Below, piece after piece: positions 1 to 64,000 of a stretch of DNA of 64,000 bases. This DNA comes from a virus. The stretch is taken from positions 43,861-107,860 of the IMG/VR virus record IMGVR_UViG_3300017786_000003; one strand, written 5' to 3'. Under the pieces are notes generated by a model, which saw only the letters and a program-made list of their open reading frames with translations, had not been told where the DNA came from and ran no database searches. How positions within the stretch are numbered: position 1 is the first letter of the stretch; each line of letters opens with the position of its first letter. A program made the position numbers and the translations under genes.

Positions 1-186
1 TTTCTTACTCCGTCAGAGGGGTTTGATGATTATGCAAACTTCTTAAACATTGATGTTAAAACATTAGAAGAAATAGGAGAGTTATGTTCTAAACCAGATC
101 TTGAAAAAGAAACTTTAGTTGATAATAATCAATTTTTATATCAACTATTAAAAAATAGTTCCATATATTTGTCAAAATCAAAATAA
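1..186 (+). CDS. 3' end of a hypothetical phage protein (truncated by window start)
   Basis: Frame 1 is open from base 1 to TAA at 184-186 (FLTPSEGFDDYANFLNIDVKTLEEIGELCSKPDLEKE...). Absent from the ORF track because the start lies upstream. Confidence 0.75.
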   Translation, partial: FLTPSEGFDDYANFLNIDVKTLEEIGELCSKPDLEKETLVDNNQFLYQLLKNSSIYLSKSK

Positions 187-192
187 CAATTT

Positions 193-609
193 ATGTCACA
201 AATAGGACAAAATATGATGTTAGTAAATTCTAGCTTTAGAAATGCTAAATCATTCACATTAATTCCAGTGAGTAATGACTCACCATATGTAGAAGCTATG
301 TTTGACCCAACGTCAGGCATCTTAGCTGTCATCAGTAAAGTGATGAAACAATCTTATCACATGGTACCTAAATTAGATGATGAAGGTCAACCTATGAGAT
401 TAAAGAAACCTAATATGCAGACGGGTAAAACTGTTAAAGAAGAAAGAAGATTGGTTGATACCTTTTCTGAGTTTTATCTTAGTGATAGAGAAGACATTGA
501 AAGATTTATACATATGTTTGCAGTTAATGCAGACAACTTTAGTGTAGAAGAATTCTTTGTGGATCTTAAAAAAACTGAGCCATCAAAAATTATATTACCT
601 GGACAGTAG
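193..609 (+). CDS. Hypothetical phage protein (138 aa)
   Basis: ATG ORF packed between the upstream gene and polB. Confidence 0.8.
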   Translation: MSQIGQNMMLVNSSFRNAKSFTLIPVSNDSPYVEAMFDPTSGILAVISKVMKQSYHMVPKLDDEGQPMRLKKPNMQTGKTVKEERRLVDTFSEFYLSDREDIERFIHMFAVNADNFSVEEFFVDLKKTEPSKIILPGQ

Positions 610-643
610 ATTTCGTGGTTGACTTGCTACTGACTTAAAAAGG

Positions 644-669
644 AAAGCCTATTGACGTAGGCTTTTTTT
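644..669 (+). terminator. Intrinsic terminator/attenuator upstream of polB
   Basis: AAAGCCTA-ttgacg-TAGGCTTT followed by a T-run. Confidence 0.65.
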
Positions 670-694
670 GGCTCTAATAATTAAAAATGTAAAT

Positions 695-2689
695 ATGAAA
701 CACTGGGTAATGGACTATGAAACGTTATCTAATTGTTTTACAGGTGTATTTGAACATTACAAAACTTCAGAAACTAAAGTCTTTGTGATACATGATCTGC
801 AAAATGATTTAGATATTCTAATTGAGTTCTTAAAACAAAATATAAAAAACAGAGAGTGGCATATATCCTATAATGGATTAGCTTTTGATGGACAGGTCAC
901 TCATTATATATTAGATAACTATAATAAGTGGGACTCTAATCTTAGTGGATGTGATATAGCTTGTACTATATATAATTATGCACAAAGTTGTATTCAAAAA
1001 TCTAGGAATAAAGAGTTTCAAGATTATCCGCAATGGAAAATGCAAATAGGTCAGATAGATATATTTAAAATGCATCATTGGGATAACCCTGCTAAACGTT
1101 CTAGTTTAAAATGGATTCAGTATAGTATGGATTGGCAAAATATTCTTGATATGCCTATACATCATGACACAGAGATAACTACTCAAGAAGAGATAGATAC
1201 AATTCTTGAGTATTGTATTAATGATGTCAAGTCTACTAAAGAAATATACAATAGATCTAAATCACAGATTGGGCTTAGAAAAGAACTTACTAAAACATAT
1301 GGAATAAATATGTTTAGTGCTTCTGAACCAAGAATAAGTAAAGATATATTTGGTTATTATCTAACTAAGATGCTAAACGTTAGTAAAAGGGATCTTAGAA
1401 ATATGAAGACATATAGAGATAGTATTAAGATATCAGACATTATCTTACCCTATATTAAGTTTACATCTCTTGAGATGAATACACTACTTAGTAGATTCAG
1501 ATCTCTTGAAGTTGATGGTAAAAGCTTAAAAGGTAGTTTCAAGTATGGTCTAGACTATAAAGGTGTTAAAACCCACTTTGGTTTAGGCGGGGTACACGGT
1601 GCTGCTAGCAAAGGTGTTTATGAGAGTGATGAGGATATGGTTATAATGTCTTCAGATGTAACCAGTTTCTATCCTAATCTTGCTATAAAGAATAAGTTTG
1701 CCCCAGGTCATTTCCCTAAAGAAGAATTTTGTAATCAATATGAATGGTTCTTTAATGAAAGAAAGAAGATACCTAAGAGTAATCCTATGAACTATGTCTA
1801 TAAGATTATACTTAACAGTACCTTTGGCCTTAGTAATGATGATAAGAGTTTCTTTTATGATCCTGAGTTATGTTTACGTATTACAATTAATGGTCAGTTA
1901 ACGCTGATGATGTTGTATGAAATGATTATGGAAAGGATCCCCGGTGCATTTGCTTTATTGCAGAATACTGATGGTGTAGAAACTTTAATACCACGTTCTT
2001 ATATAGAAGAGTACATGGCTATTTGTAAAGAGTGGGAAGAAATAACTAACTTACAACTGGAGCATGATGAATATCAAAAGCTTGTATTAGCTGATGTCAA
2101 TAATTATATTGGTGTGAATAACTTTGTAGAAGTTGACATCACTAAATGGAGAGAAGTTAAACAGAGTCAGCCTCATTATCTTTTTAAGGTAGAGAATGAT
2201 AAGTTTAGCTTTGCTCCGGTTAAGTTAAAGGGACGTTTTGATTTCCATAATTTACAGCTACATAAGAATAAATCCAAACTAGTTATACCAAAAGCTATTT
2301 ATAATTACTTTGTTCATGATACTTTACCAGAACAATATCTAGATGAAAATAAAAACATCTTAGATTACTGTATTGGTGGCAAGTCTAAAGGACAATGGGA
2401 ACAAGTAGCACGCTCTATTAAAGACGGATCTTTCTATGAAGAGAAGTTACAGAAAATTAATAGATACTTTATATCTAAAAATGGTGTCAAGATTATAAAA
2501 GTAAATAAAAATGATCAGAGAGAGATACAATTAGAATCAGGTAAATGGCTACAAACAGTATTTAATGATATGAAGGTTGAACCTAAATGGGATAACTACA
2601 ATATTAATAAAGCTTACTATTTGCAGGCTATAGAAACTGAGATTAATAATATCTTATCTGTTTCAACTAATCAACTTAAACTATTTTAA
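695..2689 (+). CDS. polB: Family B DNA polymerase with 3'-5' exonuclease
   Basis: ExoI DYETL, ExoII YNGLAFD, ExoIII YCINDV; polymerase motifs SSDVTSFYP, KIILNSTFG, NTDG. Start moved to ATG 695 because the TTG at 668 overlaps the terminator. Confidence 0.93.
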   Translation: MKHWVMDYETLSNCFTGVFEHYKTSETKVFVIHDLQNDLDILIEFLKQNIKNREWHISYNGLAFDGQVTHYILDNYNKWDSNLSGCDIACTIYNYAQSCIQKSRNKEFQDYPQWKMQIGQIDIFKMHHWDNPAKRSSLKWIQYSMDWQNILDMPIHHDTEITTQEEIDTILEYCINDVKSTKEIYNRSKSQIGLRKELTKTYGINMFSASEPRISKDIFGYYLTKMLNVSKRDLRNMKTYRDSIKISDIILPYIKFTSLEMNTLLSRFRSLEVDGKSLKGSFKYGLDYKGVKTHFGLGGVHGAASKGVYESDEDMVIMSSDVTSFYPNLAIKNKFAPGHFPKEEFCNQYEWFFNERKKIPKSNPMNYVYKIILNSTFGLSNDDKSFFYDPELCLRITINGQLTLMMLYEMIMERIPGAFALLQNTDGVETLIPRSYIEEYMAICKEWEEITNLQLEHDEYQKLVLADVNNYIGVNNFVEVDITKWREVKQSQPHYLFKVENDKFSFAPVKLKGRFDFHNLQLHKNKSKLVIPKAIYNYFVHDTLPEQYLDENKNILDYCIGGKSKGQWEQVARSIKDGSFYEEKLQKINRYFISKNGVKIIKVNKNDQREIQLESGKWLQTVFNDMKVEPKWDNYNINKAYYLQAIETEINNILSVSTNQLKLF

Positions 2690-2925
2690 TGATAACTAAA
2701 CAGCTACATGATGTACCTGTCGGGAGTAAAGTCAAGATAATAAGACCCAAACATTATCTTGGCACTCCCCCAGCATCATTTAATATTAAAGAAGATGAAG
2801 TATTAACTTATACTTTTAAGGATGGCATGTATGCATGCTGTACAGATGAGGAAGGCAATAAATTACATGTTGCAGGCTGGACTGAAGTAGAAATTATTGA
2901 AGAACGTTTGGCTGACTCAGAATAA
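2689..2925 (+). CDS. Small hypothetical protein (possible SH3-like beta-barrel)
   Basis: TAATG overlap with polB; beta-rich sequence (VGSKVKII). Confidence 0.7.
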   Translation: MITKQLHDVPVGSKVKIIRPKHYLGTPPASFNIKEDEVLTYTFKDGMYACCTDEEGNKLHVAGWTEVEIIEERLADSE

Positions 2926-2938
2926 TTAATTATATTTA
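2907..2938 (+). promoter_or_regulatory. Putative Bacteroidetes-type housekeeping-sigma promoter
   Basis: TTTG (2907-2910), 20-nt spacer, TATATTTA (2931-2938): one mismatch to TTTG-N19-21-TAnnTTTG, 18 nt upstream of ATG 2957. Confidence 0.5.
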
Positions 2939-2956
2939 CACTTAAAAAGTTTAATT

Positions 2957-3832
2957 ATGGGATATATAAAACCAAAAGAAACCACAAGATGGCATTTAGA
3001 AAATGCACCTTTACCAAATCATGGTAAGAGTTATACAGTTATATCACACAAACAGGTGATAGATAACACTATGAAACTGCTCAATGATAGCGGATTCATT
3101 ATACAAAAATCATTTTATAGAGCTAGTACAAATGCTAGCGTAGCACAAGGTATATATTATATACATCCTGCTAATACTAAAAATGATTTAATATTAAATG
3201 AAGGTGAGCTAGGGATGATGTTTGCCTGGACAAATTCATATGATAAGAGCACACGTTTTCAATGTGCTATTGGAGGATATGTAAAAGTATCCTCAAACGG
3301 TCTTATAGCTGGAGACTTATTAAATTATAAAAGAAAGCACACGGGATCTGCAGACATGGATGCTAAAGTACAAATTAGTAATCAAATAAAAAATGCAGAG
3401 AAGTATTATGAACGCATAATACAAGACCGTAATGTTATGAAAGATGTTAGAATTACTAGACAACAACAATCTGAATTGATTGGTAGATTGTTTATTGATG
3501 AAAAACTTCTTGACTCACAACAAATGAGTAATATTAAAGCAGAAATGCACAAACCTACATATCAATATGATACTAATCCTGAAACTGCATGGTGTTTTTA
3601 TAATGTCATTTCTAATGCATTAAAGAAGGCCCATCCAAGAGAGTGGTTATGTGATCAACAAAACTTTCATGACTTTATGATTGCTCTTTGTCTTAGTAAT
3701 AGTTACGTAACTATAGAAGAGGAAGTAGAAATTATAGGAGAAAATGAGTTTGATAATATAGTTGTGGGAGAAGATGTAGAAATATTTGATGATGGTACAT
3801 GGATTAATCCTCAAGTATCTTTAGCATTATGA
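2957..3832 (+). CDS. DUF932/DUF945-like phage protein
   Basis: YTVISH, NSYDKS..F, KRKHTG and terminal AW..YN..S.ALK pattern typical of the family. Confidence 0.7.
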   Translation: MGYIKPKETTRWHLENAPLPNHGKSYTVISHKQVIDNTMKLLNDSGFIIQKSFYRASTNASVAQGIYYIHPANTKNDLILNEGELGMMFAWTNSYDKSTRFQCAIGGYVKVSSNGLIAGDLLNYKRKHTGSADMDAKVQISNQIKNAEKYYERIIQDRNVMKDVRITRQQQSELIGRLFIDEKLLDSQQMSNIKAEMHKPTYQYDTNPETAWCFYNVISNALKKAHPREWLCDQQNFHDFMIALCLSNSYVTIEEEVEIIGENEFDNIVVGEDVEIFDDGTWINPQVSLAL

Positions 3833-3906
3833 CACTAAACATCATTTTATTGGGAATATTATGTTTATGTATTTACATATGTTTCTGTATGAATGAAACC
3901 AAATAA
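3829..3906 (+). CDS. 25-aa hydrophobic membrane peptide (not in ORF track)
   Basis: ATGA overlap with the upstream stop; MTLNIILLGILCLCIYICFCMNETK. Confidence 0.5.
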   Translation: MTLNIILLGILCLCIYICFCMNETK

Positions 3907-3972
3907 TTAGGAGACAACCAACTGGGGTCAAGTTTTTGCATTCTTGGCCCTTCTCCTTTTAAATATAAACAA

Positions 3973-4395
3973 ATGAAAGATAAAGCAACTAAAAGAAAAG
4001 AAAGACCAGTATTTACTGGAGTATTAAAATATTTTCCGGATGCTATTATGGAAATAGCACGTGTATCACTACAAGGGAACAAACAACACCATCCAAATAA
4101 ACCTTTACATTGGGATCGTAGTAAATCAAATGATGATTTTGATGCATTAGCTAGACATTTAATTGATGCAGGAACTATAGATGATGATGGAATTCGTCAC
4201 ACATCAAAGGTTGCCTGGAGAGCGTTGGCTTGCTTACAAAAAGAGCTTGAGCTTGAGAAAGAGAAAGGTCTTCTAGGTGCTGTGGAACAATATAATAGAA
4301 ACCGTGATGTTAAGGATCATATAACTTCTATTGAACAACTGCCATATGAAATTATAAGTGGAACAGAGTCAGCATATGTTGATGGAGGAGTATAG
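3973..4395 (+). CDS. DUF5664-like dATP/dGTP diphosphohydrolase domain protein
   Basis: FPDAIMEIARVSLQGNKQH..W, DALARHL, H..KVAWRALA signature. Confidence 0.75.
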   Translation: MKDKATKRKERPVFTGVLKYFPDAIMEIARVSLQGNKQHHPNKPLHWDRSKSNDDFDALARHLIDAGTIDDDGIRHTSKVAWRALACLQKELELEKEKGLLGAVEQYNRNRDVKDHITSIEQLPYEIISGTESAYVDGGV

Positions 4396-4400
4396 AAACT

Positions 4401-4607
4401 ATGACTAAGAAAGAAAAAAGAGAACTAGAAAGATATGCTAAAGCTGGCATTATTCCTTGTACAGAAGATAGCCAAGTGTATAGCTGGCAGAGAACAAACA
4501 AGAAAGCAACAGCTCGTGCTTCACACGGACCCAATGGTGCGTATGAAGTTAGAAAAATAGAAGATGTAATGGCTGAAAGGCGAAAAAAAAATAAAAAAAG
4601 AAAATGA
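4401..4607 (+). CDS. Small basic hypothetical protein
   Basis: ORF in an operon-like run. Confidence 0.65.
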   Translation: MTKKEKRELERYAKAGIIPCTEDSQVYSWQRTNKKATARASHGPNGAYEVRKIEDVMAERRKKNKKRK

Positions 4608-4840
4608 AAAATAAAAGTATAATTCAGTGGTGTATATACGTAGGAGTATATTTAATGATATTATTTCATTTGTTAAGTTGTAAACCAACTGTATATAATC
4701 CAGATACGGATCCTGAAGTCTTAGACTGGTACATTGATAATAATGATACTATTATATATACTAAACAGGATTCTATTAGAGATGAACGTGAAAGGTGGGA
4801 GTATATTAGAAGCCTTGAACATGATAGCTTGTGGGAATGA
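4604..4840 (+). CDS. Putative lipoprotein
   Basis: Basic N-terminus, hydrophobic stretch, lipobox-like LLSC-K; ATGA overlap. Confidence 0.55.
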   Translation: MKNKSIIQWCIYVGVYLMILFHLLSCKPTVYNPDTDPEVLDWYIDNNDTIIYTKQDSIRDERERWEYIRSLEHDSLWE

Positions 4841-5019
4841 GATACTTTAGTGTTTGGTACATACCGTATGATAAATTACTTAGTGATGACCCGCAGTATT
4901 ACAGCAAATGGATGGCTGTAATGGCTGATAATAAAGGAGATGCTAAACAAATGGGAAGACAAGATGGTCTTGTTACCAGAGTTGAGCTATTAAATAAGAA
5001 TAACAAAAAGGTGTTTTAG
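4831..5019 (+). CDS. Small hypothetical protein
   Basis: Last ORF of the + strand run; real start probably ATG 4837 (ATGA overlap). Confidence 0.6.
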   Translation: MGMRYFSVWYIPYDKLLSDDPQYYSKWMAVMADNKGDAKQMGRQDGLVTRVELLNKNNKKVF

Positions 5020-5099
5020 ATAAGGGAGGGTAGGCAATACTGCCAAATAATTTTATAGGTGTAAGATACCTTAATATTAAATGTTTAGCCCTTCCTTAT
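5020..5099 (+). other. Structured intergenic element between convergent gene clusters
   Basis: 11-bp closing stem (ATAAGGGAGGG/CCCTTCCTTAT, one G-U) enclosing two hairpins (GGCA-atac-TGCC; AGGTGT-aag-ATACCT). Confidence 0.45.
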
Positions 5100-5519
5100 T
5101 TAACTCCAGAATATACCACCTACAACATCACCTGCTCCTACTGCACCAGTATTACCATCAGCAGATCCTGTAGTTAAATTCATACCTAATCCTAATTTAA
5201 ATTGAAAACCAACTTCTAAAGATAGATCTAAATAACTATCTGCTGCTACACAGAAGGTTGCAACAGGAATATCTGAATTGACAGGGGCTGTAGCTTTATC
5301 AAATAATCTTAAAAACATATCAGAACTAGTATTATTATGAAGGTTTATAGCATATACACTACCTCCACCTTTTTTAATAAAATCCAGATTGGTTCCAGCT
5401 GATGAAAGTACTCTATGAATAGCTACTCCACCAAATCCATATTGATTTGGCATAGCCATAGACTTTGGGTATTGTGAGTTTAAGCTTGATGACTCTGATG
5501 TATTAAATTTTACTCCCAT
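5100..5519 (-). CDS. Putative virion structural protein (beta-rich)
   Basis: Last gene of the late operon; Gly-rich beta-strand pattern. Confidence 0.65.
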   Translation of the reverse strand: MGVKFNTSESSSLNSQYPKSMAMPNQYGFGGVAIHRVLSSAGTNLDFIKKGGGSVYAINLHNNTSSDMFLRLFDKATAPVNSDIPVATFCVAADSYLDLSLEVGFQFKLGLGMNLTTGSADGNTGAVGAGDVVGGIFWS

Positions 5520-5551
5520 TTTATTTTATTTTAATTGTTTATTATATTATA

Positions 5552-8500
5552 CTATTGATACATAGTACATGTTATTTCATAAGTTTGAGCTCCCTTAAAT
5601 CCTACTACTGCACTTGTTCCATTAGTACCTATTACTTCACCTTGGAAACCAGTTGTAGTATGATTTCTTGTTACAAATGAAAGAATAGAGGCATTACCCA
5701 TACTTTTTACTATAGTACATTGAACTAAATAGTTTGCACTAGGTCTTGTTTGATTAAAAGTTATTGTAAACAATCCGGTTCCTGAATTATATGCTACTTG
5801 GTTATTTCCTGGATAAGTTGAATCACCTTGATTAACTATACCACTAACACCAAATGAAAAATAATCACTTGGTCCTGGATCAGAAACAACTAAGTTTTTA
5901 ACCTCAGTATACTTAACTTTATTGGCATCATCTACATCTTGGTATATTATTAAATCAGAACCATCAGGAATTGATCCAGATGCATTTTGTGCTGATTGGA
6001 TAACAGAACTTGTACCTACATATTCTACAGCTATATCATCTGCATTAGCTTTTAAACCTGCCCCAGCTCCAACATTAAGTGTTAATGTTCCAGTAGTACC
6101 ACTACCTGCTTCAGAACAACCTGTTCCTGCAGTAAGGCTTGTTACTAATGGTAATGCACTAATAGCAACTCTTTTAACAGTATTAGAATCGTCAGCATCA
6201 TTAAATATTATCTCATCTGCTATGTCTGCTGAACCGGCTCCTGGTACTTTTACTAGGTTATCAGCTCCTACAAATTTAACACCTATAGTAGGGTTAACAG
6301 TACTAGATCCAGATTCTATTTCTAATGCTTCACCTGCTGTAATAGATGTAACTGTACCCGCTGGAGGTGCTGATCCTGCAGTAATTGAAGTAATATGTCC
6401 GGTTGAATTAACTGTTATGGATGCAGGATGAGCTGATGTACCTGCTGAAATAGAGTCAGTGTGATTAACTGTAACAGTATTAGTTGTAAGTGGACCTGGA
6501 CCAGTTGATGCCTCAGTAATTACTGTTGTTAAACCTGTTCCACCGGCAATATCAAAATTCTCATCAGTATTTACTACTTGAGCTGGATTTGTATCCGCTT
6601 GTAATGTAAATCCATTGTAGAACCCTGGCATTAAATAAATCTGTTGTTTCTTAAGTGTATTACCATCAGAGGTATCACTAAACATGTAATAGTCAAGAGT
6701 AGCTGGATTTGACTCCGTAGCTCTTGCCATAATTAAGTTGTCTGATCCGGCTATATCAACACCAATTGTAATAGTATCTGTGGTTGAAGTGTTTACTGTT
6801 AGACCACCAAACGTTGAAGCTTGATTTGCAGCAGCAACTGTAAGAGTACCACCTAAATTAATAGTTTGCGGATTAGATCCATCACTTACAATAAAGTTAC
6901 CAGCAGCAAAGAAGTTAGAAAGAGTATTCTTTTTTATAGTATCACTATCACTTGCATCACTGAACCAAATAGAATCCGCATCTGTTGGAGTTTCAGTAGA
7001 TGCAGCTAGTATAGCATTATCTGTACCAACATAGTCTATATTGACAATTGGACTACTTGCTGTACCTGTAACAGTTATACCAGTTCCTGCATTAACAGTT
7101 GTACTACCACCGCCTCCACCAGCTGGGACTTGCCATGTACCATCAGCTCTTAAGAATGTGGTTGATTGTGCTGAGCCTGATGAGTCAGGAACATATCCTA
7201 CTACATTACCACCACCAAACTTATTTAAGCTAAGGTTAAGGGTGCTTCCAGAAATGCTTCCTGCAAAAGGAGTTGTATTTCCTGTAGTTAATGATAAGTT
7301 TAATGTTGTTAAGTTATTAAACGGTAAAGCAGATACTAATGATTTCTTTACAGTATTACTATCATCTATATCAGAGAAAAGAATAAAGTCACCAGTAGCT
7401 GGTGTGCCTGCAGTTTGTACTTCTATAAAGTTATCTGTACCGGCTATATCTAAAGCTATTTGTGCAACATTAGGTGTACCACCTGCTACACTAAAGTCTA
7501 AACCAGCTTGTCCCACAAAGTTTATAGTTTCTCCACCAGTTATTTGCTGTACTACACCACCATCTCCTTGAATACCAAAACTATCTGATCTAAGAATATC
7601 TTGAATAACTGCACGCTTTACTGTATTTCCAGCATTAACATCATTAAATACTAAAGTATCTGTAGCAATATCTATTACTCCAGCACCTGCTGATAATATA
7701 AAGTTATCAGCACCAACATAATCTACAGCTACTGTAGCTGTTGGTCCTGTTCCATTTGTTACTGTAATACCATCTCCCTCATCTATTTGAGATATTGTAC
7801 CACTTCCTGCATTAATCCATGCTGTTCCTGAACCAGTAGAACTTAATATTTGTCCGTTAGTTCCAACAGCATTAGTTCCATCATAAAGTCCAGACCTTAG
7901 TCTTACATTACCATTAACATCTAATTTTTGTGTTGGTACAGTATTTATACCTACACCACCTTGTCTTAATATCATTGCAGTAGCAGCAACACCGTCAGTA
8001 GTTTGTATAAACTCTAGTTGAGATCCTCCTGCACCACTGCCATCCCAACCAACTTGTCTAATTTCATTTTTTATACCTGCTTGACCAACTGCATCAAAAA
8101 GCATAATTTGTGCAGTTATATCACTTACATCATTATTATTAGAATCAATTTTTATGATTGATGGTCTATCTCCAGGGTGTTTTATAGATAATGAAGTATT
8201 TGCTGTAGATTGACTTGGAACCCCTATAGCTAAACAATCATCTGAGTTATGCCAAAATAAGTTTGCGTCACTAGATAATGTATCAGCAGCTGACCAGAAT
8301 GCAACTCTTGTTGCTACACCGGTCCCTGTTACAAAACTAAGGCTTGATGCCAAGTCTCCAAGTTTAATACTTTTATTACTATCAGCTGATTCATCATATA
8401 TCATTAACTTATCAGCTATAACTGCATTTGTTGAAAGGTCAGCTAAATTAAGTATGGTAGTACCAATCTCTATAGCACTACCTGTAGAAATTACATTTGA

Positions 8501-9208
8501 TCCAAGTAAATTACCAGTAGAACTAGACCCTATAGATTTATAACCTACACTTGTACCATCTGATATAATTAATTGACCAGCTGTTCCTGGTGGTAAAGGC
8601 TGTTGTATATTACTAGCGTTACCAACCCAGATGTTACCAAATGGAAGAGTTACTACCGGGTCATCATCTGACCAAACAACTCTACCATCAGCTAAAGATC
8701 TTAATACTCTGTTAGCAGCACCTGCTGCATTACCAGCAGAATCATGAACTTTGTTAAACAGTGTTGTAGCATTTGTTGTGTCTCCTGACGTACCTAATTC
8801 AACTCTTAATTTTAATACACTATTTTTATCAACCTCCAGATTATCATCAACATTTAAATTTCCATTAACTATTATTGAATCAGCAACAGCATTTTGAATC
8901 ATGATACTATCTTTGATAGCAGGATTTTGTACTAAACATGTTCCTACAGCTGTACTGCTATACATAGGTACTCTATGTTCTGTTGCAACACCGTCTTGTA
9001 AGACAACATTAGTTAGTATATCACATTTAATATCTCCGTATTTAACTGCAAAAGGCTCCATTCTTGGAGCGTAAGTACCACCGTGGTTATTTAAAGTACT
9101 GGTTTGGTATAAACGTCCAATCTCTAAATAGTCTTTTTGACTATCTAGTTTAAGCTGTTTTTTATTTCTCTTTAATAGGCCTAATACCTCTTGTATGAAA
9201 ACACTCAT
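5552..9208 (-). CDS. Long fibre/spike protein with internal repeats (1218 aa)
   Basis: Gly/Thr/Ser-rich; GVGINTVPTQKLDVNG fibre motif; six copies of a ~38-aa repeat. Confidence 0.85.
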   Translation of the reverse strand: MSVFIQEVLGLLKRNKKQLKLDSQKDYLEIGRLYQTSTLNNHGGTYAPRMEPFAVKYGDIKCDILTNVVLQDGVATEHRVPMYSSTAVGTCLVQNPAIKDSIMIQNAVADSIIVNGNLNVDDNLEVDKNSVLKLRVELGTSGDTTNATTLFNKVHDSAGNAAGAANRVLRSLADGRVVWSDDDPVVTLPFGNIWVGNASNIQQPLPPGTAGQLIISDGTSVGYKSIGSSSTGNLLGSNVISTGSAIEIGTTILNLADLSTNAVIADKLMIYDESADSNKSIKLGDLASSLSFVTGTGVATRVAFWSAADTLSSDANLFWHNSDDCLAIGVPSQSTANTSLSIKHPGDRPSIIKIDSNNNDVSDITAQIMLFDAVGQAGIKNEIRQVGWDGSGAGGSQLEFIQTTDGVAATAMILRQGGVGINTVPTQKLDVNGNVRLRSGLYDGTNAVGTNGQILSSTGSGTAWINAGSGTISQIDEGDGITVTNGTGPTATVAVDYVGADNFILSAGAGVIDIATDTLVFNDVNAGNTVKRAVIQDILRSDSFGIQGDGGVVQQITGGETINFVGQAGLDFSVAGGTPNVAQIALDIAGTDNFIEVQTAGTPATGDFILFSDIDDSNTVKKSLVSALPFNNLTTLNLSLTTGNTTPFAGSISGSTLNLSLNKFGGGNVVGYVPDSSGSAQSTTFLRADGTWQVPAGGGGGSTTVNAGTGITVTGTASSPIVNIDYVGTDNAILAASTETPTDADSIWFSDASDSDTIKKNTLSNFFAAGNFIVSDGSNPQTINLGGTLTVAAANQASTFGGLTVNTSTTDTITIGVDIAGSDNLIMARATESNPATLDYYMFSDTSDGNTLKKQQIYLMPGFYNGFTLQADTNPAQVVNTDENFDIAGGTGLTTVITEASTGPGPLTTNTVTVNHTDSISAGTSAHPASITVNSTGHITSITAGSAPPAGTVTSITAGEALEIESGSSTVNPTIGVKFVGADNLVKVPGAGSADIADEIIFNDADDSNTVKRVAISALPLVTSLTAGTGCSEAGSGTTGTLTLNVGAGAGLKANADDIAVEYVGTSSVIQSAQNASGSIPDGSDLIIYQDVDDANKVKYTEVKNLVVSDPGPSDYFSFGVSGIVNQGDSTYPGNNQVAYNSGTGLFTITFNQTRPSANYLVQCTIVKSMGNASILSFVTRNHTTTGFQGEVIGTNGTSAVVGFKGAQTYEITCTMYQ
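5910..7730 (-). repeat. Degenerate protein-level repeats in the fibre
   Basis: Six units of (V/I/L)D(Y/I)(V/A)GxDN...D..xFxDxxDxNT(V/I/L)K(K/R). Confidence 0.8.
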
Positions 9209-9219
9209 GATTTATTTTT

Positions 9220-9564
9220 TTATAAGTACAGTGCAGCTAATTTAATGTTAGCTTGTGCTGAACAAGTTATTTTTATGTTACCATCAACATCATTAAAAGC
9301 ATCAACTTCAAATGGTCCTAAGAAGCCAATTTCTCCTGCAGCTAAATTTAAAACTGCATTTTCTTTCTTTAATGTACCTAGTAAGGGATCTATAACTGTA
9401 GTAACTACCGGAACTACGGTAGCAGTAATAGCTCCACCACTTGTATTCTGCACCCAGAAAAATTCTTTTGATGTATTCTTAAGTTTATCACCACCTGCAG
9501 CTGGAGTAACCGTGGTAGGTTCTAAACCAGCTTGTGTTATTTGTTGTGCTGTTATTTGTGCCAT
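9220..9564 (-). CDS. Putative small virion structural/decoration protein
   Basis: 114-aa beta-rich ORF in the late operon. Confidence 0.65.
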   Translation of the reverse strand: MAQITAQQITQAGLEPTTVTPAAGGDKLKNTSKEFFWVQNTSGGAITATVVPVVTTVIDPLLGTLKKENAVLNLAAGEIGFLGPFEVDAFNDVDGNIKITCSAQANIKLAALYL

Positions 9565-9574
9565 GATTTAATTT

Positions 9575-9796
9575 TTAACTATTTCTATATCCATTTTTAA
9601 AAGCTGCTGACTGAACTGGTTCTGATGCTCTTGTGGACTTCATATCACACACAATACCGGCTTTAGCCAATCTTTGTCTTTTAGCAACTTTTTTTGCATT
9701 TCTCTTTTGTTGGGACTTCTGATATTGAGAAGTAGGGTTAAAGTACCCATTAGGTACATTACCATCTCCCAGCGGGAATGATATCTTCTTTGCCAT
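9575..9796 (-). CDS. Small basic protein
   Basis: K/R-rich, in operon. Confidence 0.7.
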   Translation of the reverse strand: MAKKISFPLGDGNVPNGYFNPTSQYQKSQQKRNAKKVAKRQRLAKAGIVCDMKSTRASEPVQSAAFKNGYRNS

Positions 9797-9801
9797 AATT
9801 T

Positions 9802-9885
9802 CTATTTATTAAGTAGATGTGATCCATCACAGATTCCATCAGGATTCTGAGTATTACCACATACACATTGAGTTCTATTTTTCAT
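9802..9885 (-). CDS. 27-aa CDGSH iron-sulfur micro-protein (not in ORF track)
   Basis: MKNRTQCVCGNTQNPDGICDGSHLLNK; fills the gap between ORFs at 9887 and 9796. Confidence 0.8.
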   Translation of the reverse strand: MKNRTQCVCGNTQNPDGICDGSHLLNK

Positions 9886-9886
9886 A

Positions 9887-10162
9887 TTATTTTTTCATTT
9901 TACCTAAAGTTAATGCTAACCTTGCACGTTGTGCAGTCTTACCACTACCTTTAGCTTTTTGTCTCAACCAAGACTTCTTAATAGTTCCATCAGCTTTCAT
10001 TGCTCCTGCTCTTTTAGCAGTTGCTTTTAAGGCTCCTGGCTTTTTAATTGCCCCCTTGATCCAGTTCTTACCAGATTTTTTTGCACCACCTTTTTTATAA
10101 GACACTACACTCTTAGGCATAGTTCCTTTTTTCTTAGCTGGCTTAATTTTTTTTGCTGGCAT
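9887..10162 (-). CDS. Small Lys-rich putative DNA-binding/core protein
   Basis: Very basic; YKKGG linker followed by NWIKGAIKKPGAL...RARLALTL module. Confidence 0.75.
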   Translation of the reverse strand: MPAKKIKPAKKKGTMPKSVVSYKKGGAKKSGKNWIKGAIKKPGALKATAKRAGAMKADGTIKKSWLRQKAKGSGKTAQRARLALTLGKMKK

Positions 10163-10167
10163 AATTA

Positions 10168-10581
10168 CTATTTTTTACTTCTTCTTCCTTGAGCACTTGA
10201 TCTGTTACCAGAATAAGCTCTTTTACCTGCAGCTCTTTTAGCTCCTTTACTTTCATTTCTTCTAGACTTCATAGATTGTTTTTTCTTACCTCTTCTCATT
10301 CCTAGAGATTCATCTAATCTAGAATTGTATCCTTGCTTTTTCTTCTTTTTAACTGCTCCTCCTTTTTTATAAACATCCATTACATCTCCTCCTTCTTGCA
10401 TTCCCATGAGACCTCCCATATCTGCAAATTTTCTTTGTTTATTCATTCTTTCTGGAGAGACAAATGGGTCTCCATCTCCGGTAGTCATACCCATTCTTGC
10501 GTACATTTTTTGACCACCCTTTTGTTTTTTCATAAGTTTATCTAACTTTTTACTTGCTTTATAACCTGATTGTGCTGGCAT
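10168..10581 (-). CDS. Basic protein with multiple xxGG linkers
   Basis: QKGG, DMGG, QEGG, KKGG; K/R-rich C-terminal module. Confidence 0.75.
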   Translation of the reverse strand: MPAQSGYKASKKLDKLMKKQKGGQKMYARMGMTTGDGDPFVSPERMNKQRKFADMGGLMGMQEGGDVMDVYKKGGAVKKKKKQGYNSRLDESLGMRRGKKKQSMKSRRNESKGAKRAAGKRAYSGNRSSAQGRRSKK

Positions 10582-10593
10582 GATTTCTATTTT

Positions 10594-11061
10594 TTATTTG
10601 TTATTACTAATTGACTTAAATTTTTCTGCCCCTCTGCTTCCAAAGTAGGCTACATAAACGGTAATGAGAAGTGACTTGAGTAAATCTACCCAGCCAGCAT
10701 CAATACCAAACTCTATGTCAAAACCATCTAACAAAATAAATATAACTAATGAAACAGTTAAAAATATTAATGTTAAAGGTCTTGTGTTCTTACTTAGATA
10801 TGAATCAGATTGCATATCCGCCTGCCATCTTTTGCTGACTTCTTGCATCTCAACCATATCCATCTCTAAAAGCTTTAATGCTTTTTCTTTATCTTCTGGT
10901 GGTAACACAGCAGGGTCTTCCTTCTCTATAAGAGATTTAACCATGCCAAGTACACCTGCATCTGGAAGTAAGTCTCCAGCTACGCCTAACAGACTAGGAA
11001 CTTTCTCAACAAGAAATTTTCCCACTCTGGTGTCTTTGAATTTTTTCTTTCCTTTGCTCAT
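10594..11061 (-). CDS. Holin (3TM/GTA-type holin family)
   Basis: RWQADMQSDSYLSKNTRP, two hydrophobic helices, YFGSRGAEK. Confidence 0.75.
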   Translation of the reverse strand: MSKGKKKFKDTRVGKFLVEKVPSLLGVAGDLLPDAGVLGMVKSLIEKEDPAVLPPEDKEKALKLLEMDMVEMQEVSKRWQADMQSDSYLSKNTRPLTLIFLTVSLVIFILLDGFDIEFGIDAGWVDLLKSLLITVYVAYFGSRGAEKFKSISNNK

Positions 11062-11063
11062 AA

Positions 11064-11471
11064 TTATTTTTTCTTACTTGCAGTTACTTTACTTTCACCT
11101 TTAGTTACTGTAACATCTGTGTCAGTAACATCTACCTGCATTGGATCATCTTCTTTATCAGACAACTCTTTAATCAAGCTCTTAATTATTTCTAACTCAG
11201 GCTTCTCTTCTTTTTCTTTTGCTCCAACTATATGTTGTAATATACCTATCAATGCCATTGCTGCTGTAGATACCAAACCAATAACTGCTGTTAGTGCTCC
11301 ACCTTCTAAAGCTGTAGAACTTACTACACCTATTACTACTAATACTGTGATATAATTTATAGCATGTTTACCTAAATGTTTAGATGCTATTTCTTTAGCT
11401 GTACTTTGAGCTACAATTTTATCAATCTCAATCTTTGCTAATACTTCTTCTTTTAATTTTTCTCTACTCAT
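11064..11471 (-). CDS. Two-TM membrane protein (possible lysis accessory)
   Basis: Two hydrophobic segments; adjacent to the holin. Confidence 0.65.
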   Translation of the reverse strand: MSREKLKEEVLAKIEIDKIVAQSTAKEIASKHLGKHAINYITVLVVIGVVSSTALEGGALTAVIGLVSTAAMALIGILQHIVGAKEKEEKPELEIIKSLIKELSDKEDDPMQVDVTDTDVTVTKGESKVTASKKK

Positions 11472-11474
11472 AAC

Positions 11475-12317
11475 TTAAGGATATATTCTTATTTCTACTC
11501 CTGTTCTTATTAATTCACTGTCACCAAGACTACCATTTTCCTGGGTGCTTAACTGAAAGCTTGCAGTAGTAGCACCAAATATATTAATCACTACTGTTTG
11601 ATTTTTTAAATTACCTTGTACAGGTGCAAAAAATACTTTATCCATATCAGCTAGAGCTGTGTCCCAAGTACCTCTATACACTCCTGTAGTTATACGTGTC
11701 CAAGTAATATTATTACCTGTTGTATTTTCTAATACTGTTGCAGCTGGTGCACCGGTTCCAGATTGATTTAACAAAGCAGTGTAGCTTGTATACGGCCTTC
11801 CACCTGTGGAATTTATTGTTATTTCATTTGCACTTTGTGACACAGTAACATTTGTACCTTGCACAATACTTCTAAAATTAAGGGTCTCCCCTACTTTATC
11901 TTTAAAAATTTGTGATCCACCACCTACATTTGCTGCAGTATTTGGTTCACCACTTGTTGTTATCTCTACATAATCATCATCTGATGAATTAGCAAGAGTA
12001 AGGTTGCTGCTCAGAGACTTTAGTGATCTAAAATAAACAGTACATGTTTCTTCAACATCATCAGATTCTGTCTTCTGATATACTTGACCTGTGCCAGCAG
12101 CTGGATTAGCTGGAGAATTTGCGTGTGCACAATGTTCTGCAGCAACCTTAAAATCTCTCACCTTTATCACCTTTACACTTTTGTATGGTATAGGAGATGC
12201 TACACCTGTCATATCAGGCTTTTCATTCACCCCTAAAATCAATACATCGTCTAACTCAGCCTTCTTAGCAAAAACAGATCTTCTTATTAAACTTAATACA
12301 TCAGTTAAAATGTTCAT
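11475..12317 (-). CDS. Short fibre/virion appendage protein
   Basis: N-terminus shared with the other two fibres; LNFRSIVQGTNVTV fibre-like motif. Confidence 0.7.
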   Translation of the reverse strand: MNILTDVLSLIRRSVFAKKAELDDVLILGVNEKPDMTGVASPIPYKSVKVIKVRDFKVAAEHCAHANSPANPAAGTGQVYQKTESDDVEETCTVYFRSLKSLSSNLTLANSSDDDYVEITTSGEPNTAANVGGGSQIFKDKVGETLNFRSIVQGTNVTVSQSANEITINSTGGRPYTSYTALLNQSGTGAPAATVLENTTGNNITWTRITTGVYRGTWDTALADMDKVFFAPVQGNLKNQTVVINIFGATTASFQLSTQENGSLGDSELIRTGVEIRIYP

Positions 12318-12619
12318 TTTTTCTTCTTCTTATTCTTTTTCTTATAAGAAGATGTCCATCCCCCTATCTTGTATGGTTGTTTTGATTCAGTACCATCTGC
12401 TCTTTTTGCATTCCTTAAAGCATTGCCTCCCTTTTGCATCTTATTTATTAAAGAGTTAAGAGATACATCTGCTAGGTCTAGTTCACCACCAAGCATTTTA
12501 CCAGATACGTCCATTGATCCTTCTTTAAGCATATCATCTATTGCGGCTGCTTGAGCCCCATGCATTTTAGATGCTTTCTTTAATGCACCAGATATTTCTT
12601 TTAACTTCTTCTTTGCCAT
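12314..12619 (-). CDS. Small basic protein with xxGG linkers
   Basis: MLGG, QKGG, KIGG; Lys-rich ends. Confidence 0.7.
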   Translation of the reverse strand: MAKKKLKEISGALKKASKMHGAQAAAIDDMLKEGSMDVSGKMLGGELDLADVSLNSLINKMQKGGNALRNAKRADGTESKQPYKIGGWTSSYKKKNKKKKK

Positions 12620-12624
12620 GTCTT

Positions 12625-12726
12625 TTACTTTTTACAATCCTTTTTTTTACATACCCCTTCTTTACACCAGCCTAAGCAAACGTATCCAAAGGTTATCCAT
12701 TTTATAAATACACAAATATTTCTCAT
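12625..12726 (-). CDS. 33-aa Cys-rich peptide (not in ORF track)
   Basis: MRNICVFIKWITFGYVCLGWCKEGVCKKKDCKK; ATGA overlap with the upstream ORF, stop 5 nt before the next start. Confidence 0.6.
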   Translation of the reverse strand: MRNICVFIKWITFGYVCLGWCKEGVCKKKDCKK

Positions 12727-12857
12727 TTTCCTTGTCCTCTATAGAGTTTTTTATAATTTTTACTTGACATCACACTTGAGTGTTTTGTCTTTGCATGAAT
12801 CCCAGGTCTTTTTCTTCTTCTAGGTTTCTCATAAGTTGAAGGGAGAATCCGTGCCAT
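12723..12857 (-). CDS. 44-aa basic peptide ending YRGQGK (not in ORF track)
   Basis: MARILPSTYEKPRRRKRPGIHAKTKHSSVMSSKNYKKLYRGQGK; TAATG overlap with the upstream ORF. Confidence 0.7.
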   Translation of the reverse strand: MARILPSTYEKPRRRKRPGIHAKTKHSSVMSSKNYKKLYRGQGK

Positions 12858-13105
12858 TACTTCTTAGGCTTTCTTCCTTTACGCTTCTTTCCTGTTATTG
12901 CACCTGGTACGTCTCCAAGCTGATTACCTACTTCTTTTATTGCTCTAGCAACATCCGCTAGTTCAGCTTTAGTTAGTTGGTAATGTTCTAAACTTTTTTT
13001 CATAGCTGCAACAACTTTTTCATCTACTTCTGTCTTAGACCATAATTTTACCCAGTAATCTTGTGGGCTATAAGTCCATAATACATTTATAATTTTCTTA
13101 AACAT
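12857..13105 (-). CDS. Hypothetical protein (82 aa)
   Basis: First gene downstream of a putative late promoter. Confidence 0.7.
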   Translation of the reverse strand: MFKKIINVLWTYSPQDYWVKLWSKTEVDEKVVAAMKKSLEHYQLTKAELADVARAIKEVGNQLGDVPGAITGKKRKGRKPKK

Positions 13106-13131
13106 AATAAATTGTTTTACTCTTTATATAA

Positions 13132-13143
13132 ATAATATACAAA
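13132..13143 (-). promoter_or_regulatory. Putative phage late promoter motif TTTGTATATTAT
   Basis: Second exact copy at 13206-13217; variants upstream of other - strand genes. Confidence 0.5.
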
Positions 13144-13247
13144 TTTTGTCTCACTTTAGCAACAGAATCCGTTATATATGTGCTATCTTTGTTAGCCTTG
13201 TATCTATAATATACAAAAATAAATTCACTAAAATAAATTAAATCAAC

Positions 13248-13436
13248 ATGGAAGAAACCGCAAATAAATCTAATTCATATACATTTAGTATAGATTTACT
13301 CCCTAAAGAAACTTTACTTGGAATACATACTGTAGATTGTCAAGTAGACTTAAATGAAGATGGAGTTTTACATGATATGAAAGGAATACAATTTGGTTTT
13401 ATATTTTTAACCATAAACTGTATGAAAATATATTAA
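13248..13436 (+). CDS. Small hypothetical protein leading the nrd island
   Basis: ATG ORF after an A-rich leader. Confidence 0.6.
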   Translation: MEETANKSNSYTFSIDLLPKETLLGIHTVDCQVDLNEDGVLHDMKGIQFGFIFLTINCMKIY

Positions 13437-13462
13437 TTTTTCATACATTATAATTACTTGAC

Positions 13463-13499
13463 AGCTGCACTGCTCACTAGCAGGAGTGCAGCTATTTTA
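13463..13499 (+). terminator. Hairpin (terminator/attenuator) upstream of nrdB
   Basis: AGCTGCACT...AGTGCAGCT stem followed by ATTTTAT. Confidence 0.5.
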
Positions 13500-13524
13500 T
13501 CTATAACAAATAAACATCCTTAAT

Positions 13525-14502
13525 ATGAAAGACATCTTTAAACCTAGACTCAATATTCTACCCTATGAATACCCACAATTATTAGCATATAAAGATGCCA
13601 TTAGACATTCCTATTGGATTGATACAGAATTTAATTTTACTGAAGATATACAGGACTTTAAAGTGACTATTAATCCTAGAGAAAGAGATGTTATAAAAAA
13701 GACTATGTTAGCTATTGCACAAATAGAAGTTAATGTTAAAACTTTCTGGGCTGACATATATAAACGTATGCCTATTACAGAGATAGGAGATGTAGGAATG
13801 ACATTTGCTGAGTCAGAAGTAAGACATAAAGATGCTTATGCTAGACTGTTGAGAATCTTAGGTTTAGAAGAAGAATTTAAAAATGTTGTTGAGGTACCAG
13901 CAATAAAAGGAAGGCTTAAATATTTAAAAAAATATTTAGATGGTACAAGATCTAAAGACAACAAAATGTATACTAAATCTGTTTTACTATTCTCTTTATT
14001 TATAGAGCATGTTAGTTTGTTTAGCCAGTTCTTAATTATGATGAGCTTTAATAAAGAAAAGAATGTACTAAAGGGTATATCTAATGTTGTAGAAGCAACA
14101 AGCAAAGAAGAAGAAATACACGGTAACTTTGGAGCAGAGTTAATTAATATTATTAAAGAAGAAAACCCGGAATGGTTTGACAAAGACTTTGAAGATCTAA
14201 TACACTCAGCATGCAATAAAGCATATAAAGCAGAGTGTTGTATATTGGACTGGATATTTGAAAAAGGAGAACTAGACTTCTTACCAAAAGAAACTATAAA
14301 GAATTTTATCAAGAATAGATTCAATAATTCACTTGAAAAAATTGGGATGCCAACTTTATTTATTGTAGATTTGGATCTGTTAGAGTCTACAGAATGGTTT
14401 GACATTGAGGTTACTGCAACAAAAGAAGGAGACTTCTTCTACAAGAAAAGTGTTGACTATAATAAAAAGAGTAAAAGCATAACTGAAGATGACTTATTTT
14501 AA
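13525..14502 (+). CDS. nrdB: Ribonucleotide reductase class I beta subunit (class Id-like)
   Basis: Ferritin-like ligands QIEV, ESEVRH..AY, FIEH, EEEIH; C-terminal DFF...Y...DLF. Confidence 0.95.
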   Translation: MKDIFKPRLNILPYEYPQLLAYKDAIRHSYWIDTEFNFTEDIQDFKVTINPRERDVIKKTMLAIAQIEVNVKTFWADIYKRMPITEIGDVGMTFAESEVRHKDAYARLLRILGLEEEFKNVVEVPAIKGRLKYLKKYLDGTRSKDNKMYTKSVLLFSLFIEHVSLFSQFLIMMSFNKEKNVLKGISNVVEATSKEEEIHGNFGAELINIIKEENPEWFDKDFEDLIHSACNKAYKAECCILDWIFEKGELDFLPKETIKNFIKNRFNNSLEKIGMPTLFIVDLDLLESTEWFDIEVTATKEGDFFYKKSVDYNKKSKSITEDDLF

Positions 14503-14504
14503 TT

Positions 14505-16130
14505 ATGGAATATAAAAAATACTACTGGCTAAATGAAAATAGTAGAACCTTTTTATCTAGAGGTTATATAACAGAATCACCAGAACAAAGAATAAAAGAC
14601 ATAGCTAATAAAGCAGAGAAATATCTTCATATGCCTGGCTTTGCTGAAAAGTTTGAGAACTATATGTCTAAAGGATTTTACTCACTATCTACTCCTGTAT
14701 GGATAAACTTTGGTAAACCAAAAGGTTTGCCTATTAGTTGTTACGGATCCAATATAGATGATAACTTAAATAGTATACTTAATGCAGGACGTGAGATTGG
14801 AATGATGTCAAAATATGGTGGAGGTACAAGTTGCTTTTTAGGGAATATAAGACCTAGAGGATCAAAGATATCTACAGGAGGCTTAGCTGATGGACCAGTA
14901 CACTATGCTAGAATATATGATACAGTTGTAGATGTATGTAAACAATCTGAAGCAAGGCGTGGAGCCTGTGCAGCATATCTACCATTAGAGCATCCAGACA
15001 TAGATGAGTTCTTAGATATAGGTACTGAGGGAAATCCAATACAAAACTTACAGTATGGTATTACAGTTTCTGATGCTTGGTTGAGATCTATGAAAGCAGG
15101 TAGTAAAGATAAACGTAAGATATGGGCTAAAGTAATTCAAAGAAGATCTGAGTTTGGATATCCTTATATAATGTTCAAAGACAATTCTAATAAGAACACT
15201 CCATACAATGAGATAGGAATGGAAATCACAGCATCAAACTTATGTTCAGAAATCCAACTACCAACAGACACCTATAACTCCTTTGTGTGTTGTTTGGGTT
15301 CTATTAACTTACTACACTGGGATGAGATAATAAAGACTGATGCAATAGAAACGTATGTATTCTTTTTGAATGCTGTTATGGATGAGTTCATTAAGAAAGC
15401 GGAAGTAAAAGCTGGCCTTAAAAGAGCATATAACTTTGCTAGCAAACATAGAGCTATTGGTTTAGGTGTGTTAGGTTATCACAGTTTGTTTCAGTCAAAG
15501 CTAATAGAGTTTGAATCATTAGCTGCTAAACAACTAAACAATCATATATTTAAACATTTAAAAGAAGTATCAGATGAAGCATCAAGATGGTTATATGAAC
15601 ACAGGGGATATAGATCCCTACGAGAAGGCTATGCAAACACAACTCTTATGGCTATTGCTCCTACTAAATCAAGTTCATTTATCCACGGTGCTGTATCTAT
15701 GGGTATTGAGCCAATAAAATCTAACTACTTTATCAAAGATCTTGCTAAGTCTAAGACGGTGTATAAGAACCCATTCTTAGTAGAAGAGTTAGAAAAGTAT
15801 GGTCTTAATAATAAAAAGACATGGGATAGTATATTAAAGAAAGATGGATCTGTACAGCACTTAAACTTCCCAACAAAAGAAGTATTTAAATCATTCATTG
15901 AAATAAGTCCTAAAGAACTAGTACTACAAGCAGCACAAAGACAAAAGTATATTGATCAGTCACAGTCATTAAACTTAATGATTGACCCGTCTGTATCAGC
16001 TAAAGATATTAATAAGCTTTATTTATATGCACATGAAGAAGGAGTAAAAACACTATACTATCAGTTTAGTATAAGTTCTGCTCAAGACTTTGCTAGAAAC
16101 ATATTAGAGTGTGCAAGCTGTGAAGGATAA
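14505..16130 (+). CDS. nrdA: Ribonucleotide reductase class I alpha subunit (short, no ATP cone)
   Basis: PISC, SNLCSEI, AIAPT, KTLYY, C-terminal CASC. Confidence 0.95.
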   Translation: MEYKKYYWLNENSRTFLSRGYITESPEQRIKDIANKAEKYLHMPGFAEKFENYMSKGFYSLSTPVWINFGKPKGLPISCYGSNIDDNLNSILNAGREIGMMSKYGGGTSCFLGNIRPRGSKISTGGLADGPVHYARIYDTVVDVCKQSEARRGACAAYLPLEHPDIDEFLDIGTEGNPIQNLQYGITVSDAWLRSMKAGSKDKRKIWAKVIQRRSEFGYPYIMFKDNSNKNTPYNEIGMEITASNLCSEIQLPTDTYNSFVCCLGSINLLHWDEIIKTDAIETYVFFLNAVMDEFIKKAEVKAGLKRAYNFASKHRAIGLGVLGYHSLFQSKLIEFESLAAKQLNNHIFKHLKEVSDEASRWLYEHRGYRSLREGYANTTLMAIAPTKSSSFIHGAVSMGIEPIKSNYFIKDLAKSKTVYKNPFLVEELEKYGLNNKKTWDSILKKDGSVQHLNFPTKEVFKSFIEISPKELVLQAAQRQKYIDQSQSLNLMIDPSVSAKDINKLYLYAHEEGVKTLYYQFSISSAQDFARNILECASCEG

Positions 16131-16131
16131 T

Positions 16132-17682
16132 TTATGAGTTTTCTAATGCTTTTACTTTAGCTGATAAATCTTGTATTGCTTTTACTAGAACAGGTATTAA
16201 TCTACCATATGTAGCTTCTAGTTTTTCCGGATTAACATCATATACTAATCTTGTATATTCATCATCAACTTCTTGTAAGTCTTGAGCTACAAAACCTACA
16301 TCTTTTAAACCTTTTTTAGCACCATCTCTTCTATCCCACTCAAACGTTACTGGTTTTAAATTATCTACAAAGTCTAATCCATATACAGAATCTTTAATAT
16401 CTTTTTTATCACGCTTATCTGATAAAGCTGTTATGCTTGTTACTTGACATCTTAAAGCAGCTGTACTAGAATTACCTAAAGTTATTTCATTACTTACAGT
16501 TAAACTACTAGGCTCAGCTTGATCACCTATAACTATATTGTTATTACCTGTAGTGGCTCCATCATTTGCTTTCCAACCAATTGCTATGTTTTGATTAGCT
16601 GAGATAAGTCCTTCTAATGCATAAGCACCTAAAGCTATATTAAAATTACCATCTTGTAAGTTTTTTAAACAAGATCTACCAACACCAACATTATTAGTAC
16701 TTTGGCCTGGATTTACACTTTTAATTTCTGCACCTACAAATGTATCAGCTAAACTTAATGTACATTCCATACCAGCTTCAAAACCTATAGCAGTGTTTGA
16801 TGGTACCGCAAACATTGCAGATACATTTTGTTTGGCTAATGCTTTATAACCTACAGCTGTACATTGAACTTCATTATTTTCTAAATTTAAAGCATTAAAC
16901 CCAAAAGCTGTATTACCACTATCTCCTGGTACTCCACCACCTTGACCAAGTAGGCTTGCTCCAGCCCCTATACCAAAAGCTGTAACACCTGCTTGAGTTG
17001 TTGCTGGATTTGCTCCTTGCATAAAAGTTCCTGAAGCTGGTGAATATTGAATTGGATTTGTCTCAATAATATTACCAGTACTATTAACAGATAAATTAAA
17101 TGTAGGTGTACCAGTTTTGCTACCAGACCCATAATCTACAAACTTTACAGATTTATGCAAATCTATTTCTTCTGCTCCTGACGTAGTCTTAATCTCAAGC
17201 ATTGGATTATTTCCAGCAGCTCCAAACTTTAAACCTAGCCCAGCCCAGTTATATAAAAATCCAAAACCTCCCCCGTCATCATCCCATCCGAATGAAACTT
17301 TAGCAACTTTATCTTGTTGTATCACAAATTCAGGATCACCAAGAGTTACACTACTAGGTTTATTTATAATAAATCTATCACAATCGTTAACTCTCATTTG
17401 ATACAAACCAGTAGATAACTGTGGAGATTGCTCTAACTTACTATCTGCTAAAGTTCCCTTTGGGCCGTCTGACCATAGAGGAACAAAGTTTGTTGTACCA
17501 GAGTTTAATGAAGTTCTAAATTCTTCAAAAGTAATAAGTCTATTCTCCATCTTAGGATCATATGCATAAATACCTTCTGGCCCTTGTATTCTTCCTAAAA
17601 TTATATAGTTGTTTGGATCTACTTTCTTTGCTACTTTCTTTCTAGAAAGTAATCCCATCATATCTTGTAAAATATTTCCCAT
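16132..17682 (-). CDS. Tail fibre/spike with C-terminal intramolecular chaperone (peptidase S74-like)
   Basis: N(T/I)A(I/V/L/F)G..AL repeats; SDKRDKKDI...LKPVTFEW...GFVAQDL and terminal coiled coil. Confidence 0.88.
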   Translation of the reverse strand: MGNILQDMMGLLSRKKVAKKVDPNNYIILGRIQGPEGIYAYDPKMENRLITFEEFRTSLNSGTTNFVPLWSDGPKGTLADSKLEQSPQLSTGLYQMRVNDCDRFIINKPSSVTLGDPEFVIQQDKVAKVSFGWDDDGGGFGFLYNWAGLGLKFGAAGNNPMLEIKTTSGAEEIDLHKSVKFVDYGSGSKTGTPTFNLSVNSTGNIIETNPIQYSPASGTFMQGANPATTQAGVTAFGIGAGASLLGQGGGVPGDSGNTAFGFNALNLENNEVQCTAVGYKALAKQNVSAMFAVPSNTAIGFEAGMECTLSLADTFVGAEIKSVNPGQSTNNVGVGRSCLKNLQDGNFNIALGAYALEGLISANQNIAIGWKANDGATTGNNNIVIGDQAEPSSLTVSNEITLGNSSTAALRCQVTSITALSDKRDKKDIKDSVYGLDFVDNLKPVTFEWDRRDGAKKGLKDVGFVAQDLQEVDDEYTRLVYDVNPEKLEATYGRLIPVLVKAIQDLSAKVKALENS

Positions 17683-17694
17683 TGGTTTGTGGTT

Positions 17695-18099
17695 TTAAAA
17701 TTGTGATTCTCTTTTGCAATCATCAATAGAAAGCTGCAACTCTTCTAGTGTCACTGGACATACAAGATCAAGCCCTGCTTTGAATGCAGCATACTTAAAT
17801 CCATCCTTATCAAATACAATGATTGTTGGAGCCATTCGTACTCTATACTTTTTCTTTGCTTTTAGGTTCTCTGATATATCCGCCCTATAGTATTTTACAC
17901 CTGTTAGTTTTCCCCAGTCCTTAAAAGAGTTATCGTCATTAAATTCTGCCCAAAACTCTACTACAACCAAAACATCTAAATCGTCAAATGCAGAATTACC
18001 TACTACAGACTTTTCAAAATCTTTATCCGTTAACCAATCTTGTCCATTAACTGTAGTACTAAACAGTAAAAAAAAGAAACATAATACTGCTCTTTTCAT
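17695..18099 (-). CDS. Exported thioredoxin-fold protein lacking CxxC
   Basis: Signal peptide ...VNG|QD; VVVEFWAEFN in place of WCxxC; MAPT cis-Pro loop. Confidence 0.75.
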   Translation of the reverse strand: MKRAVLCFFFLLFSTTVNGQDWLTDKDFEKSVVGNSAFDDLDVLVVVEFWAEFNDDNSFKDWGKLTGVKYYRADISENLKAKKKYRVRMAPTIIVFDKDGFKYAAFKAGLDLVCPVTLEELQLSIDDCKRESQF

Positions 18100-18102
18100 A
18101 GT

Positions 18103-18384
18103 TTATTTTTTAGTTAAATCATAGATTCTCTCTTCCATTTTCTCAAACTTCTCAAGGAGCATCTCTACATCCTCTTGGGTATCCATAATTGTTTGTCTTA
18201 CTAGTTCATCTTTTAGATCATACTCAACCCTGTCTATAACTGGCTTGGGCATTTCCATTGCATGAGCTATATCTGCTTGGAGTGTAAACCACATTGTTGC
18301 TAATGTGATAGTAAATCCTACAATCATACCTATTGTTTTTAAGTCTAATGTTACCTGAGTTTCTTCTCCTATTTTCTGTGCCAT
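18103..18384 (-). CDS. Single-TM membrane protein with coiled coil
   Basis: TIGMIVGFTITLATMWFTL helix followed by an amphipathic helix. Confidence 0.75.
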   Translation of the reverse strand: MAQKIGEETQVTLDLKTIGMIVGFTITLATMWFTLQADIAHAMEMPKPVIDRVEYDLKDELVRQTIMDTQEDVEMLLEKFEKMEERIYDLTKK

Positions 18385-18390
18385 TTTATT

Positions 18391-19599
18391 TTATTTAAAA
18401 CTGAAATTTAATCCAAATGATGTAAGGAATAATTCACTATCCCACATTTTAGAATACTCACCTTCAACAAATACTCCAAAGTTTTTACTGAGCTTCCAAC
18501 CTAAACTAAGTCCAGCAGAATAATCATCCCACTGTTCTAGATCTGCGTCTTCTCTTAATCCACCTTTACCCCAGTTGTTTCTATTTAGATAAGACACTTC
18601 TTCATCTCCTTTAATATATCTATGGTAAGGTAATATATAGTTTGCATATGCATGAACCCAAAATTTGCTTTCATAATGATAAAAATCCATTCCTACAATT
18701 GGTGCAATCTCACCAAAAGCATCAAGCATATCCCACTGCTCATTATTATAACGGTTCATAAGATCAGTAAATACTGTTTCTCTAAACTCTAAGTCTGTAT
18801 CAGCTACTCTATTTCCTTGAGGATCTACCCAATACCAGTCACTTGTTTGGTTCCCTAGCTCATCTTCTGAAGTATAATATATATCATCATACCCATATTC
18901 AAACCCTAGCTCATACCAATAGTTTACAGGATACTCTTCACCGTTTATAACTTGTGTTTCATTTAACCATATTTCAATTGGATTATATCCATAAGCACGG
19001 TCATGAGTACGGTAGATTGCTCCAGCTGATATACTAAACTTTTCACCTAATGGTAACCTAGCTCTTAACTCTGCTGACTGATAATCAAGATTTATCTTTC
19101 CTACTTCTCTTGATTCAACTTTTACTATGTGATATTTTCCACTATGTTTTAAAAAGAATCTATGATTTTTAAAGTCTTCTCCTCTCCATCTTTCTTTTTC
19201 AAAATGGAATTGATATTCTAATCCTTGTAGTGCAGAAGAAGGTGCAGTAAAAGCAAGCTGTTGTTCTGTGCCATCATACCAGTTTCTTGGCTTTCTTTCA
19301 TAATCAAATCTTGCTAGCTTTCTAATACCAAATCCATATCTATAGTCAAAAGGAAATACTTCCGTATTATCTACTACATCTGGAATAGAATATAAGCCAC
19401 CATCTGGGTTTGTTCTTACAAAATAAGTTTGTTGTCTTGCTTCTATAGAATTTTTTACATCACCGGCACCATATACAGTACCATACTGTAGAAAATCAGA
19501 AACTAAATCCTTTACAAAACTACGTTCTTTAATAGAATCTTGTGCTAGTAATGTAGTGTAAGAGAGCATACATACCAACACTAAAAAATATTTTCTCAT
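18391..19599 (-). CDS. Putative outer-membrane beta-barrel protein
   Basis: Signal peptide ...LLA|QD; alternating amphipathic strands rich in aromatics; C-terminal beta-signal-like SFGLNFSFK. Confidence 0.7.
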   Translation of the reverse strand: MRKYFLVLVCMLSYTTLLAQDSIKERSFVKDLVSDFLQYGTVYGAGDVKNSIEARQQTYFVRTNPDGGLYSIPDVVDNTEVFPFDYRYGFGIRKLARFDYERKPRNWYDGTEQQLAFTAPSSALQGLEYQFHFEKERWRGEDFKNHRFFLKHSGKYHIVKVESREVGKINLDYQSAELRARLPLGEKFSISAGAIYRTHDRAYGYNPIEIWLNETQVINGEEYPVNYWYELGFEYGYDDIYYTSEDELGNQTSDWYWVDPQGNRVADTDLEFRETVFTDLMNRYNNEQWDMLDAFGEIAPIVGMDFYHYESKFWVHAYANYILPYHRYIKGDEEVSYLNRNNWGKGGLREDADLEQWDDYSAGLSLGWKLSKNFGVFVEGEYSKMWDSELFLTSFGLNFSFK

Positions 19600-19670
19600 A
19601 TTTTAAATGTATTATATTAATAAGCTGTGCATTGGTTTGTATACTAATAATATAAGAATTTTTTACTAAA

Positions 19671-22600
19671 TTATTTAATAAAGAAGTCACTATTTTTAAG
19701 ATAGCTATCCCATTTTTGGAATGTATACCAAATAGGAACAACATCTTTCCAATTTTTAGCAAGTTTCAGTTCTCCTTTTCTAGGCTTATTTTGATATACA
19801 TACTCAGAGTTCTCTCTAAATTCTTTATCACTATAATATACATAAGCTATTGGAGTTCTAAAAGATAAAGATAAAGCCTCACCCAGTTCTCCTAATGTTC
19901 TTGTAGCTGCTATAGGTGACTTAAACATTTGATACTGTTGTTTTAATCCAGAAGGATGCGGTGTAAATAATACTAATTCTTTATATGTTCTATCTGCTTG
20001 ATATTTAGCAATATTTTTAAATCTTTTTGTTAGTTCTGAGTCATCATCATCACCAGCTAACATTACTTGCATTAACTCACTAAGTAAAAATACTGATATC
20101 ATAATTCCTATTTCACCTGCAGTTCTGTAGAAACCATATAGTTTGTTCTCTGCTCTCTGATCAATATTACCTCCTTCTCCAGTCCAATCATGATCTTTTA
20201 AAAATCCTTCTTTATAAGTATTAAACTGTAGATTACCTGTTGCTGCTGTTTTTAAAGCATAGTTTATAAACTTCAAAGCGGATATATATCTACCTTCCAT
20301 CCATCCAAGGTTTTCATCAAAGTATTCTCTTTGATATCTTGCTCTAAATGCTGGCATAACCCATTTATGAAACTGTGCTGCTAAGTTACCAAGCGTTGTA
20401 CTTTGAATAACCATTCTATCTTCTTTAGCATAGTTACCATGAATTTGTTTATTAACCTCTCTTATTTTATTTCTTAAGTCATATCTATACTCATCAGTAT
20501 AAGCCACTTCTCTACCACCTTTTTCAACTACAGTATCAAATCCTTCTTTAAGTTCATTCTTATGTGTTTTAGGATTATAGGTAAATGCATCATATAAAGA
20601 GAGTGTCTCACCTGTTGTACTATTTTTAATTGTAGTATCCATCAACATGGCCATACCTACTTTAGTTTGTACATTGTATTCTGCTGCATCCTGAAGAACA
20701 TATCCCCACTCAGCTGCTTTAGCAAACCAACTTTGGCCTGTAGTAGTATCTGCTCCCTGTTCACGTATGTCTGTCATTTTATCCATCATCCTAAACATAT
20801 CTACAAAAGCTTCATATTTACTATTAGCTTTCTCAGGATCATAATCAACTTTACCAACACCTTTAGCTGCACCAAAAGTAGCAACATAACCTAAATCTTT
20901 CATATAATAACTAGTTCTAGAAACAATATCAGGAATAGCTCTTTGATTAAAAACTTTTACAGCTCTTAGATATGATGATCTATTAAAGAATCTTTGACCA
21001 AGCATTTCTATATTATTGTTCACTCTACCAATAACATAGTTGTTAAAGTTACCAAACGGGTTAAAGGCAACATAAGTAAGAGAAGAAACTTGAATTAGCT
21101 TATCTGCTATTTTATCAAACATTCCTTTGGATATTTTGTGGTTATCATAAAAGGTCATAGACATCCACTTCTTAGCTCGTCTAACAGCATTTGCTTCTAA
21201 CTTGTTACTACTTATTTTTTGTCCAACCTTTTTAACAGCACCTTCTACCACACTGAAAGATTCTATATCTGTTTCAGGTGAACCATATTCTCTTTGTTCT
21301 AGTACCTTTACCATAGAATTTAATGTGTCTTCTACAGTACTCATTGTCTCATAGTTTTGAGCCATTGCAATAAACTTTAAAAGACTATCAGTAAGATCTT
21401 TACTAATCTGACCTACAGTTGGAGTAGCTCTTAACCTTGCTATCTTACCATTAAGTTTTTTTAATTCTATATCATACTCACGTGCTCTAATTTTATTTTT
21501 CTTTCTTTTACTTTTTAATTCTGTTCTTTCTGCTTCAAGCTTTTCTAGTTCTCCTTCAACTCTTGCATTACCAGTAAAGTAAATTGGTAAAGTGCTTACC
21601 ACATTACCAAGCTCATCAGTAGTAACACCCTTTTGCTGAGATGTACCTTGAGTAAACATAGAAACATTTTCAACTGTTTCTGCCCACTTTCTAGCTATAA
21701 AGTTCTTTTTGCCTTTTACTTCAGCTAACATTTTTTGTTGAACTACAGGAAGTCTACCAAGCATATTAGTTATATGTCCAGGAGGAAGCTTTTCCAATTG
21801 CTGTTTATAAACTGCAGTCCACATCTCATAATATTCTTTTTGTGCTTGTCCTAGTGCATCTGTAGGATTCATAATCTTAAGATACTCCGGACTTAAAACA
21901 CTTTCACCATCTATTAGTGCATCATCTTTTATCTCTCTATACTCTGTTTTTGGAAAAGCATTGCTACCCTCATTAAATACTGTAGCACCAGTAGGTTGAC
22001 CCTTAAAATATACTGGTCTAAGCTTTTCTTCATTAGGCATAAAGTACTTAGCTTTATATTGGATGTACTCTGCTTCAGAAACAGTGGCTCTTTTTTTCCA
22101 CTTTATAAATCCTATCTCAGTATTTACAATTGCATATTCATGAATATCTCTAGCATCTTTAAACTCTTGAGTATATCTGTGGATATCACCATCTATTATA
22201 TTCCCAGCATCATCAACTTGTTCAGCCTTAAAAAAGTTACCTAAAGCTGCTTTGTCTTCTGCAAGTTGTTTATTATGTTCTAATTCCTCTGGCTTAGCCT
22301 TAAATGTATTAGGTATGTCATAATATAAACGTGGTTTACCATCACTATCAAAAGTCTTTTGTCTTAACTCATGTTGTTTATTTTTATAGTTTGGTCCTAT
22401 CTTTTCTACATATGTACCATCATCCTTAGCCATAAAATTATATATCTTCTGAGGATCAGTTTCTGCAGATAACTTAATTAATTTATCAGCAGCTTGAAGT
22501 ACCATATCTTTTTGAACAGATATTTTATCAAGCATCTTTTGCATAGCTGCTTTATATATCTTGTCCATTATAGCTAATATTACATCAGGAGATGTTGCCA

Positions 22601-25391
22601 TATCTCTAGTTTGATAGTCCATATCAGTAATGTCAGGAGCATAAACTAATAACTCTTCTAAGTCTTCTTCAGTAAATACACTGTTTTCACCACCAAAATC
22701 TCTGTTAGATCTAGCTCTAATCTGTTCTTTTACAAAATTCATAAGTGCATTATCAATAAGTCCTGGCTCACCTTTTAATAGTGCAGATCCTCCAGTAAGT
22801 TTATTAAGTTCAATTTGAATATTAGATATAAGCTTTAGTTGAGAGTTATTTAACTCTCCTGCATCTTTAATACTGTAAAGACCCTCAAAGGTTTTTATAA
22901 ATCTATTAAAGTTTAGAACAGCAGTTATATATTCAACGTCTTGTACATTATTAGGATCTTCTATATATTCTGTAAACTCTTGGATTTGTTTTAATGCATC
23001 ACGTAGTAGGCCTGTATATATAGTAGACCTACCAGCAGATCCTACCTCATCACTAAGTGCATAGGTAATATAAGCTGCCTGAGATGCTAGCTCTTCTAAT
23101 TTTTCTTTCTTAGTACCTTTCATAAAAACTTTACTCTTAATCATCTGTAAAGCTTTTTGTTTATCTATAATACCAATACGGTAATCTCTAAGTGCAGAAA
23201 TAATAGTTTCTGTCTCAGGATTATCAAGTCTGTTTACTTCTTCTCCTGCTGGATCATTTTCTTGTTCAACATCTTTACCTTCAAAGTCTGCTTCAGGTTC
23301 ATTCTTATTTAACTCTGCTTGTCTTTGACGTTCAATAGAGTTATCTACTTTAATTAATTTATTTAAGTTACCTTCTGTTGTATTATCTAAATCATGTTGT
23401 TGCCATGAGTCAAATTCAATCTTACCATTAAACTTTTGATTTTTTCCTTTGCCTGATATATCTGCAGTAAAGTGTAATGTAGATGCTCCATAAGAGCCAT
23501 TATCAACCTTGAACCCCATATTCTCAAGCATTCTTCTATACATGTTTACTTGAAGACTATGTTGAGCTCTTGTAGATAATTTTGATACACCTCTTTGTTT
23601 TAATAGACTATCTGCCTTTAAACTGTTATTAAATTCTTCATCATATAATTTTATTCTTCCTCTACCTTTTGCTTTTTCTGCTAAACTTTTTGGTGAGTTA
23701 GATAACTTACTCAATGAGTTTTTAGAAGTTTTTAAATCTAAAACCATGAACTCTCCATTCTTCTTTAGAATTAATAGATCAGCTGTCCCAGCTATTTCTG
23801 ATGCTGTATCATATAAAATGACTTGAGGTATTAGTATAGAACCTGGTGGTGCAATATATCTTAATGCATCACTCAGACTGGTCCATACTTCAGCAGCTTG
23901 TTCTTGAGTAAGTAAAGTTAATTGAGATACTGCACTAGAGAACGGTTGATCACTTGCTATTGTATTTAATAGAGTATCTACATCATTACCTAAATCTAAA
24001 TTTAGTTGTATTTCTTCTTGGTTTGCAAGTGTACCTTTTATTGCTGTAGTAGCAGATGTCATTTTTTTACCTGTAGTAATATTTCTATACTGGTGATCCT
24101 TTTCATTAAAAGTTATAATAGGTGAAGTTAGCTCTGGGTCATTAAGATTAGCAACTAAAGCATCTTGTTCATAGGTCTCTGGATCCGCAGTCATATGAAA
24201 TAATCTATCAAGAGCTGCTAGTTGTATTTTGTTTCCTGCAGCTTGTTGTTTCAAACTATCTACAACTTTTTGTTTTTCTGGAGTTAATGAAAATCTAATA
24301 CTTCCATCTACTCTAGACTCTAGCTTAAACTGTATACCTTCTGTATTTAAAAGTTTTGCTATATCACTCATAGATGTGTTAGCATTTATATCTGAAACTA
24401 GTATGGGTCTTCCTGTTAAATATTCATTAAGATTATTGATCACAGTTGCTAACCATTGTAAAAATTCTTTAACTCTATTTAAAAAACCTTGTGATGGCCC
24501 GTTCTCATACTCTTTATTAAAGTGTCTAGACAATGCTTGTGTTACAATTTCTAAGTCTCTATCTTTTTGTGAAAAGGATCTTTCTGCACTATTGTAAGAG
24601 TCTTGTATCTCTTGACTAAGTTCAGGAAAAGTTCTTATTGATTCAATCAACAAGTTATCAAATAACTCAGGATTATCTACAGCTATGGCATCTATAAAAG
24701 GATGAAGCATTTCTTCTATAGCCATTTCATCTGTTATTCTCCCTTTGATTAGGTAAGCTACTCCATCAACATAAAATGAATTTACTTTGTTGAATGGTGT
24801 ATTTTTTTTCTTCCAGTCAGGCATTGAGTCAAATAAAGCAGACGCTTCTGATACAGACAGCATTTGTATATTAACTTGGGGAAACATTCTTTTAAGGTGC
24901 ATTACAACGGCTCTAGCTCTTGGTGTATCCCATGATCTTGACTCTGGTAATATATCTTTTTCACTAAATAAGTTTTCATTTACAACTACTCTAAATGTTT
25001 TAGGAGTTCTTTCTAATGATACTCTATCAGCAGGTATGTTATTAATCTGCAAATATCTTTGTAATCTTATTCTATTAGTATTTAAAGTGGATTCATCATA
25101 CTCTCTTGTATTGGCATTAGAATTATTTATATAGTAATTGTTTTGGTATTGATGTATTATTCTTTCTCTACGTAAATTATTTAACAGACTTTCTTTAAAG
25201 CTTCTTTTTTTCAAATTAAAGGCTAAACTTTTGTTCCTTAAATAATCAGCCGCTTCTACAACTGTAGGAAAAGTATCTACATTGTTAGCATCTTGCCATG
25301 CATTTATAATATTATTAGTCTGCAACTCTGTTTTATAAACTGATTGTAGTACTTTATACTCTGCTGTATTTTTATTTGGACATCTAGCCAT
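19671..25391 (-). CDS. Large virion cargo protein with degenerate zincin-like and PD-(D/E)xK nuclease domains
   Basis: IEEMLHPF; IAGTADLL...VLDLKTS...QVNMY; directly downstream of the RNAP gene. Confidence 0.8.
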   Translation of the reverse strand: MARCPNKNTAEYKVLQSVYKTELQTNNIINAWQDANNVDTFPTVVEAADYLRNKSLAFNLKKRSFKESLLNNLRRERIIHQYQNNYYINNSNANTREYDESTLNTNRIRLQRYLQINNIPADRVSLERTPKTFRVVVNENLFSEKDILPESRSWDTPRARAVVMHLKRMFPQVNIQMLSVSEASALFDSMPDWKKKNTPFNKVNSFYVDGVAYLIKGRITDEMAIEEMLHPFIDAIAVDNPELFDNLLIESIRTFPELSQEIQDSYNSAERSFSQKDRDLEIVTQALSRHFNKEYENGPSQGFLNRVKEFLQWLATVINNLNEYLTGRPILVSDINANTSMSDIAKLLNTEGIQFKLESRVDGSIRFSLTPEKQKVVDSLKQQAAGNKIQLAALDRLFHMTADPETYEQDALVANLNDPELTSPIITFNEKDHQYRNITTGKKMTSATTAIKGTLANQEEIQLNLDLGNDVDTLLNTIASDQPFSSAVSQLTLLTQEQAAEVWTSLSDALRYIAPPGSILIPQVILYDTASEIAGTADLLILKKNGEFMVLDLKTSKNSLSKLSNSPKSLAEKAKGRGRIKLYDEEFNNSLKADSLLKQRGVSKLSTRAQHSLQVNMYRRMLENMGFKVDNGSYGASTLHFTADISGKGKNQKFNGKIEFDSWQQHDLDNTTEGNLNKLIKVDNSIERQRQAELNKNEPEADFEGKDVEQENDPAGEEVNRLDNPETETIISALRDYRIGIIDKQKALQMIKSKVFMKGTKKEKLEELASQAAYITYALSDEVGSAGRSTIYTGLLRDALKQIQEFTEYIEDPNNVQDVEYITAVLNFNRFIKTFEGLYSIKDAGELNNSQLKLISNIQIELNKLTGGSALLKGEPGLIDNALMNFVKEQIRARSNRDFGGENSVFTEEDLEELLVYAPDITDMDYQTRDMATSPDVILAIMDKIYKAAMQKMLDKISVQKDMVLQAADKLIKLSAETDPQKIYNFMAKDDGTYVEKIGPNYKNKQHELRQKTFDSDGKPRLYYDIPNTFKAKPEELEHNKQLAEDKAALGNFFKAEQVDDAGNIIDGDIHRYTQEFKDARDIHEYAIVNTEIGFIKWKKRATVSEAEYIQYKAKYFMPNEEKLRPVYFKGQPTGATVFNEGSNAFPKTEYREIKDDALIDGESVLSPEYLKIMNPTDALGQAQKEYYEMWTAVYKQQLEKLPPGHITNMLGRLPVVQQKMLAEVKGKKNFIARKWAETVENVSMFTQGTSQQKGVTTDELGNVVSTLPIYFTGNARVEGELEKLEAERTELKSKRKKNKIRAREYDIELKKLNGKIARLRATPTVGQISKDLTDSLLKFIAMAQNYETMSTVEDTLNSMVKVLEQREYGSPETDIESFSVVEGAVKKVGQKISSNKLEANAVRRAKKWMSMTFYDNHKISKGMFDKIADKLIQVSSLTYVAFNPFGNFNNYVIGRVNNNIEMLGQRFFNRSSYLRAVKVFNQRAIPDIVSRTSYYMKDLGYVATFGAAKGVGKVDYDPEKANSKYEAFVDMFRMMDKMTDIREQGADTTTGQSWFAKAAEWGYVLQDAAEYNVQTKVGMAMLMDTTIKNSTTGETLSLYDAFTYNPKTHKNELKEGFDTVVEKGGREVAYTDEYRYDLRNKIREVNKQIHGNYAKEDRMVIQSTTLGNLAAQFHKWVMPAFRARYQREYFDENLGWMEGRYISALKFINYALKTAATGNLQFNTYKEGFLKDHDWTGEGGNIDQRAENKLYGFYRTAGEIGIMISVFLLSELMQVMLAGDDDDSELTKRFKNIAKYQADRTYKELVLFTPHPSGLKQQYQMFKSPIAATRTLGELGEALSLSFRTPIAYVYYSDKEFRENSEYVYQNKPRKGELKLAKNWKDVVPIWYTFQKWDSYLKNSDFFIK

Positions 25392-25402
25392 ATCTTAATC
25401 TA

Positions 25403-28400
25403 TTAATTTAATCCTAAACATTTTAAATGTTCTTTGAACTCTTCTTCTGTAAGGTTCACATTAATCTTTCTCATTTCTTCATATTGTTCTATCATAGAGT
25501 CTAATGGGAAAAGTTTCTCTTGTTGCAAGATAGGAATATTATTTTTGTTTTCTAATAACCTATCATACTCATTTGCTATATCAGGATACTGTTCTTCAAC
25601 TTCTTCTTCAAACTGAAACTCCATTTGTTCATAAACTATATTATCTAAATTACCAGGATCAGATGGAATATACTCTTCTTCCATAGCTTTAAGGACAAGA
25701 GCCTCACGTTCATCATTATCCATAACTTCTTGATTATCAAATAATTGTTGTTGTATTTCTTGTGTATCAGCAATATTAACAGGTGTAGATTCAGGTCCAG
25801 CAGCTTGAACTGTTACAGACCTTTCTGTAGCTTCAACAATACTGCTTTCAGTTTTTATTGCTTCTTCAACTGGATCAAAAGCTATATCTGTTGTTTGAAC
25901 AGGTGCATCTATTTGATTTTCTTCAGAATAATTCTGAGCATTTTTTCTATCTATAAAATTATTATTTTCTGATAGTGTTGGTCTATCTCCAAATATAAAT
26001 CCAATAGGAGTTTGTTGCTTAGATCCCATAGGTTGAACTCTTTTATATACAACCTCCTTTTTAGATGCAAGATCACGTGTAAATAAAAAGTAATCTATAT
26101 TTCCAAATTCATTTATATTACCTAATCTTACAAAAGCAAAACTTTTTTCCTGATTTTCTTCTGTATTAAATACTAAATTTCCATCTTTAAATGAGTATCC
26201 TTCTGGCAGGCTTCTTCTTTCCTGTGCTGGACCACCTTGATATATTGTTTTAACATATTCTTGAGAAGAAGTAGATAACAAATAATTGTCTAATAATGTT
26301 TTTTCTAAGTCAGCCTGTGATAAACCAAAAACAGACTCAAATGTAGCTTTTCCATTTAAAGCCTTTTGCACATTGTTTACTTGATTCAAATAAGTATTTA
26401 AGGTATACGGACTAATTGCTTCTAATAAACTTGCATAACCTAATTCTAAACCATCCTTAACCATTATGTAATTAATAATAGCTTCAGCAGACTTGCGTGT
26501 TTCAATTGTATTATATAACTGAGCAAAGCTGGTTTGTAGATCTATTTTTTGTGAAGATGAAAGATTTCTAAATGTATTAGCTTGTGCTAAATTCATTCCT
26601 GTTTTATTATTTGAGTTATCTGCAGACAGTAAAAGCACAAAGTTTTGTAAAAAGAAATTATCTGCTAGACTTTCTCTTTTTTGTAAATCTTGTACAACTG
26701 AAATAATAGACTGAACTGATTGTCCATCTATTACTGGTTGAGGATAAACAAAACTATTAGATAATGTTGCGGCTAGTTGACCATCTGTTTGTAAAGCATT
26801 ATGTAAATAAGCTTGCAGTGTCAAATAAGATACAATATTCAATGAGATATCATTTTGTATTTTAGTTATCTCTGGAGTTACTGGTATATCCATCCCATCT
26901 AAGAGTTTGGTGTACATACCTACAAAAGGCTTTGTAGAAGATATAAAGACTTCAGGAAGTAAAACATCTGTTAGCTGATTAACTATATTTACATATGTAC
27001 CCCTCCATGTATCATTATATAAATCACTTACGGAAATTAATCCCTGGGTTTTAAGTTCTTGAATTGTTCTTTTTAAGTTATTTAGTTCTACTATGCTACT
27101 AGGTAATCCTTTAGTAAGGCTTGTTATCGCACCCATTTTACTAGTAACTTCAACCAAACCAGAAATCTTAATTAGTTCTTCTAAAGCAGACTTTGTAACA
27201 TCTTGACTATCCACTAGGTTACCATCAATAAAATCATACATCAACTCTTTAGTTAACTTAGTAGATTTTATAGATTTATATTCGTCTGACCTTAATATCT
27301 TTTCTGCATAAGTTGTAAGCTTTATTCCTGAATCTACTCTTGCATTAAAAGCATCTTGAATTACTGGAAGATTAATAAATAAAGTAGCTACTTCTAAAGG
27401 TACTCCTAATGCAATCATGTTAGCCATTACACTCATTGCTGGTTTACTTAAACCAAGTTTAGATATATAACGGTCTTTAGCATTATCTACTGCAATAGAT
27501 ATTAAAGCAGAAAGTGTATCCTGCTTTCTTTGGAGACCACCTACTTCAGTTGACTCAGCAAAACTATCATACTTAATACCATCTAATTCAAAGGCTCCAT
27601 TTACAAGCTTGTTACTTTTGAGCCAGAAGTCCCAATCTAGTTTCTTTTTACTTTCAGTTAATAAACTCAAATATAAATTAGGTAATACCACTGCACCAAT
27701 AGATGCACCTTTATTAGATTTAAATGCTTTTGTCTTTCCTAGTAAATTATCTACATCAACATTATCTTCTTGTAATCTATCACTAAATACCTGAGATTTT
27801 CCTGCTAACACATCTAATGTAGTTTTTACAATATTGTCATTTGCTGGAGAATAAGCTATAGGTATTCCTGTGCTTGATTCTGTCATACCTCTGTTACCTA
27901 CTAAAGCATATCTATAATCTAATACTTCATTATTATAAGGAGCTTCATATGGAAAACCATGATCTTCTTTATATTTTGCGTACTGTGCTTTAGTTACAGG
28001 TAAACCTAACATCATTAATGCTTTTCTACTTTCTTCACTAACAGGACCATCCGGAATAGTTACTAAATCTACTTCAGCATCACTAAGTTGGTGTTCTGGT
28101 TTTACAGCATTATCTTTATATTGCTCTAAAGATTCAGAATAAATAGTTCCTGGCTTAGTAACTTTTTCATTTACATAATTAATATATGCATTATACTCTT
28201 CAGTTAAAGAAGCCTCTTTACCATATTCTACAAATTGACCATCTTTAATATAGTACTCTTTCATCAATGCAAATACTTTATCTATGTCAAAATCAGCACC
28301 AGAAGTTTCTATTAGTTCTTGAGCAAACATTGCTGAAGACCCATAATAGACAGGCATAAAGTCTACTAATTTCATATTTACAGAAGAGTGTTTATCCTGA

Positions 28401-31400
28401 GAAGGTATTCTCACACCAAAAAACTTAGATATAACACTTGGCATTGATGCATCAACTTTATCTTCTATCATTTCCATAACATCTTTGTCATGTGCTGGCA
28501 TCATAAACTCAGTATATCTTTGTCCAGTCAAACTTTCTGGGTCTTTAGGATCAGTATACTCCATTAATCCAGATCTTAATCTGTCTAGAATAACTACACC
28601 GTCTTTGCCTGGATCTACACCTAACCAACTCTGTGGTTTATTTGAGTCAGTATCATTTGTTGACTCAAATATTTCTGGTTTTGTAGACATAGCTTCCCAT
28701 TGCTTTTGTCTTATTATTTCTGATCTTAATGGCAAACCGTTTTCATCAAACTCATACACACGTCTATATACTTTATTACCATAATCAGATACCAGATTTA
28801 CAGTAACACCAGGAACACGTTCTGCTAATACACCTCTACTAAAGTATGACATGAATAATGATTCTGCTTTTCTTACAGAAATAGCATTATTTAAATTGTA
28901 AGATATACCAGCATCATCAGCAAAAAATTCTAATAGATTAGATGAAGCTTGAGATGCTTTTAGACCAGCTGTTGCATACCTTAAAAATGCTGCTAACTTT
29001 GGAGTAATAACATTATCCTTTTTAGATAAAGTAAACTCATCCATTGCAGTTTGAAAATCAAAGACTAAGTTTCTTCTATTCTTATATTTAAATAATACTC
29101 TATTAGATAATGCATCACTGTATGCTTTTCTAACATCCGCAATGGTCATAGTAGTACCATCAGGATTTTTTAATCCTTCAACTTTGACTGAGTCATCTTG
29201 TTCAGAAGTAACTAATTCTTTTATCTGAGACATGTCTACTATGTCCATTTTATTAGATGGACTTACAACTTGAAGACCCATATATCTTGCATCTAAATCA
29301 GTAAACTGTTCAGATTTTAATTCTGTTTCATTATTAAATTCAGATATATCAACAACATTCCTTTTTTCCATTTTCACAGCAGACACAGGAGCAGCAATAG
29401 ATATTGTTTGTTCTCTTGCCTCTTGTGCTTCCATCTTAACTCTAAGATTATGTAACTCTACTCTGTTAGGTTTTGCAACCCAAACACCTTTATCAGCATT
29501 CCAATCAGAAGTATAATCTTTGGTTAGTACAAAAGCAGACATCTTTAGATATGTTTTACCATCTCCATAAACTAATTTCTTAGAATTAATTAATGCTTGT
29601 GCTTTAGCTAAACCGGCTTTATTATCATAACCAAAGACTCTATTTCCAGTTATTGGCTCAAGACCTACATCTAAATGATCAAGCAGTTCAACTTGTTCAG
29701 GTTTTAAAAGACCCATACCAAACCATAAATATCTAAACGCTTTAGTAGTCATATACATTTGAGCATCTGCCTTATCAATTGAAGCGTTAGAGAAAGAAGA
29801 TACACCTTGTGGCTCAGTAAAGCTTATTAATGATATTTTTTCTACGCTGTGTAGTACCCCTTGATCAGGTGATGGAAATGCACTATAAGCATTATAATAA
29901 GATGCATTTTGCATTTTGGCTCTCTTTATCTTATCAACAGGATCCTTTAATGATGTTGCTTGATCTCCTAGTAATATCTCATTTATACTGAATGTATTTA
30001 TATAATCATTAACAAAAATCTGTTTTAGATTATAATCAAAGTTATCTGTAAGATTTAATAGTTCATTAGATCTTTGCAAATCTGGTGTACTAAATCCTTG
30101 AGCTCTTACTAAACCTTGCTTGACCTTCTTAGAAATTAAGTCTGATGCATTTTCTGATTCTATTACCTCTTTAAACTCTGTAACTTGGTTTTCAAGATTA
30201 TCAACAACAACCTTTCTTAATGCTGTCATTCCTGCTGCATTTTCTAATGCTTGATCAAGAGTTATAGTATTACCTTGTTCACCTTGTAGTTTAGCAATAG
30301 ATATAAGTTTATTTTTTAGTTCTTCAGATAATAAAACTCCTGTATTAAAAAATGTATATGCTCTACCACCTTCTGTATTATAACCTCCTACTGTATCTTT
30401 GGTTGCAGTATCTGGGTTAAATTCTCTGTTAATCCTTGCAAACTCATTTCTGATATTATTAACTATAATGTCTACAGCTTCTTCAGTAAGTTTAACTTCA
30501 TTCCCAACAAGCTCAACAGCTTTAATTACAGGTAAGTCAATTTGATCTCCTGTATTAGATGCTTCCATTACTCTAATGAGCACGGATGCAATAGCACGCT
30601 CTTGAGTATTACCTTCTTCATCAAGGTATTCTACTGTACTAACTTTACCACTTTTAGTATTAACGTTTGCAGTATAGTTATTTAATAAAGTTGATAAAAA
30701 CTGTCTAGGACTAAAGTCACCATAAGTATCAGTACCTAATACATTACCTGAAATATCTTCTCCTGTTATTCTATCTTTTTGTTTAAGACCTGCTACTCTA
30801 AGAACTTTTAGTCTATTAGTAAGAGAAAGTTTTAAGAACGCAGGATCATTTAATAAATAATTATTTTCTAAAGCAGGATCCTCAAGTTTTCTTTGTATGT
30901 TATTTGGATCATTAAGTTCTGCTATTGATGTTAAATGATATGTACCATTTTGATGTGCATAAACCAAATCACCATTAGCATTTCTAAATACAGAAGCACC
31001 TATTGTCTCATCAAACATAGCATTACTTTCTGCCATAGCTCTAAGTCTACTATTCATGCCCATTTCACCTGTATCAAATATGTCTTGATTTCTTTGAATT
31101 TGTCTAGACATTTGCTCTATATCTTCAAGTACCAGTCTTTGTCCATTAGGATTTAAATTTAATAATGCAATCTGAGATGGTTTCAAAGCATCAGTAGACT
31201 TAGCTGCAATAAAATTATATTTTAAATAAAGCGGACTAAATCTAATACCTACATACTGATATATTTGTTCAGATAGCTCTTTTGCTTTGTTACTTAATAC
31301 CTCATCTGTTTCTGTTTCACTATTCAATGATATAGCATCATACAAATCTTGTATTGCATCAACAGCTTGATTTTTTCTTTTCTTATCAGATATAAGTTTT

Positions 31401-34400
31401 TCTTGTTTATATAAAAACGCTTGTGCCCATCTATCCATTTGTGAATTAATATCATCACGTTGGGCAGCAGAATAAACTAAGCTATTACCTTGTTGGTCTA
31501 TCTCAGTAAATATATACTCAACTCTAAAGTTTGAGAAACCTTTTATAATTTGTTGTAAGAGTAAAGGATCTTTAATTGGCAATGACAATGCTGACCCATC
31601 AAGTATTGCTTGTGGATTTATTTCTCCAAAAGTATCTAATAATATTCTATCTATTACTGCACCAGAGTTCACATTAGACTGTCCAAATAAATATAAACTT
31701 TTTAATATGTCTATAGGAGCAGTAAGATTCTTAACTGATTTTAAAATACCATTATATGCCTCATTAAAATTAACAGGAACTATTAATGGCTCACCTTCTA
31801 CCAATATAGTATTACCAAAATAATCTTGTTCTGTTACAGTAGTAGTTGCTAAGTAAGCTCTTAAGAAACCAGGTATACTATTTATTCCTCCTATGTTTGA
31901 AGCATCTGTATCAAATTGTGATGCAGATCTAATACCTGTTATATCTGAAAAGTATTCTTCATTATACACAGCATCTACTAATTGACCATTAATGATATTT
32001 AAATATTCAAATACTTGTTCTTGAATAACATCTTCAAACCTATCAAAGGCTAAACTTATTTCTGTTAGTCTTTGTTTTTGTATGTCTGATCTTTCTGCAT
32101 TAATTGGATTTTCAATATTATATAAATTTCTAAAGTTATCTAATACCTCATTCATTACTTCTCTAGGACTATATGGTCCTTCTGATGCAGCCTTGCGTTC
32201 AGCTTGAATATAATGTGCAGCAATACCATGTATAAGTGGATTGGCAATATTGTTACTTAAATACAAGTTTCCTTTTACACCATTTTGAGTAATCTCAGCA
32301 TATGGTACTAATGCATTTGCCTCAGAAGCAATACCAACTTGCATATCTGCAGTGAATTGATTTCTAACCAATGATGCTCCTTTAAACTTACCAGCATCTA
32401 TAGATTCAAATAAACTATCTAAAGAAGCAAGTTCTGTCTTAGCACCTAACACAGATTTAATCCATTCCATTATTCTATTAAAGAAAGACTTTATAATACT
32501 ATTAGTCTTTGTACTCTTAGGATTCATTTTAAATTTTTCAAATTCATCTGCTAAGTACTCTTCGTAATATTCTCTTTCTAATTCTGCTCTAGTCATATTT
32601 GCATATGTATCAGCAGAGTTCTTAAATTTCTGAAGTTCAATTTCTAAACTCTTTCCTTCAGATCTAAGTTTTGCTCTCACTTCTTTTTTAGCTATACCAA
32701 TATACTGGTTTATTTGCTCATCAGTTAACAACATTCTAAACACACCGTGAAAAGCCTCATGATATTTAAATGGAGAATTTGCTCCTGTGTATATTGTACC
32801 ATTAATCTTTAGTTCACCTGCAATCTCCTTAAGCACCATTACAAAAGCACCTACTCTAACCCCTCCTGCTTTCAGGTTATTACCTAAAGTCTCTATATCA
32901 GCTGTAGTTATAAAATCAGGTAATGCTCCTTCTGCCCATGTAGTAAAAGTATTTATATCTTCAATATCTTCTGGTTTGAGTTCTGAAGTATCTCTTACAA
33001 CTTTATTAGCACCTTTATCTAATTTTTTTCTAAGCTTTAAAAGGTTTTGGTATTTCTTACTTTCTCTTAGGACTTTACCTTTTTCTTTAAAAGGCACGCC
33101 TTGTGTAAGTTCTTCTTTTAATTTATCTAGTTCAATTATTACATCTGATAAAGATGCTACTTCATTAGTTGGATTTTCTATTTCAGAAGTATCTATTCCT
33201 TGTTTCTGTTTAGAATTAACTAATAAAGTTATTTCAGTAATCCTAGCTGATTCAAGTTCAGTTTCTCTTTCCGTAAGTTCTTCTCCAGCAACTCTTTTCT
33301 GTACTATCTTATTTATATATTCAACAGGTACTGATGCAAATCCTTCATCTTTATAATCAGCAAAGTCTTGATCAGAAATTTCTTCTAGTTCTACAAAAAC
33401 AGTGCTTGATGCTGGAGCCCGTGGTACTGATACATCTTGTTCTGGTGCATCTTCTGTTTGTGTATTAACACTATTAATAACTTTAGTTAATTGTAATGCT
33501 TGTAAAACACTTTGACTACTTGCATTCAGTAAAAGCTTCTGTGGCACAATTACATTATTAGCCACAGGTGTTGTTGTATTATTTATAATAGTATTTACAT
33601 CTGTATTCCTAGGCAAGTGTTCTCTAAAGTTTTTACTACCTAATACAACAGTTTTTCCTTTGAATTTTATTTCTTTATTAACTTCATCATTATTAAACTT
33701 TTCTATTAAGTTACTTAGTTTCTTTGCAGGAGTAAGACCCTCTTCAACTTTATTTACTTCATCTTTATCTAATTCATAAAATGTTCTTTCTTTAGTAAGC
33801 TTATTATATTTTAATAACTGAACTTTACCAAACTTATCTACTTTTAATTCTAAATCATATCCTTGAGCAAAACTAATAAATAAAGAATTCTCTAAATCTA
33901 TATTGAATTGTTTTGGATATTTATTATTTTTTTGTACCTCTTGAGCTTTTGTTATTAAGCTTATTGCTAAATCATTCATTTGCTGAGGAGTATAAGATCT
34001 AGCCTTTAAAGGAACTAATACATAGGTACCATTAGGTAAAAGAACTGCAGCTCTATATCTATCACTATTTTGTCTAATACCTGAAGAATTACCTTTGCTT
34101 TGTTCAACCATCTCTGACCATTGTCCAGACTTTTCTAATCCTGCTTTAACTTCTTCTCTTAGTTTTTTCTGTTCTGCAAGAGTCTTTTTATTTGTTACTG
34201 GTACAACAGTCCCTGCTTGTATATCATAGATTATTAACCCACCGGAGTTATCAGAAGTGTTATACTGTAGAGTATCAAATGAGTTGAGTATACCTTTCTG
34301 CATATCTAGTTTAACACCTTGCAAACTAAAACTCATACCATAAGGTAACTGCTTTGCATTAAGAGTAAATACATCCCCCTCAAAGGTTCTATCTATAAAT

Positions 34401-37400
34401 TCTGTCAATAAAGAATTGATACCAAATACTTGCGTAAAGTATTTAACTATTTCTTCCTTTGGTACCCCTTTAAAGTCACTTAAATCTACCAGATTAAATA
34501 ACTGATCATAAGTAAGATTAACTTGATCAGGTAATGCTACACCTTTAGTATCTGTATATATATTTCTATTATTTGGTAAATATGCAAAAATACCATCTGC
34601 CTGATCGCTTGGTTTAATCCCTGCTCCTTCTAAAACACTATTAATTTTTTCTTTTGTAGTTTGAAAATCTTCTGGACTTGAACCAATAAAGCGTAGACCT
34701 ATTGTATATTTTTCTCTTACTTGTTTAATACTTGAGTTAGCTTCTTTCCCTGGGATAACAAAGTTGTTTCTTTTTTTACCTGCATCTTCATTAAGTTTAA
34801 TTACAAGCTCTAAACTATTTATTTGCTCAGGTGTCAATACAGAAAGGATCAACTTCAGTCTTTGCTTTCCTGTAGCATAATCTGCGTTATCTCTTTCATC
34901 TATATTAATATGTGGATAAAAGCCTAATAAATCTTCTACCGTTAGTCTACTAACATCAGTTGTATATTTAGTTAGGTCTAAAGGTTTTTGTAAAAACTTT
35001 CTTTCTATATTTTCTGCTAATACTTCTTCTGTTTCATCTATCTTATTTTTAGGTGCTACAATGATTGAACCAACTCTAACTGCTTTAGGAGTACTCAATA
35101 CTATATATTCTACACCTGTAATTTTATCAAATAATGATGAACCTTGATTAACTGTAAACCCACCAATTGAATATGATGTAGAATCAGGTGCAGCATCCTC
35201 TAGTTGTTCAAACACTTTTCTTGCTGCAGCCTTAGTCTTGTATGTAGATTCTGGATTATTATTTTCAGGGTCTACTAAAGATCTAAGAGTAGAGCTAATA
35301 GGATTACCTTTTTTATCTGTAACCATATAAAACGCACCAACATCTGGATCAGTTACTTTAACAACATTTACAGTAGAGCCAGATATTAAAATCTCTGTAT
35401 TAGCTTTACCTGCTACTTGTTCACCTGGTTCATTATATTCTATACCAGTATCAAAAATATCATTATAAGATAAATTAGATATAGCTAATACTTGTCCTAC
35501 TAAATCATTCTCACGCCCATCTCTACTATTTAGCCATTCCTGTAATCCTACTTCTGATTGTATATCTTCTGGAGATGCATTTGTTTCATCAGCCCAAATC
35601 TTTTTTATAGCATTAAAGGTGTTTTTATAATTTAATCCTTCTTCTGTGTTTCTCCATTCTTGGAAACCAATCTTTGATTTCTTACTACCTTGTTTCATAG
35701 AAGCTAGCATCTCTGCTTCATATTTTTTATATTGTGTCATTAATAATTCATCCAACATAGGAGAATTATTTTCATTTTCAACAATAACTTCTACTCCACT
35801 TTTGTCTAATACTTCATCTTGTTTTGTTTTATTTTCATCTGCTACTTTTGCAGCCTGCTTTTCTTCTTGAGTTTCAGCCTTAGTAGATTGTGTTTCTGTT
35901 TGTTTTCTATAAGCTTTTAGTTTTTCTTGTATTAGATTCCATGTTACTTCATCTTGTAATGGTGTTACAGATCCATCAGCATTATAAAAAGTTTTAAGTA
36001 CATCAACAACTCCTGTCTGTAAGAATACTTTTGTCTGGTTTATATCAGCATAGATACCTAAAGCTGCTAACTGGTTTAATAACTCATTAGCTTTGACAAC
36101 ACCTACATAATTTTCAATAACACTCTTAAAGTTCTTTTGTATATTTCTGTATGCTTGCTTATTAAACTCAAATGTTCTATCAACAATTTCCTGAAATTTA
36201 GTTGGATCCTGTAAATATTCAATAGCCTTATAGTATGTCTTTGCAGAACCTTTTAAAGCCATATAATCTACCATCATCTTAAGAGCATTTTCTACTTTGG
36301 CTTCATTTATAAAACCGTCAGAAGATTCACTAGCCATAAATCTCATATAATTAAAAAACTCTTTTCTTAGTTTCTCTATTTTACGTCTATCAAAAGCACC
36401 CTTTCTGCCACCTTTAGTACTAGTAGCATTTTTCGGGTCAGTTACAATCTTATAGATAGCTTGTAACCTTTTCATTCTTTCATTCTTAGATTTTATTTCT
36501 GCTCTTGCTGCTGAGGTAGCACCAATAGGAACACCTTTGTTATCTCTTTGAAGGTTGCCATTTTCATCTTGCTTTATATCACTATTGTTTATTTCAGCAA
36601 GCAACAAGTTAATTTCTTTTTGAATGCTTGCAGGATCTAATAATACGGTAATATCTTTTGCTGCCATATTTTGAAACAGAGGCTCTTGAGACAAGTTACT
36701 AAATATGGAGTCAGCTCTTTTTAATGCTGCACTAAAACTATCTTGTGTAAATAAATATAAATACCTTGCATGCTCATATCCCATGTAGGCTAATGTTTCT
36801 TTTATATACTCTCTACTACCTGGTTTAAATGATTTTGGATCATGCGGGTTTTGATATCTGTCCTTTGCTTCATTATAAAAATCTTGTGTCTCACCAATTT
36901 GATTAATCATTTTTTGCAACCTGTGTCTGAGCTTCCCGTTTTTTATATCTTTTTTAGTTGATGGAAAAGCTTCTGCAAGTTCTTCATCAGAAAGATTCAT
37001 AAAATCTTTAAGTTGTTCTTGAAAATAGAAAGAACTTTGGTTATTCATTATAGTATAAATCTGCTGAAACTTAGCATAGTCTTGTTTATTTTTAAAATTA
37101 AACATGTCATCTTGAAACATGTCCTCCTTCATTCCATCTTTTATTTGCTTTTGTATTAAGAAGTTAAACTTAGTTGGATCAAACATTGAGTTAGGATCAT
37201 TTATTTGATTGTTCCATGCTGTATTATGCACCTCAACCAACTTACTAATCATATCTTCTTCTGCTTGTTTTAGATCTTTGTATGCTTGAGGATCATTAAT
37301 TCTTTGATATATAGCAGGTACACCTTGGAAAAATAATTTTTGTGGTCCTTGTACTACTCCACCCATTAAGAATCCAGACATAAAAACATCAAACCCTTCT

Positions 37401-39100
37401 TCTGAAAATTGTGAGCCTATAGCAGAGTTGACCATTTCTTTTTGTAGCTCAAATCCTCCTGCCATTGGATCTCTAGTTACAGCAGTAAAGTACCCTGTAG
37501 TTGCAGCAGATATTGCTTCTTGTGTAACCTCTTGAATACCTTCAGAAATATTAGCAGCAAAATATCTTAGTGTAGCACCTGCAGCCATTCCTGCATTACC
37601 TTTTATACCACCTGCTTTTACTTTATTTAACCAACCTGAAAAACCTTTACCAGCATCACTAAATGGACTTTCATTAAAACCTCCTGATTTTTTTCTAGTT
37701 GGTTTACTTTTAATTAACCTTCTTCCTATTCCTCTATATGAATCATTAAACATTCTGCCAATAGATCTATTAAATCCACCCAGTGCATTGCCTAATACAA
37801 ATTTGTTACTTAAGTATATAACAGGAACATTAGCTAATGTAGTTGCAAATGCACCTTTAGCTGCTTTTTCAGATATAGAGGCCATATCACCTTCTTGGAT
37901 TTCTCCAAAGTTTTGTGCAGCTGTTATACTAGAAAGTTCATTAATTAATTTATTGTAAACCATTCCGCCTTCTAGCTTACCTTCTGCAAGAGCGTAGTTT
38001 AGAGCTCTTATGTCTCTATAGAATCCTCCAAATAATGAAGATCCTTTTCCCATATTAAATACATTTTGGGTTCCGTTCTTTGCTGTTTTAAGTTTACGTA
38101 TAGCATACATAGTTTCTGGAGCTATAAAATCTAAAAACATATTTGTTCCTCTCCCTAATCCTTGAGTACCATAATATACATCTTTTGCATTACCAACGTT
38201 ATTAAGGCTTTTCATCATGTTTCTAGTGCCTTTAAATAACTTAGTACCGGTAAACACATTACCAATCTTTCTTAAAATATTTGCTTGACCTATTGCCCAA
38301 GCTCCTGCTGCTGGTATAGCACCAACACCAGTTGAAGCAGCCGCTGCAGCACCTAACGTTAAAGCTAGTTCTTCAACAGCAATAGACCCAATTATACCAA
38401 ATGTATAACCACTGTTTAATAATAAGTTATTAGTCCATGCTAATGCACCGTCTCTAGTAGAATTACCAATAGCCATAGCATCTTCAAATTCTCTAGCAGA
38501 TTCTACATCTGCACCAGAAAAGTCTCCTGTAAATATATCTCCCATAGATCTATATACACTTTTAAAACCTGCTCCTACAAGACTACCAAATTGACCTCTC
38601 ATTCTAGCCATGTCATCCCATACAGTAGAATTAGCATTATATGATGCTTCTATATTTGAATAAGGAGTATAACCAATATCTGCAAACTTAGGGTGCTCAT
38701 AATATCTCATAAAGTTTCCTGCTCTTATACCAGAGTAAGTAGAATCTACTCTGTTCTGTCCAGGACCTGCATCATATGCTGGAGTGCTGTCAATTCGGTC
38801 AATCCATCTTTGTGCAGGGTTTTGCTGTTTAACAGGGTCATATGTATCTGTAGCTAATGTGGGATCTGGATTTGCCATATTACCATAAGCATTTATAGCA
38901 TACTTATTAATAGATGGTGCATATGCATCAAGTTGCTGTACAGCAGCTATGTTAGCAGTATTAACAAATTGATCAGTTTCAGGTGTTTCAAATAGTTTAT
39001 CTACAGGAACAAACATAAATTGACTAGGAGGTATTACACTACCCTGCCTTTGATTATTCTGTATAGTAGTTTCAAGAGTTGGATTATTTTTCTTTTCCAT
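25403..39100 (-). CDS. Giant virion-packaged DNA-dependent RNA polymerase (crAss-type) with zincin domain, 4565 aa
   Basis: GVRIPSQ...SGADFDIDK catalytic region (~28277-28417), as in phi14:2 gp66-type RNAPs; YHEAFH (32747-32761) with downstream EEYLADEF. Confidence 0.9.
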   Translation of the reverse strand: MEKKNNPTLETTIQNNQRQGSVIPPSQFMFVPVDKLFETPETDQFVNTANIAAVQQLDAYAPSINKYAINAYGNMANPDPTLATDTYDPVKQQNPAQRWIDRIDSTPAYDAGPGQNRVDSTYSGIRAGNFMRYYEHPKFADIGYTPYSNIEASYNANSTVWDDMARMRGQFGSLVGAGFKSVYRSMGDIFTGDFSGADVESAREFEDAMAIGNSTRDGALAWTNNLLLNSGYTFGIIGSIAVEELALTLGAAAAASTGVGAIPAAGAWAIGQANILRKIGNVFTGTKLFKGTRNMMKSLNNVGNAKDVYYGTQGLGRGTNMFLDFIAPETMYAIRKLKTAKNGTQNVFNMGKGSSLFGGFYRDIRALNYALAEGKLEGGMVYNKLINELSSITAAQNFGEIQEGDMASISEKAAKGAFATTLANVPVIYLSNKFVLGNALGGFNRSIGRMFNDSYRGIGRRLIKSKPTRKKSGGFNESPFSDAGKGFSGWLNKVKAGGIKGNAGMAAGATLRYFAANISEGIQEVTQEAISAATTGYFTAVTRDPMAGGFELQKEMVNSAIGSQFSEEGFDVFMSGFLMGGVVQGPQKLFFQGVPAIYQRINDPQAYKDLKQAEEDMISKLVEVHNTAWNNQINDPNSMFDPTKFNFLIQKQIKDGMKEDMFQDDMFNFKNKQDYAKFQQIYTIMNNQSSFYFQEQLKDFMNLSDEELAEAFPSTKKDIKNGKLRHRLQKMINQIGETQDFYNEAKDRYQNPHDPKSFKPGSREYIKETLAYMGYEHARYLYLFTQDSFSAALKRADSIFSNLSQEPLFQNMAAKDITVLLDPASIQKEINLLLAEINNSDIKQDENGNLQRDNKGVPIGATSAARAEIKSKNERMKRLQAIYKIVTDPKNATSTKGGRKGAFDRRKIEKLRKEFFNYMRFMASESSDGFINEAKVENALKMMVDYMALKGSAKTYYKAIEYLQDPTKFQEIVDRTFEFNKQAYRNIQKNFKSVIENYVGVVKANELLNQLAALGIYADINQTKVFLQTGVVDVLKTFYNADGSVTPLQDEVTWNLIQEKLKAYRKQTETQSTKAETQEEKQAAKVADENKTKQDEVLDKSGVEVIVENENNSPMLDELLMTQYKKYEAEMLASMKQGSKKSKIGFQEWRNTEEGLNYKNTFNAIKKIWADETNASPEDIQSEVGLQEWLNSRDGRENDLVGQVLAISNLSYNDIFDTGIEYNEPGEQVAGKANTEILISGSTVNVVKVTDPDVGAFYMVTDKKGNPISSTLRSLVDPENNNPESTYKTKAAARKVFEQLEDAAPDSTSYSIGGFTVNQGSSLFDKITGVEYIVLSTPKAVRVGSIIVAPKNKIDETEEVLAENIERKFLQKPLDLTKYTTDVSRLTVEDLLGFYPHINIDERDNADYATGKQRLKLILSVLTPEQINSLELVIKLNEDAGKKRNNFVIPGKEANSSIKQVREKYTIGLRFIGSSPEDFQTTKEKINSVLEGAGIKPSDQADGIFAYLPNNRNIYTDTKGVALPDQVNLTYDQLFNLVDLSDFKGVPKEEIVKYFTQVFGINSLLTEFIDRTFEGDVFTLNAKQLPYGMSFSLQGVKLDMQKGILNSFDTLQYNTSDNSGGLIIYDIQAGTVVPVTNKKTLAEQKKLREEVKAGLEKSGQWSEMVEQSKGNSSGIRQNSDRYRAAVLLPNGTYVLVPLKARSYTPQQMNDLAISLITKAQEVQKNNKYPKQFNIDLENSLFISFAQGYDLELKVDKFGKVQLLKYNKLTKERTFYELDKDEVNKVEEGLTPAKKLSNLIEKFNNDEVNKEIKFKGKTVVLGSKNFREHLPRNTDVNTIINNTTTPVANNVIVPQKLLLNASSQSVLQALQLTKVINSVNTQTEDAPEQDVSVPRAPASSTVFVELEEISDQDFADYKDEGFASVPVEYINKIVQKRVAGEELTERETELESARITEITLLVNSKQKQGIDTSEIENPTNEVASLSDVIIELDKLKEELTQGVPFKEKGKVLRESKKYQNLLKLRKKLDKGANKVVRDTSELKPEDIEDINTFTTWAEGALPDFITTADIETLGNNLKAGGVRVGAFVMVLKEIAGELKINGTIYTGANSPFKYHEAFHGVFRMLLTDEQINQYIGIAKKEVRAKLRSEGKSLEIELQKFKNSADTYANMTRAELEREYYEEYLADEFEKFKMNPKSTKTNSIIKSFFNRIMEWIKSVLGAKTELASLDSLFESIDAGKFKGASLVRNQFTADMQVGIASEANALVPYAEITQNGVKGNLYLSNNIANPLIHGIAAHYIQAERKAASEGPYSPREVMNEVLDNFRNLYNIENPINAERSDIQKQRLTEISLAFDRFEDVIQEQVFEYLNIINGQLVDAVYNEEYFSDITGIRSASQFDTDASNIGGINSIPGFLRAYLATTTVTEQDYFGNTILVEGEPLIVPVNFNEAYNGILKSVKNLTAPIDILKSLYLFGQSNVNSGAVIDRILLDTFGEINPQAILDGSALSLPIKDPLLLQQIIKGFSNFRVEYIFTEIDQQGNSLVYSAAQRDDINSQMDRWAQAFLYKQEKLISDKKRKNQAVDAIQDLYDAISLNSETETDEVLSNKAKELSEQIYQYVGIRFSPLYLKYNFIAAKSTDALKPSQIALLNLNPNGQRLVLEDIEQMSRQIQRNQDIFDTGEMGMNSRLRAMAESNAMFDETIGASVFRNANGDLVYAHQNGTYHLTSIAELNDPNNIQRKLEDPALENNYLLNDPAFLKLSLTNRLKVLRVAGLKQKDRITGEDISGNVLGTDTYGDFSPRQFLSTLLNNYTANVNTKSGKVSTVEYLDEEGNTQERAIASVLIRVMEASNTGDQIDLPVIKAVELVGNEVKLTEEAVDIIVNNIRNEFARINREFNPDTATKDTVGGYNTEGGRAYTFFNTGVLLSEELKNKLISIAKLQGEQGNTITLDQALENAAGMTALRKVVVDNLENQVTEFKEVIESENASDLISKKVKQGLVRAQGFSTPDLQRSNELLNLTDNFDYNLKQIFVNDYINTFSINEILLGDQATSLKDPVDKIKRAKMQNASYYNAYSAFPSPDQGVLHSVEKISLISFTEPQGVSSFSNASIDKADAQMYMTTKAFRYLWFGMGLLKPEQVELLDHLDVGLEPITGNRVFGYDNKAGLAKAQALINSKKLVYGDGKTYLKMSAFVLTKDYTSDWNADKGVWVAKPNRVELHNLRVKMEAQEAREQTISIAAPVSAVKMEKRNVVDISEFNNETELKSEQFTDLDARYMGLQVVSPSNKMDIVDMSQIKELVTSEQDDSVKVEGLKNPDGTTMTIADVRKAYSDALSNRVLFKYKNRRNLVFDFQTAMDEFTLSKKDNVITPKLAAFLRYATAGLKASQASSNLLEFFADDAGISYNLNNAISVRKAESLFMSYFSRGVLAERVPGVTVNLVSDYGNKVYRRVYEFDENGLPLRSEIIRQKQWEAMSTKPEIFESTNDTDSNKPQSWLGVDPGKDGVVILDRLRSGLMEYTDPKDPESLTGQRYTEFMMPAHDKDVMEMIEDKVDASMPSVISKFFGVRIPSQDKHSSVNMKLVDFMPVYYGSSAMFAQELIETSGADFDIDKVFALMKEYYIKDGQFVEYGKEASLTEEYNAYINYVNEKVTKPGTIYSESLEQYKDNAVKPEHQLSDAEVDLVTIPDGPVSEESRKALMMLGLPVTKAQYAKYKEDHGFPYEAPYNNEVLDYRYALVGNRGMTESSTGIPIAYSPANDNIVKTTLDVLAGKSQVFSDRLQEDNVDVDNLLGKTKAFKSNKGASIGAVVLPNLYLSLLTESKKKLDWDFWLKSNKLVNGAFELDGIKYDSFAESTEVGGLQRKQDTLSALISIAVDNAKDRYISKLGLSKPAMSVMANMIALGVPLEVATLFINLPVIQDAFNARVDSGIKLTTYAEKILRSDEYKSIKSTKLTKELMYDFIDGNLVDSQDVTKSALEELIKISGLVEVTSKMGAITSLTKGLPSSIVELNNLKRTIQELKTQGLISVSDLYNDTWRGTYVNIVNQLTDVLLPEVFISSTKPFVGMYTKLLDGMDIPVTPEITKIQNDISLNIVSYLTLQAYLHNALQTDGQLAATLSNSFVYPQPVIDGQSVQSIISVVQDLQKRESLADNFFLQNFVLLLSADNSNNKTGMNLAQANTFRNLSSSQKIDLQTSFAQLYNTIETRKSAEAIINYIMVKDGLELGYASLLEAISPYTLNTYLNQVNNVQKALNGKATFESVFGLSQADLEKTLLDNYLLSTSSQEYVKTIYQGGPAQERRSLPEGYSFKDGNLVFNTEENQEKSFAFVRLGNINEFGNIDYFLFTRDLASKKEVVYKRVQPMGSKQQTPIGFIFGDRPTLSENNNFIDRKNAQNYSEENQIDAPVQTTDIAFDPVEEAIKTESSIVEATERSVTVQAAGPESTPVNIADTQEIQQQLFDNQEVMDNDEREALVLKAMEEEYIPSDPGNLDNIVYEQMEFQFEEEVEEQYPDIANEYDRLLENKNNIPILQQEKLFPLDSMIEQYEEMRKINVNLTEEEFKEHLKCLGLN

Positions 39101-39119
39101 TTTTTATGTATTGTTACAC

Positions 39120-42100
39120 CTATTGGTTTGTTCTTTCATTTGCTATGGAAGCTGCATTATTTGTAGCTACATCTGCTGCTTCAGCTAATGCGTTTGAATC
39201 TCTTAATTCATCAAAAACTGCTTTTATACTTTTATATTCATAATCTAAAGCTCCTAAACCATTTGTCATATCTATATCCTTAGTTATTAAAGGAGACTTT
39301 AAATAAGTACCACCAGGTTGATATGTATTTAAATAATAATTCATAGTATAGTCATAACCATCACCACTAGCAATTCTGTTAAATCTTACATTACCAACTT
39401 CATAGTCACCACCTTGGAAAACATATTCTTTATAATCACCTCCCTGAGCATTTATATCATTCATTACTTGAGATACTACTGTTGCACCAGCTCTTCTTGG
39501 ATTTTGATCAAACTCTTGTGGAAAAACAAAAGATAACTTTCCATCATATTTATTAATAAATCTATTTATATCTGCCTGTGACAATGCACCATATTGACTA
39601 TCTGGATCTTCACCAGCTTTCTTAGTTGACAACCATTCTTTTGGTAAACTAAGTTGATAACCAGCAAAGTCTTTATTAGGGTCACCTGGTGCTCCATAAA
39701 CAGAAAGGTATGAAAGATTTATTTTAGGAACAAGTTTTGAACTGTTACTTGCTTTAGGGTTCCTTGCAAAATAAGTATGATCATTTTTATAAATATTATA
39801 TATTTTTAAAGCAAGAGGATCTTTTTCTAAATACTTTTCTATATCTCTTTCTTGATTAGCATTTCTACCAGCAGTTGTCATGTCTCCCATAAATAAACCA
39901 TACTGATCAGGATTTTGTCTATCCATTTTTGCAATCTGATTTCCAAACTGTTGAAACAACATCATAGATTCATTAGATGTCATACCTGGCTTAGGTATTA
40001 TTACTCCTGTATAAATTGGATTACTTAATAAATCTGCATAGGTTTCAGTATTTTTACCCATTGCTATAGAATTATAAGTTGCAGTAGGTATTACCATTGC
40101 TTTTCCATCTTGATTAGTAATCTGTCCTGTCATACCTTGGTTTAATTTCTTTTTTAATCCATCATATACAATACTTGCATCTGTAGCAAAGTCTCCCCAA
40201 TTCAATCTTACCATTTGTCCTTTTAATTTACCTTCAGTTGCTCTTATAAATTCTGGAAGGTCGGGTCTTTCAGAAGAACCTCCACTAACAGTACTAGGAA
40301 TCATTGTTGATGAACTAGAACTAGTATAACTACCACCATAAGTTGGATTTTGGTCTACATGTAAATAACTATTTACTACTTCTCCATCTATCATATAGTC
40401 ATCATCATCTTGAGAGTAGGATCCATCAAAATTGTCCTCAAAATCATATCTATCAGTATTAGTTATCTGAAGATTTGCAGCTTTTAATGCCATTTCATTA
40501 ATGTATTCTTGTTTAGTTTTTATACTGCCATCACTGTTCATTATTCCACCAAAGCCATCATCCATTAATAACTTTACATTCTGTCTACCATTGTTTTCTG
40601 ATCTAGCTAGTTCTTCTGTTATAGCATAAGCATCTTTATATACTTGTCTTAATGCTGTTACATTTGATCCTACCGCTTCCTTTTCTACTACTGCACCATT
40701 CAATCCATAATAATTATTATACAAACTATTAAAACTTTTTGAGTTGACACCTTTAGTTATATTTGGATCATTTGAACCTGTTATAGAATTTTTATAATCT
40801 TTTATAATTAATGATGAAGCATCAAAATTTGCAGAAATATCATCTGCATATTTAAAACCTAAGTCTACACCCTTCTTATCCGTTTCTCTAAAAGATAATT
40901 TATTGAATATTGTATTTATATCTCCAACTACTTTTTCTCCTCCAATCATCATACTATAATTTCCGTCAGGCTCATTACCTCTAGGATGTAATTTTTGGTA
41001 GTACTCTTTAAGAAGAGCTAGTTGTCTTTTTTCACTTGCTTGATAAGCTTTATCTTCTTGTATAAAATTACTATCAACAAGATCACTATCAGGAGTAAAC
41101 TCTGCTATACCATCTTCTACTTCTACATCCATTTGTATAGTCTGTGCATCACCTGACACTATAGTATTATCAAATACATCTAATCCAGTAGATGTATTTT
41201 CTCCAATTTTTTCTAATGCTATTTCTGCTCTTTTATTTCTAGAACGTAAATTTTCTAATGATACTTTAGCATCTCTTTCTCTTTGATTTTCTTTAAGTTG
41301 ATTTATACGCATTGTAACTTCTCTATCTCTGTTACCATACTCAATAGCAGCCTTTTGCATATCACCACTTATATTAAAGCTCATTAACATATTATAAGCT
41401 CTATTAAGTTTACCTAGATCTGTATTAGAAGGAGTACTTCCTGTTGTACGTATTTTTAGTTTAGCATCTAATGCAGCTTGTGTTGCTTCAGCAGCAGACA
41501 TGTTTTCTCTATATAGCTTATCCATATTAGAACCAGGAATAACTCCATTAGCTGCAATCCAATTATCCCAATTAACATTAGCATCTTCTAGAGTTTTTAA
41601 AAGCTTTGTATCTTCTTCAATAAGTGCCTCATTAATATTATTTATTCTCTCAATTGTTTCATCAGCCCACGCAGCTTGTCCTTGTTCAACACTACTGAAC
41701 CTTCCAGCATCTATTCCTGCCTTAGCAAAATTTCTACTTTTTACATATGCATCTGTTTGGTATGCATTTATAACTTGTGGATCATCTAGTAATCTACTTT
41801 GTATTACTTGTAAAGCTGCTCCTGTTACTAACTCACCATTTTGTGTTGTTATGATCCAGTCAGTATTTACTGAACCATCAGCATTTTGACCATAATGATC
41901 AATCTTTGCTTTTAGTGGAGGATCCATTTCAGATAATATATCAGATGCTAGTTCAAACAAATTAGCATTTTCAACATAAGTAGGTAATTTCATTTGCAAT
42001 GCCTTGTCTGGAGATGCATTTATAAAATCATCCATTTGATATTGCATTGCTGTCACACCTGTTTGCCAATATCTTTCTCTTTGATCATTGATAGGTGACT

Positions 42101-42479
42101 GTTCAAGCTGTCTTGCAAAGTTCATTTCTTTTCTATATTGTGAAGTAAACACAACATCTTTTACAATTTCATCATCTTGGTAAAAGGGAGCAAAGACACT
42201 CTTGGCAGCATCAACATTTTGTTGCACAGACAAATCCATACCAGATATCTTTTCTATTTGAGGTGCAATAGTCTCTGAGAACTGATCTCTTTTTTGTTTA
42301 TTGTCTTCTCTTGATAGATCAGCATATACTACTTTATTATATAAATCATTTGCTGCTTGGAAATTAGCATCATATTTAGATGTTCTTGTATCCAAAACAG
42401 CAGATAAAAATTTATAATCTGGTGTGAAAGGTTGTATGTCTGGTAAATAACTATTTACTCCTTTTATATATGTTGCCAT
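39120..42479 (-). CDS. Virion cargo/ejection protein (1119 aa)
   Basis: Helical N-terminus; position immediately upstream of the RNAP gene. Confidence 0.7.
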   Translation of the reverse strand: MATYIKGVNSYLPDIQPFTPDYKFLSAVLDTRTSKYDANFQAANDLYNKVVYADLSREDNKQKRDQFSETIAPQIEKISGMDLSVQQNVDAAKSVFAPFYQDDEIVKDVVFTSQYRKEMNFARQLEQSPINDQRERYWQTGVTAMQYQMDDFINASPDKALQMKLPTYVENANLFELASDILSEMDPPLKAKIDHYGQNADGSVNTDWIITTQNGELVTGAALQVIQSRLLDDPQVINAYQTDAYVKSRNFAKAGIDAGRFSSVEQGQAAWADETIERINNINEALIEEDTKLLKTLEDANVNWDNWIAANGVIPGSNMDKLYRENMSAAEATQAALDAKLKIRTTGSTPSNTDLGKLNRAYNMLMSFNISGDMQKAAIEYGNRDREVTMRINQLKENQRERDAKVSLENLRSRNKRAEIALEKIGENTSTGLDVFDNTIVSGDAQTIQMDVEVEDGIAEFTPDSDLVDSNFIQEDKAYQASEKRQLALLKEYYQKLHPRGNEPDGNYSMMIGGEKVVGDINTIFNKLSFRETDKKGVDLGFKYADDISANFDASSLIIKDYKNSITGSNDPNITKGVNSKSFNSLYNNYYGLNGAVVEKEAVGSNVTALRQVYKDAYAITEELARSENNGRQNVKLLMDDGFGGIMNSDGSIKTKQEYINEMALKAANLQITNTDRYDFEDNFDGSYSQDDDDYMIDGEVVNSYLHVDQNPTYGGSYTSSSSSTMIPSTVSGGSSERPDLPEFIRATEGKLKGQMVRLNWGDFATDASIVYDGLKKKLNQGMTGQITNQDGKAMVIPTATYNSIAMGKNTETYADLLSNPIYTGVIIPKPGMTSNESMMLFQQFGNQIAKMDRQNPDQYGLFMGDMTTAGRNANQERDIEKYLEKDPLALKIYNIYKNDHTYFARNPKASNSSKLVPKINLSYLSVYGAPGDPNKDFAGYQLSLPKEWLSTKKAGEDPDSQYGALSQADINRFINKYDGKLSFVFPQEFDQNPRRAGATVVSQVMNDINAQGGDYKEYVFQGGDYEVGNVRFNRIASGDGYDYTMNYYLNTYQPGGTYLKSPLITKDIDMTNGLGALDYEYKSIKAVFDELRDSNALAEAADVATNNAASIANERTNQ

Positions 42480-42538
42480 AGTTCAAAAATACTTTAATTT
42501 ATTAAGTTTACAAAGTGGATGAAATAAACTCTTTAAGT

Positions 42539-45500
42539 TTACATTCCCATTTTTCCACTATAAAATGGCATTACCCATTTTTTAATTTTTTTCTCCATAC
42601 CATGTTTACCCTCATCTACTGAGACATTTGATCCAGGATATCCCGGTATACCTCTTGATTGTAACTCTTGCTGTCCATATGTGGTACCTCCAACATTAGG
42701 TAAACCTGAGTGAGTATCCTGATATATTCTATTCTCTATTTCTTTTGTAGGTTGTACACCAGTTATTCTTGTATACTCTGCAATTTTTCTAAAGTATGCT
42801 TGATCAGCATCTTCCTTGTTTTGTTTAAAGAACTGTTTACCTTGGTCAGTAAATTCTATTTTTCCATACTCATCTGGATTTATACCATAATAATCATATA
42901 AACTATTCAAGTTAGCAGTATTAGCTTTATTTGTTTGAGCAGTATTCATTAATTCAACAGCTTTATTTATATAAGCATTATCAAAGTTATCTGCATCTTG
43001 TAGTGCTTTTACCGTACCATCATATGCATTCTGATCAATATCAGCTTGTGCTAAATTAAATTTATAATCTAACTGAGGCTGCATCATTCCTACTTGGTTC
43101 ATTGTTCTAACATTATTCTGATTAACTAAATTAATAGCTTTTGCATTAGCCGCCATTGTTTTACCTTGTATATTACTACGTGCAATCTGTTGCGGTCCAT
43201 AAGTAGACAAAGCCTCAGCCATAGTATTTTGTGCACCTAAGTTTGCATTTATTGCCTGTGTTGGATCATCTAATACATAATCTATAACAGGTCTTTCTAA
43301 TTGTGGAGCATAAGGTAAATATAAATTATCCTCCATCATTCCTAAAGCTCTTAGATTATTTAAATCTTGTTGCCAGAATCTATCAATAGGTGGATCAGCT
43401 TCTTCTATAGGGTTTGGTTCTATTGGATCATCTGGAATATCAAAAAATTGTTCATCATCAGAACCAAAATCTATATCTAATCTTGGTGCATTAAATGTAT
43501 GGAAACCAAATTTACTATCAAAACCTTCTCCTTTTATATAACCTTCACTACCCTTTTCTTTAAAGTAGGGCACATATAACTTATTATATAACTCTTCATT
43601 AAATACTCCATTAGCGTCTGTAGCTAATTTTCTAGCTTCTTCTTGTCTTGTTTTTTCTGCAAGTTTTTGGAACTCACCCCACTGCTTATTATCTCTACCA
43701 GCGTCATAATCAAACCCTTCTATTTGTTCTACTACATCTCCCCATCTTTCCATGAAGTCAGCTTCACCTTCTTCACTCATAAATACACTAGAACCATAAC
43801 TACCTTCACCTGCTTTAAACTGTTTCAATGGTCTTGAACCTTTTGAATATCTGCCGTATCTATACTGACCTATAGGAGAACCTTCAAGTACTTGCCCTTG
43901 TGTCTCTATATCATCTGAGTATATAACAGTTGATCCAGTTCCTTCACCTTCTATTTCTTCTCTTACTCTTTCATGACTTTTATCAAATCTACCTTGATAT
44001 GGTCTGTATGCTCTAAGTCTACCATCAGAAGTTAAACTAAAAGTATATCCTTCTCTTCTATACTTTTCCATTTTATCATAGTTTTCACTACCTTTTGGAA
44101 ATGGATTCTTATAGTTATCTACATTCTCATCAACAGTCTCTTCAACAGTAGATACTACATCTGCTGAGCCTTCAGTATTATCTGATTCTATAATTTCACT
44201 TGTAGAAACAGATAAATCTTCTGGATATGTTGGTTTATTAAATATATCATAATTATCTATATCTGTTAATGCTTTACCATACATTTGTTTTTCTTCATTG
44301 GTTAAGTCATCTAAAAATTTCTTAGGTATTGTACCATCTATACTTCTATGCAAATCTTGTCTAATAACATAATCAATATATTCAGCTCTTCCTACTGGCC
44401 TTCCCTGAATCTCATACATAGAGCTAGTAGTTACTCCAGCACGTGCTCCTGTATTCTCACCACCATCTTGCATCTTTCTAAAATTTGGTAACTCAAAGTT
44501 TTCTGATTGTTCTGGTAACTCACTTAGCTGTAATGATTTAAATAATCTAGTAACAACTGGTTCACTAAATGTAGATTTTTGATCAAAATTTGGTAATTGA
44601 AAATCTACTGATTGACTAGGCAATGAAGATAGATAATTATATTGTGGAGTGTTTGGTACAAAAGGTATTTTATTAGCTCCTGTAATAGCATCTAATTGTG
44701 ATTTTGTAGGCATACCCGGTATTTGTTGTCCAGGAACACCGCCCTGTTGAGCTTTCTTCATAGATTCTTTGATGGCAGCATCTCTTCTTGCTAAATATAC
44801 ATCTTCTCCTTTTGGTCCTCCATATGCTGCTGTTTGCATCATATCCATGTCTGCCTGTGCTAGTTGCATTTGGTCAGCAGGGTTTGGCTGTTGAGGTTGT
44901 ACTGGCATTGCTTCAGCTTGTTGTAACATTGCTTGAAGCATCATAAGTTTTTCTTGTTCTCCTGGAGGCATAGCGTCAATTGTATTTTGTTGTGCTTGTT
45001 GTTGAGATATATTTTCTATTTTTGCTGTAAACTCTAAAGGGTCTACTCCCACACTCAATAAAAAAGGATGTGCTATTAAAGGTACACCTTCTTCAAAATT
45101 CTTTTTATTTTCTTGCATGAATCCTAATTTAGATAAATCCATCATATTTTTCTTTAACATAAGCTCTGCACTTCTTGATGATATGTCATCAGCATATTGA
45201 GAATCTAATTCAGCATAAAAATCATTAATATCAAACTTCTTTGAAATTGCAGCTGGTGTTTTTTTCTTTTTACTTTCAATACCAAACTCTGCCATCTCAT
45301 CTCTATCAAATTTCATCTTTGCTGTATCAGAAAAAATAAATGATTGCTCAGGTAAAAACATAGGTGTTCCCCCTTTAGAGTGTCTTTTACCCCCTATATC
45401 ATATAAACCAAACATACCATCACCTGACAAATCTGTTAGGACTGTTTCTCCACGTTCTGCTTCTACGTTTGCATTTTCTCTAGGTACACTAGATAAACTA

Positions 45501-45700
45501 TATCTAACGTTCTCATCACGTGTATTATTAAAACTAGTTTCTCCATAGTATTCCTGTGGAACTGAAACCAAACCATAATCAGCTTGATCACCAGTAGTAT
45601 ACATATCACCACCAGTACGCATAAATTTGTCTTCTACAACTTTACCGTTTACTAATTTAAATCCTTTAGGTAATTTACCTTTTAGTTTTATTTTTGCCAT
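42539..45700 (-). CDS. Virion cargo protein with xxGG-delimited modules (1053 aa)
   Basis: NVEAERGE..GKRHSKGG..FIFSD domain recalled from crAss-like cargo proteins; RTGG, AYGG, QQGG, QDGG linkers. Confidence 0.75.
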   Translation of the reverse strand: MAKIKLKGKLPKGFKLVNGKVVEDKFMRTGGDMYTTGDQADYGLVSVPQEYYGETSFNNTRDENVRYSLSSVPRENANVEAERGETVLTDLSGDGMFGLYDIGGKRHSKGGTPMFLPEQSFIFSDTAKMKFDRDEMAEFGIESKKKKTPAAISKKFDINDFYAELDSQYADDISSRSAELMLKKNMMDLSKLGFMQENKKNFEEGVPLIAHPFLLSVGVDPLEFTAKIENISQQQAQQNTIDAMPPGEQEKLMMLQAMLQQAEAMPVQPQQPNPADQMQLAQADMDMMQTAAYGGPKGEDVYLARRDAAIKESMKKAQQGGVPGQQIPGMPTKSQLDAITGANKIPFVPNTPQYNYLSSLPSQSVDFQLPNFDQKSTFSEPVVTRLFKSLQLSELPEQSENFELPNFRKMQDGGENTGARAGVTTSSMYEIQGRPVGRAEYIDYVIRQDLHRSIDGTIPKKFLDDLTNEEKQMYGKALTDIDNYDIFNKPTYPEDLSVSTSEIIESDNTEGSADVVSTVEETVDENVDNYKNPFPKGSENYDKMEKYRREGYTFSLTSDGRLRAYRPYQGRFDKSHERVREEIEGEGTGSTVIYSDDIETQGQVLEGSPIGQYRYGRYSKGSRPLKQFKAGEGSYGSSVFMSEEGEADFMERWGDVVEQIEGFDYDAGRDNKQWGEFQKLAEKTRQEEARKLATDANGVFNEELYNKLYVPYFKEKGSEGYIKGEGFDSKFGFHTFNAPRLDIDFGSDDEQFFDIPDDPIEPNPIEEADPPIDRFWQQDLNNLRALGMMEDNLYLPYAPQLERPVIDYVLDDPTQAINANLGAQNTMAEALSTYGPQQIARSNIQGKTMAANAKAINLVNQNNVRTMNQVGMMQPQLDYKFNLAQADIDQNAYDGTVKALQDADNFDNAYINKAVELMNTAQTNKANTANLNSLYDYYGINPDEYGKIEFTDQGKQFFKQNKEDADQAYFRKIAEYTRITGVQPTKEIENRIYQDTHSGLPNVGGTTYGQQELQSRGIPGYPGSNVSVDEGKHGMEKKIKKWVMPFYSGKMGM

Positions 45701-45702
45701 AA

Positions 45703-48700
45703 TTATAACATTTCTATATCAGCTCCCGCTGCAATTAATTTTGCTAATATTGATGAGTCAACATTAACAGTCTCACCACCCTCTTGTCTTCTGGTTCCAG
45801 TTTGTCCTAAATCTAAACCTGAAACAAAGTTTAACGGATATCCTTCAACATCTGAAGATACTGATTGTATTGGTTGTGACTCAATAACAGAAGCTGCAGG
45901 AATGTTGTATTGCTTAAGTAAATTCCTAGCTTCATCTAACTGAGTTTGTATCTTAGGTAGTTGTCCAACATATCTTAAAAATTGTGGATCTTCTCCTCTT
46001 ATTGCATTTGGATCATTTTGATCATATGGCCCATCTACCATTGGAAAATTACCTTCATTAAAATCTAATCTAGTTCCACTATCTGCTTGATATGCGTTAA
46101 ATGTTGGTTGCATCACAGGCATACCATCTTCATCATAAGTACCAGAAGTTGTTTCTTCTCCAGGACCAGAATAAATACCTGTATGATGAGGTCTCCAAGA
46201 TTCTCTATTACTATGCTTTCCTCTATATGTAGTTGGTGCGTAGCTATACATAGATACCATATCACCTAATTCTGCCTCATCATCACTAATTAACTCAAAT
46301 GGTATTGAACCTGCACCAGGAAACTTAGAGCCATAAGCTTTTTCAGTTAAACTATAATTACCACCCAAAGTTGGCATATCATATGCTCCTGCTTGTTGGT
46401 ATGCAAAACAACCATATGGAGTACAATATAATTCATCATCGTTACTACCAGTAGTACCAAGTGTACTATAAGGTGTATCACTACCTGCTCTAGTTTTTGG
46501 TAATGCATCCTTTATCATTTGAGGTAACTTCTCATATGCACTCATCATTTCTTTTCGGCTAGTTGCTAGTTGAAAGTCTCTGTATAATTGGTAATCTTCG
46601 TCAGACATTCCTCCCTCACTTGGACTTAAAAACATCCTATCATCTGCTTGATCCAAAAATTCTGATGTACCTAGTATATTATCTCTTACTTCATTAACTC
46701 TTGTTTCTTCTGTATTATATAAGTTTTTAATGTAATTATAATAAGCACGAGCTGATGCACTATCTTTTACACTTTCACTAGTAAGACTCCCGCCATCTTG
46801 GGCTTTAGCCATTTCTCTTTTTATAACTTTATCTCTATTAGCTAGATAAGCTGCTTCTCCTTTCTCACCACCATATTCAGATACTGAATTCATATATAAA
46901 CCAGTTACATAGTCTGAGTCAGCACCAGTTCTTCCTGTGTTTATATCAGTAGTACCTTTATAATTAAATGGTTGTGTGTATGTATTAAATCTTTCATCTG
47001 CTATTGCACCCATTCTATTATCTACTTGTGCATCAAAAATATCATCTCTTTTAGCAAACTTAGTTAATTCTGGAGCTAACTGAACAGCTACGTCACTTAC
47101 ATCTTCAAAACCTCTCATAAAGTTACTATCCCTAAATCTATTATAAGCTCCTTCTATTCCTCCAGTATTTATATTTATTTCTGGTGGTGTAATTTCATCA
47201 AAAGCAGCTTGAGCTTCAGCTTGAGCCTTTTCTTGCATTCCTTGTTGATTCTGTTCATTTAAAGAATCTAACGTTGCTTGGTTCTGTTGTTGTGCTGGTG
47301 TTGGACCTACTAATGGATTTCTTTGTCTGAATTCTTCATCTTCTACCATTTGCACAGATGTGCTGTAATCTAAAAAAGGTACATTAAAATCAAAGATATC
47401 AGAACTATCTTGTTGTGGAAACATAGCACCTCCATCTTGTTTTTGTGGAAACATTTTTTGTAATGCTTCTAATGTTGCATTACCTACATTACCTAAATTT
47501 TCTTTTTGAGTAGCTGCCCAGTCTTTGAAATCTTTTTGTAAGTTACTAATCATTCTTTCAGTGCCAAGCCCTCCACCTGTAACTGTCTCATTAAAATTAC
47601 CTACATCAATATTAGAAGCAATTTCATTTGCATTTTCTGATGACTTTAGTAAGTCTACATACTTTTGCATTGCAGCCATATTATCTTCAGATAAAAATTC
47701 ATCCATATTCTTTATTGAATACTCTGCATCTTTAAATTTATTAGATCTATTTATATCTTTTTTTGCCTGCCAATCTCTGAATGTTCCATCTTTAACACCA
47801 TCTTTATTTAGATCTTTGCCACTAAACATATCTTCATATCCAGTACGTAGAGTATTAAAAATATTAGCATAGTTGACATCTCCATCTTCAAATGCAACTG
47901 GGTTAATGTAAAATGGCTTAGCATTTATAACATCATAATTATAATTCTTATCAATCTTATACGTTGGGTTTGGGTCTGCAATTGTTCCCATACCACCATA
48001 TTGCATTTGGGGTGCTTGCTCTTTTAATTTTTTTAAACCTGCTCTTCTATATGCATCAAATTTACCAACACCGTTCATATCACGGCTATATGCTCCAGTA
48101 TTAATTGGTACTAAAACATTATCTATTATAGCTTGAACACGTTCTGGATCTTCCAAACCAGTATAAAAATCTGAACCTCTTAAATCTTCTAGGGTCAAAT
48201 TAAGTTGAGTAGTCATATCTATTTCCTCACCACCTTCTTGTTTTTTAAACTTAGCAGCATTACGTGCAAAATTAGCCATTTTTACTACTTCGGTAGAATA
48301 CTTCTCTTTATTAGCTAAAACCTTTCTAGCAGCTTCTTGTACACCCATACCACGTGCCTTAGCCCATTTAGTAAACTTACCTCTATTTTCTTTTTTAATT
48401 TCTATGCCTGATTTAGCATACTCATCTATTACATCTACATTAAGATCAACAGGATCCATTTCACTTTCTACTGATTCATTTCTTGCTAGCTCTTGAGGAT
48501 TTTGATTTACTTGTGCAGGAGTAGCAAGTTCAGGTTGCATTCTTTTAACAACTTCTTGAAAGACCTGTTGTATTTGGACTTCTTCCATACCACCCATCAT
48601 AAGTGCTTGAGCTATAACTTGTTGATCTATTTCTTGTGTAGAAAGTTCTGTTACTACATCAACTATATCTTTTCCTTGTTTAACTGACTCACTAATCATC

Positions 48701-48810
48701 ATAGTAACTTTCTGAATCATAGGATCCGGTTGCTGATTATTTTGCATACCAGGTTGCGTTGGAATCATTTGTCCTCCTTGTTGTTTTAAACTTTTTTTGT
48801 TTAATTGCAT
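45703..48810 (-). CDS. Modular cargo protein with NlpC/P60-like domain and xxGG linkers (1035 aa)
   Basis: Seven (Q/E)xGG linkers; YCTPYG...LGDMV...HHTGIY. Confidence 0.8.
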   Translation of the reverse strand: MQLNKKSLKQQGGQMIPTQPGMQNNQQPDPMIQKVTMMISESVKQGKDIVDVVTELSTQEIDQQVIAQALMMGGMEEVQIQQVFQEVVKRMQPELATPAQVNQNPQELARNESVESEMDPVDLNVDVIDEYAKSGIEIKKENRGKFTKWAKARGMGVQEAARKVLANKEKYSTEVVKMANFARNAAKFKKQEGGEEIDMTTQLNLTLEDLRGSDFYTGLEDPERVQAIIDNVLVPINTGAYSRDMNGVGKFDAYRRAGLKKLKEQAPQMQYGGMGTIADPNPTYKIDKNYNYDVINAKPFYINPVAFEDGDVNYANIFNTLRTGYEDMFSGKDLNKDGVKDGTFRDWQAKKDINRSNKFKDAEYSIKNMDEFLSEDNMAAMQKYVDLLKSSENANEIASNIDVGNFNETVTGGGLGTERMISNLQKDFKDWAATQKENLGNVGNATLEALQKMFPQKQDGGAMFPQQDSSDIFDFNVPFLDYSTSVQMVEDEEFRQRNPLVGPTPAQQQNQATLDSLNEQNQQGMQEKAQAEAQAAFDEITPPEININTGGIEGAYNRFRDSNFMRGFEDVSDVAVQLAPELTKFAKRDDIFDAQVDNRMGAIADERFNTYTQPFNYKGTTDINTGRTGADSDYVTGLYMNSVSEYGGEKGEAAYLANRDKVIKREMAKAQDGGSLTSESVKDSASARAYYNYIKNLYNTEETRVNEVRDNILGTSEFLDQADDRMFLSPSEGGMSDEDYQLYRDFQLATSRKEMMSAYEKLPQMIKDALPKTRAGSDTPYSTLGTTGSNDDELYCTPYGCFAYQQAGAYDMPTLGGNYSLTEKAYGSKFPGAGSIPFELISDDEAELGDMVSMYSYAPTTYRGKHSNRESWRPHHTGIYSGPGEETTSGTYDEDGMPVMQPTFNAYQADSGTRLDFNEGNFPMVDGPYDQNDPNAIRGEDPQFLRYVGQLPKIQTQLDEARNLLKQYNIPAASVIESQPIQSVSSDVEGYPLNFVSGLDLGQTGTRRQEGGETVNVDSSILAKLIAAGADIEML

Positions 48811-48870
48811 GATGATTATATTATAATATTAATATACAAATAATTAGGGAGAATCACTAATCTTTTAGGT

Positions 48871-51648
48871 TTAAGAATTGCCTGCAACATAAGTCATAAT
48901 GTAATTAGCAGGACTCATATTCATAGCTTTAGCATCTCTATAATAAACTCTATTAAGTTTATCATATACTTTTTGACCAATTATTTCTTCTTGTTTTGTT
49001 TTGAAATTACCATTTATATAATGTTTATAAATAGCATGTGGATTACTCATACTTCCACCATCTTGACCTTTAGGTAATGTTTTAATTTTACCGTTCTCAG
49101 TTCTAGCATATCTGTTCTTTTCATTTTCCATGCTAGGAATAAGTGTGCCTGAATAAGTTTTACCTTTCCATTGCCAGCTAACTGATCCACCTTTTTTATA
49201 TTCAGGTCCTTTTACATTTCCATCTTTATCTTTAAAGTATACGTTTTCTGAAAGACCTTCTGTTTCTCCTTGTTTAGTTCTTACATACCCGTCTGGCAAA
49301 AGATTGTTATATGAAAGGTATTTTATAACCTCATCTTTTTTAGAATCATCTATATTTAATGATCCAACAATTGATCCAACATAATTATTAAATGTGTCTT
49401 CTCCCATTTCTAGAAGCTTTGCTAAGAATGGTCTTTCATCTCCGCCAAATATAGTTCTTAACTCATGTCCTACACCTAATAGATTTGAACCTATAAAACC
49501 AGCTGCTTTGTCTACACCAACAGAATCTAATAGTCCACCAACATAAGGTATATCTTTAACTTTTTGTTGTATTGCTTCTGCTGCATATCTACCTCCTGCA
49601 GCATGTCTCATATTATCAATACTATTTTCTTCACCAGGATTCTCAGCAAAAGCTTGAGCTCTATCATTTACATTATCTAAAGATGCATTAATTAATTTTT
49701 CTAGATCAGAAAGAAAACTGGTTTTAGGATTTGACCTCTGAATTGCATTTACATCACCACCTTCTTGAAAACCTAATTTGTCTTTCCAGTAATTTGGTAT
49801 ATTTTTAATACCTTCCATAGAGATGTCTATATTAGGAACATCTATACCTAATTTTTCAATTGCAAATCTATTTGCTTTATCTTTAGCCATATCTAAAAGC
49901 TCAGGTGCCCACTTATCTCTTTCATAAATTACTGTTTTTAATGCAGCTGGTATTGTTCCATCTGGAAGGATATTATATATCTCTTTTGCATCAGAACCTA
50001 CCTGACGTAATCTTTTTGCTGCTTTATCCTGTCTGCGTTCACTGGGCTCATCACCAAAAGGAAGGAAGCCAGATATAACTGTATCAAGATCTTTTAATGT
50101 TTGATCTGTTATGTCACCAATACCCTTATCTTTTATTGCTTCTATTGCTGTAGGATTATGTAATACTGTTTCTACTACATCATTTATTTCATCTCTATCT
50201 AAACCATCTAAATAATTTGTAAGAAGATTAATAGTAGTAGCATTAAGATCTACTTTTGCTTCTTCTTTTACTAATTTTGTTAACCCCTCAAATCTACTTG
50301 TCCTTTTTCCTTTTACACTTCCTGGAACTATTTTATCACTATAATTTTCTAAAATATTATCCATAACAAAATTAGGATCAGTAATACCCCCTCTACTATT
50401 TTCTGGTGAATTAGGATCCATACCTAAAGCCAAACATACCCCAGTAGCACAATTAGAATCTAAAAAGTCATAATTATATATGCTTTCATCCTCCAATGAT
50501 ATAGGAAGTTTTTCTGGTCTCAATCTTACATCATCATGAATAGAACTTCTTTCAGTACCTTCAAATAATTGTGCTTGATTTATAAAACCTTTTATTTCAT
50601 CATCAGATAAATCTAAATCTAAAACTCTTACGTCATCTTTCCCTTTATAATCTCTTTCACTAACACGTTTATTTCCTGAACCAGTTGACCATCTATTTAC
50701 ACGGCCAACTAACTTAGTACCAGGTATTACATTTACTTGATCACCTGTATCAGTATTAATTAGTACAGCTTCAATATGTCCAGGACTAAACTTTTTACTT
50801 CCATAAGGATATTGTATAACTCTTACATTATATTTTGAATAATCTATATCATTAATTCCTTTAGATCTTTCTGGGTCACCACCGTCTTGTAACTGACTTG
50901 CTTTGGAACCTTTGTTTATTGTTTTAGCTGCCAACTTAGCCTGGAGAGGAGTTACACCTTTAATTGCTTTGAGGGGTTTAGCAAAAGGTATTATACTTAA
51001 TGCATTTAGTGCTGCGTTACTATAATCACCACTATCTAAACTATCAGCTGATTTATACGCAGCATTAATTGGATTAAAAAAATCTATTGCACTTGTAAAA
51101 GAATCTTTTTCAACTTGTCCAGCATCTATACCCTTATCAAAATTATATGGTACATTTCCAGTATTAAATTTTTCTTTAATAGTTGCAAAAGGATATCTAA
51201 CAAATGATCTTATGTCACTTTTAAAATTATCAAGCATGCTAGGTGCTTGTGTTATTGTACCTCCTTGTTGAAATTGTTCTGGTTGTTCTAACTCAGGTTG
51301 CATTCTATAGTTAGTAGTAAGTTCTTCTCCTTCTTTTAAATCTTTCAATGCATATACAAATCTTTGATCACCTACCTTTTTACTCATCATAGTTGGTGAT
51401 TCTTCATTATGATTATGCATCTTACCTAACTGAGTAACAGGTTGTCCACCTTTATGTGCTAAACCTATTAGCTCACCCTGTTTAAAAGATCTTCCTGCAA
51501 ACATACCATCTCCTTCTATATCAGAAGGGGCTTGAAATATATCACTCATAGGTGCATTAGAACTAAACACACCAGTTACATAGGTAAACATTTCATTAGG
51601 TCCACCAGGTAATCCTCGTCTTTCTTTCTCTTCAAAATATTCTTTCAT
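48871..51648 (-). CDS. Modular protein: SET domain, permuted papain-like peptidase, DUF6973-like domain and small beta module (925 aa)
   Basis: SDIEGDGMFA..GELI..HNH..ALKDLKEGEELTTNY; PGHI...YDFLDSNC; DNMRHA..GHE..EDTFNNYVG; five (Q/K)xGG linkers. Confidence 0.82.
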   Translation of the reverse strand: MKEYFEEKERRGLPGGPNEMFTYVTGVFSSNAPMSDIFQAPSDIEGDGMFAGRSFKQGELIGLAHKGGQPVTQLGKMHNHNEESPTMMSKKVGDQRFVYALKDLKEGEELTTNYRMQPELEQPEQFQQGGTITQAPSMLDNFKSDIRSFVRYPFATIKEKFNTGNVPYNFDKGIDAGQVEKDSFTSAIDFFNPINAAYKSADSLDSGDYSNAALNALSIIPFAKPLKAIKGVTPLQAKLAAKTINKGSKASQLQDGGDPERSKGINDIDYSKYNVRVIQYPYGSKKFSPGHIEAVLINTDTGDQVNVIPGTKLVGRVNRWSTGSGNKRVSERDYKGKDDVRVLDLDLSDDEIKGFINQAQLFEGTERSSIHDDVRLRPEKLPISLEDESIYNYDFLDSNCATGVCLALGMDPNSPENSRGGITDPNFVMDNILENYSDKIVPGSVKGKRTSRFEGLTKLVKEEAKVDLNATTINLLTNYLDGLDRDEINDVVETVLHNPTAIEAIKDKGIGDITDQTLKDLDTVISGFLPFGDEPSERRQDKAAKRLRQVGSDAKEIYNILPDGTIPAALKTVIYERDKWAPELLDMAKDKANRFAIEKLGIDVPNIDISMEGIKNIPNYWKDKLGFQEGGDVNAIQRSNPKTSFLSDLEKLINASLDNVNDRAQAFAENPGEENSIDNMRHAAGGRYAAEAIQQKVKDIPYVGGLLDSVGVDKAAGFIGSNLLGVGHELRTIFGGDERPFLAKLLEMGEDTFNNYVGSIVGSLNIDDSKKDEVIKYLSYNNLLPDGYVRTKQGETEGLSENVYFKDKDGNVKGPEYKKGGSVSWQWKGKTYSGTLIPSMENEKNRYARTENGKIKTLPKGQDGGSMSNPHAIYKHYINGNFKTKQEEIIGQKVYDKLNRVYYRDAKAMNMSPANYIMTYVAGNS

Positions 51649-54600
51649 TAGCGTTTAGATAATAATAGTTTAGTATTGTTTAATCTTAGTAACATTTTTC
51701 TATCTCCTGATCTATTTTTTCTTAATATTAATTGGTTAGAATAATGTCTAAATTTTTTGCGTTGTGTAGGAGACTTATCATAATTAAGATTAAGTGCATT
51801 TAAAGGTCTAATATAACCATTACACTGTGTATTAAATATAGGTTGTTCAACATTAGTAAATTCACCTCTATCATTTGTTATATCAAAAAATTGATTAAAT
51901 CTAAATTTATGTTCTACTTTAGATGATAGTATGTCTATGCTACTATTATTTATTATTGGATAATTTAATTCACCCCACGGATCATTGTAAGGTTGCATAT
52001 TTAGATTTAATAATCCAGATACTTGATCATTATTATAAACTATAGCATGATCAAAATTAAATTCTAAATCTTCCCACTTATCTTCTCCACAAGCGTTACC
52101 AAGTGTATTATTTTTATAGACGTATGTTTCAAGTTGATATTCAATACTTCTAACTGTATTAACAATTTGACCTGTATTTTCTATTAGATCTATTTCCCAA
52201 GGATAATCTACCTTATAGAAATTCACATATGAATCACACCTTGCATTATGTCTCCATATAGAACCTACTTCAAAGTTAGCATTTTCTTGCTCAAATATTT
52301 GATAGTTACAAACTCTATTACTTGTAAACGTTGGAGTATCTACTTGATAAATTAATGGTGCTGAATCAGGACAATCACCTGTAACAGTAGTAGTATAACC
52401 AGGTTGAGAAGTTGGACAATCACAAAGAACTCGTCTGCATATAGGTGGATTAACAGGATCACATGTACCCGTTGCTTGTGTATAGTCTCCGTTAGCATCT
52501 GGATAAACTATTGTGTATCCTGCAGGACAACTACAAGAAGGGGTAGAAGTACATATTTGGCCAAGAAATTCAGTAGCAATCATATCCCAGTTTGTTATTG
52601 GATATGATGCATCAATTGTAGATTGTATACCAAATTGATATCTATCAGTTGAAATACCAGCCGTACCAGGTGATATAGTTGGTGGTCCTCCTGTACTAGT
52701 AATATTATTTAATACCAATGGTTGAACTGGTACTGGACTATTTACACCACAATAAAGTGCATATACAAATTGATTTGCAGGAGCAGGACCTCCTGGAACT
52801 ATTGTACTAGATTGAAACTGGGTATTTGGTCCCGTTGGTGATGTAGTATCTGTAATTAATAATATAATTTGTGTAAAGTTTCCTTGTCCTGATCTATCTC
52901 CTAATGCAGAAGCTGCTTTATTATTAAGTAGTGCTTGTCCACCTGTTAAACCTCTAGTTATATTAGTACCTGTCCCAACAGTAGTTCCTGGTGGCCAAGC
53001 TCTAGCTGCTAATGTTTGAGCATACCAATTAAGAACATTTGCACGGGCTTGAGGTGTTGTAATATTATTAACCATACTTTGTGTAGAAGCTGCTGGTGAA
53101 CCAGTATTATTCACATCCCAACTTTGTGATAGGTTTGCCCATGCAGTAAATCCTATTTGCATTGTTCCAGCTTGTTGAGCATTTATAACTAAAGGATTTT
53201 GTAAAAACGCCTGTATCCATTGTTGTTGTGCAAATGCTCTAGTTCCTGGGTTATTAGGGTTTTGCCCTAATCCCATAGTACTTGTAGACATGTCTGTAGC
53301 AATAACTATATCTAATAAACATGCTTGTGTTCCACCTGTTAGGGTCATTGTTCCTCCATTGTCTACAGTAATTGTTGCAGGCTCAGTAATTGTATCTGCT
53401 CTTTCACATTTGAAAGATGTTGGATTGTAATTAAATCCTGGAGGACATTGAGGTACATCAGTTGTTAAAGTCTTAGTAGTAAAGAAATGATTTATACTAG
53501 GTAAAGTTAATTCTGGGTGCCAATCATGAAATGATATCCAAGCTTTAGCTTTTGGATCATAACTTACTGTCCAAGAACAATCATCAAAGTAAACTGGATC
53601 TCCAATACTAATATCTATTATTGTTGAACCAGTACCTAGACTACCTAATGCAGCTGTTACATTAAATTTAAATCCTCCTTCTTCAGTATAAGTTACATTG
53701 CTTATATATTCTTTTTTTACTTTATAATCTCTTTTACAGAAGTATACTATATCATTATTAGTATCATACACTGTTTGGCAACCTACACCTGCTATAGGAT
53801 TGTCAGATAATACAGAATGTTCTAACTCTGGAAATTGTCTTATTAATGAAGAAGGTAAGTATTTATTAAACCACCACTTCATACCTTTGTTAGATATAGG
53901 ATCTAAACCTTTACCTGCATATTGGAATATTTTTCCTTGTGCTTGTGATATAAAAAATAATCCCATTGGTGTATTCATTACACCTCTTAAACTTTCAGAT
54001 GAACCATATTCATTAGATAAATCAGAATTAGCAACATTTTGCATTGGTTGAGAAAAAAGACCACCATCACCAATAGTTACCTTTGTATCTAATTGAGTTT
54101 TTAAAACATCAACACCTTGAAACAATTGAGGAGATAAGTATGGGAAAAATACTAGTGCACCATTTTTACTAAAAGGTTTTATTACACTTACTTCACCTTT
54201 GAAATCTTTATAATTAAAGTTTAAGAATACTCTCCAGAAATCTTTTTTAGATTCTTCTTGAGCTCTTAAAGAATATACAAGTCTTTTAGGGTAACTTGTA
54301 AAACATGTTTCAGCAACCAAAGGATCATAATCTAATGGCTGTACTTGACCAAAGCTACCTATTTGAGTAACAAACTTTGATGGACTTAAAGATTCATCAT
54401 ATTTATAGAAGTTGTCTGCTTTTTCTATTCTTGCATGAAATAGCTCATCAAGATCATTGTAATCATATACACTGTATATTCTTCTTGCTGGTGATTCTTC
54501 CCAATCTCTATAATCTAAATTAATTTCTGACTCTACATAAAAATCTAATATACCATTATTGTGAGTATATATATAAGCAAACCTCATAGCTAATGCAGGA

Positions 54601-57600
54601 TTCGGATCATTTGCGTTTCCAAATATTGCACTTAATCCAGTATTACATGAATCATTTCCTCTATCTAAATAATATAGATCATCTGGAAATTTAGCATCTA
54701 ATGCATTTTCACTTTGCAACCCTAATGTTGCAATTTCTCCTGCCAAAGGAGTTAAGTCAAATCTTTGAGAATTCAACCAGTATCTTGGATAAGGAATATT
54801 AACATATAAAGAATAGTCAAATGTATAACCATCAGGTTGTCCTTGTAAGTAATTACTAAATATAGGCATTATTGTTTTTTCAGTATATCTACCTATAAAT
54901 GTATCACCAGAAAAAATTGGTTGGCTTTTATATTTAAATTGATTAGGTTTTGTTGGATCTAATAATTCAACACAACCTCTCATTTGTATTTGTTTAATAC
55001 CAGCCAGCTGTCCGTACTGATTATCCATATTAAACTTTAATGCCCCATAATAAGCTGATATCTGTCTTTTCTTTGATGATCCAGGGTCTAATAAATAGTT
55101 ATCAGAAAATGGTATTGGTTGACTGCTTACATATTCCCCTTGTGCATTTAGATTCATTTCTACTTCACCACCTACTACATATCTAGATTTATCTTTAAAA
55201 TCTGGATCTGATATTGGTTTATCTATAGCTACTGCCACAGTGCTTGGTCTAAATAAATTATTAATTTTATATTCTCCTTTGTTAAATGTTTGAAAAGAAG
55301 AACCTAAATAATTTGAGTCAGTACATTTAATTCTCCATAAACCATTTGTTTGATTTCTGTATGTATCAAAAAATCCAGATGAATTATGTTTCCATGCAAA
55401 ATCTGAATCATTAACCATTGCATATATTAAATCTATAATTTCATTTCCACCTATTGCAACATTTGCTTTAGCAACAGCCATACCTGCAAAAACTCTAACT
55501 ACAAAAGGAAGATTAGAAACACTAGTATCTTTTCTAGTTGAATTACTTTTCATTCCACCAATTACTCCGGGGATACCACCTTCAGCAGACTGTATACCTT
55601 CACTAACGGCTGTTGCAATTTGACTAACTGCTCCCCCACTATAAAAATCTCCAACTGCTATTAAATCATCTATTAAAAATTGTTCAACTATTTGCAATAC
55701 TGTAGAAGCTGCACCAGCTGCACCAGCTACAGGTCCATTAACCAAAAGCCATCCCCCAGGCTGTACACCATAACCAGCACCCGCAGGTCCTCCAAAACCC
55801 CAATTTCCACTTACAGAATCCATAGCAGCCCTTGCTCCTTCAAAACTACTAGTATCAGTACCTCTCACTTGATGAAATGCATAACCTAAACCAATAAGAG
55901 AAGCAATTACTGCACCACCATTTCTTAATAATTTAAATTGTGGATGGTCTTCTGATGGTTTAAAATATCCAAATGCATTACCTGTTAACTGACCATACAT
56001 TCTAGCTTCAAATGCATTTAAAAATGGTTTTGTAAACATAAGTTCAGGAGAAGAAAATGTAAAAACTTTTCTTGAATATCCAGCAGGTTCACCATCTACG
56101 TCTGGTCTATCACCTAATGCTCTATATCCATTTACACCTAATGACTGAGTAAAACTATCACAACCACTAGTTCTATTTAATGGGCCTCCTTGAATACCAT
56201 CATGAAAATATATATCTGGTCTTAAATCATTATATGGATAGTTAGGATATAAACCTTGAACCCCATCTCCTATAAGATCTTGTGCGTTTGGTACAGTGTA
56301 CTTACGCATATTTCTAAATAAACCTTTTGCAAGTATAGATCTTGCACCAAGCCTTGAACCTCTTAAAATTTCATAACCAACTACATTTTCAATAAATGTA
56401 CCGTCATTATTTGTTGGTCTTCCTATATTTTCAAACTCAACTCCTAATATCTGCATAGTATCACCATTGTCTTTAGTGATATGTAATGGACCTGCATTAC
56501 CTATTTCTTCTGTTGGCATCTTATGATGTCTAATTGGTAAGCCACATAAATCTCCCCAAATATCAGGTCTATTACTAGGATATCTTTCTGTTGATTCCCA
56601 ATATCCCATTTTACCTCTTGCGGTAATAACATCACCATTTGCTGATATTTCTTGTAATCCTTGTTGGGTAATAGACCCAGTGTTATATACTTTATATACT
56701 GGATCTCCATTAGGATCTATAACATTTTCTCCAAAAATAATTTCATTTTCTAAAACTGTATTTCCATTATCTAATGTATAATTTTCAGGTGCTCTACCCG
56801 GTATATGATATGAAGAAGATCTTTCACCAGTATTATATATCCAACGTATAAAAAATGCATATTGTTCATCCCTCATAAAACCCATATTATTCCCACCTAA
56901 AGAATAATAAGTTGAATCTTGTTGATTAATTACCCAATTAACTTGTATTTGATTAGCAATAGGTTGATAATTAAAATCAAATTGTTCTGTTGGTCCTTGT
57001 CTAATTAAGTAATCATTAACAACAAACATAGACTCTGATTTTTCATAAGCAGGACTACGTAAAGGTATTTGATCTAAAGCTACAGCAGTTAATGCTGGGT
57101 CAATATAATCTATGTTAATATTAACTTGTTGTGTACTATATAACCCAATTTTTTTAGCAAATGTTTGACCTTGGTTTCTCACTAATAATACTAATTCAAA
57201 GTACTCATAGTCTTCATCTAAATTACTTATTGATATATCTAATGATCCTTGTGAACCTGCATGTGACCAAAGTGTTTGAATATTAGATACTCCAATATAG
57301 TCAGTTACTCTTTGTTCATTTTCTGTATAAGCAACAAATGCTTGATAAGAACCATTTGATAATAATCCTCCGTCAGTATTTTTATTTAGTTTTACGCAAG
57401 GTGTATCTAATAAAGGAGCCAATCTTATTTGTTCACAATCTAATTGTAATGGTAATATGTTTTCATATATTACACATGGATCACCAGGAGCAGAAGTTAT
57501 TTCTTGTTTATATGGTATATCATCTATGTTCATTGCACGTGATGGATTATTACCATCATCCCAATAAACTTCCCATGTACAATCAAAATTTTCTTTTGAT

Positions 57601-58004
57601 GCACCTGTAATAAGAAATTTAGTATTAAAATTTAAACAAGGATCATTTACTAATGTAGTATATTTACATTCACTGTCATCAAATGTACCTATCTCTGAGT
57701 TGTTATTATCAGTAGAATATATAATCCATTCATCTCCGTATCTATGTATAGCACCAATTATTGTATATGGTATAACACCACATTGTAAATTAGCCGGTTC
57801 ATTTCCTAATAGACCTACATCACCATCATTAGAGTTATTAACTGCATTACGTGCATGCCACCAACTCATGTTGTTCTCCATGGAAGGTGCAATGTCCTTG
57901 TTCATACCCTTTACAAAAGAGTTAGAAACTATAGATGAACTGCTTTTAGGTCGTGCACTAGCTGGTCTACCTTTAGATTTAGAAGATGTCTTTTTTTTTG
58001 CCAT
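51648..58004 (-). CDS. Tail stabilisation/muzzle-type protein with inserted vWA domain (2118 aa)
   Basis: FVKGMNKD N-terminus, FMRDEQYAFFI, WTVSY...WISFHDW beta-propeller-like region; position after the ring proteins. Confidence 0.78.
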   Translation of the reverse strand: MAKKKTSSKSKGRPASARPKSSSSIVSNSFVKGMNKDIAPSMENNMSWWHARNAVNNSNDGDVGLLGNEPANLQCGVIPYTIIGAIHRYGDEWIIYSTDNNNSEIGTFDDSECKYTTLVNDPCLNFNTKFLITGASKENFDCTWEVYWDDGNNPSRAMNIDDIPYKQEITSAPGDPCVIYENILPLQLDCEQIRLAPLLDTPCVKLNKNTDGGLLSNGSYQAFVAYTENEQRVTDYIGVSNIQTLWSHAGSQGSLDISISNLDEDYEYFELVLLVRNQGQTFAKKIGLYSTQQVNINIDYIDPALTAVALDQIPLRSPAYEKSESMFVVNDYLIRQGPTEQFDFNYQPIANQIQVNWVINQQDSTYYSLGGNNMGFMRDEQYAFFIRWIYNTGERSSSYHIPGRAPENYTLDNGNTVLENEIIFGENVIDPNGDPVYKVYNTGSITQQGLQEISANGDVITARGKMGYWESTERYPSNRPDIWGDLCGLPIRHHKMPTEEIGNAGPLHITKDNGDTMQILGVEFENIGRPTNNDGTFIENVVGYEILRGSRLGARSILAKGLFRNMRKYTVPNAQDLIGDGVQGLYPNYPYNDLRPDIYFHDGIQGGPLNRTSGCDSFTQSLGVNGYRALGDRPDVDGEPAGYSRKVFTFSSPELMFTKPFLNAFEARMYGQLTGNAFGYFKPSEDHPQFKLLRNGGAVIASLIGLGYAFHQVRGTDTSSFEGARAAMDSVSGNWGFGGPAGAGYGVQPGGWLLVNGPVAGAAGAASTVLQIVEQFLIDDLIAVGDFYSGGAVSQIATAVSEGIQSAEGGIPGVIGGMKSNSTRKDTSVSNLPFVVRVFAGMAVAKANVAIGGNEIIDLIYAMVNDSDFAWKHNSSGFFDTYRNQTNGLWRIKCTDSNYLGSSFQTFNKGEYKINNLFRPSTVAVAIDKPISDPDFKDKSRYVVGGEVEMNLNAQGEYVSSQPIPFSDNYLLDPGSSKKRQISAYYGALKFNMDNQYGQLAGIKQIQMRGCVELLDPTKPNQFKYKSQPIFSGDTFIGRYTEKTIMPIFSNYLQGQPDGYTFDYSLYVNIPYPRYWLNSQRFDLTPLAGEIATLGLQSENALDAKFPDDLYYLDRGNDSCNTGLSAIFGNANDPNPALAMRFAYIYTHNNGILDFYVESEINLDYRDWEESPARRIYSVYDYNDLDELFHARIEKADNFYKYDESLSPSKFVTQIGSFGQVQPLDYDPLVAETCFTSYPKRLVYSLRAQEESKKDFWRVFLNFNYKDFKGEVSVIKPFSKNGALVFFPYLSPQLFQGVDVLKTQLDTKVTIGDGGLFSQPMQNVANSDLSNEYGSSESLRGVMNTPMGLFFISQAQGKIFQYAGKGLDPISNKGMKWWFNKYLPSSLIRQFPELEHSVLSDNPIAGVGCQTVYDTNNDIVYFCKRDYKVKKEYISNVTYTEEGGFKFNVTAALGSLGTGSTIIDISIGDPVYFDDCSWTVSYDPKAKAWISFHDWHPELTLPSINHFFTTKTLTTDVPQCPPGFNYNPTSFKCERADTITEPATITVDNGGTMTLTGGTQACLLDIVIATDMSTSTMGLGQNPNNPGTRAFAQQQWIQAFLQNPLVINAQQAGTMQIGFTAWANLSQSWDVNNTGSPAASTQSMVNNITTPQARANVLNWYAQTLAARAWPPGTTVGTGTNITRGLTGGQALLNNKAASALGDRSGQGNFTQIILLITDTTSPTGPNTQFQSSTIVPGGPAPANQFVYALYCGVNSPVPVQPLVLNNITSTGGPPTISPGTAGISTDRYQFGIQSTIDASYPITNWDMIATEFLGQICTSTPSCSCPAGYTIVYPDANGDYTQATGTCDPVNPPICRRVLCDCPTSQPGYTTTVTGDCPDSAPLIYQVDTPTFTSNRVCNYQIFEQENANFEVGSIWRHNARCDSYVNFYKVDYPWEIDLIENTGQIVNTVRSIEYQLETYVYKNNTLGNACGEDKWEDLEFNFDHAIVYNNDQVSGLLNLNMQPYNDPWGELNYPIINNSSIDILSSKVEHKFRFNQFFDITNDRGEFTNVEQPIFNTQCNGYIRPLNALNLNYDKSPTQRKKFRHYSNQLILRKNRSGDRKMLLRLNNTKLLLSKR

Positions 58005-58021
58005 AATATATTACCCTTTAT

Positions 58022-58990
58022 TTAACAGGTTGCACTGGTTGATGATTGACTTGTTGTAGAGTCATTAGGATTTACAGTAAATTTTTCTGGCAAAGGAGCA
58101 ACTGGATTATTAGGAGCATAGCTCAAGAACATATTATAATAGTTATGATATTGTGCTCTTCTATTTACTTCCCACATTTTTCTCATTTCTGCAAAGTTTG
58201 GTGTATTAACAAATGTTAATGCATTGTTTCTTGCTCCTCTTAGTTTCTGTGATACTAAATTTAATTGCTGAGAAACGTTCTCACCGTTCCATACCATATT
58301 TTCAAGTATTCTTTCTTTAACTGCATATTCATAATATTCATTACAATAAGGATGATCTAATACTAATAAATCTCCATATGCATCTTCCATAGCACCCTGA
58401 TAACTTATATAAACTTTTCCTGTTCTAAATGTTGTAACTAAAAATCCATCTCTAACTTCAGCTATATCTAATGCTTGTGCACCTAATGTAGGACAAAAAC
58501 AAACAGCATCATTTACATCTTGAATTCTTAATTGAGTCCAACTATCAAATTGTCTATATTGATGTGGTCCTACTCTTTGAACTAACTGGTAACTGTTTTT
58601 ATCATCACAAGTTTTAATAACACATACATCTTTACAGGTGTCATCTTTACTGCATGGTGACATTTCTCCAGGAGAAGGAACATAAGGTACTTCATTAAAT
58701 GTTTCAATATGTGTACCAGATGGCATTGTTGCATTAACTGTATAGCTGCCACATCTAAATGCATAATTTATATATTTGAAATCCATAGGTAATTGCCCTC
58801 TACCATGTTCTATATCAATTATGACCTGCTTAGTTCTGTGAATTCTTAAACCTAAATCATAATTAACTCTTTGAGCAACTTTAATTAATTGCTGTGGCTC
58901 AATCATTCCTTCCAATGCATAGGTTGAAAAATCAATGGAAACATCTTCCATTAATTGACTGAATGTTCTATATTTTTGTGATACTCCCAT
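58022..58990 (-). CDS. Putative tail ring/tubular (adaptor) protein
   Basis: LPMDFKYI, VYISYQG..D..G; synteny with crAss-like tail genes. Confidence 0.65.
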   Translation of the reverse strand: MGVSQKYRTFSQLMEDVSIDFSTYALEGMIEPQQLIKVAQRVNYDLGLRIHRTKQVIIDIEHGRGQLPMDFKYINYAFRCGSYTVNATMPSGTHIETFNEVPYVPSPGEMSPCSKDDTCKDVCVIKTCDDKNSYQLVQRVGPHQYRQFDSWTQLRIQDVNDAVCFCPTLGAQALDIAEVRDGFLVTTFRTGKVYISYQGAMEDAYGDLLVLDHPYCNEYYEYAVKERILENMVWNGENVSQQLNLVSQKLRGARNNALTFVNTPNFAEMRKMWEVNRRAQYHNYYNMFLSYAPNNPVAPLPEKFTVNPNDSTTSQSSTSATC

Positions 58991-59661
58991 TATCTATTAA
59001 TATTTATTTTATTATCAGAATCCTCTGGCGGAACTTGCATAGTATTCATCATAGTCTGTATTACTTGAGCTTCTATTTCTGCAAATAATGCTTCAGGTAT
59101 ATATATTTCTTGATCATACCTAGGTATACAGTTATTTGTATCATCACAGTCCCAATTAGTTATATCTGAATCAAATACTCCTTCTAATTTTAAAGCATCC
59201 CATTCAATATTTGGTGCATATATATAACCATCTAACCACCAAAAATATAATGTTTTATTATATTTAAAAGTTGTAGTTTTAGTCATAGAAGTAAAAGTAC
59301 CCGGCTGAGTAGCTTGAAGTTCTTTTGATCCATCTATAGAGCTTACAGTACGTATTAGAGGTCCCCAGTATCCTTCAAACATAGAAGGTAGTTTCTTTTT
59401 AGATCTTTTGATTGTACATCCACTTGTTATACCTGCACAGTGTGCCTCTACTTTATCTACATCAATTAATTCAATATATGGTAATGTTTTCCAAACTGAA
59501 TTAAATTTCATTAGTTTATTGGCATAATCTTGTCTTCTCATTAATACTTGAGCGTACTTCTCTATTAGGCTGTATATATATCTATCAGTTACAAATGCAT
59601 CTTGTACTTCTGCTTTTACTTGACCTCTGATTCTAGATATTGCTTCTGATATTTTTGACAT
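58990..59661 (-). CDS. Putative tail ring/tubular protein
   Basis: RSKKKLP, YFWWLDGYIY, EGVF; synteny. Confidence 0.65.
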   Translation of the reverse strand: MSKISEAISRIRGQVKAEVQDAFVTDRYIYSLIEKYAQVLMRRQDYANKLMKFNSVWKTLPYIELIDVDKVEAHCAGITSGCTIKRSKKKLPSMFEGYWGPLIRTVSSIDGSKELQATQPGTFTSMTKTTTFKYNKTLYFWWLDGYIYAPNIEWDALKLEGVFDSDITNWDCDDTNNCIPRYDQEIYIPEALFAEIEAQVIQTMMNTMQVPPEDSDNKININR

Positions 59662-59666
59662 ATTAT

Positions 59667-60233
59667 TTACTTTTCAAATTCATTATAATGCTTTAACTCT
59701 TCTTTATTCTTATCAGCATTGTGATCATATAAATGAGCCACTCTGTATTTATTTTTCATAACTACATACTTGGTCCAATTTGCAGGATATTCTTTAGCTA
59801 CAGTTCTTTTAAAATCTCTGCATGCTACAAATCTCCATAGATCCCTATTTTTAAATCTATATTTGGTTGACCAATTGGTATAAAATATTTTACCTAAGTT
59901 ACCATCAGTTTCCCAATTTTTATTTTGTAAGACTTTACCGTATTGATTAGAAAGAGCATAATTTGTATTAACTGATTTTGATGAAGGACATGTACCTATA
60001 AATAAATATCCTAATGAATCAGGTAATTCTACACCATCTCTATTTTTAACAACAGCCTTCCATAACTCTATATTGTATAACTTAATTATACTTTTTAATT
60101 TCTTATTATCTATATCAGAATATAAAGGTTTTTTCTCTTTAAATTCTTTTATTGTTTCTCCATTTAATAACCCTAATCTTTTTTCTCTATACCTTGGAGC
60201 TTTTAAATTGGGTTTTTTAAAATTATTAATCAT
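59667..60233 (-). CDS. IHF/HU-like protein of the crAss-like structural module
   Basis: Helical N-terminal half then GVELPDSLGYLFI; basic; position next to tail genes. Confidence 0.5.
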   Translation of the reverse strand: MINNFKKPNLKAPRYREKRLGLLNGETIKEFKEKKPLYSDIDNKKLKSIIKLYNIELWKAVVKNRDGVELPDSLGYLFIGTCPSSKSVNTNYALSNQYGKVLQNKNWETDGNLGKIFYTNWSTKYRFKNRDLWRFVACRDFKRTVAKEYPANWTKYVVMKNKYRVAHLYDHNADKNKEELKHYNEFEK

Positions 60234-60253
60234 ATAGTTATATTTATAATTTA

Positions 60254-60291
60254 CAAAAAAAACCCCACTTTATGAAATTTAAGTGAGGTCT
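60254..60291 (-). terminator. Intrinsic terminator
   Basis: - strand GACCTCACTT...AAGTGGGGTT followed by a long T-run. Confidence 0.65.
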
Positions 60292-61515
60292 TTATAAAGC
60301 TTGATAAGTTAATTCGCAGATGTTACCCATTATAGGGTGTTGTATTTCTAATTTACCAGATCTTCTATTACCTACATATTTGTTACTATAATGATAGTAA
60401 TCTGTCTTTCCTAAACTAGGTAATGTTTTTTCTATAAAACCTGCTGTTTCATTAGATGTCATATATTCAACCTTTCTGTCAGTGTGTATATGACCTTTGA
60501 ATAAAGTTCTATTTATAGTAGCTCCCCATTCTTTAGGGTATTCAGTAGCAAATATTAAAGGATTATTTTTACTACGTTTATCTCCATGCTCAAATGCATT
60601 AAAATTACTATGCCAAACATGAACTTTTCTTTCTTCATAATTTATATCCCATTCTATTTCTTCACTCTCTATTGACTTTGACAGTGCGTGAACTAAATGA
60701 AATGAAGACAATCTATCATGGTTACCTGGTACATAAACAACAACTAATTCTTTACAGAAAGCTTTTATATAATTAATAGCCCAATGCATTGCATCAAATG
60801 CCTGCATATAAGCGTCTGTAGCTTTCATACAGTTATCTAATCCTGTTCCGCTAGTAGTAGTGCCCTCAAACGTATCCATGTTGATTAAATCTCCTCCTAC
60901 AACAAAATACATTTTTTCAATATAATGTACAGGAGCTGCCTTACTCATAAGATATATAATAGTATCTTCAAAATCTTTATCTATAGTATCATTACCTTCT
61001 TTACCAAAATGTATATCTTGTAAAGAAATAACACCACATACTGGGTCAGACTTATCTACTGATTTTAAACTAAATTTTGGAAGCTTATGTTTTTTTGGTT
61101 TCCATACCTCAAGAAGATTTTTAAATAAATTTTCTTCTTGATCTTTCAATTGAGTAACTAATGCTGACACTCTCCAATGATCACCCATTTGTTTATTCCA
61201 ATACTGTGATAATCTCCATTTATTAGTATCTATCTTAAGTAAACTTATAATCTCTTCTGCACTCTTAGGTTCATAATCAAATGTACCAGATATTTTACCT
61301 TCACCTTTATCTAAATCAATAGACTCAACTAATTGTGCTTTATCAGCAGCTTTAGAAAAAAAGTTTGTTTTTTTTCTTTGTTTGCTTCTATCTGCTAATA
61401 TTTCTTTTTTAATTTTTCTATATTCTTCTTCTGTAATTCCTATTCTTTCAGCACTTATTTTAGGATGCTTTTTCCATTTTAATGAGTCAATTACTTTTTG
61501 TTTTATATAGTTCAT
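60292..61515 (-). CDS. Calcineurin-like metallophosphoesterase
   Basis: QDIHFG, GGDLIN, PGNHD, EHGD, GHIH motifs. Confidence 0.88.
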   Translation of the reverse strand: MNYIKQKVIDSLKWKKHPKISAERIGITEEEYRKIKKEILADRSKQRKKTNFFSKAADKAQLVESIDLDKGEGKISGTFDYEPKSAEEIISLLKIDTNKWRLSQYWNKQMGDHWRVSALVTQLKDQEENLFKNLLEVWKPKKHKLPKFSLKSVDKSDPVCGVISLQDIHFGKEGNDTIDKDFEDTIIYLMSKAAPVHYIEKMYFVVGGDLINMDTFEGTTTSGTGLDNCMKATDAYMQAFDAMHWAINYIKAFCKELVVVYVPGNHDRLSSFHLVHALSKSIESEEIEWDINYEERKVHVWHSNFNAFEHGDKRSKNNPLIFATEYPKEWGATINRTLFKGHIHTDRKVEYMTSNETAGFIEKTLPSLGKTDYYHYSNKYVGNRRSGKLEIQHPIMGNICELTYQAL

Positions 61516-61544
61516 CTGTTTTGTGTTTTTTTTATAAAGATAAG

Positions 61545-61579
61545 AAAAAAAAAGAGACTGGCTATTTTAACCAGTCTCT
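61545..61579 (-). terminator. Intrinsic terminator
   Basis: - strand AGAGACTGG-loop-CCAGTCTCT followed by a T-run. Confidence 0.75.
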
Positions 61580-61625
61580 CCAACGTTTGTAGTAGAAAAC
61601 CAACAAACCACCACTCTGTTGTTTT

Positions 61626-62186
61626 TTATGCTGCTATAGTAGAAACTAACAATTCAATAGGTACACATGCTCCACCTATTTGTGAATCTTGTATCTTAAT
61701 TTTGTAAGCTGTACTAGCAGTTAAATTAGTTATTGTATAGTTTGAAATAGTTGTTGCTATTGGAGCAGCGTTTACTAACGTCCATCCTGAAGGATTAATT
61801 TGTGTATCAATATATATATTAATACCATTACTAGAACTCCATATACCATCCCACAGTACATTTATGGAAGAACTAGTTACCACCCCTGCATATTGATTAT
61901 AAGGATTATGTGCTAAATCATTAGATGAACAAGCCCCATTACCATTTATTTGTAATAGACAAAGTTTTTGAATTATCTGATCTAATCTAGTACCAGAAGT
62001 AATTACTATCTGTCCACCAGCTGGGCCAATTTGAAATGATGTACCACAATAACTTACACACGCAGCACACTGAACATCATCACACCTTTCACTTCCTGTA
62101 CTACAATCTGTATACGTACATGGATTAGTCAAAGCTGTATCAGCACAGCTACATTTTTCACTACATTTTGTACAATTACATGCCAT
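61626..62186 (-). CDS. Cys-rich protein with C-terminal FN3-like domain (virion surface protein)
   Basis: N-terminal Cys cluster; SINVLW...YTITNLTASTAYKIKI. Confidence 0.75.
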   Translation of the reverse strand: MACNCTKCSEKCSCADTALTNPCTYTDCSTGSERCDDVQCAACVSYCGTSFQIGPAGGQIVITSGTRLDQIIQKLCLLQINGNGACSSNDLAHNPYNQYAGVVTSSSINVLWDGIWSSSNGINIYIDTQINPSGWTLVNAAPIATTISNYTITNLTASTAYKIKIQDSQIGGACVPIELLVSTIAA

Positions 62187-62204
62187 TTTTTAATTTTTTA
62201 TATT

Positions 62205-64000
62205 TTATGAGCAACCTGCTATTAATTCATTTTGTATAACTGCAGGACCTTCAGATACATTCCAACTACCTCCAGTATTTACTGCTAACTCTCTCCAAGG
62301 ATATACTGTTGAAGCACCTGGTGGAGTATATGTTTTACTTGTTCCTGCTCCAACTACAATTATTTTAATTCCTTGAAGTAAAGCAATTGTTGTTAAAGTA
62401 CCAATTTGTGCATAATCAGTTGCATCAAATGCATCATCTGATCCACTTGGTAGATCATCTGTTATTACAACTATAAATTTAGCCACATTACTTCTAAATG
62501 CACCTACAAGGTTACCTGTCATTATTTGTTGGATTGCCATATCAGTTGGATCTGGAGATCCGTCTCCTTGTCCTAATGGTACACCTGATGTAGGTGCTCC
62601 AGTATTAAGTTTATTTAACTGATTAGTAAATGCAGTACCATTATCATTTCCAAACATTGACCATGCTGTTATGAATTGTCTGTGTCCTCCTCCAGTATTT
62701 ATAATTCTTTGTGCTGCAGGTAATGCAACATAATCACTTGATGTATTATATGTAGGGGTTGATGTAGTACCTTGTGCTTCATCTGCTGTTACTAATGCCA
62801 TTCTATATGGATTAGATCCAGAGTTATTATCTATAGTACCTATAACTGCAGCTATACCAGATTGTAGAGTTCCTATTTCAGTACCCATAGTTGAAGTATA
62901 ATCAAGTACTATTGCTACATCCATACCTGCACTACATGCTTGTGCAACAGCTTGCATAGTAAATGCTTGTGTATTAGGACATATTTGACCTGATACTCCT
63001 TTAAATGATACTGTTATCCTAGCATCATATGTTGTGTTAGCTGTTAAACCGGAAGTAAATTGATGACTTACAGAAGCAGCTGGATTATTAATTGTTTGTG
63101 TTGCCACAACTACTCCACTTGCATTTAAAATATCTATTACGTATGTTGCAGTGGTTCCTAATGTATTAGCAAAGCTTACTGTCACGTTTGTTTGTGTTAT
63201 ACCGCTAATTGTTATTGATGGTGGACAAGGTATTAAACCTGCTACCACACTACTTTGGTTTGCCTCACAAGTATCTACTCCATCTGTTACACTAAAATCT
63301 ACTTGTACAGATATGTTTTGAGAAGTATTTAATGTTTGAGTTGGAAAAATATATCCACTTGATGAATTTTGTAGTTGAGATACGCTAACGGTTGTTTGTA
63401 ATGATGCACCTAATGCATCTGTTAATGTTATTATACTATACCCTGATGTATCATTAAAGTTACTAGGTATAGAAGAAGATTGAAAATCAAATATTATTCC
63501 ATCAATTAAATTGGATGAACTATTGATTCTATTTGTTGTAGAATATCCAAATGTTACTGCACTACAACCACTTGGACAACAATTAGTTTGTATTGAACTT
63601 ATAGCAGCATACATATCATCTATAACTACCCATGCATTTTGTACACTCTGTGCTAAAGTGCTTGCAGAATTATTCCATCCTGTTATAGCACCATAAGTTG
63701 CACTAGAACTTAATGAAGCATAACTTCCAGTAATAACACTTTGTGCAACAGCAGCGTTAATTGCTGCTGGTAAACCCACTGCATTTCTTAAAGCACAAAA
63801 AGCACTCTCAAGTGCTAATACTACTACAGATACATTTGTTAAGGTACCTACATTACTTACACAAGTTGGTACAATCTGTACTTCTGATACAGCACCTGAA
63901 CATGGTAATACACATGCTTCTAAAACATCTAATCTACTACTGTAGCTAGTTAAAGTACTATTTATAAGTTGTATACTTGATAAATTTGTACATACTTGAT
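62205..64000 (-). CDS. FN3 + vWA domain virion protein (N-terminus beyond window end)
   Basis: Frame stays open upstream of GTG 63779 to the window edge; GLTANTTYDARI (FN3); DVAIVLDYTSTM and IVVITDD (vWA). Confidence 0.8.
   Translation of the reverse strand, partial: QVCTNLSSIQLINSTLTSYSSRLDVLEACVLPCSGAVSEVQIVPTCVSNVGTLTNVSVVVLALESAFCALRNAVGLPAAINAAVAQSVITGSYASLSSSATYGAITGWNNSASTLAQSVQNAWVVIDDMYAAISSIQTNCCPSGCSAVTFGYSTTNRINSSSNLIDGIIFDFQSSSIPSNFNDTSGYSIITLTDALGASLQTTVSVSQLQNSSSGYIFPTQTLNTSQNISVQVDFSVTDGVDTCEANQSSVVAGLIPCPPSITISGITQTNVTVSFANTLGTTATYVIDILNASGVVVATQTINNPAASVSHQFTSGLTANTTYDARITVSFKGVSGQICPNTQAFTMQAVAQACSAGMDVAIVLDYTSTMGTEIGTLQSGIAAVIGTIDNNSGSNPYRMALVTADEAQGTTSTPTYNTSSDYVALPAAQRIINTGGGHRQFITAWSMFGNDNGTAFTNQLNKLNTGAPTSGVPLGQGDGSPDPTDMAIQQIMTGNLVGAFRSNVAKFIVVITDDLPSGSDDAFDATDYAQIGTLTTIALLQGIKIIVVGAGTSKTYTPPGASTVYPWRELAVNTGGSWNVSEGPAVIQNELIAGCS

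What the first reader, a model, noticed from the sequence alone, without database searches (positions are those of the whole stretch)
9802..9885. 27-aa stand-alone CDGSH [2Fe-2S] micro-protein
Seen: an unannotated ORF, MKNRTQCVCGNTQNPDGICDGSHLLNK, fitting exactly between two genes. Established: CxC..CDGSH supplies the 3Cys-1His ligands of NEET-type [2Fe-2S] clusters. It is essentially the bare motif, placed in a late operon. Inference: iron/redox manipulation of the host, or an iron-bearing virion component.
Basis: partly seen in the sequence, partly recalled or inferred. Interest (0 to 1): 0.7.

Follow-up and report, generated by a model that had tools for sequence, protein, structure and literature searches.

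The report
Bare CDGSH-loop micro-gene in marine phage
A 27-codon gene in this marine phage is real and conserved, and encodes little more than the metal-binding loop of CDGSH iron-sulfur proteins. It belongs to a large, mostly uncalled family of such mini-proteins shared by marine flavobacteria and their phages, and which metal it binds and what it does are untested.

Summary
The ORF is at 9802..9885 (-) exactly as described. It sits 1 nt after the upstream gene's stop codon and 5 nt before the downstream start.

**It is not a chance ORF.**
- Ten distinct versions occupy the same slot in related viral contigs found through a neighbouring gene.
- All ten keep C-x-C-G-x-T-x4-G-x-C-D-G-S-H. Seven of those ten conserved codons vary synonymously and none varies non-synonymously.
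- The same motif occurs in at least 119 viral and at least 120 cellular contigs, mostly as 22-30 aa stand-alone genes.

**Relation to CDGSH proteins.**
- The loop is one residue longer than the canonical CDGSH motif.
- The same long-loop form fills one domain of two-domain proteins that pass Pfam zf-CDGSH.
- The peptide lacks every other defining CISD element and scores 13.6 bits against a cut-off of 29.5. It is CDGSH-derived, not a NEET-fold member.

**Context.**
- In flavobacterial genomes the gene follows a YceI gene, with FMN-reductase, MarR and HxlR genes nearby.
- In phages it lies near a holin-like gene, here about 0.7 kb away.
- It is patchily present within this phage lineage, so it is an accessory gene and unlikely to be a core virion part.

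Whether it binds [2Fe-2S] or zinc is open. This scan has met the same family before on other DNA.

The parts
9802..9885 (-). 27-codon micro-gene (stop codon included) encoding the CDGSH-like peptide
   Evidence: Syntenic conserved copies in L002-L005, L011, L021, L024, L032-L035 and L040-L045. Raw pN/pS 0.42, with synonymous-only variation at the conserved motif codons.
9817..9867 (-). Motif core C-x-C-G-x-T-x4-G-x-C-D-G-S-H. Putative ligands are Cys7, Cys9, Cys19 and His23.
   Evidence: One match in the window against 0 in 100 shuffles. Pfam zf-CDGSH profile positions 32-47, E 0.084. It is the only zf-CDGSH-like match in the whole 107.9-kb phage record, E 0.009.
9887..10162 (-). Upstream 91-aa lysine-rich protein gene. 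Its stop codon lies 1 nt before the micro-gene's ATG.
   Evidence: Matches phrog_20603, function unknown. This upstream neighbour differs between related loci.
9575..9796 (-). Downstream 73-aa gene. It is the constant right-hand neighbour of the slot, whether or not the micro-gene is present.
   Evidence: No Pfam or PHROG match.
9220..9564 (-). 114-aa protein gene used as the synteny anchor
   Evidence: phrog_16194 'tail protein', E 4.7e-10. 47 related viral loci were found with it.
10594..11061 (-). Holin-like 155-aa membrane protein gene, about 0.7 kb upstream in the same gene run
   Evidence: phrog_3427 'holin', E 1.2e-17. Closest cultured relatives are the annotated holins of Nonlabens phages P12024L/S, 53% identity. 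The same family lies within 2.5 kb of the micro-gene in 58 of 119 viral loci.

Best explanation
This is a genuine, translated accessory micro-gene of a marine phage, probably one infecting Flavobacteriia. Its 27-residue product is a free-standing copy of the cluster-binding loop of CDGSH iron-sulfur domains, one residue longer than the canonical loop. Cys7, Cys9, Cys19 and His23 are the putative metal ligands. The non-ligand residues that shape the cradle in CISDs (Gly10, Thr12, Asp20, Gly21, Ser22) are retained. It belongs to a large, unnamed family of 22-35-residue peptides shared between marine Flavobacteriales, some other bacteria and their phages. Most likely (inferred, about even odds) it holds a solvent-exposed, labile [2Fe-2S] cluster. 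It would then act in the cytoplasm late in infection as a small redox- or iron-responsive module, functionally tied to the membrane and lysis gene set rather than built into the virion. Shown here: the gene is real, under amino-acid-level constraint, part of this family, and has these genomic associations. Inferred: the metal, the redox role and any link to lysis timing.
For: (1) Synteny-based and motif-blind: 47 loci were found through the 114-aa neighbour. Ten distinct micro-ORFs occupy the same slot and all carry the motif. Seven of the ten conserved codons vary synonymously and none non-synonymously, and raw pN/pS is 0.42.
(2) The motif occurs in at least 119 viral contigs and at least 120 cellular contigs. 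A profile search gives 267 clusters at E<=1e-3 among 1.84 billion representatives.
(3) Link to CDGSH: 29 of 64 members hit only zf-CDGSH, best E 7e-4, and only three members hit any other family, weakly (E 0.11 or worse). PDB 3TBM, a type 4 CISD, aligns with a single 1-residue gap. P0098, P0133 and P0124 pass the Pfam cut-off with two CDGSH stretches, one of which is the same 9-spacer 'G-x-CDGSH' form.
(4) Redox-flavoured cellular context: a YceI gene lies directly upstream in 55 of 120 loci (median gap 29 nt). N-terminal fusions to YceI exist. FMN reductase, MarR, HxlR and rhodanese genes recur nearby.
(5) Phage context: a holin-like gene lies within 2.5 kb in 58 of 119 loci, in 7 clusters at 70% identity and on either side. 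An endolysin-like gene is present in 42 loci and small membrane proteins flank the micro-gene. In this window the holin-like gene is 0.7 kb upstream.
(6) Accessory status: the gene is patchy on the neighbour-gene tree, with 6 changes of which at least 2 are forced by well-supported branches, and absences are clean.
Against: The peptide scores 13.6 bits against the Pfam cut-off of 29.5. It lacks the N-strand, the P motif with its lid proline, and the dimeric beta-sandwich that every solved CISD uses around the cluster (PMC3174974). A cluster in it would be very exposed. The loop is one residue longer and the canonical Pro position is not kept. The AlphaFold2 model of a 33-aa member is only moderately confident (mean pLDDT 67.7) and shows no secondary structure. 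Small Cys3His peptides bind zinc readily, and the domain was first annotated as a zinc finger (PMC5859297). The holin and endolysin labels are similarity-based. Many of the viral loci are related to each other, so the counts are not independent. In this window two basic-protein genes separate the micro-gene from the holin-like gene, and no endolysin homologue is nearby.
Confidence: 0.6

Rival explanations
1. The peptide is a zinc (or other single-ion) knuckle. The Cys3His set binds Zn2+ and the peptide acts as a small structural or adaptor module, for example binding a protein or nucleic acid. There is no iron-sulfur chemistry.
For: There is no protein scaffold to shield a cluster (PMC3174974). 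Flanking residues are lysine-rich. The module is fused to very different partners, as zinc knuckles often are: the C-terminus of an XkdF-like protease, ribosomal protein bS16, and Rho_N/SAP-like domains. JGI/IMG names the 30-aa members 'CDGSH-type Zn-finger protein'.
Against: Invariance extends to non-ligand CDGSH residues (Gly, Thr, Asp-Gly-Ser), which a generic zinc site would not need. The same variant fills a domain slot in Pfam-passing two-domain CDGSH proteins. The cellular context is redox-flavoured: YceI, FMN reductase, MarR and HxlR.
Confidence: 0.3
2. The peptide is an iron- or metal-bearing component of the virion. It would be packaged with the tail or the basic internal proteins encoded around it.
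For: It is embedded between small basic proteins and tail or fibre genes in one gene run. In other phages the motif is fused to the C-terminus of an XkdF-like head-maturation protease.
Against: It is present in only about half of closely related loci, with clean absences and several gains or losses. Most family members are cellular genes in metabolic operons. In a second phage lineage it sits inside the lysis cassette, not among structural genes.
Confidence: 0.05
3. It is not a protein-coding gene. It would be a chance ORF, a spacer, or a regulatory leader ORF whose peptide sequence does not matter.
For: It is very short, has no direct expression data, and lies below gene-caller length limits.
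Against: The motif matches in 0 of 100 shuffles. Conservation is at the amino-acid level with synonymous codon variation. The same module appears in-frame within larger proteins and in hundreds of unrelated genomes. Only 5 nt separate it from the next gene, leaving no room for an attenuator.
Confidence: 0.02

Closest known systems
CDGSH iron-sulfur domains (CISD / NEET proteins; Pfam PF09360), especially the prokaryotic type 4 form (RsCISD, PDB 3TBM)
   Same: Same ligand set and order (Cys, Cys, Cys, His). Same conserved non-ligand residues: Gly after Cys2, Ser/Thr at +3, and Asp-Gly-Ser/Thr before His. zf-CDGSH is the only recurrent Pfam hit. 3TBM aligns across the motif. The identical long-loop form occurs inside Pfam-passing two-domain CISDs.
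   Different: The loop is one residue longer (9 residues, not 8, between Cys2 and Cys3), and the canonical Pro-hydrophobic pair is replaced by Gly-x. There is no N-strand, no P motif or lid proline, no beta-sandwich and no helix. The whole protein is 27 residues, against 53 or more for the smallest described CISD (53-residue type 3 PcCISD, PMC3174974). It scores below the Pfam cut-off. Cofactor unknown.
Motif-only CDGSH-like micro-proteins of marine Flavobacteriales (unnamed; 30-aa members labelled 'CDGSH-type Zn-finger protein' by JGI/IMG)
   Same: Same length class, the same invariant 17-residue core and lysine-rich ends. The core of one Flavobacteriaceae MAG copy (L211) differs from the phage core at one position of 17.
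   Different: The cellular copies usually read R-P-K-C-G-C-G and follow a YceI gene. The copies in this window's phage lineage read Q-C-x-C-G and sit between late genes downstream of a holin-like gene.
Retroviral-type CCHC zinc knuckles and other mini zinc-binding peptides
   Same: Comparable size, Cys/His ligands, basic flanks, and use both stand-alone and as an appended module.
   Different: Different ligand order and spacing (C-x2-C-x4-H-x4-C against C-x-C-x9-C-x3-H). No sequence relationship was detected. This comparison rests on my own knowledge, not on a tool result.

Membership tests
CDGSH iron-sulfur domain (CISD; Pfam PF09360) | 17-residue motif Phi-C-x-C-x2-(S/T)-x3-P-Phi-C-D-G-(S/T/A)-H (PMC3174974, PMC5859297) | tested here: not met
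   The three Cys, the His, the Thr and Asp-Gly-Ser are all present. However, the Cys2-Cys3 spacer is 9 residues rather than 8, the Pro-Phi pair before Cys3 is replaced by Gly-Ile, and Phi1 is Gln.
CDGSH iron-sulfur domain (CISD; Pfam PF09360) | Score at or above the Pfam gathering cut-off (29.5 bits) | tested here: not met
   13.6 bits, E 0.084, and 13.8 bits in the whole-genome scan. None of the 64 family members reaches the cut-off, although 29 hit at E<=1.
CDGSH iron-sulfur domain (CISD; Pfam PF09360) | N-strand, P motif with lid proline, and a dimeric or pseudo-dimeric beta-sandwich around the cluster module (PMC3174974) | tested here: not met
   Only 6 residues precede Cys1 and 4 follow His. 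The AlphaFold2 model of a 33-aa member has no secondary-structure elements.
CDGSH iron-sulfur domain (CISD; Pfam PF09360) | The long-loop (9-spacer, G-x-CDGSH) form is used within bona fide CISDs, which would indicate homology of the loop | tested here: met
   P0098, P0133 and P0124 pass zf-CDGSH at 46-53 bits with two stretches each. Each pairs a canonical motif with the long-loop form.
CDGSH iron-sulfur domain (CISD; Pfam PF09360) | Binds a [2Fe-2S] cluster through 3 Cys and 1 His | not testable with these tools
   Needs reconstitution and spectroscopy.
Motif-only CDGSH-like micro-proteins (unnamed family of bacteria and phages) | Stand-alone ORF of about 22-35 aa with invariant C-x-C-G-x-T-x4-G-x-C-D-G-(S/T)-H | tested here: met
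   The profile built from the family recovers 267 clusters.
Motif-only CDGSH-like micro-proteins (unnamed family of bacteria and phages) | In phages: located near a phrog_3427 holin-like gene or the lysis cassette | tested here: met
   The holin-like gene at 10594..11061 lies 0.7 kb upstream. The association holds in 58 of 119 viral loci. The loci are not independent and no endolysin homologue is nearby in this window.
CCHC zinc knuckle | C-x2-C-x4-H-x4-C spacing | tested here: not met
   The sequence reads C-x-C-x9-C-x3-H. No zinc-knuckle family appears in the Pfam scans.

The most novel reading that the evidence does not exclude
These 22-30-residue peptides are the smallest free-standing natural iron-sulfur proteins. 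Each would be a bare, labile [2Fe-2S] loop that marine flavobacteria use beside YceI and FMN reductase in quinone or redox stress. Phages would have captured it as a redox- or iron-sensitive input to the timing of holin-triggered lysis.
Probability: 0.1. Interest if true: 0.85.

Novelty: new variant of a known kind. Interest (0 to 1): 0.55.

Why it matters
If the peptide really holds a [2Fe-2S] cluster, it would be far smaller than any described CDGSH protein. It would then give a natural minimal model for 3Cys-1His cluster binding that can be made by peptide synthesis.

The family is abundant in marine Flavobacteriales and their phages, yet mostly invisible to gene callers because the ORFs are shorter than 90 nt. 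It is therefore a concrete case of systematically missed micro-genes in ocean metagenomes.

Two recurring placements give testable hypotheses about function. In cells it sits next to YceI and FMN-reductase genes. In phages it sits next to holin and endolysin genes. These suggest a role in redox or iron sensing at the membrane, or in lysis timing.

If it turns out to be a plain zinc knuckle, the finding is a modest annotation gain.

Tried and rejected
- **Fold prediction and fold search.** The AlphaFold2 model of a 33-aa family member (alignment A1) had mean pLDDT 67.7 and no secondary structure. Foldseek against the PDB found nothing at E<=10. VIA-align against 48,161 chains found nothing at Z>=2. 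A loop this small cannot be placed by fold search.
- **Complex prediction.** Two copies plus two [2Fe-2S] clusters gave 'no answer' (score 0.06, mark 0.42). This is evidence neither for nor against.
- **Profile against PDB sequences.** The best CDGSH hit was 3TBM at E 0.78, which is not significant on its own. An unrelated 12-residue match to 1GH9 scored similarly.
- **tblastn of the 27-mer against 50,697 phage records.** No match even at E<=10. The query is too short for BLAST statistics. This does not show absence from cultured phages.
- **Cultured phages with the closest holins.** Nonlabens phage P12024L and a Vibrio phage have no such motif near the holin.
- **Curated family models.** NCBIfam has no model. 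PHROGs has no family for the peptide.
- **Fusion to a neighbour by frameshift or readthrough.** Rejected, because the frame offset to the downstream gene differs between loci.
- **Leader peptide or attenuator.** Rejected, because the gap to the next gene is only 5 nt and the module also occurs inside larger proteins.
- **Literature.** Searches for CDGSH with phage, virus, YceI or micro-protein terms found nothing relevant in the held library.

Full report
**1. The observation**

The minus strand at 9802..9885 carries an ATG-started ORF of 27 codons plus stop, reading MKNRTQCVCGNTQNPDGICDGSHLLNK.
- It lies 1 nt downstream of the stop of a 91-aa lysine-rich gene (9887..10162).
- Its stop lies 5 nt upstream of the ATG of a 73-aa gene (9575..9796).
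- The surrounding run of minus-strand genes includes a 135-aa membrane protein, a holin-like 155-aa protein (10594..11061; phrog_3427, E 1.2e-17), two small basic proteins, a 114-aa protein (phrog_16194 'tail protein') and a 1218-aa fibre-like protein.
- The window is part of a 107.9-kb IMG/VR virus record estimated 94% complete, with about 32% G+C.
- The back-translated motif occurs once in the window and in none of 100 shuffles.

**2. It is a real gene**

I searched viral contigs with the neighbouring 114-aa protein, not with the motif, and obtained 47 loci.
- In about half of them an ORF of 26-28 codons occupies exactly the same slot, immediately upstream of the homologue of the 73-aa gene. 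There are ten distinct sequences counting the window.
- All ten keep C-x-C-G-x-T-x4-G-x-C-D-G-S-H, while the other positions vary.
- Seven of these ten conserved codons show synonymous variants (for example TGT/TGC, GGT/GGA/GGG/GGC, ACT/ACA/ACG, TCA/TCC/TCT, CAT/CAC). None shows a non-synonymous change. Raw pooled pN/pS is 0.42 with pS near saturation.
- The remaining loci lack the ORF cleanly, with the two flanking genes abutting.
- On a tree of the 114-aa protein, presence needs about six changes, at least two of them forced by well-supported branches.

The gene is therefore accessory in this lineage and is intact wherever it is present.

**3. It belongs to a large family**

Most are 22-28-codon stand-alone ORFs.
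- Fused forms include the C-terminus of XkdF-like serine proteases (PF14550, E 1.7e-12), the N-terminus of about 109-aa proteins, and positions after Rho_N/SAP-like segments.
Most are marine Flavobacteriales such as Polaribacter and Cryomorphaceae. Others are Paenibacillus (25-aa genes) and Opitutaceae (two motifs in tandem).
- A profile of 64 members (A1) found 267 clusters at E<=1e-3 among 1.84 billion representatives, nearly all short proteins.
- NCBIfam has no model. JGI/IMG names some 30-aa members 'CDGSH-type Zn-finger protein'.
- I found no paper describing such motif-only proteins or viral CDGSH genes in the held library.
- Earlier agents of this scan reported the same family on other genomes. 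I re-derived their main claims independently.

**4. Relation to CDGSH domains**

The defining motif is Phi-C-x-C-x2-(S/T)-x3-P-Phi-C-D-G-(S/T/A)-H. All solved CISDs add an N-strand, a P motif whose proline lids the cluster, and a dimeric or pseudo-dimeric beta-sandwich (PMC3174974; motif also in PMC5859297).

What the phage peptide keeps:
- the three Cys and the His;
- the Gly after Cys2 and the Thr;
- the Asp-Gly-Ser before His.

What differs:
- it has nine residues, not eight, between Cys2 and Cys3;
- Gly-x replaces the Pro-Phi pair.

Sequence-search results:
- Pfam zf-CDGSH is the only hit, at 13.6 bits against a cut-off of 29.5.
- Across the family, 29 of 64 members hit zf-CDGSH (best E 7e-4), only three members hit any other family, weakly (E 0.11 or worse), and none reaches the cut-off.
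- It is the only zf-CDGSH-like match in the whole phage.
- The strongest link is that three proteins found by the profile (P0098, P0133, P0124) pass zf-CDGSH with two domains. One domain carries a canonical motif and the other carries exactly this long-loop form.

The loop is thus a natural variant used within true CISDs. The 27-residue peptide lacks every scaffold element and is not a member of the fold family. A 33-aa member modelled with AlphaFold2 is a loop without secondary structure (mean pLDDT 67.7). The fold searches and the complex prediction were uninformative.

**5. Context and likely function**

In cellular genomes:
- The micro-gene follows a YceI-family gene (PF04264) on the same strand at a median gap of 29 nt in 55 of 120 loci.
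- MarR (17 loci), NADPH-dependent FMN reductase (15), HxlR (14) and rhodanese (16) genes recur nearby.
- Some Flavobacteriales fuse the motif, through a membrane segment, to the N-terminus of YceI (P0093 and its cluster).
- This is a quinone, redox or electrophile-stress type of neighbourhood. The functional reading is my inference.

In viral contigs:
- A phrog_3427 holin-like gene lies within 2.5 kb in 58 of 119 loci. These form seven clusters at 70% identity, and the holin-like gene sits on either side of the micro-gene.
- In a second lineage the order is membrane protein, micro-gene, membrane protein, endolysin-like peptidase, holin-like gene.
- In this window the holin-like gene is 0.7 kb upstream, with two basic-protein genes in between and no endolysin homologue nearby.
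- The closest cultured holins belong to Nonlabens (Flavobacteriaceae) phages, which themselves lack the micro-gene.

Together with the low G+C and the flavobacterial dominance of the cellular copies, this suggests a flavobacterial host, but does not prove it.

**6. Verdict**

The best reading is an accessory phage copy of a CDGSH-derived Cys3His metal-binding micro-protein.
- A labile [2Fe-2S] cluster is somewhat more likely than zinc. The reasons are the conserved non-ligand CDGSH residues, the occurrence of the variant in true CISDs, and the redox-type cellular context.
- A role as a virion component is unlikely given the patchy distribution.
- Any role in lysis timing is speculation supported only by gene neighbourhood.
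- It is a new variant of a known kind. Its interest lies mainly in the size of the overlooked family and in how easily the central question can be tested with a synthetic peptide.

Noticed in passing
L069:1914-3677:+ (also L083, L138, L142): XkdF-like phage serine protease proteins of 440-588 aa (PF14550; phrog head-maturation protease hits) end in the same CDGSH-like module as a C-terminal tail.
   Followed up: partly
L226 and L258 (Coraliomargaritaceae and related Verrucomicrobiota MAGs): Proteins that start like ribosomal protein bS16 (judged by eye from the N-terminal sequence, no family search run) carry a long C-terminal extension containing the CDGSH-like module. Opitutaceae encode 54-63-aa proteins with two modules in tandem.
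   Followed up: no
L087:430-555:+, L095, L101, L155; L062, L072, L073, L147, L148: Some viral micro-proteins extend the module with short conserved tails. One is an acidic tail ending in D-V-P-F-A-D-K-F, which from memory recalls the SSB C-terminal tip. Another ends in L-P-F-P-Y-L. Both may be short docking motifs.
   Followed up: no
window 10168-10581 (-) and L050:8459-8686:+: Small, very basic, probably disordered proteins share a segment of the type G-Y-N-x-R-L-D-E-S-x-G-M ... K-x-Q-S-M-K-x-R-R-x-E-S-K across different phage lineages that also carry the micro-gene. Function unknown.
   Followed up: no
window 13525-16130 (+): Class I ribonucleotide reductase small and large subunit genes (PF00268, PF02867) lie on the opposite strand in the middle of the late, tail-fibre gene run. 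A thioredoxin-like gene is at 17695-18099 (-).
   Followed up: no
window 19671-58004 (-): A run of very large ORFs (1906, 4565, 1119, 1053, 1035, 925 and 2118 aa) fills more than half of the window. Only the 1906-aa ORF was scanned, against Pfam alone, and it had no hit; the others were not scanned.
   Followed up: no
P0001 (94 aa) and P0092 (106 aa), from the representative library: Proteins made only of three tandem motif-only modules exist. One has an N-terminal targeting-peptide-like leader and long-loop modules. The other has canonical 8-spacer modules and passes zf-CDGSH at 70.6 bits.
   Followed up: partly

Follow-up and report, generated by a model that had tools for sequence, protein, structure and literature searches.

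A block of three putative cargo genes

Few viruses of gut and ocean are as abundant as crAss-like phages. The genome of the marine crAss-like phage described here comprises 107.9 kb and was estimated to be 94% complete; the window denotes the whole 64,000-nucleotide stretch analyzed. Three long ORFs adjoin each other on its minus strand, i.e., P0003 (48871–51648, 925 aa), P0002 (45703–48810, 1035 aa) and P0001 (42539–45700, 1053 aa). A muzzle-like gene of 2118 aa and CrAss_Ring_1/2 genes lie upstream of this trio. Downstream, a 1119-aa gene is followed by a fused giant protein of 4565 aa (25403–39100, minus strand) in which the zincin motif HEAFH lies at aa 2114 and DFDID, an RNAP motif, at aa 3603. 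This giant protein had no Pfam match, and HEAFH was seen as a motif only; it holds the sole candidate phage protease adjoining the cargo genes. An earlier note on this DNA had placed the trio between muzzle and RNAP genes, which is correct as to position, but a fourth gene, that of 1119 aa, separates the trio from the RNAP gene.

The trio shares the genomic slot between muzzle and virion RNAP genes, and with it the gene position of CARG1, with the crAss001 cargo proteins C1 (gp45) and C2 (gp46), for which structures are available (PDB 7QOG, 7QOI, 7QOJ, 7QOL, 8CKB; Bayfield et al. 2023, PMC10172136). From this synteny we infer packaging and ejection, and P0001, P0002 and P0003 are most likely cargo that is packed into the particle and injected. 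At the sequence level, PF25725 (crAss_CARG1, the portal-bound domain of gp45) matched nothing in the entire genome at E ≤ 10, and an HMM of the P0001 N-terminal domain did not match gp45. The sole hint of kinship between P0001 and CARG1 was an Atlas feature lead of 0.91.

Known phages offered few relatives. Among GenBank phages there was no DNA match and no tblastn match to P0001, and the match to P0002 was limited to a 41-aa module in phage cr127_1. A search of IMG/VR with P0002 alone gave no relatives, and these were retrieved with the A6 alignment instead. The P0001 family counts more than 1600 cluster representatives. A sequence search of the PDB with P0001, P0002 and P0003 remained without match.

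The conserved tail at the C-terminus of P0002 is coupled to the gene that follows. Fusion of P0002 to P0001 by frameshift is unlikely: in most loci the P0001 frame is closed 4–6 codons upstream, and a conserved slippery site was not seen. A complex prediction for P0001 1–295 with the P0002 tail 985–1035 scored 0.04, which gives no answer and speaks neither for nor against binding.

Conserved end modules and exchangeable payload

P0003 reads from a SET domain through a linker, a TseH-like hydrolase and a helical region to a universal C-terminal module. The SET-domain methyltransferase module (aa 35–126; 51271–51546, minus strand) matched PF00856 with 23.6 bits, above the curated cut-off of 22.4, and its predicted structure resembled the SET domains of MLL1, EZH2 and vSET (Z 10–11), with vSET (3kma) and MLL1 (7w6a) at Z 10.9, rmsd 3.3 and 86 aligned residues. 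As injected payload, a SET-domain methyltransferase would be unusual for a phage. The second module (aa 259–510; 50119–50874, minus strand) is a putative permuted papain-like Cys-hydrolase of the TseH/YiiX/RID-like kind (6v98, Z 7.4; 5xn7, Z 7.2; 2if6, Z 6.8). An Atlas lead for it pointed to TseH/IcsB.

In P0002, conserved N-terminal modules and a conserved C-terminal tail enclose a variable middle and an NlpC/P60 payload. The predicted peptidoglycan hydrolase module (aa 776–975; 45886–46485, minus strand) gave a run of NlpC/P60/CHAP fold matches (Z 5.4–6.9) and no Pfam match; residues C796 and H876 are invariant in eight homologues. Further upstream lies a KGKFT/DUF3008-like helical module (aa 133–194; 48229–48414, minus strand; phrog_20603), whose segment 136–188 has a counterpart in crAss001 gp45 (aa 376–423; BLASTP E 0.002). 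P0001 consists of a conserved N-terminal unit and core domain, a variable middle and a conserved C-terminal domain.

Across 58 related loci, the end modules were nearly universal, i.e., P0001 32–293 and P0003 821–925 occurred in all 58 and the P0002 tail in 54. The payload was rare, with the SET module in 23 loci, the TseH-like module in three and the NlpC/P60 module in none. From this distribution we conclude that payload depends on covalent linkage to the end modules as handles. Relatives carried ART-PolyVal, SLT, LysM, Amidase_2 and YkuD domains. The earlier proposal that these proteins are strings of unrelated modules is borne out by the SET, TseH-like and NlpC/P60 folds and by modules found independently in relatives. 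Its term 'small effectors' is only partly apt, as several units bounded by Gly-Gly are peptides of 13–31 aa and hence below enzyme size.

With a SET fold (Z 10.9) and a TseH-like papain fold (Z 7.4) in P0003, and an NlpC/P60 fold (Z 6–7) next to the KGKFT module in P0002, at least two domains of disparate activity share one polypeptide. P0001, P0002 and P0003 accord with the polyvalent/cargo proteins, a class already known. Iyer, Burroughs, Anand, de Souza and Aravind (2017, PMC5512222) described polyvalent proteins from phages and conjugative elements and proposed that zincins process them. The trio and its relatives resemble these proteins in that unrelated catalytic and binding domains share a chain, the block would by synteny be delivered with the virion, mosaicism is extensive and a putative zincin lies nearby. 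In contrast, the terms glycine and linkers have 0 occurrences in that paper, which describes neither the junction motif nor the handle-plus-payload layout. Compared with crAss001, the phage has three such proteins with a predicted enzymatic payload (SET and two hydrolases).

A Gly-Gly motif at the module seams

The modules meet at short seams of the consensus K-[KMF]-Q-[EDQ]-G-G-[ES]. All 16 motifs listed in the earlier note were found, each in the protein to which it had been assigned. In P0003, FQQGG (aa 126–130; 51259–51273, this and all following seams on the minus strand) directly follows the SET domain, and LQDGG (aa 253–257; 50878–50892) directly precedes the TseH-like domain, with confidently modeled structure from aa 259. 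FQEGG (aa 627–631; 49756–49770) lies in a low-confidence region. YKKGG (aa 817–821; 49186–49200) opens the universal C-terminal module, within which GQDGG (aa 861–865; 49054–49068) precedes confident structure from aa 869; its G864 and G865 are nearly invariant in 40 homologues.

In P0002, KQQGG (aa 9–13; 48772–48786) ends a conserved 13-aa N-terminal peptide. At KQEGG (aa 190–194; 48229–48243), G193 and G194 are invariant, and module insertions of relatives begin directly after them. MQYGG (aa 269–273; 47992–48006) is in a linker with pLDDT <50, and KQDGG (aa 457–461; 47428–47442) likewise in a linker. A helix unit of 26 aa (EKGEAAYLANRDKVIKREMAKAQ), with SEYGG before it and DGG after it, forms a mobile mini-module (aa 644–674; 46789–46881), of which P0001 carries a paralogue, i.e., AAYGG, helix unit and AQQGG (aa 291–321; 44738–44830). 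RQEGG (aa 1008–1012; 45775–45789) precedes the C-terminal tail ETVNVDSSILAKLIAAGADIEML (45706–45774), which was terminal in 97 of 97 occurrences. In P0001, moreover, the N-terminal unit (MAKIKLKGKLPKGFKLVNGKVVEDKFMRTGG; 45608–45700) ends in G30 and G31, both invariant in 40 homologues, and MQDGG is found at aa 410–414 (44459–44473).

We counted 11 occurrences of Q-[QDE]-G-G in the trio compared with 0.26 expected (Poisson p 6.7e-15), and 12 compared with 1.20 expected for QxGG. This was the enrichment check that the earlier note had asked for, and it confirmed that the seam motif is real. Plain GG was enriched only weakly (31 observed, 21.5 expected). As had also been claimed, QxGG is rare elsewhere: none was found in the 4565-aa or in a 1906-aa protein, and Q[QDE]GG was absent from all other ORFs of at least 150 aa in the window. 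Two small basic ORFs below this length, both on the minus strand, carry the seam motif. The 137-aa protein (10168–10581) has the seams KQKGG, DMGG, MQEGG and YKKGG, followed by a Lys/Arg-rich tail, and the 101-aa protein (12314–12619) has MLGG, MQKGG and KIGG.

A logo from 1311 distinct GG contexts showed residue preferences from P6 to P1′. Gln at P4 was 4.8-fold enriched, yet it occurred in only about a quarter of these contexts; P4 varies. Lys was enriched at P5/P6, and P1′ admitted Pro, Leu and other residues. Leads from other lineages had aromatic or Met residues in place of Gln. In aligned seams of homologues with 35–90% identity, GG was invariant and indels started directly after it.

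The seam glycines are encoded by GGT, GGA, GGC and GGG, and SD-like leaders were found on no gene in the window. Because the codons vary and the phage lacks Shine-Dalgarno sequences, we conclude that the seam is selected at the protein level. A signal at the level of DNA or translation, where the GG codons would act as recombination hot spots or as Shine-Dalgarno sites inside the gene, with the peptide motif as a by-product, might be suspected from the Met found 1–3 residues past GG at 5 of 16 seams and from gene callers that begin P0002 at Met15, just past KQQGG-Q (P0004). Family-wide, however, Met is not enriched past GG, and the 13-aa N-terminal peptide is kept as protein in relatives that have no internal Met. 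Together with the codon variation and the SD-less leaders, this largely refutes internal starts and DNA-level recombination signals, and we regard such an origin as very improbable.

In the AlphaFold models, which cover P0002 and P0003, every QxGG site fell into a segment with pLDDT <50 at the edge of a folded domain, whereas GG sites without Gln were in loops within domains. The domain-boundary check suggested earlier thus places the QxGG sites, as far as the models go, in low-confidence linkers at domain edges. Among mosaic relatives, 14.1% of the homology breakpoints lay within 2 aa of [QEK]xGG compared with 2.5% at random positions, and in a second, independent set of 194 proteins, the values were 8.7% and 1.7%. 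Breakpoints are therefore enriched at the seams 5–6 times over random positions; the control motifs DG, GS and G reached 0.8–1.3-fold in the 194-protein set. Alignments and breakpoint test agree with the earlier view of modular proteins with x-x-G-G boundaries, at which relatives gain or lose modules exactly. Linkers are often Gly-rich, and the mild excess of plain GG would suit chance or generic Gly-rich linkers that serve no specific function. The p value for Q[QDE]GG of about 7e-15, position-specific preferences, invariance down to homologues of 35% identity and the flat breakpoint controls refute this explanation, the probability of which we consider negligible.

The Gly-Gly seam pattern in crAss cargo proteins is apparently undescribed. 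A conserved junction peptide that marks all module boundaries across hundreds of uncultured relatives offers a rule by which large orphan proteins can be split into units. It also yields a map of what crAss-like phages would inject as payload and makes packaging and ejection accessible to experiment.

A possible hinge, docking element or protease site

Gly-Gly-directed maturation is known from adenovirus adenain, which cleaves (M/I/L)XGG|X, from African swine fever virus pS273R acting on pp220 and pp62, and from C39 peptidases acting on double-glycine leaders. As in these systems, a recurrent motif with Gly-Gly at P2-P1 runs along proteins that are by synteny virion-internal, small basic ones included. 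The differences are that a cognate cysteine protease was not detected in the genome and that the hydrophobic residue is at P5, not P4. We assign a probability of about one half to uncut seams that act as hinge or docking points, and prefer this reading over protease sites.

The trio would then be virion cargo in which the end modules serve as handles for exchangeable payload modules in between. The seam may halt the preceding helix and supply a flexible hinge, and, as a short linear element, it probably also serves in recognition or docking. Seams would let modules fold and unfold independently. The cargo chain could in this way be stored within capsid and tail in a partly extended state, pass through portal and tail by threading and regain its folds inside the host. 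We propose that mosaicism arises because seams lie outside folded domains, so recombinants joined there survive. The earlier alternative of proteins tagged for packaging may hold and comes closer to this reading.

In the competing scenario of polyprotein processing, a protease, for example a host enzyme or the putative zincin in the 4565-aa RNAP protein, would cut after GG in the filled capsid or after ejection and free effectors and small peptides. A motif with non-prime-side specificity that ends in GG, as in the logo with its preferences from P6 to P1′, has the look of a protease site. Moreover, seams end N-terminal peptides of 13 and 31 aa and precede the 23-aa C-terminal tail, similar to propeptides, and the small basic proteins, with 3–4 seams per about 100 aa, recall the cleaved core proteins of adenovirus. 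Separation would also be simpler for disparate activities such as SET, with a cytoplasmic target, and wall hydrolases, with a periplasmic target, on one chain. The zincin motif HEAFH is in the neighboring giant protein, and according to published proposals, zincins process the RNAP polyproteins of crAss-like phages (Drobysheva et al., preprint 10.1101/2020.03.07.982082) as well as polyvalent proteins (PMC5512222). In the preprint, fused crAss RNAP polyproteins are described as 'likely cleaved', and the 4565-aa neighbor similarly joins a putative zincin and a DFDxD RNAP; this statement concerns the RNAP block, however, not the cargo, and unlike the trio, the 4565-aa polyprotein itself lacks seam enrichment.

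Several results speak against cutting at GG as the earlier note had proposed it. A Pfam scan of all ORFs of at least 100 aa outside the cargo block found no peptidase C5, C48, C39 or C57 and no prohead protease, and PF05903 (deSUMOylating PPPDE) had no match in the genome; clan CE, C39, C97 and prohead protease families were thus not found in a genome estimated to be 94% complete. The two Cys-hydrolase modules were rejected as GG protease, being a rare payload that is missing from 55–58 of 58 related loci and hence from nearly all relatives with seams. The tolerance of P1′ for Pro, Leu and others and the variable P4 also argue against a protease site. We therefore consider polyprotein processing a tentative alternative with limited probability. 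Its full form, in which a zincin or host cut frees lineage-variable enzymes and small basic peptides as a phage counterpart of adenovirus and African swine fever virus maturation for effector delivery, appears slightly more doubtful. Should the seams prove to be cut, they would constitute a new phage polyprotein system.

A further explanation is covalent modification or cross-linking of the conserved seam Gln, with Lys nearby, such as a transglutaminase-type Gln-Lys isopeptide or deamidation, which would tether cargo to cargo or to the particle. Microbial transglutaminase favors Gln in flexible hydrophobic-Q-G contexts, and the 4.8-fold enrichment of Gln at P4, the Lys at P5/P6 and the papain/transglutaminase-fold modules of the cassette would suit such a reaction. 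However, three quarters or so of the distinct contexts have no Gln at P4, other lineages use aromatic residues or Met, and the papain-fold modules are rare payload, so we hold cross-linking to be improbable.

The hinge or docking reading gains from crAss001, where gp45 is treated as a single 90.8-kDa chain spanning tail and capsid (PMC10172136). Its cryo-EM segments 214–245 and 425–552 adjoin the GG sites 209/210, 427/428 and 562/563, and segment 425–552, as taken from published residue ranges rather than coordinates, crosses the seam F426-G427-G428-W429. This argues against cutting at 427–428, although gp45 is a distant relative with an aromatic-x-GG seam flavor. The Gln-rich flavor and the coupled P0002 tail are features of the phage described here. 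Both crAss001 papers leave proteolysis unmentioned, and PMC10172136 contains no description of the seam motif. The basic N-terminal peptide of gp45 also ends in GG (FDTGG), as in the trio. In a peptide-mass fingerprint of the published crAss001 gel bands 1–10, known proteins were cleanly assigned, with gp45 at decoy level only. Seam-spanning tryptic peptides of an uncut gp45 would include GKMPPNIFDTGGQSWGQQSSGQFSNAFK and GLMNTSGGNR.

Gly-Gly seams in the probable cargo genes

The window covers the right-hand 64 kb of a 107,860-bp viral contig (completeness estimate 94%), which its genes assign to a crAss-like phage; Crass_capsid and a P22-like portal are encoded elsewhere on the contig. On the minus strand, CrAss_Ring_1 (58022-58990) and CrAss_Ring_2 (58990-59661) are followed by the gene of a 2118-aa virion protein at the muzzle position (phrog_37948), the presumed cargo genes P0003 (925 aa, 48871-51648), P0002 (1035 aa, 45703-48810) and P0001 (1053 aa, 42539-45700), a 1119-aa gene and a 4565-aa single ORF (25403-39100). 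Leaders in this ring-to-RNAP block are A/T-rich and without Shine-Dalgarno sequences, and most homologues stem from marine metagenomes. The 4565-aa protein has an HEAFH zincin motif (aa 2114, 32747-32761) as well as DFDID, the crAss RNAP motif (aa 3603, 28280-28294). Drobysheva et al. (10.1101/2020.03.07.982082) mention "huge polyprotein" forms, of which this is one; it showed neither a Pfam match nor enrichment of the motif described below.

The three cargo proteins carry short junction peptides ending in Gly-Gly, here called seams. An earlier note had listed 16 such motifs in three consecutive ORFs, and all were present as noted. With each protein's own composition as reference, QxGG occurred 12 times (1.2 expected) and Q[QDE]GG 11 times (0.26 expected, p 6.7e-15); plain GG was scarcely enriched. 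Q[QDE]GG was absent from all other window ORFs of at least 150 aa, and the 4565-aa and 1906-aa proteins contained no QxGG. Across 80 related IMG/VR loci, QxGG per 1000 aa was 2.46 in the P0002-like gene, 1.03 in the gene preceding it, 0.31 in the muzzle-position gene and 0.08 in the RNAP gene. The seam pattern is confirmed as an observation. Full-text literature searches returned no description of the motif; Iyer 2017 (PMC5512222) mentions neither glycine nor linker.

We derived a consensus from 1311 distinct GG contexts, taken from 213 homologues. It has Lys at P6; P5 is Lys, Met or Phe; P4 is Gln (4.8-fold enriched) or otherwise Lys or Glu; and P3 is one of Glu, Asp, Gln, Lys and Tyr. Gly-Gly follows, and after it Glu (3.3-fold enriched) or Ser. 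Seam Gly codons vary freely, hence the constraint acts on the peptide and not on DNA or translation starts. Among aligned full-length homologues of P0002 (35-90% identity), G193/G194, G550/G551, G647/G648 and G1011/G1012 are invariant. The same holds for G30/G31 in 40 homologues of P0001, a pair that ends a conserved N-terminal unit (MAKIKINKLPxGFxLxDGKVV...M-x-x-GG). The P0001 homologues P0219, P0221 and P0236 terminate in ...PFYTGKMGG (P0001, ...PFYSGKMGM), so a chain can also end in GG itself.

Conserved handles and variable payload

Where BLAST alignments of non-identical homologues ended internally, the breakpoint lay no more than two residues from [QEK]xGG in 14.1% of instances compared with 2.5% for random positions, the mode being exactly the second Gly. 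On 194 viral-contig proteins that formed an independent set, the values were 8.7% and 1.7%, and the controls DG, GS and single G gave 0.8-1.3-fold. Moreover, whole-module insertions in P0002 homologues start directly after GG. The proposed gain and loss of modules at GG sites is therefore supported.

In a census of 58 loci with full flanks, P0001 32-293 and P0003 821-925 occurred in 58/58, P0001 761-1053 in 56/58, the P0002 C-terminal tail in 54/58 and P0002 1-130 in 47/58. SET was found in 23/58, a TseH-like module in 3/58, and P0002 675-775 and NlpC/P60 in 0/58. From this census we conclude that the three proteins consist of conserved end modules (handles) with variable payload spliced between them at seams. 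The architecture is that of the polyvalent proteins of Iyer et al. (PMC5512222); crAss cargo and polyvalent proteins are a known kind, whereas the conserved junction motif and the handle-plus-payload layout appear to be undescribed.

AlphaFold models of P0003 and P0002 had low overall confidence (mean pLDDT 51-52) with confident domains within. In P0003 these were SET (35-124), a second domain (259-363 and 400-508) and the C-terminal module (869-922), and FQQGG (126-130), LQDGG (253-257) and GQDGG (861-865) lie exactly at their edges. The P0002 QxGG sites 13, 194, 273, 461, 674 and 1012 and SEYGG all lie in segments with pLDDT <50; LMMGG, PSEGG and PTLGG are loops within domains. Sites of the seam class hence do not lie within folded domains, the position that the earlier note had named as refuting its proposal.

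The SET module matched PF00856 above cut-off and the folds of vSET, MLL1 and EZH2 (Z 10-11). This methyltransferase (51271-51546, minus strand), found in 23 of the 58 loci, opens a protein that is presumed to be injected. P0003 269-449 is modelled as a permuted papain-like fold, in agreement with an Atlas lead, and matched TseH (6v98, Z 7.4, 132 aligned), the MARTX RID domain (Z 7.2) and YiiX (Z 6.8). P0002 about 700-950 gave a series of NlpC/P60 and CHAP wall hydrolase matches (Z 5.4-6.9) with invariant C796 and H876, and P0002 136-188 resembles 376-423 of gp45 (E 0.002), cargo protein C1 of Bacteroides phage crAss001. SLT, LysM, ART-PolyVal, Amidase_2 and YkuD domains occur in P0003 relatives.

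Cut or uncut seams

The seams resemble protease sites, close short terminal peptides and recur in small basic proteins; a candidate zincin is encoded nearby, and zincin processing of such proteins has been proposed (PMC5512222; 10.1101/2020.03.07.982082). Cutting of the cargo chains at GG nevertheless seems to us the less likely reading. The P1' set includes Pro and Leu, and P4 is variable. Pfam matches of the remaining ORFs included no protease of clan CE, of C39 or of the prohead type, and PF05903 is absent from the genome. We rejected the TseH-like and NlpC/P60-like modules, both putative Cys hydrolases, as GG protease, because relatives retain seams without them (the modules occur in 3/58 and 0/58 loci).

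Published data on gp45, with GG at 20/21, 209/210, 263-265, 332/333, 373/374, 427/428 and 562/563, also speak against cutting. Its cryo-EM-resolved segments, 214-245 and 425-552 (PMC10172136), both adjoin seams, and by the published ranges the latter contains A425-F426-G427-G428-W429, so the chain is unbroken at that seam. Bayfield 2023 (PMC10172136) modelled gp45 as a single chain bridging tail and capsid, reported no proteolysis and mentions neither cleavage nor protease. Moreover, in the handle-plus-payload layout payload must remain attached at least until packaged; cutting, if any, would have to follow packaging. On these grounds an uncut seam acting as hinge or docking element, to which we give a probability of about one half, is preferred to a protease site. 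Of the polyprotein system proposed earlier, modularity and GG junctions stand, whereas cleavage is not supported.

Peptide-mass fingerprinting of published crAss001 gel-band peak lists (PMC6235969 supplement) assigned band 3 to gp50 and gp47, band 4 to gp49 (and gp44), band 5 to gp20, band 6 to gp26 and gp22, band 7 to gp22 and gp25, band 8 to gp25 and band 9 to gp23; gp45 appeared only at decoy level in bands 1-10.

Gene boundaries and small ORFs

In 74/75 relatives (loci L005-L084; window 45698-45705) exactly 2 nt separate the P0002-like stop from the start of the P0001-like gene, amid strongly conserved nucleotides. The upstream gene ends in ...LIAAGADIE[IMK]L in 74/75 related loci, two as an ...AGADISFL variant, and neither the P0002-tail nor the P0001 N-terminal element was ever found internally. 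In most loci the P0001-like frame is already closed 4-6 codons further upstream, which disfavours a frameshift fusion and points to translational coupling. Perhaps consecutive cargo proteins associate head-to-tail. In the databases P0002 is called from Met15 (window 48769-48810, minus strand; P0004, 1021 aa; P0006 likewise). The long form is probably genuine, as distant homologues conserve the 13 residues in front of that Met, MQLNKKSLKQQGG, at the protein level.

Two small, very basic ORFs among tail-fibre and holin genes (10168-10581 and 12314-12619, minus strand) contain 3-4 [KM]xGG punctuations each, including KQKGG, MQEGG, YKKGG and MQKGG, and gave no Pfam or PHROG match. A widespread family of marine phages (..KKGG-xVKKKKKQGYNxRLDESLGMR..) includes the former; its longer members have 6-8 such sites. 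Signal-peptide-like N-termini were seen in ORFs 17695-18099 (MKRAVLCFFFLLFSTTVNG) and 18391-19599 (MRKYFLVLVCMLSYTTLLAQ), both on the minus strand; the ORF batch containing them gave a thioredoxin-like Pfam match.

Follow-up and report, generated by a model that had tools for sequence, protein, structure and literature searches.

Eukaryotic viruses (vSET) and intracellular bacteria (RomA) use lysine methylation by SET domains as a weapon, which to our knowledge bacteriophages are not known to do. vSET, the A612L protein of PBCV-1 (PDB 1N3J and 3KMA), methylates histone H3K27 and, like the phage module described here, is a minimal viral SET domain without pre-SET and post-SET zinc clusters. PBCV-1 "encodes and packages" vSET, an enzyme implicated in host transcription shut-off (PMC7019647). 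While vSET is a free-standing protein of 119 amino acids from a eukaryotic virus, the phage module is fused into a mosaic of 925 amino acids with an acidic tail and a GG motif; the target of vSET is a histone, whereas the host of the phage has no histones. The Legionella proteins RomA/LegAS4 are described as SET enzymes injected to methylate the proteins of another cell (bioRxiv 10.64898/2026.05.29.728679). They are bacterial type IV effectors with a full-size SET domain acting on eukaryotic H3K14, in contrast to the putative phage virion module and the bacterial host considered here.

Polyvalent proteins are large mosaics of unrelated effector and peptidase or lytic domains; their genes lie close to those for packaging or the virion, and the proteins are predicted to enter the host with the DNA (Iyer, Burroughs, Anand, de Souza and Aravind, 2017; PMC5512222). 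Their hallmark domain, ART-PolyVal, co-occurs with SET in members of the family reported here, and a whole-word search of PMC5512222 found no SET domain or protein-lysine methyltransferase. The di-glycine punctuation that is regular in the present protein is absent from the description of polyvalent proteins in that paper. In crAss-like phage PhicrAss001, gp45 was identified as cargo protein C1 by mass spectrometry and cryo-EM (PMC10172136). Its N-terminal part waits in the tail barrel. It occupies the same slot after the muzzle gene as the present protein, with 842 compared with 925 amino acids, and likewise holds several x-x-G-G motifs (as seen in BLASTP output). However, gp45 has no SET domain and one predicted transmembrane helix, while the 925-amino-acid protein has a SET domain and no predicted transmembrane helix. 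Among isolated phages, Kolga gp27 (Pelagibacter phage), CPXG_00131 of cyanophage P-RSM6, and proteins of P-SSM7 and of Pseudoalteromonas phage PH1 are SET-I-poor, with 29-42% identity and complete catalytic motifs. Unlike the present module, these marine-phage mini-SETs are free proteins of 99-102 amino acids annotated as 'hypothetical protein', without an acidic tail, GG or cargo fusion. Our literature search found no paper linking SET domains to phage virions or to crassviruses. In the crassvirus atlas, 'SET domain' matched once, in a reference to 'C2-set' immunoglobulin domains.

The crAss-like phages form an order that is very abundant and of which little is understood. The window analysed here is a stretch of 64,000 nucleotides (positions 43,861 to 107,860 of IMG/VR record IMGVR_UViG_3300017786_000003) from an uncultured crAss-like phage. 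The original prediction placed a minimal SET-domain methyltransferase at 51301-51543, at the N-terminus of a putative virion cargo protein. The plus strand of this interval is stop-rich, and the motifs are read from the minus strand within 48871..51648. The features of the locus are as follows.

58022..59661, minus: ring proteins 1 and 2 of the crassvirus tail (the Pfam models CrAss_Ring_1 and CrAss_Ring_2 score above their cut-offs)
51648..58004, minus: upstream homologue of the muzzle protein, 2118 amino acids (BLASTP to PhicrAss001 gp44; PHROG virion structural protein)
48871..51648, minus: mosaic polyvalent-type protein, 925 amino acids, whose gene follows the muzzle gene directly, at the position of cargo C1 (synteny)
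51544..51648, minus: N-terminal leader, residues 1-35, containing GLPGGPNEMF, kept in SET-less relatives
51271..51543, minus: predicted minimal SET-domain lysine methyltransferase module, residues 36-126 (Pfam, PDB profile, AF2, Foldseek, VIA-align)
51505..51513, minus: GDG, SET motif I (GxG, SAM pocket), residues 46-48
51394..51417, minus: HNHNEESP, SET motif III (NHSxxPN type), residues 78-85
51307..51330, minus: GEELTTNY, SET motif IV with the catalytic Tyr114, residues 107-114
51271..51306, minus: conserved acidic C-terminal tail RMQPELEQPEQF, residues 115-126
51259..51273, minus: FQQGG, di-glycine boundary motif that closes the SET module, residues 126-130
50248..50856, minus: predicted permuted papain-like module (His before Asn-Cys), residues 265-467 (AF2 pLDDT 75.6; structural matches)

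The ATG of the 925-amino-acid ORF overlaps the stop codon of the muzzle gene (TAATG). All motifs quoted in the original prediction (GDG, HNHN at residues 78-81, GEELTTNY and FQQGG) were found among the residues of this minus-strand ORF. The predicted start of the module at 51543 was retained, but its size is about 91 residues (36-126) and not about 80, since 51301-51543 corresponds to residues 36-116. FQQGG is present as predicted, but sits at 51259-51273, just past the predicted end. The motif set in residues 36-126 is far beyond chance.

The proposed check with the Pfam SET model (PF00856) was run, and residues 1-136 scored 29.5 bits (E 1.1e-6), which exceeds the curated gathering cut-off of 22.4 bits. 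The whole 925-amino-acid protein scored 23.6 bits, and the genome search gave 29.9 bits, against the same cut-off; many other members of the SET family have a precomputed PF00856 match. A family profile built from 25 members was then run against solved structures (PDB) and matched MLL1 (8.4e-10), EZH2 (1.7e-7) and vSET (1.9e-7), covering both the N-SET and C-SET blocks. The GDG of the module aligns with the GxG block of MLL1 and vSET, motif III with NHSCEPN of MLL1, and motif IV with GEELTYDY of MLL1. Across 154 modules of the family, G48, H65, G75, E109, T111 and Y114 are invariant, G46 is found in 83%, and H78, N79, H80 and P85 are each 97% conserved, with the family consensus HNHSE-x-NP[TN] for motif III (97% conserved); the carrier proteins outside the SET module cannot be aligned in this set.

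The predicted structure points to the same family. The AF2 model has a pLDDT of 88-96 over residues 40-120, and the top 50 Foldseek matches are SET domains in every case, with vSET ranking first (E 2.9e-6). VIA-align of the model gave Z 12.8 for EZH2 and Z 11.8 each for MLL1 and vSET (rmsd 1.5-1.6 Å, 77-82 residues); the comparison with vSET has an rmsd of 1.6 Å over 79 residues at 25% identity. Residues 34-114 of the model span vSET residues 3-105 and MLL1 residues 3828-3945. Thus, in the model the SET beta-fold is present, with Z 11-13 to SET structures, and the model superposes at low rmsd as far as residues 115-118, which suggests that the predicted knot topology is the same as that of SET. 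Taken together, Pfam, the family profile and the fold match all agree that SET motifs I, III and IV are intact, as originally predicted, and residues 36-126 are almost certainly a genuine, intact SET module.

What distinguishes this module is the SET-I insert, for which the profile alignment shows about 14 residues between the two conserved blocks, compared with 47 in MLL1. Because SET-I is nearly deleted, the core has about 24 residues fewer than vSET. The module is a reduced SET variant and still a family member, SET-I being not strictly defining. Since the SET-I region helps to bind substrate in canonical SET enzymes and is nearly absent here, activity of the module cannot be taken for granted. 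One could read the module as a SET fold that has lost catalysis and serves the cargo protein in structure, docking or lysine binding: the SET-I region and any post-SET Zn cluster are absent, and MLL5 is reported as one of the eukaryotic SET proteins without intrinsic activity (PMC5094779). We consider this very improbable. The residues that are invariant in at least 154 diverse modules are those of the SAM pocket and of catalysis (GxG, NH and Tyr), vSET is an active enzyme whose architecture is reduced in a similar way (PMC7019647), and stand-alone forms of 99-132 amino acids have no partner domain to dock. The acidic tail (QPELEQPE-x-F type, followed by GG) occurs only in the cargo-linked subfamily, where it may substitute for the post-SET region. 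The mini-SET enzyme is probably active.

The position of the gene bears on where such an enzyme might act. The 2118-amino-acid ORF is collinear with PhicrAss001 gp44 (BLASTP E 1e-4 and 0.002), and because of this collinear alignment with the muzzle protein, its assignment as a virion RNA polymerase was dropped. The gene order matches gp43-gp44-gp45 of PhicrAss001, and the order ring 2-ring 1-muzzle-SET gene was found on about 36 IMG/VR contigs (retrieval of loci by the muzzle gene returned six loci only). On the other hand, BLASTP of gp45 against the 925-amino-acid protein showed no similarity (best E 2.2), and the latter had no match to a Pfam or PHROG cargo family; it is thus only a positional analogue of C1. 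The description as a putative virion cargo protein therefore stands as to the N-terminal SET and the C1 gene position, and not as to sequence homology with gp45. The protein has unrelated modules in one chain, which are swapped among relatives, with ring 1, ring 2 and muzzle genes directly upstream, as in polyvalent proteins. We consider it likely that the 925-amino-acid protein is a virion cargo.

Alternatively, the protein may be unpackaged, a late cytoplasmic or lysis-associated multi-enzyme whose SET module works only in the infected cell. Packaging is deduced from gene position only, without similarity to gp45, and stand-alone SET ORFs of about 100-132 amino acids lie in the replication region or elsewhere in the genomes of a relative and of isolated marine phages (Kolga gp27, P-RSM6 CPXG_00131 and the G003 ORF). 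Against this, the gene is within the tail/cargo operon with its start overlapping the muzzle stop, and the slot holds a cargo proven by mass spectrometry in PhicrAss001. Relatives join SET with ART-PolyVal and cell-wall hydrolases, which are typical of ejected proteins (PMC5512222), and the conserved N- and C-terminal segments with a changing interior are as expected of packaging or docking signals. With these points in place, an unpackaged protein appears quite improbable, and cargo remains the preferred reading.

Comparison of relatives shows how variable the interior is. The N- and C-terminal segments are kept across relatives and the inner modules vary, with, for example, SLT in the L002 protein. 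In close relatives, the SET slot holds a different module, SET stands alone next to the polymerase gene, or SET is missing; in one of them the sole SET is the stand-alone copy in the replication module. Each of six genomes with a cargo-linked SET carries exactly one SET, and SET is absent from two complete relatives and from the whole PhicrAss001 genome. Because close relatives are SET-less or have a stand-alone SET, the module is an accessory enzyme and not a component of a fixed chromatin system in the virion.

The mini-SET family as a whole comprises at least 536 clusters at 50% identity, nearly all of them viral; in prokaryotes, a member was found on one 4.4-kb MAG contig among 185,579 species genomes. 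Among 50,697 GenBank phage records, neither megablast nor tblastn gave a match to the ORF or to its first 136 residues, and isolated phages were reached only with more consensus-like family members as queries. Partner domains of family members include ART-PolyVal, LysM with SLT, Amidase_2 and phage lysozyme, and elsewhere the SET family is also fused to DHH-like or Pol-beta-like enzymes. A Crass_capsid search of the contigs with the DHH-SET fusion gave no match, the controls being equally unmatched. The stand-alone copy in the replication module and the fusions to DHH-like or Pol-beta-like enzymes show that a mini-SET is useful without packaging.

These relatives also bear on the idea that the SET module works in the cell that makes the virions, where before or during packaging it would methylate the phage's own proteins, such as those of the ring, muzzle or portal, co-packaged cargo, or the products of the Lys-rich ORFs. 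SAM is present only in the cytoplasm, which is the site of virion assembly, and a tether to a structural or cargo protein would keep the enzyme beside the virion components. Small Lys-rich ORFs do exist at 9.9-12.6 kb (91 amino acids with 28.6% Lys at 9887-10162, 137 amino acids at 10168-10581 and 101 amino acids at 12314-12619), and K-x-G-G motifs are common to them and the cargo modules. Basic substrates would suit the conserved acidic tail, which adjoins the active site, and one family member has an HC2-like Lys-rich stretch, below the Pfam cut-off. However, complete close relatives with the same virion genes are SET-less or have a stand-alone SET in the replication module, and the same SET family is fused to non-structural enzymes. 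Since the module is optional among complete relatives, an essential role in virion maturation is unlikely. In addition, no annotation marks the Lys-rich ORFs as encoding core or DNA-packing proteins, so that the ORFs of the original prediction stand while their "core" role finds no support: one of them shares phrog_20603 (function unannotated) with a segment of the neighbouring 1035-amino-acid cargo ORF, and two flank a holin gene. The 137-amino-acid Lys/Arg-rich ORF, a query of low complexity, had no match in five related genomes. The suggested chromatin-like pairing of SET with these ORFs found no support, given the PHROG common with a cargo segment, the holin neighbours and the optional SET. 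Overall, methylation of the phage's own proteins seems unlikely to us, and we return to host-directed injection as the best reading.

Further along the chain, residues 265-467 are modelled as a permuted papain-like module. Its structural matches are moderate (Z below 8): YiiX Z 7.6, MARTX RID Z 7.6, TseH Z 7.5 and 3kw0 Z 6.6, followed by lower matches to Aichivirus 2A, CLN5, PLAAT4 and the DUF862 deSUMOylase. TseH was the top Foldseek match at an E of only 0.019, and TseH and IcsB_M were the Atlas lead. The GH...SNC residues are kept in 5-6 homologues, and phmmer of the module against PDB sequences gave no match. The idea of a GG-specific protease of the DeSI/PPPDE type met with a deSUMOylase fold at only Z 3.0, under YiiX, RID and TseH. 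A protease that would cut at the GG motifs was not identified; the sole candidate fold is generic permuted NlpC/P60. The papain-like module, together with the lytic domains of relatives, suggests that much of the 925-amino-acid chain has a cell-envelope role.

Since SET is the first enzyme module of the post-muzzle protein, the phage probably injects a protein-methylating enzyme. We infer the packaging, ejection, release, activity and target of the SET module as follows. The 925-amino-acid protein would be packed in the virion and ejected before or together with the DNA. The SET module would then enter the host cytoplasm, either within the chain or cut free at the flanking di-glycine motifs, and would use host SAM to methylate one or more lysines of a host protein, in an immediate-early takeover or in counter-defence. 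The virion-packaged vSET of PBCV-1 and the injected ADP-ribosyltransferases of polyvalent proteins would be parallels. The periplasm is without SAM, which is found only in the cytoplasm. An N-terminus leaving the tail first would meet this SAM-free periplasm, which counts against the injection reading.

That the SET module is host-directed after injection is, in our estimate, an even prospect, and the whole chain, from a minimal active SET packed in the virion to its injection and the methylation of a host protein, stands at about the same even chance. Somewhat short of even, and put forward tentatively, is the possibility that this is the first injected lysine methyltransferase of a phage virion, freed from a di-glycine-punctuated cargo polyprotein and acting, almost as soon as the DNA enters, on a host protein of the nucleoid, of transcription, of translation or of defence, and the smallest functional SET, with a core of about 90 residues without SET-I.

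An intact mini-SET thus fronts a crAss-like protein in the cargo position, and its family is large and virus-restricted. If virion proteins were modified instead of host proteins, virion maturation would have gained a new form. Should the module prove to be injected and active, it would show how small a SET domain can be and still work, which is of use in enzymology and protein engineering. It would also give a handle on the function of crassvirus cargo proteins, and add a new chemistry, alongside ADP-ribosylation, for phage takeover or counter-defence.

The original prediction placed a minimal SET methyltransferase domain at 51301-51543. On the plus strand this interval is closed by stops; the SET motifs lie on the minus strand, within the 925-aa ORF (48871..51648(-)), in which the interval corresponds to residues 36-116. 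All of the motif strings quoted in the prediction were located in this ORF, with FQQGG falling slightly past the predicted interval:

Residues 46-48, minus strand: GDG
Residues 78-81, minus strand: HNHN
Residues 107-114, minus strand: GEELTTNY
Residues 126-130 (51259-51273), minus strand: FQQGG

Four independent lines of sequence and modelling evidence (Pfam, profile comparison with solved structures, predicted fold and conservation) agree with the prediction and indicate that the module at residues 36-126 is a SET domain. The Pfam SET model (PF00856), suggested as a check, scored 29.5 bits on residues 1-136 (curated cut-off 22.4), and this is the one SET in the whole 107.9-kb genome. A profile built from 25 family members matched the solved structures of MLL1 (E 8.4e-10), EZH2 (1.7e-7) and vSET, the SET protein of chlorovirus PBCV-1 (1.9e-7), in two blocks, N-SET (S-x-I-x-G-x-G-x-F) and C-SET (NHSxxPN ... 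GEE[LI]TxxY). Structure prediction returned a SET fold: the AlphaFold2 model from the family alignment had a pLDDT of 88-96 over residues 40-120, and the best 50 Foldseek matches in the PDB were all SET domains, vSET being the top one (E 2.9e-6). VIA-align gave Z scores of 12.8 for EZH2, 11.8 for MLL1 and 11.8 for vSET (rmsd 1.6 Å over 79 residues, 25% identity). In an alignment of 154 modules, whose parent proteins could not otherwise be aligned, G46-x-G48, H78-N79-H80, P85 and G107-E-E109-[IL]-T111-x-[ND]-Y114 are invariant or nearly so, and these positions coincide exactly with the SAM-pocket and catalytic residues. That the SET is a dead structural fold is, in our estimate, very improbable.

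The domain is reduced when compared with known SET domains. The gap between N-SET and C-SET is about 14 residues here and 47 in MLL1. Because model residues 34-114 span vSET 3-105 and MLL1 3828-3945, the core is about 24 residues shorter than that of vSET, called 'the smallest histone methyl-transferase' in a review (PMC7019647), and about 36 shorter than that of MLL1 or EZH2. In the cargo-linked subfamily the place of a post-SET region is taken by an acidic tail at residues 115-126, R-x-Q-P-E-L-E-Q-P-E-D-F, which hardly varies. Other family-specific invariants in the 154 modules are H65, Q69-P70 and R96.

The window covers the 3'-terminal 64 kb of an IMG/VR virus record of 107,860 bp, whose completeness is estimated at 94%. 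In the direction of transcription, the 925-aa ORF is directly preceded by CrAss_Ring_2 and CrAss_Ring_1, each scoring over its Pfam cut-off, and then by a 2118-aa ORF whose product aligns collinearly with the muzzle protein gp44 of the crassvirus PhicrAss001 (E 1e-4 and 0.002). The ATG of the 925-aa ORF overlaps the stop of the 2118-aa ORF (TAATG), a sign that the two may be co-translated from one operon. Downstream are ORFs of 1035, 1053, 1119, 4565 and 1906 aa. In PhicrAss001, gp45 (842 aa) is coded directly after the muzzle gene; mass spectrometry and cryo-EM identified it as cargo protein C1, with its N-terminal part in the tail barrel, poised for ejection (PMC10172136). The 925-aa ORF occupies the same post-muzzle slot. 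Since no similarity between its product and gp45 was detected and no transmembrane helix was predicted in it, we regard it as a positional analogue of gp45 only. The 4565-aa (25403-39100(-)) and 1906-aa (19671-25391(-)) ORFs downstream of the cargo genes had no Pfam match at E <= 1e-3; presumably they correspond to the giant crassvirus proteins associated with RNAP.

The motif Q-x-G-G, mostly Q[QDE]GG, occurs four times in the 925-aa ORF, six times in the 1035-aa ORF and twice in the 1053-aa ORF, which span 42539-51648(-), and is absent from the 4565-, 1906- and 1218-aa ORFs. Of 147 modules, 109 have a GG no more than 8 residues behind F126 (background 5.8%), and 55 of 64 internal modules have one no more than 35 residues upstream (background 27%); the usual boundary form is [FM]-[KQR]-[KQDE]-G-G. 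With GG flanks so far above background, the SET module is a cassette bracketed by GG. The motif may serve for cleavage or processing, as a flexible linker, or as a joint for recombination; as no GG protease was identified, we only infer that a free SET module of ~13-15 kDa may be released.

Relatives retrieved with the whole ORF keep the N-terminal leader GLPGGPNE[MF] and the C-terminal tail of the 925-aa ORF, and carry another module of ~60 aa where SET would be, with other modules behind it, including an SLT transglycosylase. At three loci (L021, L022, L026) SET and the ~60-aa N-terminal module stand in tandem. In six genomes (G000, G004, G005, G012, G013, G014) the cargo gene holds the single SET that the genome has; G001, G002 and PhicrAss001 have none. 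The complete genome of a close relative, G003, has a cargo gene without SET, and a 132-aa SET directly after a DNA-polymerase-like ORF:

G003:C1:44217-44615 (locus L097, 4718-5116), minus strand: stand-alone SET of the replication module, downstream of the DNA-polymerase-like ORF (663 aa)

Because presence and position vary among relatives, SET is an accessory enzyme. The gene arrangements suggest that it is able to function unattached in the cytoplasm and that one lineage has recruited it to the cargo gene.

When 1.84 billion cluster representatives were searched exhaustively with HMMER, 536 proteins matched at E <= 1e-3 (233 at E <= 1e-10), and all named matches are annotated 'hypothetical protein'. 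The module usually lies at residues 7-100 of 500-3300-aa proteins, and is internal or duplicated in some. In IMG/VR, 97 loci code the family, about 36 of them in the order ring2-ring1-muzzle-SET gene. In another crassvirus lineage (L043; Crass_capsid and crAss_MUZ matches) the SET gene is just upstream of the muzzle gene. In one relative (locus L010) the first post-muzzle gene is without SET, and the second (8027-12382(+)) has an internal one, from ~residue 659. A third group consists of ~650-750-aa proteins whose N-terminus weakly resembles DHH phosphoesterases and whose C-terminal part is a SET; they are coded beside a glutamine-synthetase-like gene, and their contigs show no similarity to the ring or muzzle genes of crassviruses:

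L060, 8375-10621, plus strand: DHH-phosphoesterase-like + SET protein
L064, 8696-10663, plus strand: DHH-phosphoesterase-like + SET protein
L062, 7475-9553, plus strand: DHH-phosphoesterase-like + SET protein

One contig of this group is 229 kb and carries a provirus flag. One further architecture joins a Pol-beta-like region to SET. Distant stand-alone SETs of 99-102 aa (29-42% identity) occur in isolated marine phages, all annotated as hypothetical: Pelagibacter phage Kolga (gp27), cyanophage P-RSM6 (CPXG_00131, adjoining baseplate genes), P-SSM7 and Pseudoalteromonas phage PH1. Unlike the cargo-linked subfamily, they are without the acidic tail. Among 185,579 prokaryote species genomes the sole match was a 4.4-kb contig of a 'Phycisphaerales' MAG (L088, JBIKJV010000264.1), in which a muzzle-gene fragment is followed by a SET-headed cargo gene; because of this fragment, it is most likely a mis-binned crAss-like phage contig. 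Judged from these searches, the family is in practice confined to viruses.

Family proteins combine SET with ART-PolyVal (P0007, P0042), LysM and SLT (P0008), Amidase_2 (P0183), or phage lysozyme and PG_binding (P0197). ART requires NAD. Effectors that act in the cytoplasm, mixed in this way with domains that lyse the cell wall, are the hallmark of the 'polyvalent proteins' of Iyer et al., proposed to be delivered with DNA and then cut into effectors; SET is absent from the domains listed in that paper (PMC5512222). The 925-aa ORF holds a further predicted fold:

50248-50856, minus strand: putative permuted papain-like module, residues 265-467

Its model (pLDDT 75.6) matched YiiX (Z 7.6), MARTX RID (Z 7.6) and TseH (Z 7.5) moderately, followed by 3kw0, Aichivirus 2A, CLN5, PLAAT4 and DUF862 deSUMOylase; the best matches are all permuted papain-like/NlpC-P60 enzymes. 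The region has a conserved His ... Asn-Cys pair, and an Atlas search gave the same papain-like lead. It may be a cell-wall hydrolase, an acyltransferase or a processing protease.

The original prediction also paired SET with the phage's own Lys-rich core proteins. Lys-rich ORFs do exist:

9887-10162, minus strand: Lys-rich ORF, 91 aa, 28.6% Lys, pI 11.8
10594-11061, minus strand: holin (phrog_3427, E 1e-17), among the Lys-rich small ORFs

The other Lys-rich ORFs are of 137, 101 and 82 aa. They bear no mark of DNA-packing proteins. The 91-aa ORF matches phrog_20603, a family of unknown function, in its C-terminal half (E 9e-8). Since residues 142-184 of the 1035-aa cargo ORF (45703-48810(-)) match phrog_20603 too, a small basic module is common to both proteins. 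Adjoining the holin is a second ORF, of 135 aa (11064-11471), which contains a hydrophobic stretch. A search of five related genomes with the 137-aa ORF gave no match, a negative of little weight given the low complexity of this query. As close relatives may have SET or lack it, a fixed chromatin-like SET/Lys-rich system is unlikely, and we consider it rather unlikely that SET methylates the phage's own proteins.

To our knowledge, SAM is present in the cytoplasm only, so SET would have to act either in the next host, once ejected into its cytoplasm, or earlier, in the producing cell, while the protein is not yet packaged. On the premise that the SET is genuine, we favour, at roughly an even chance, action against the host: the SET-bearing cargo protein would be ejected into the next host, where SET would act in the cytoplasm. 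This is favoured because of the cargo slot, the extreme N-terminal position of SET, its partner domains (ART-PolyVal and lytic ones), the restriction of the family to viruses and the vSET precedent, PBCV-1 being described as a virus that 'encodes and packages' vSET (PMC7019647). Against host-directed ejection, an N-terminus leaving the tail first would reach the SAM-free periplasm, and non-packaged SET versions exist. The 925-aa protein might itself be a late enzyme that is not packaged, which appears quite unlikely to us.

In the literature searched, phage SET appeared in annotation lines only, such as 'SET domain protein (ORF62)' of a Stenotrophomonas phage, and nothing was found on SET in crassviruses. 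Since the SET family is known and Pfam detects many of its members, the finding is not categorically new. What is new is the architecture lacking SET-I, the insert between the N-SET and C-SET blocks, and bearing an acidic tail; the systematic placement of SET in crassvirus cargo or polyvalent proteins, where it is the first module, exchangeable and bounded by GG; and the idea that a phage may inject a lysine methyltransferase.
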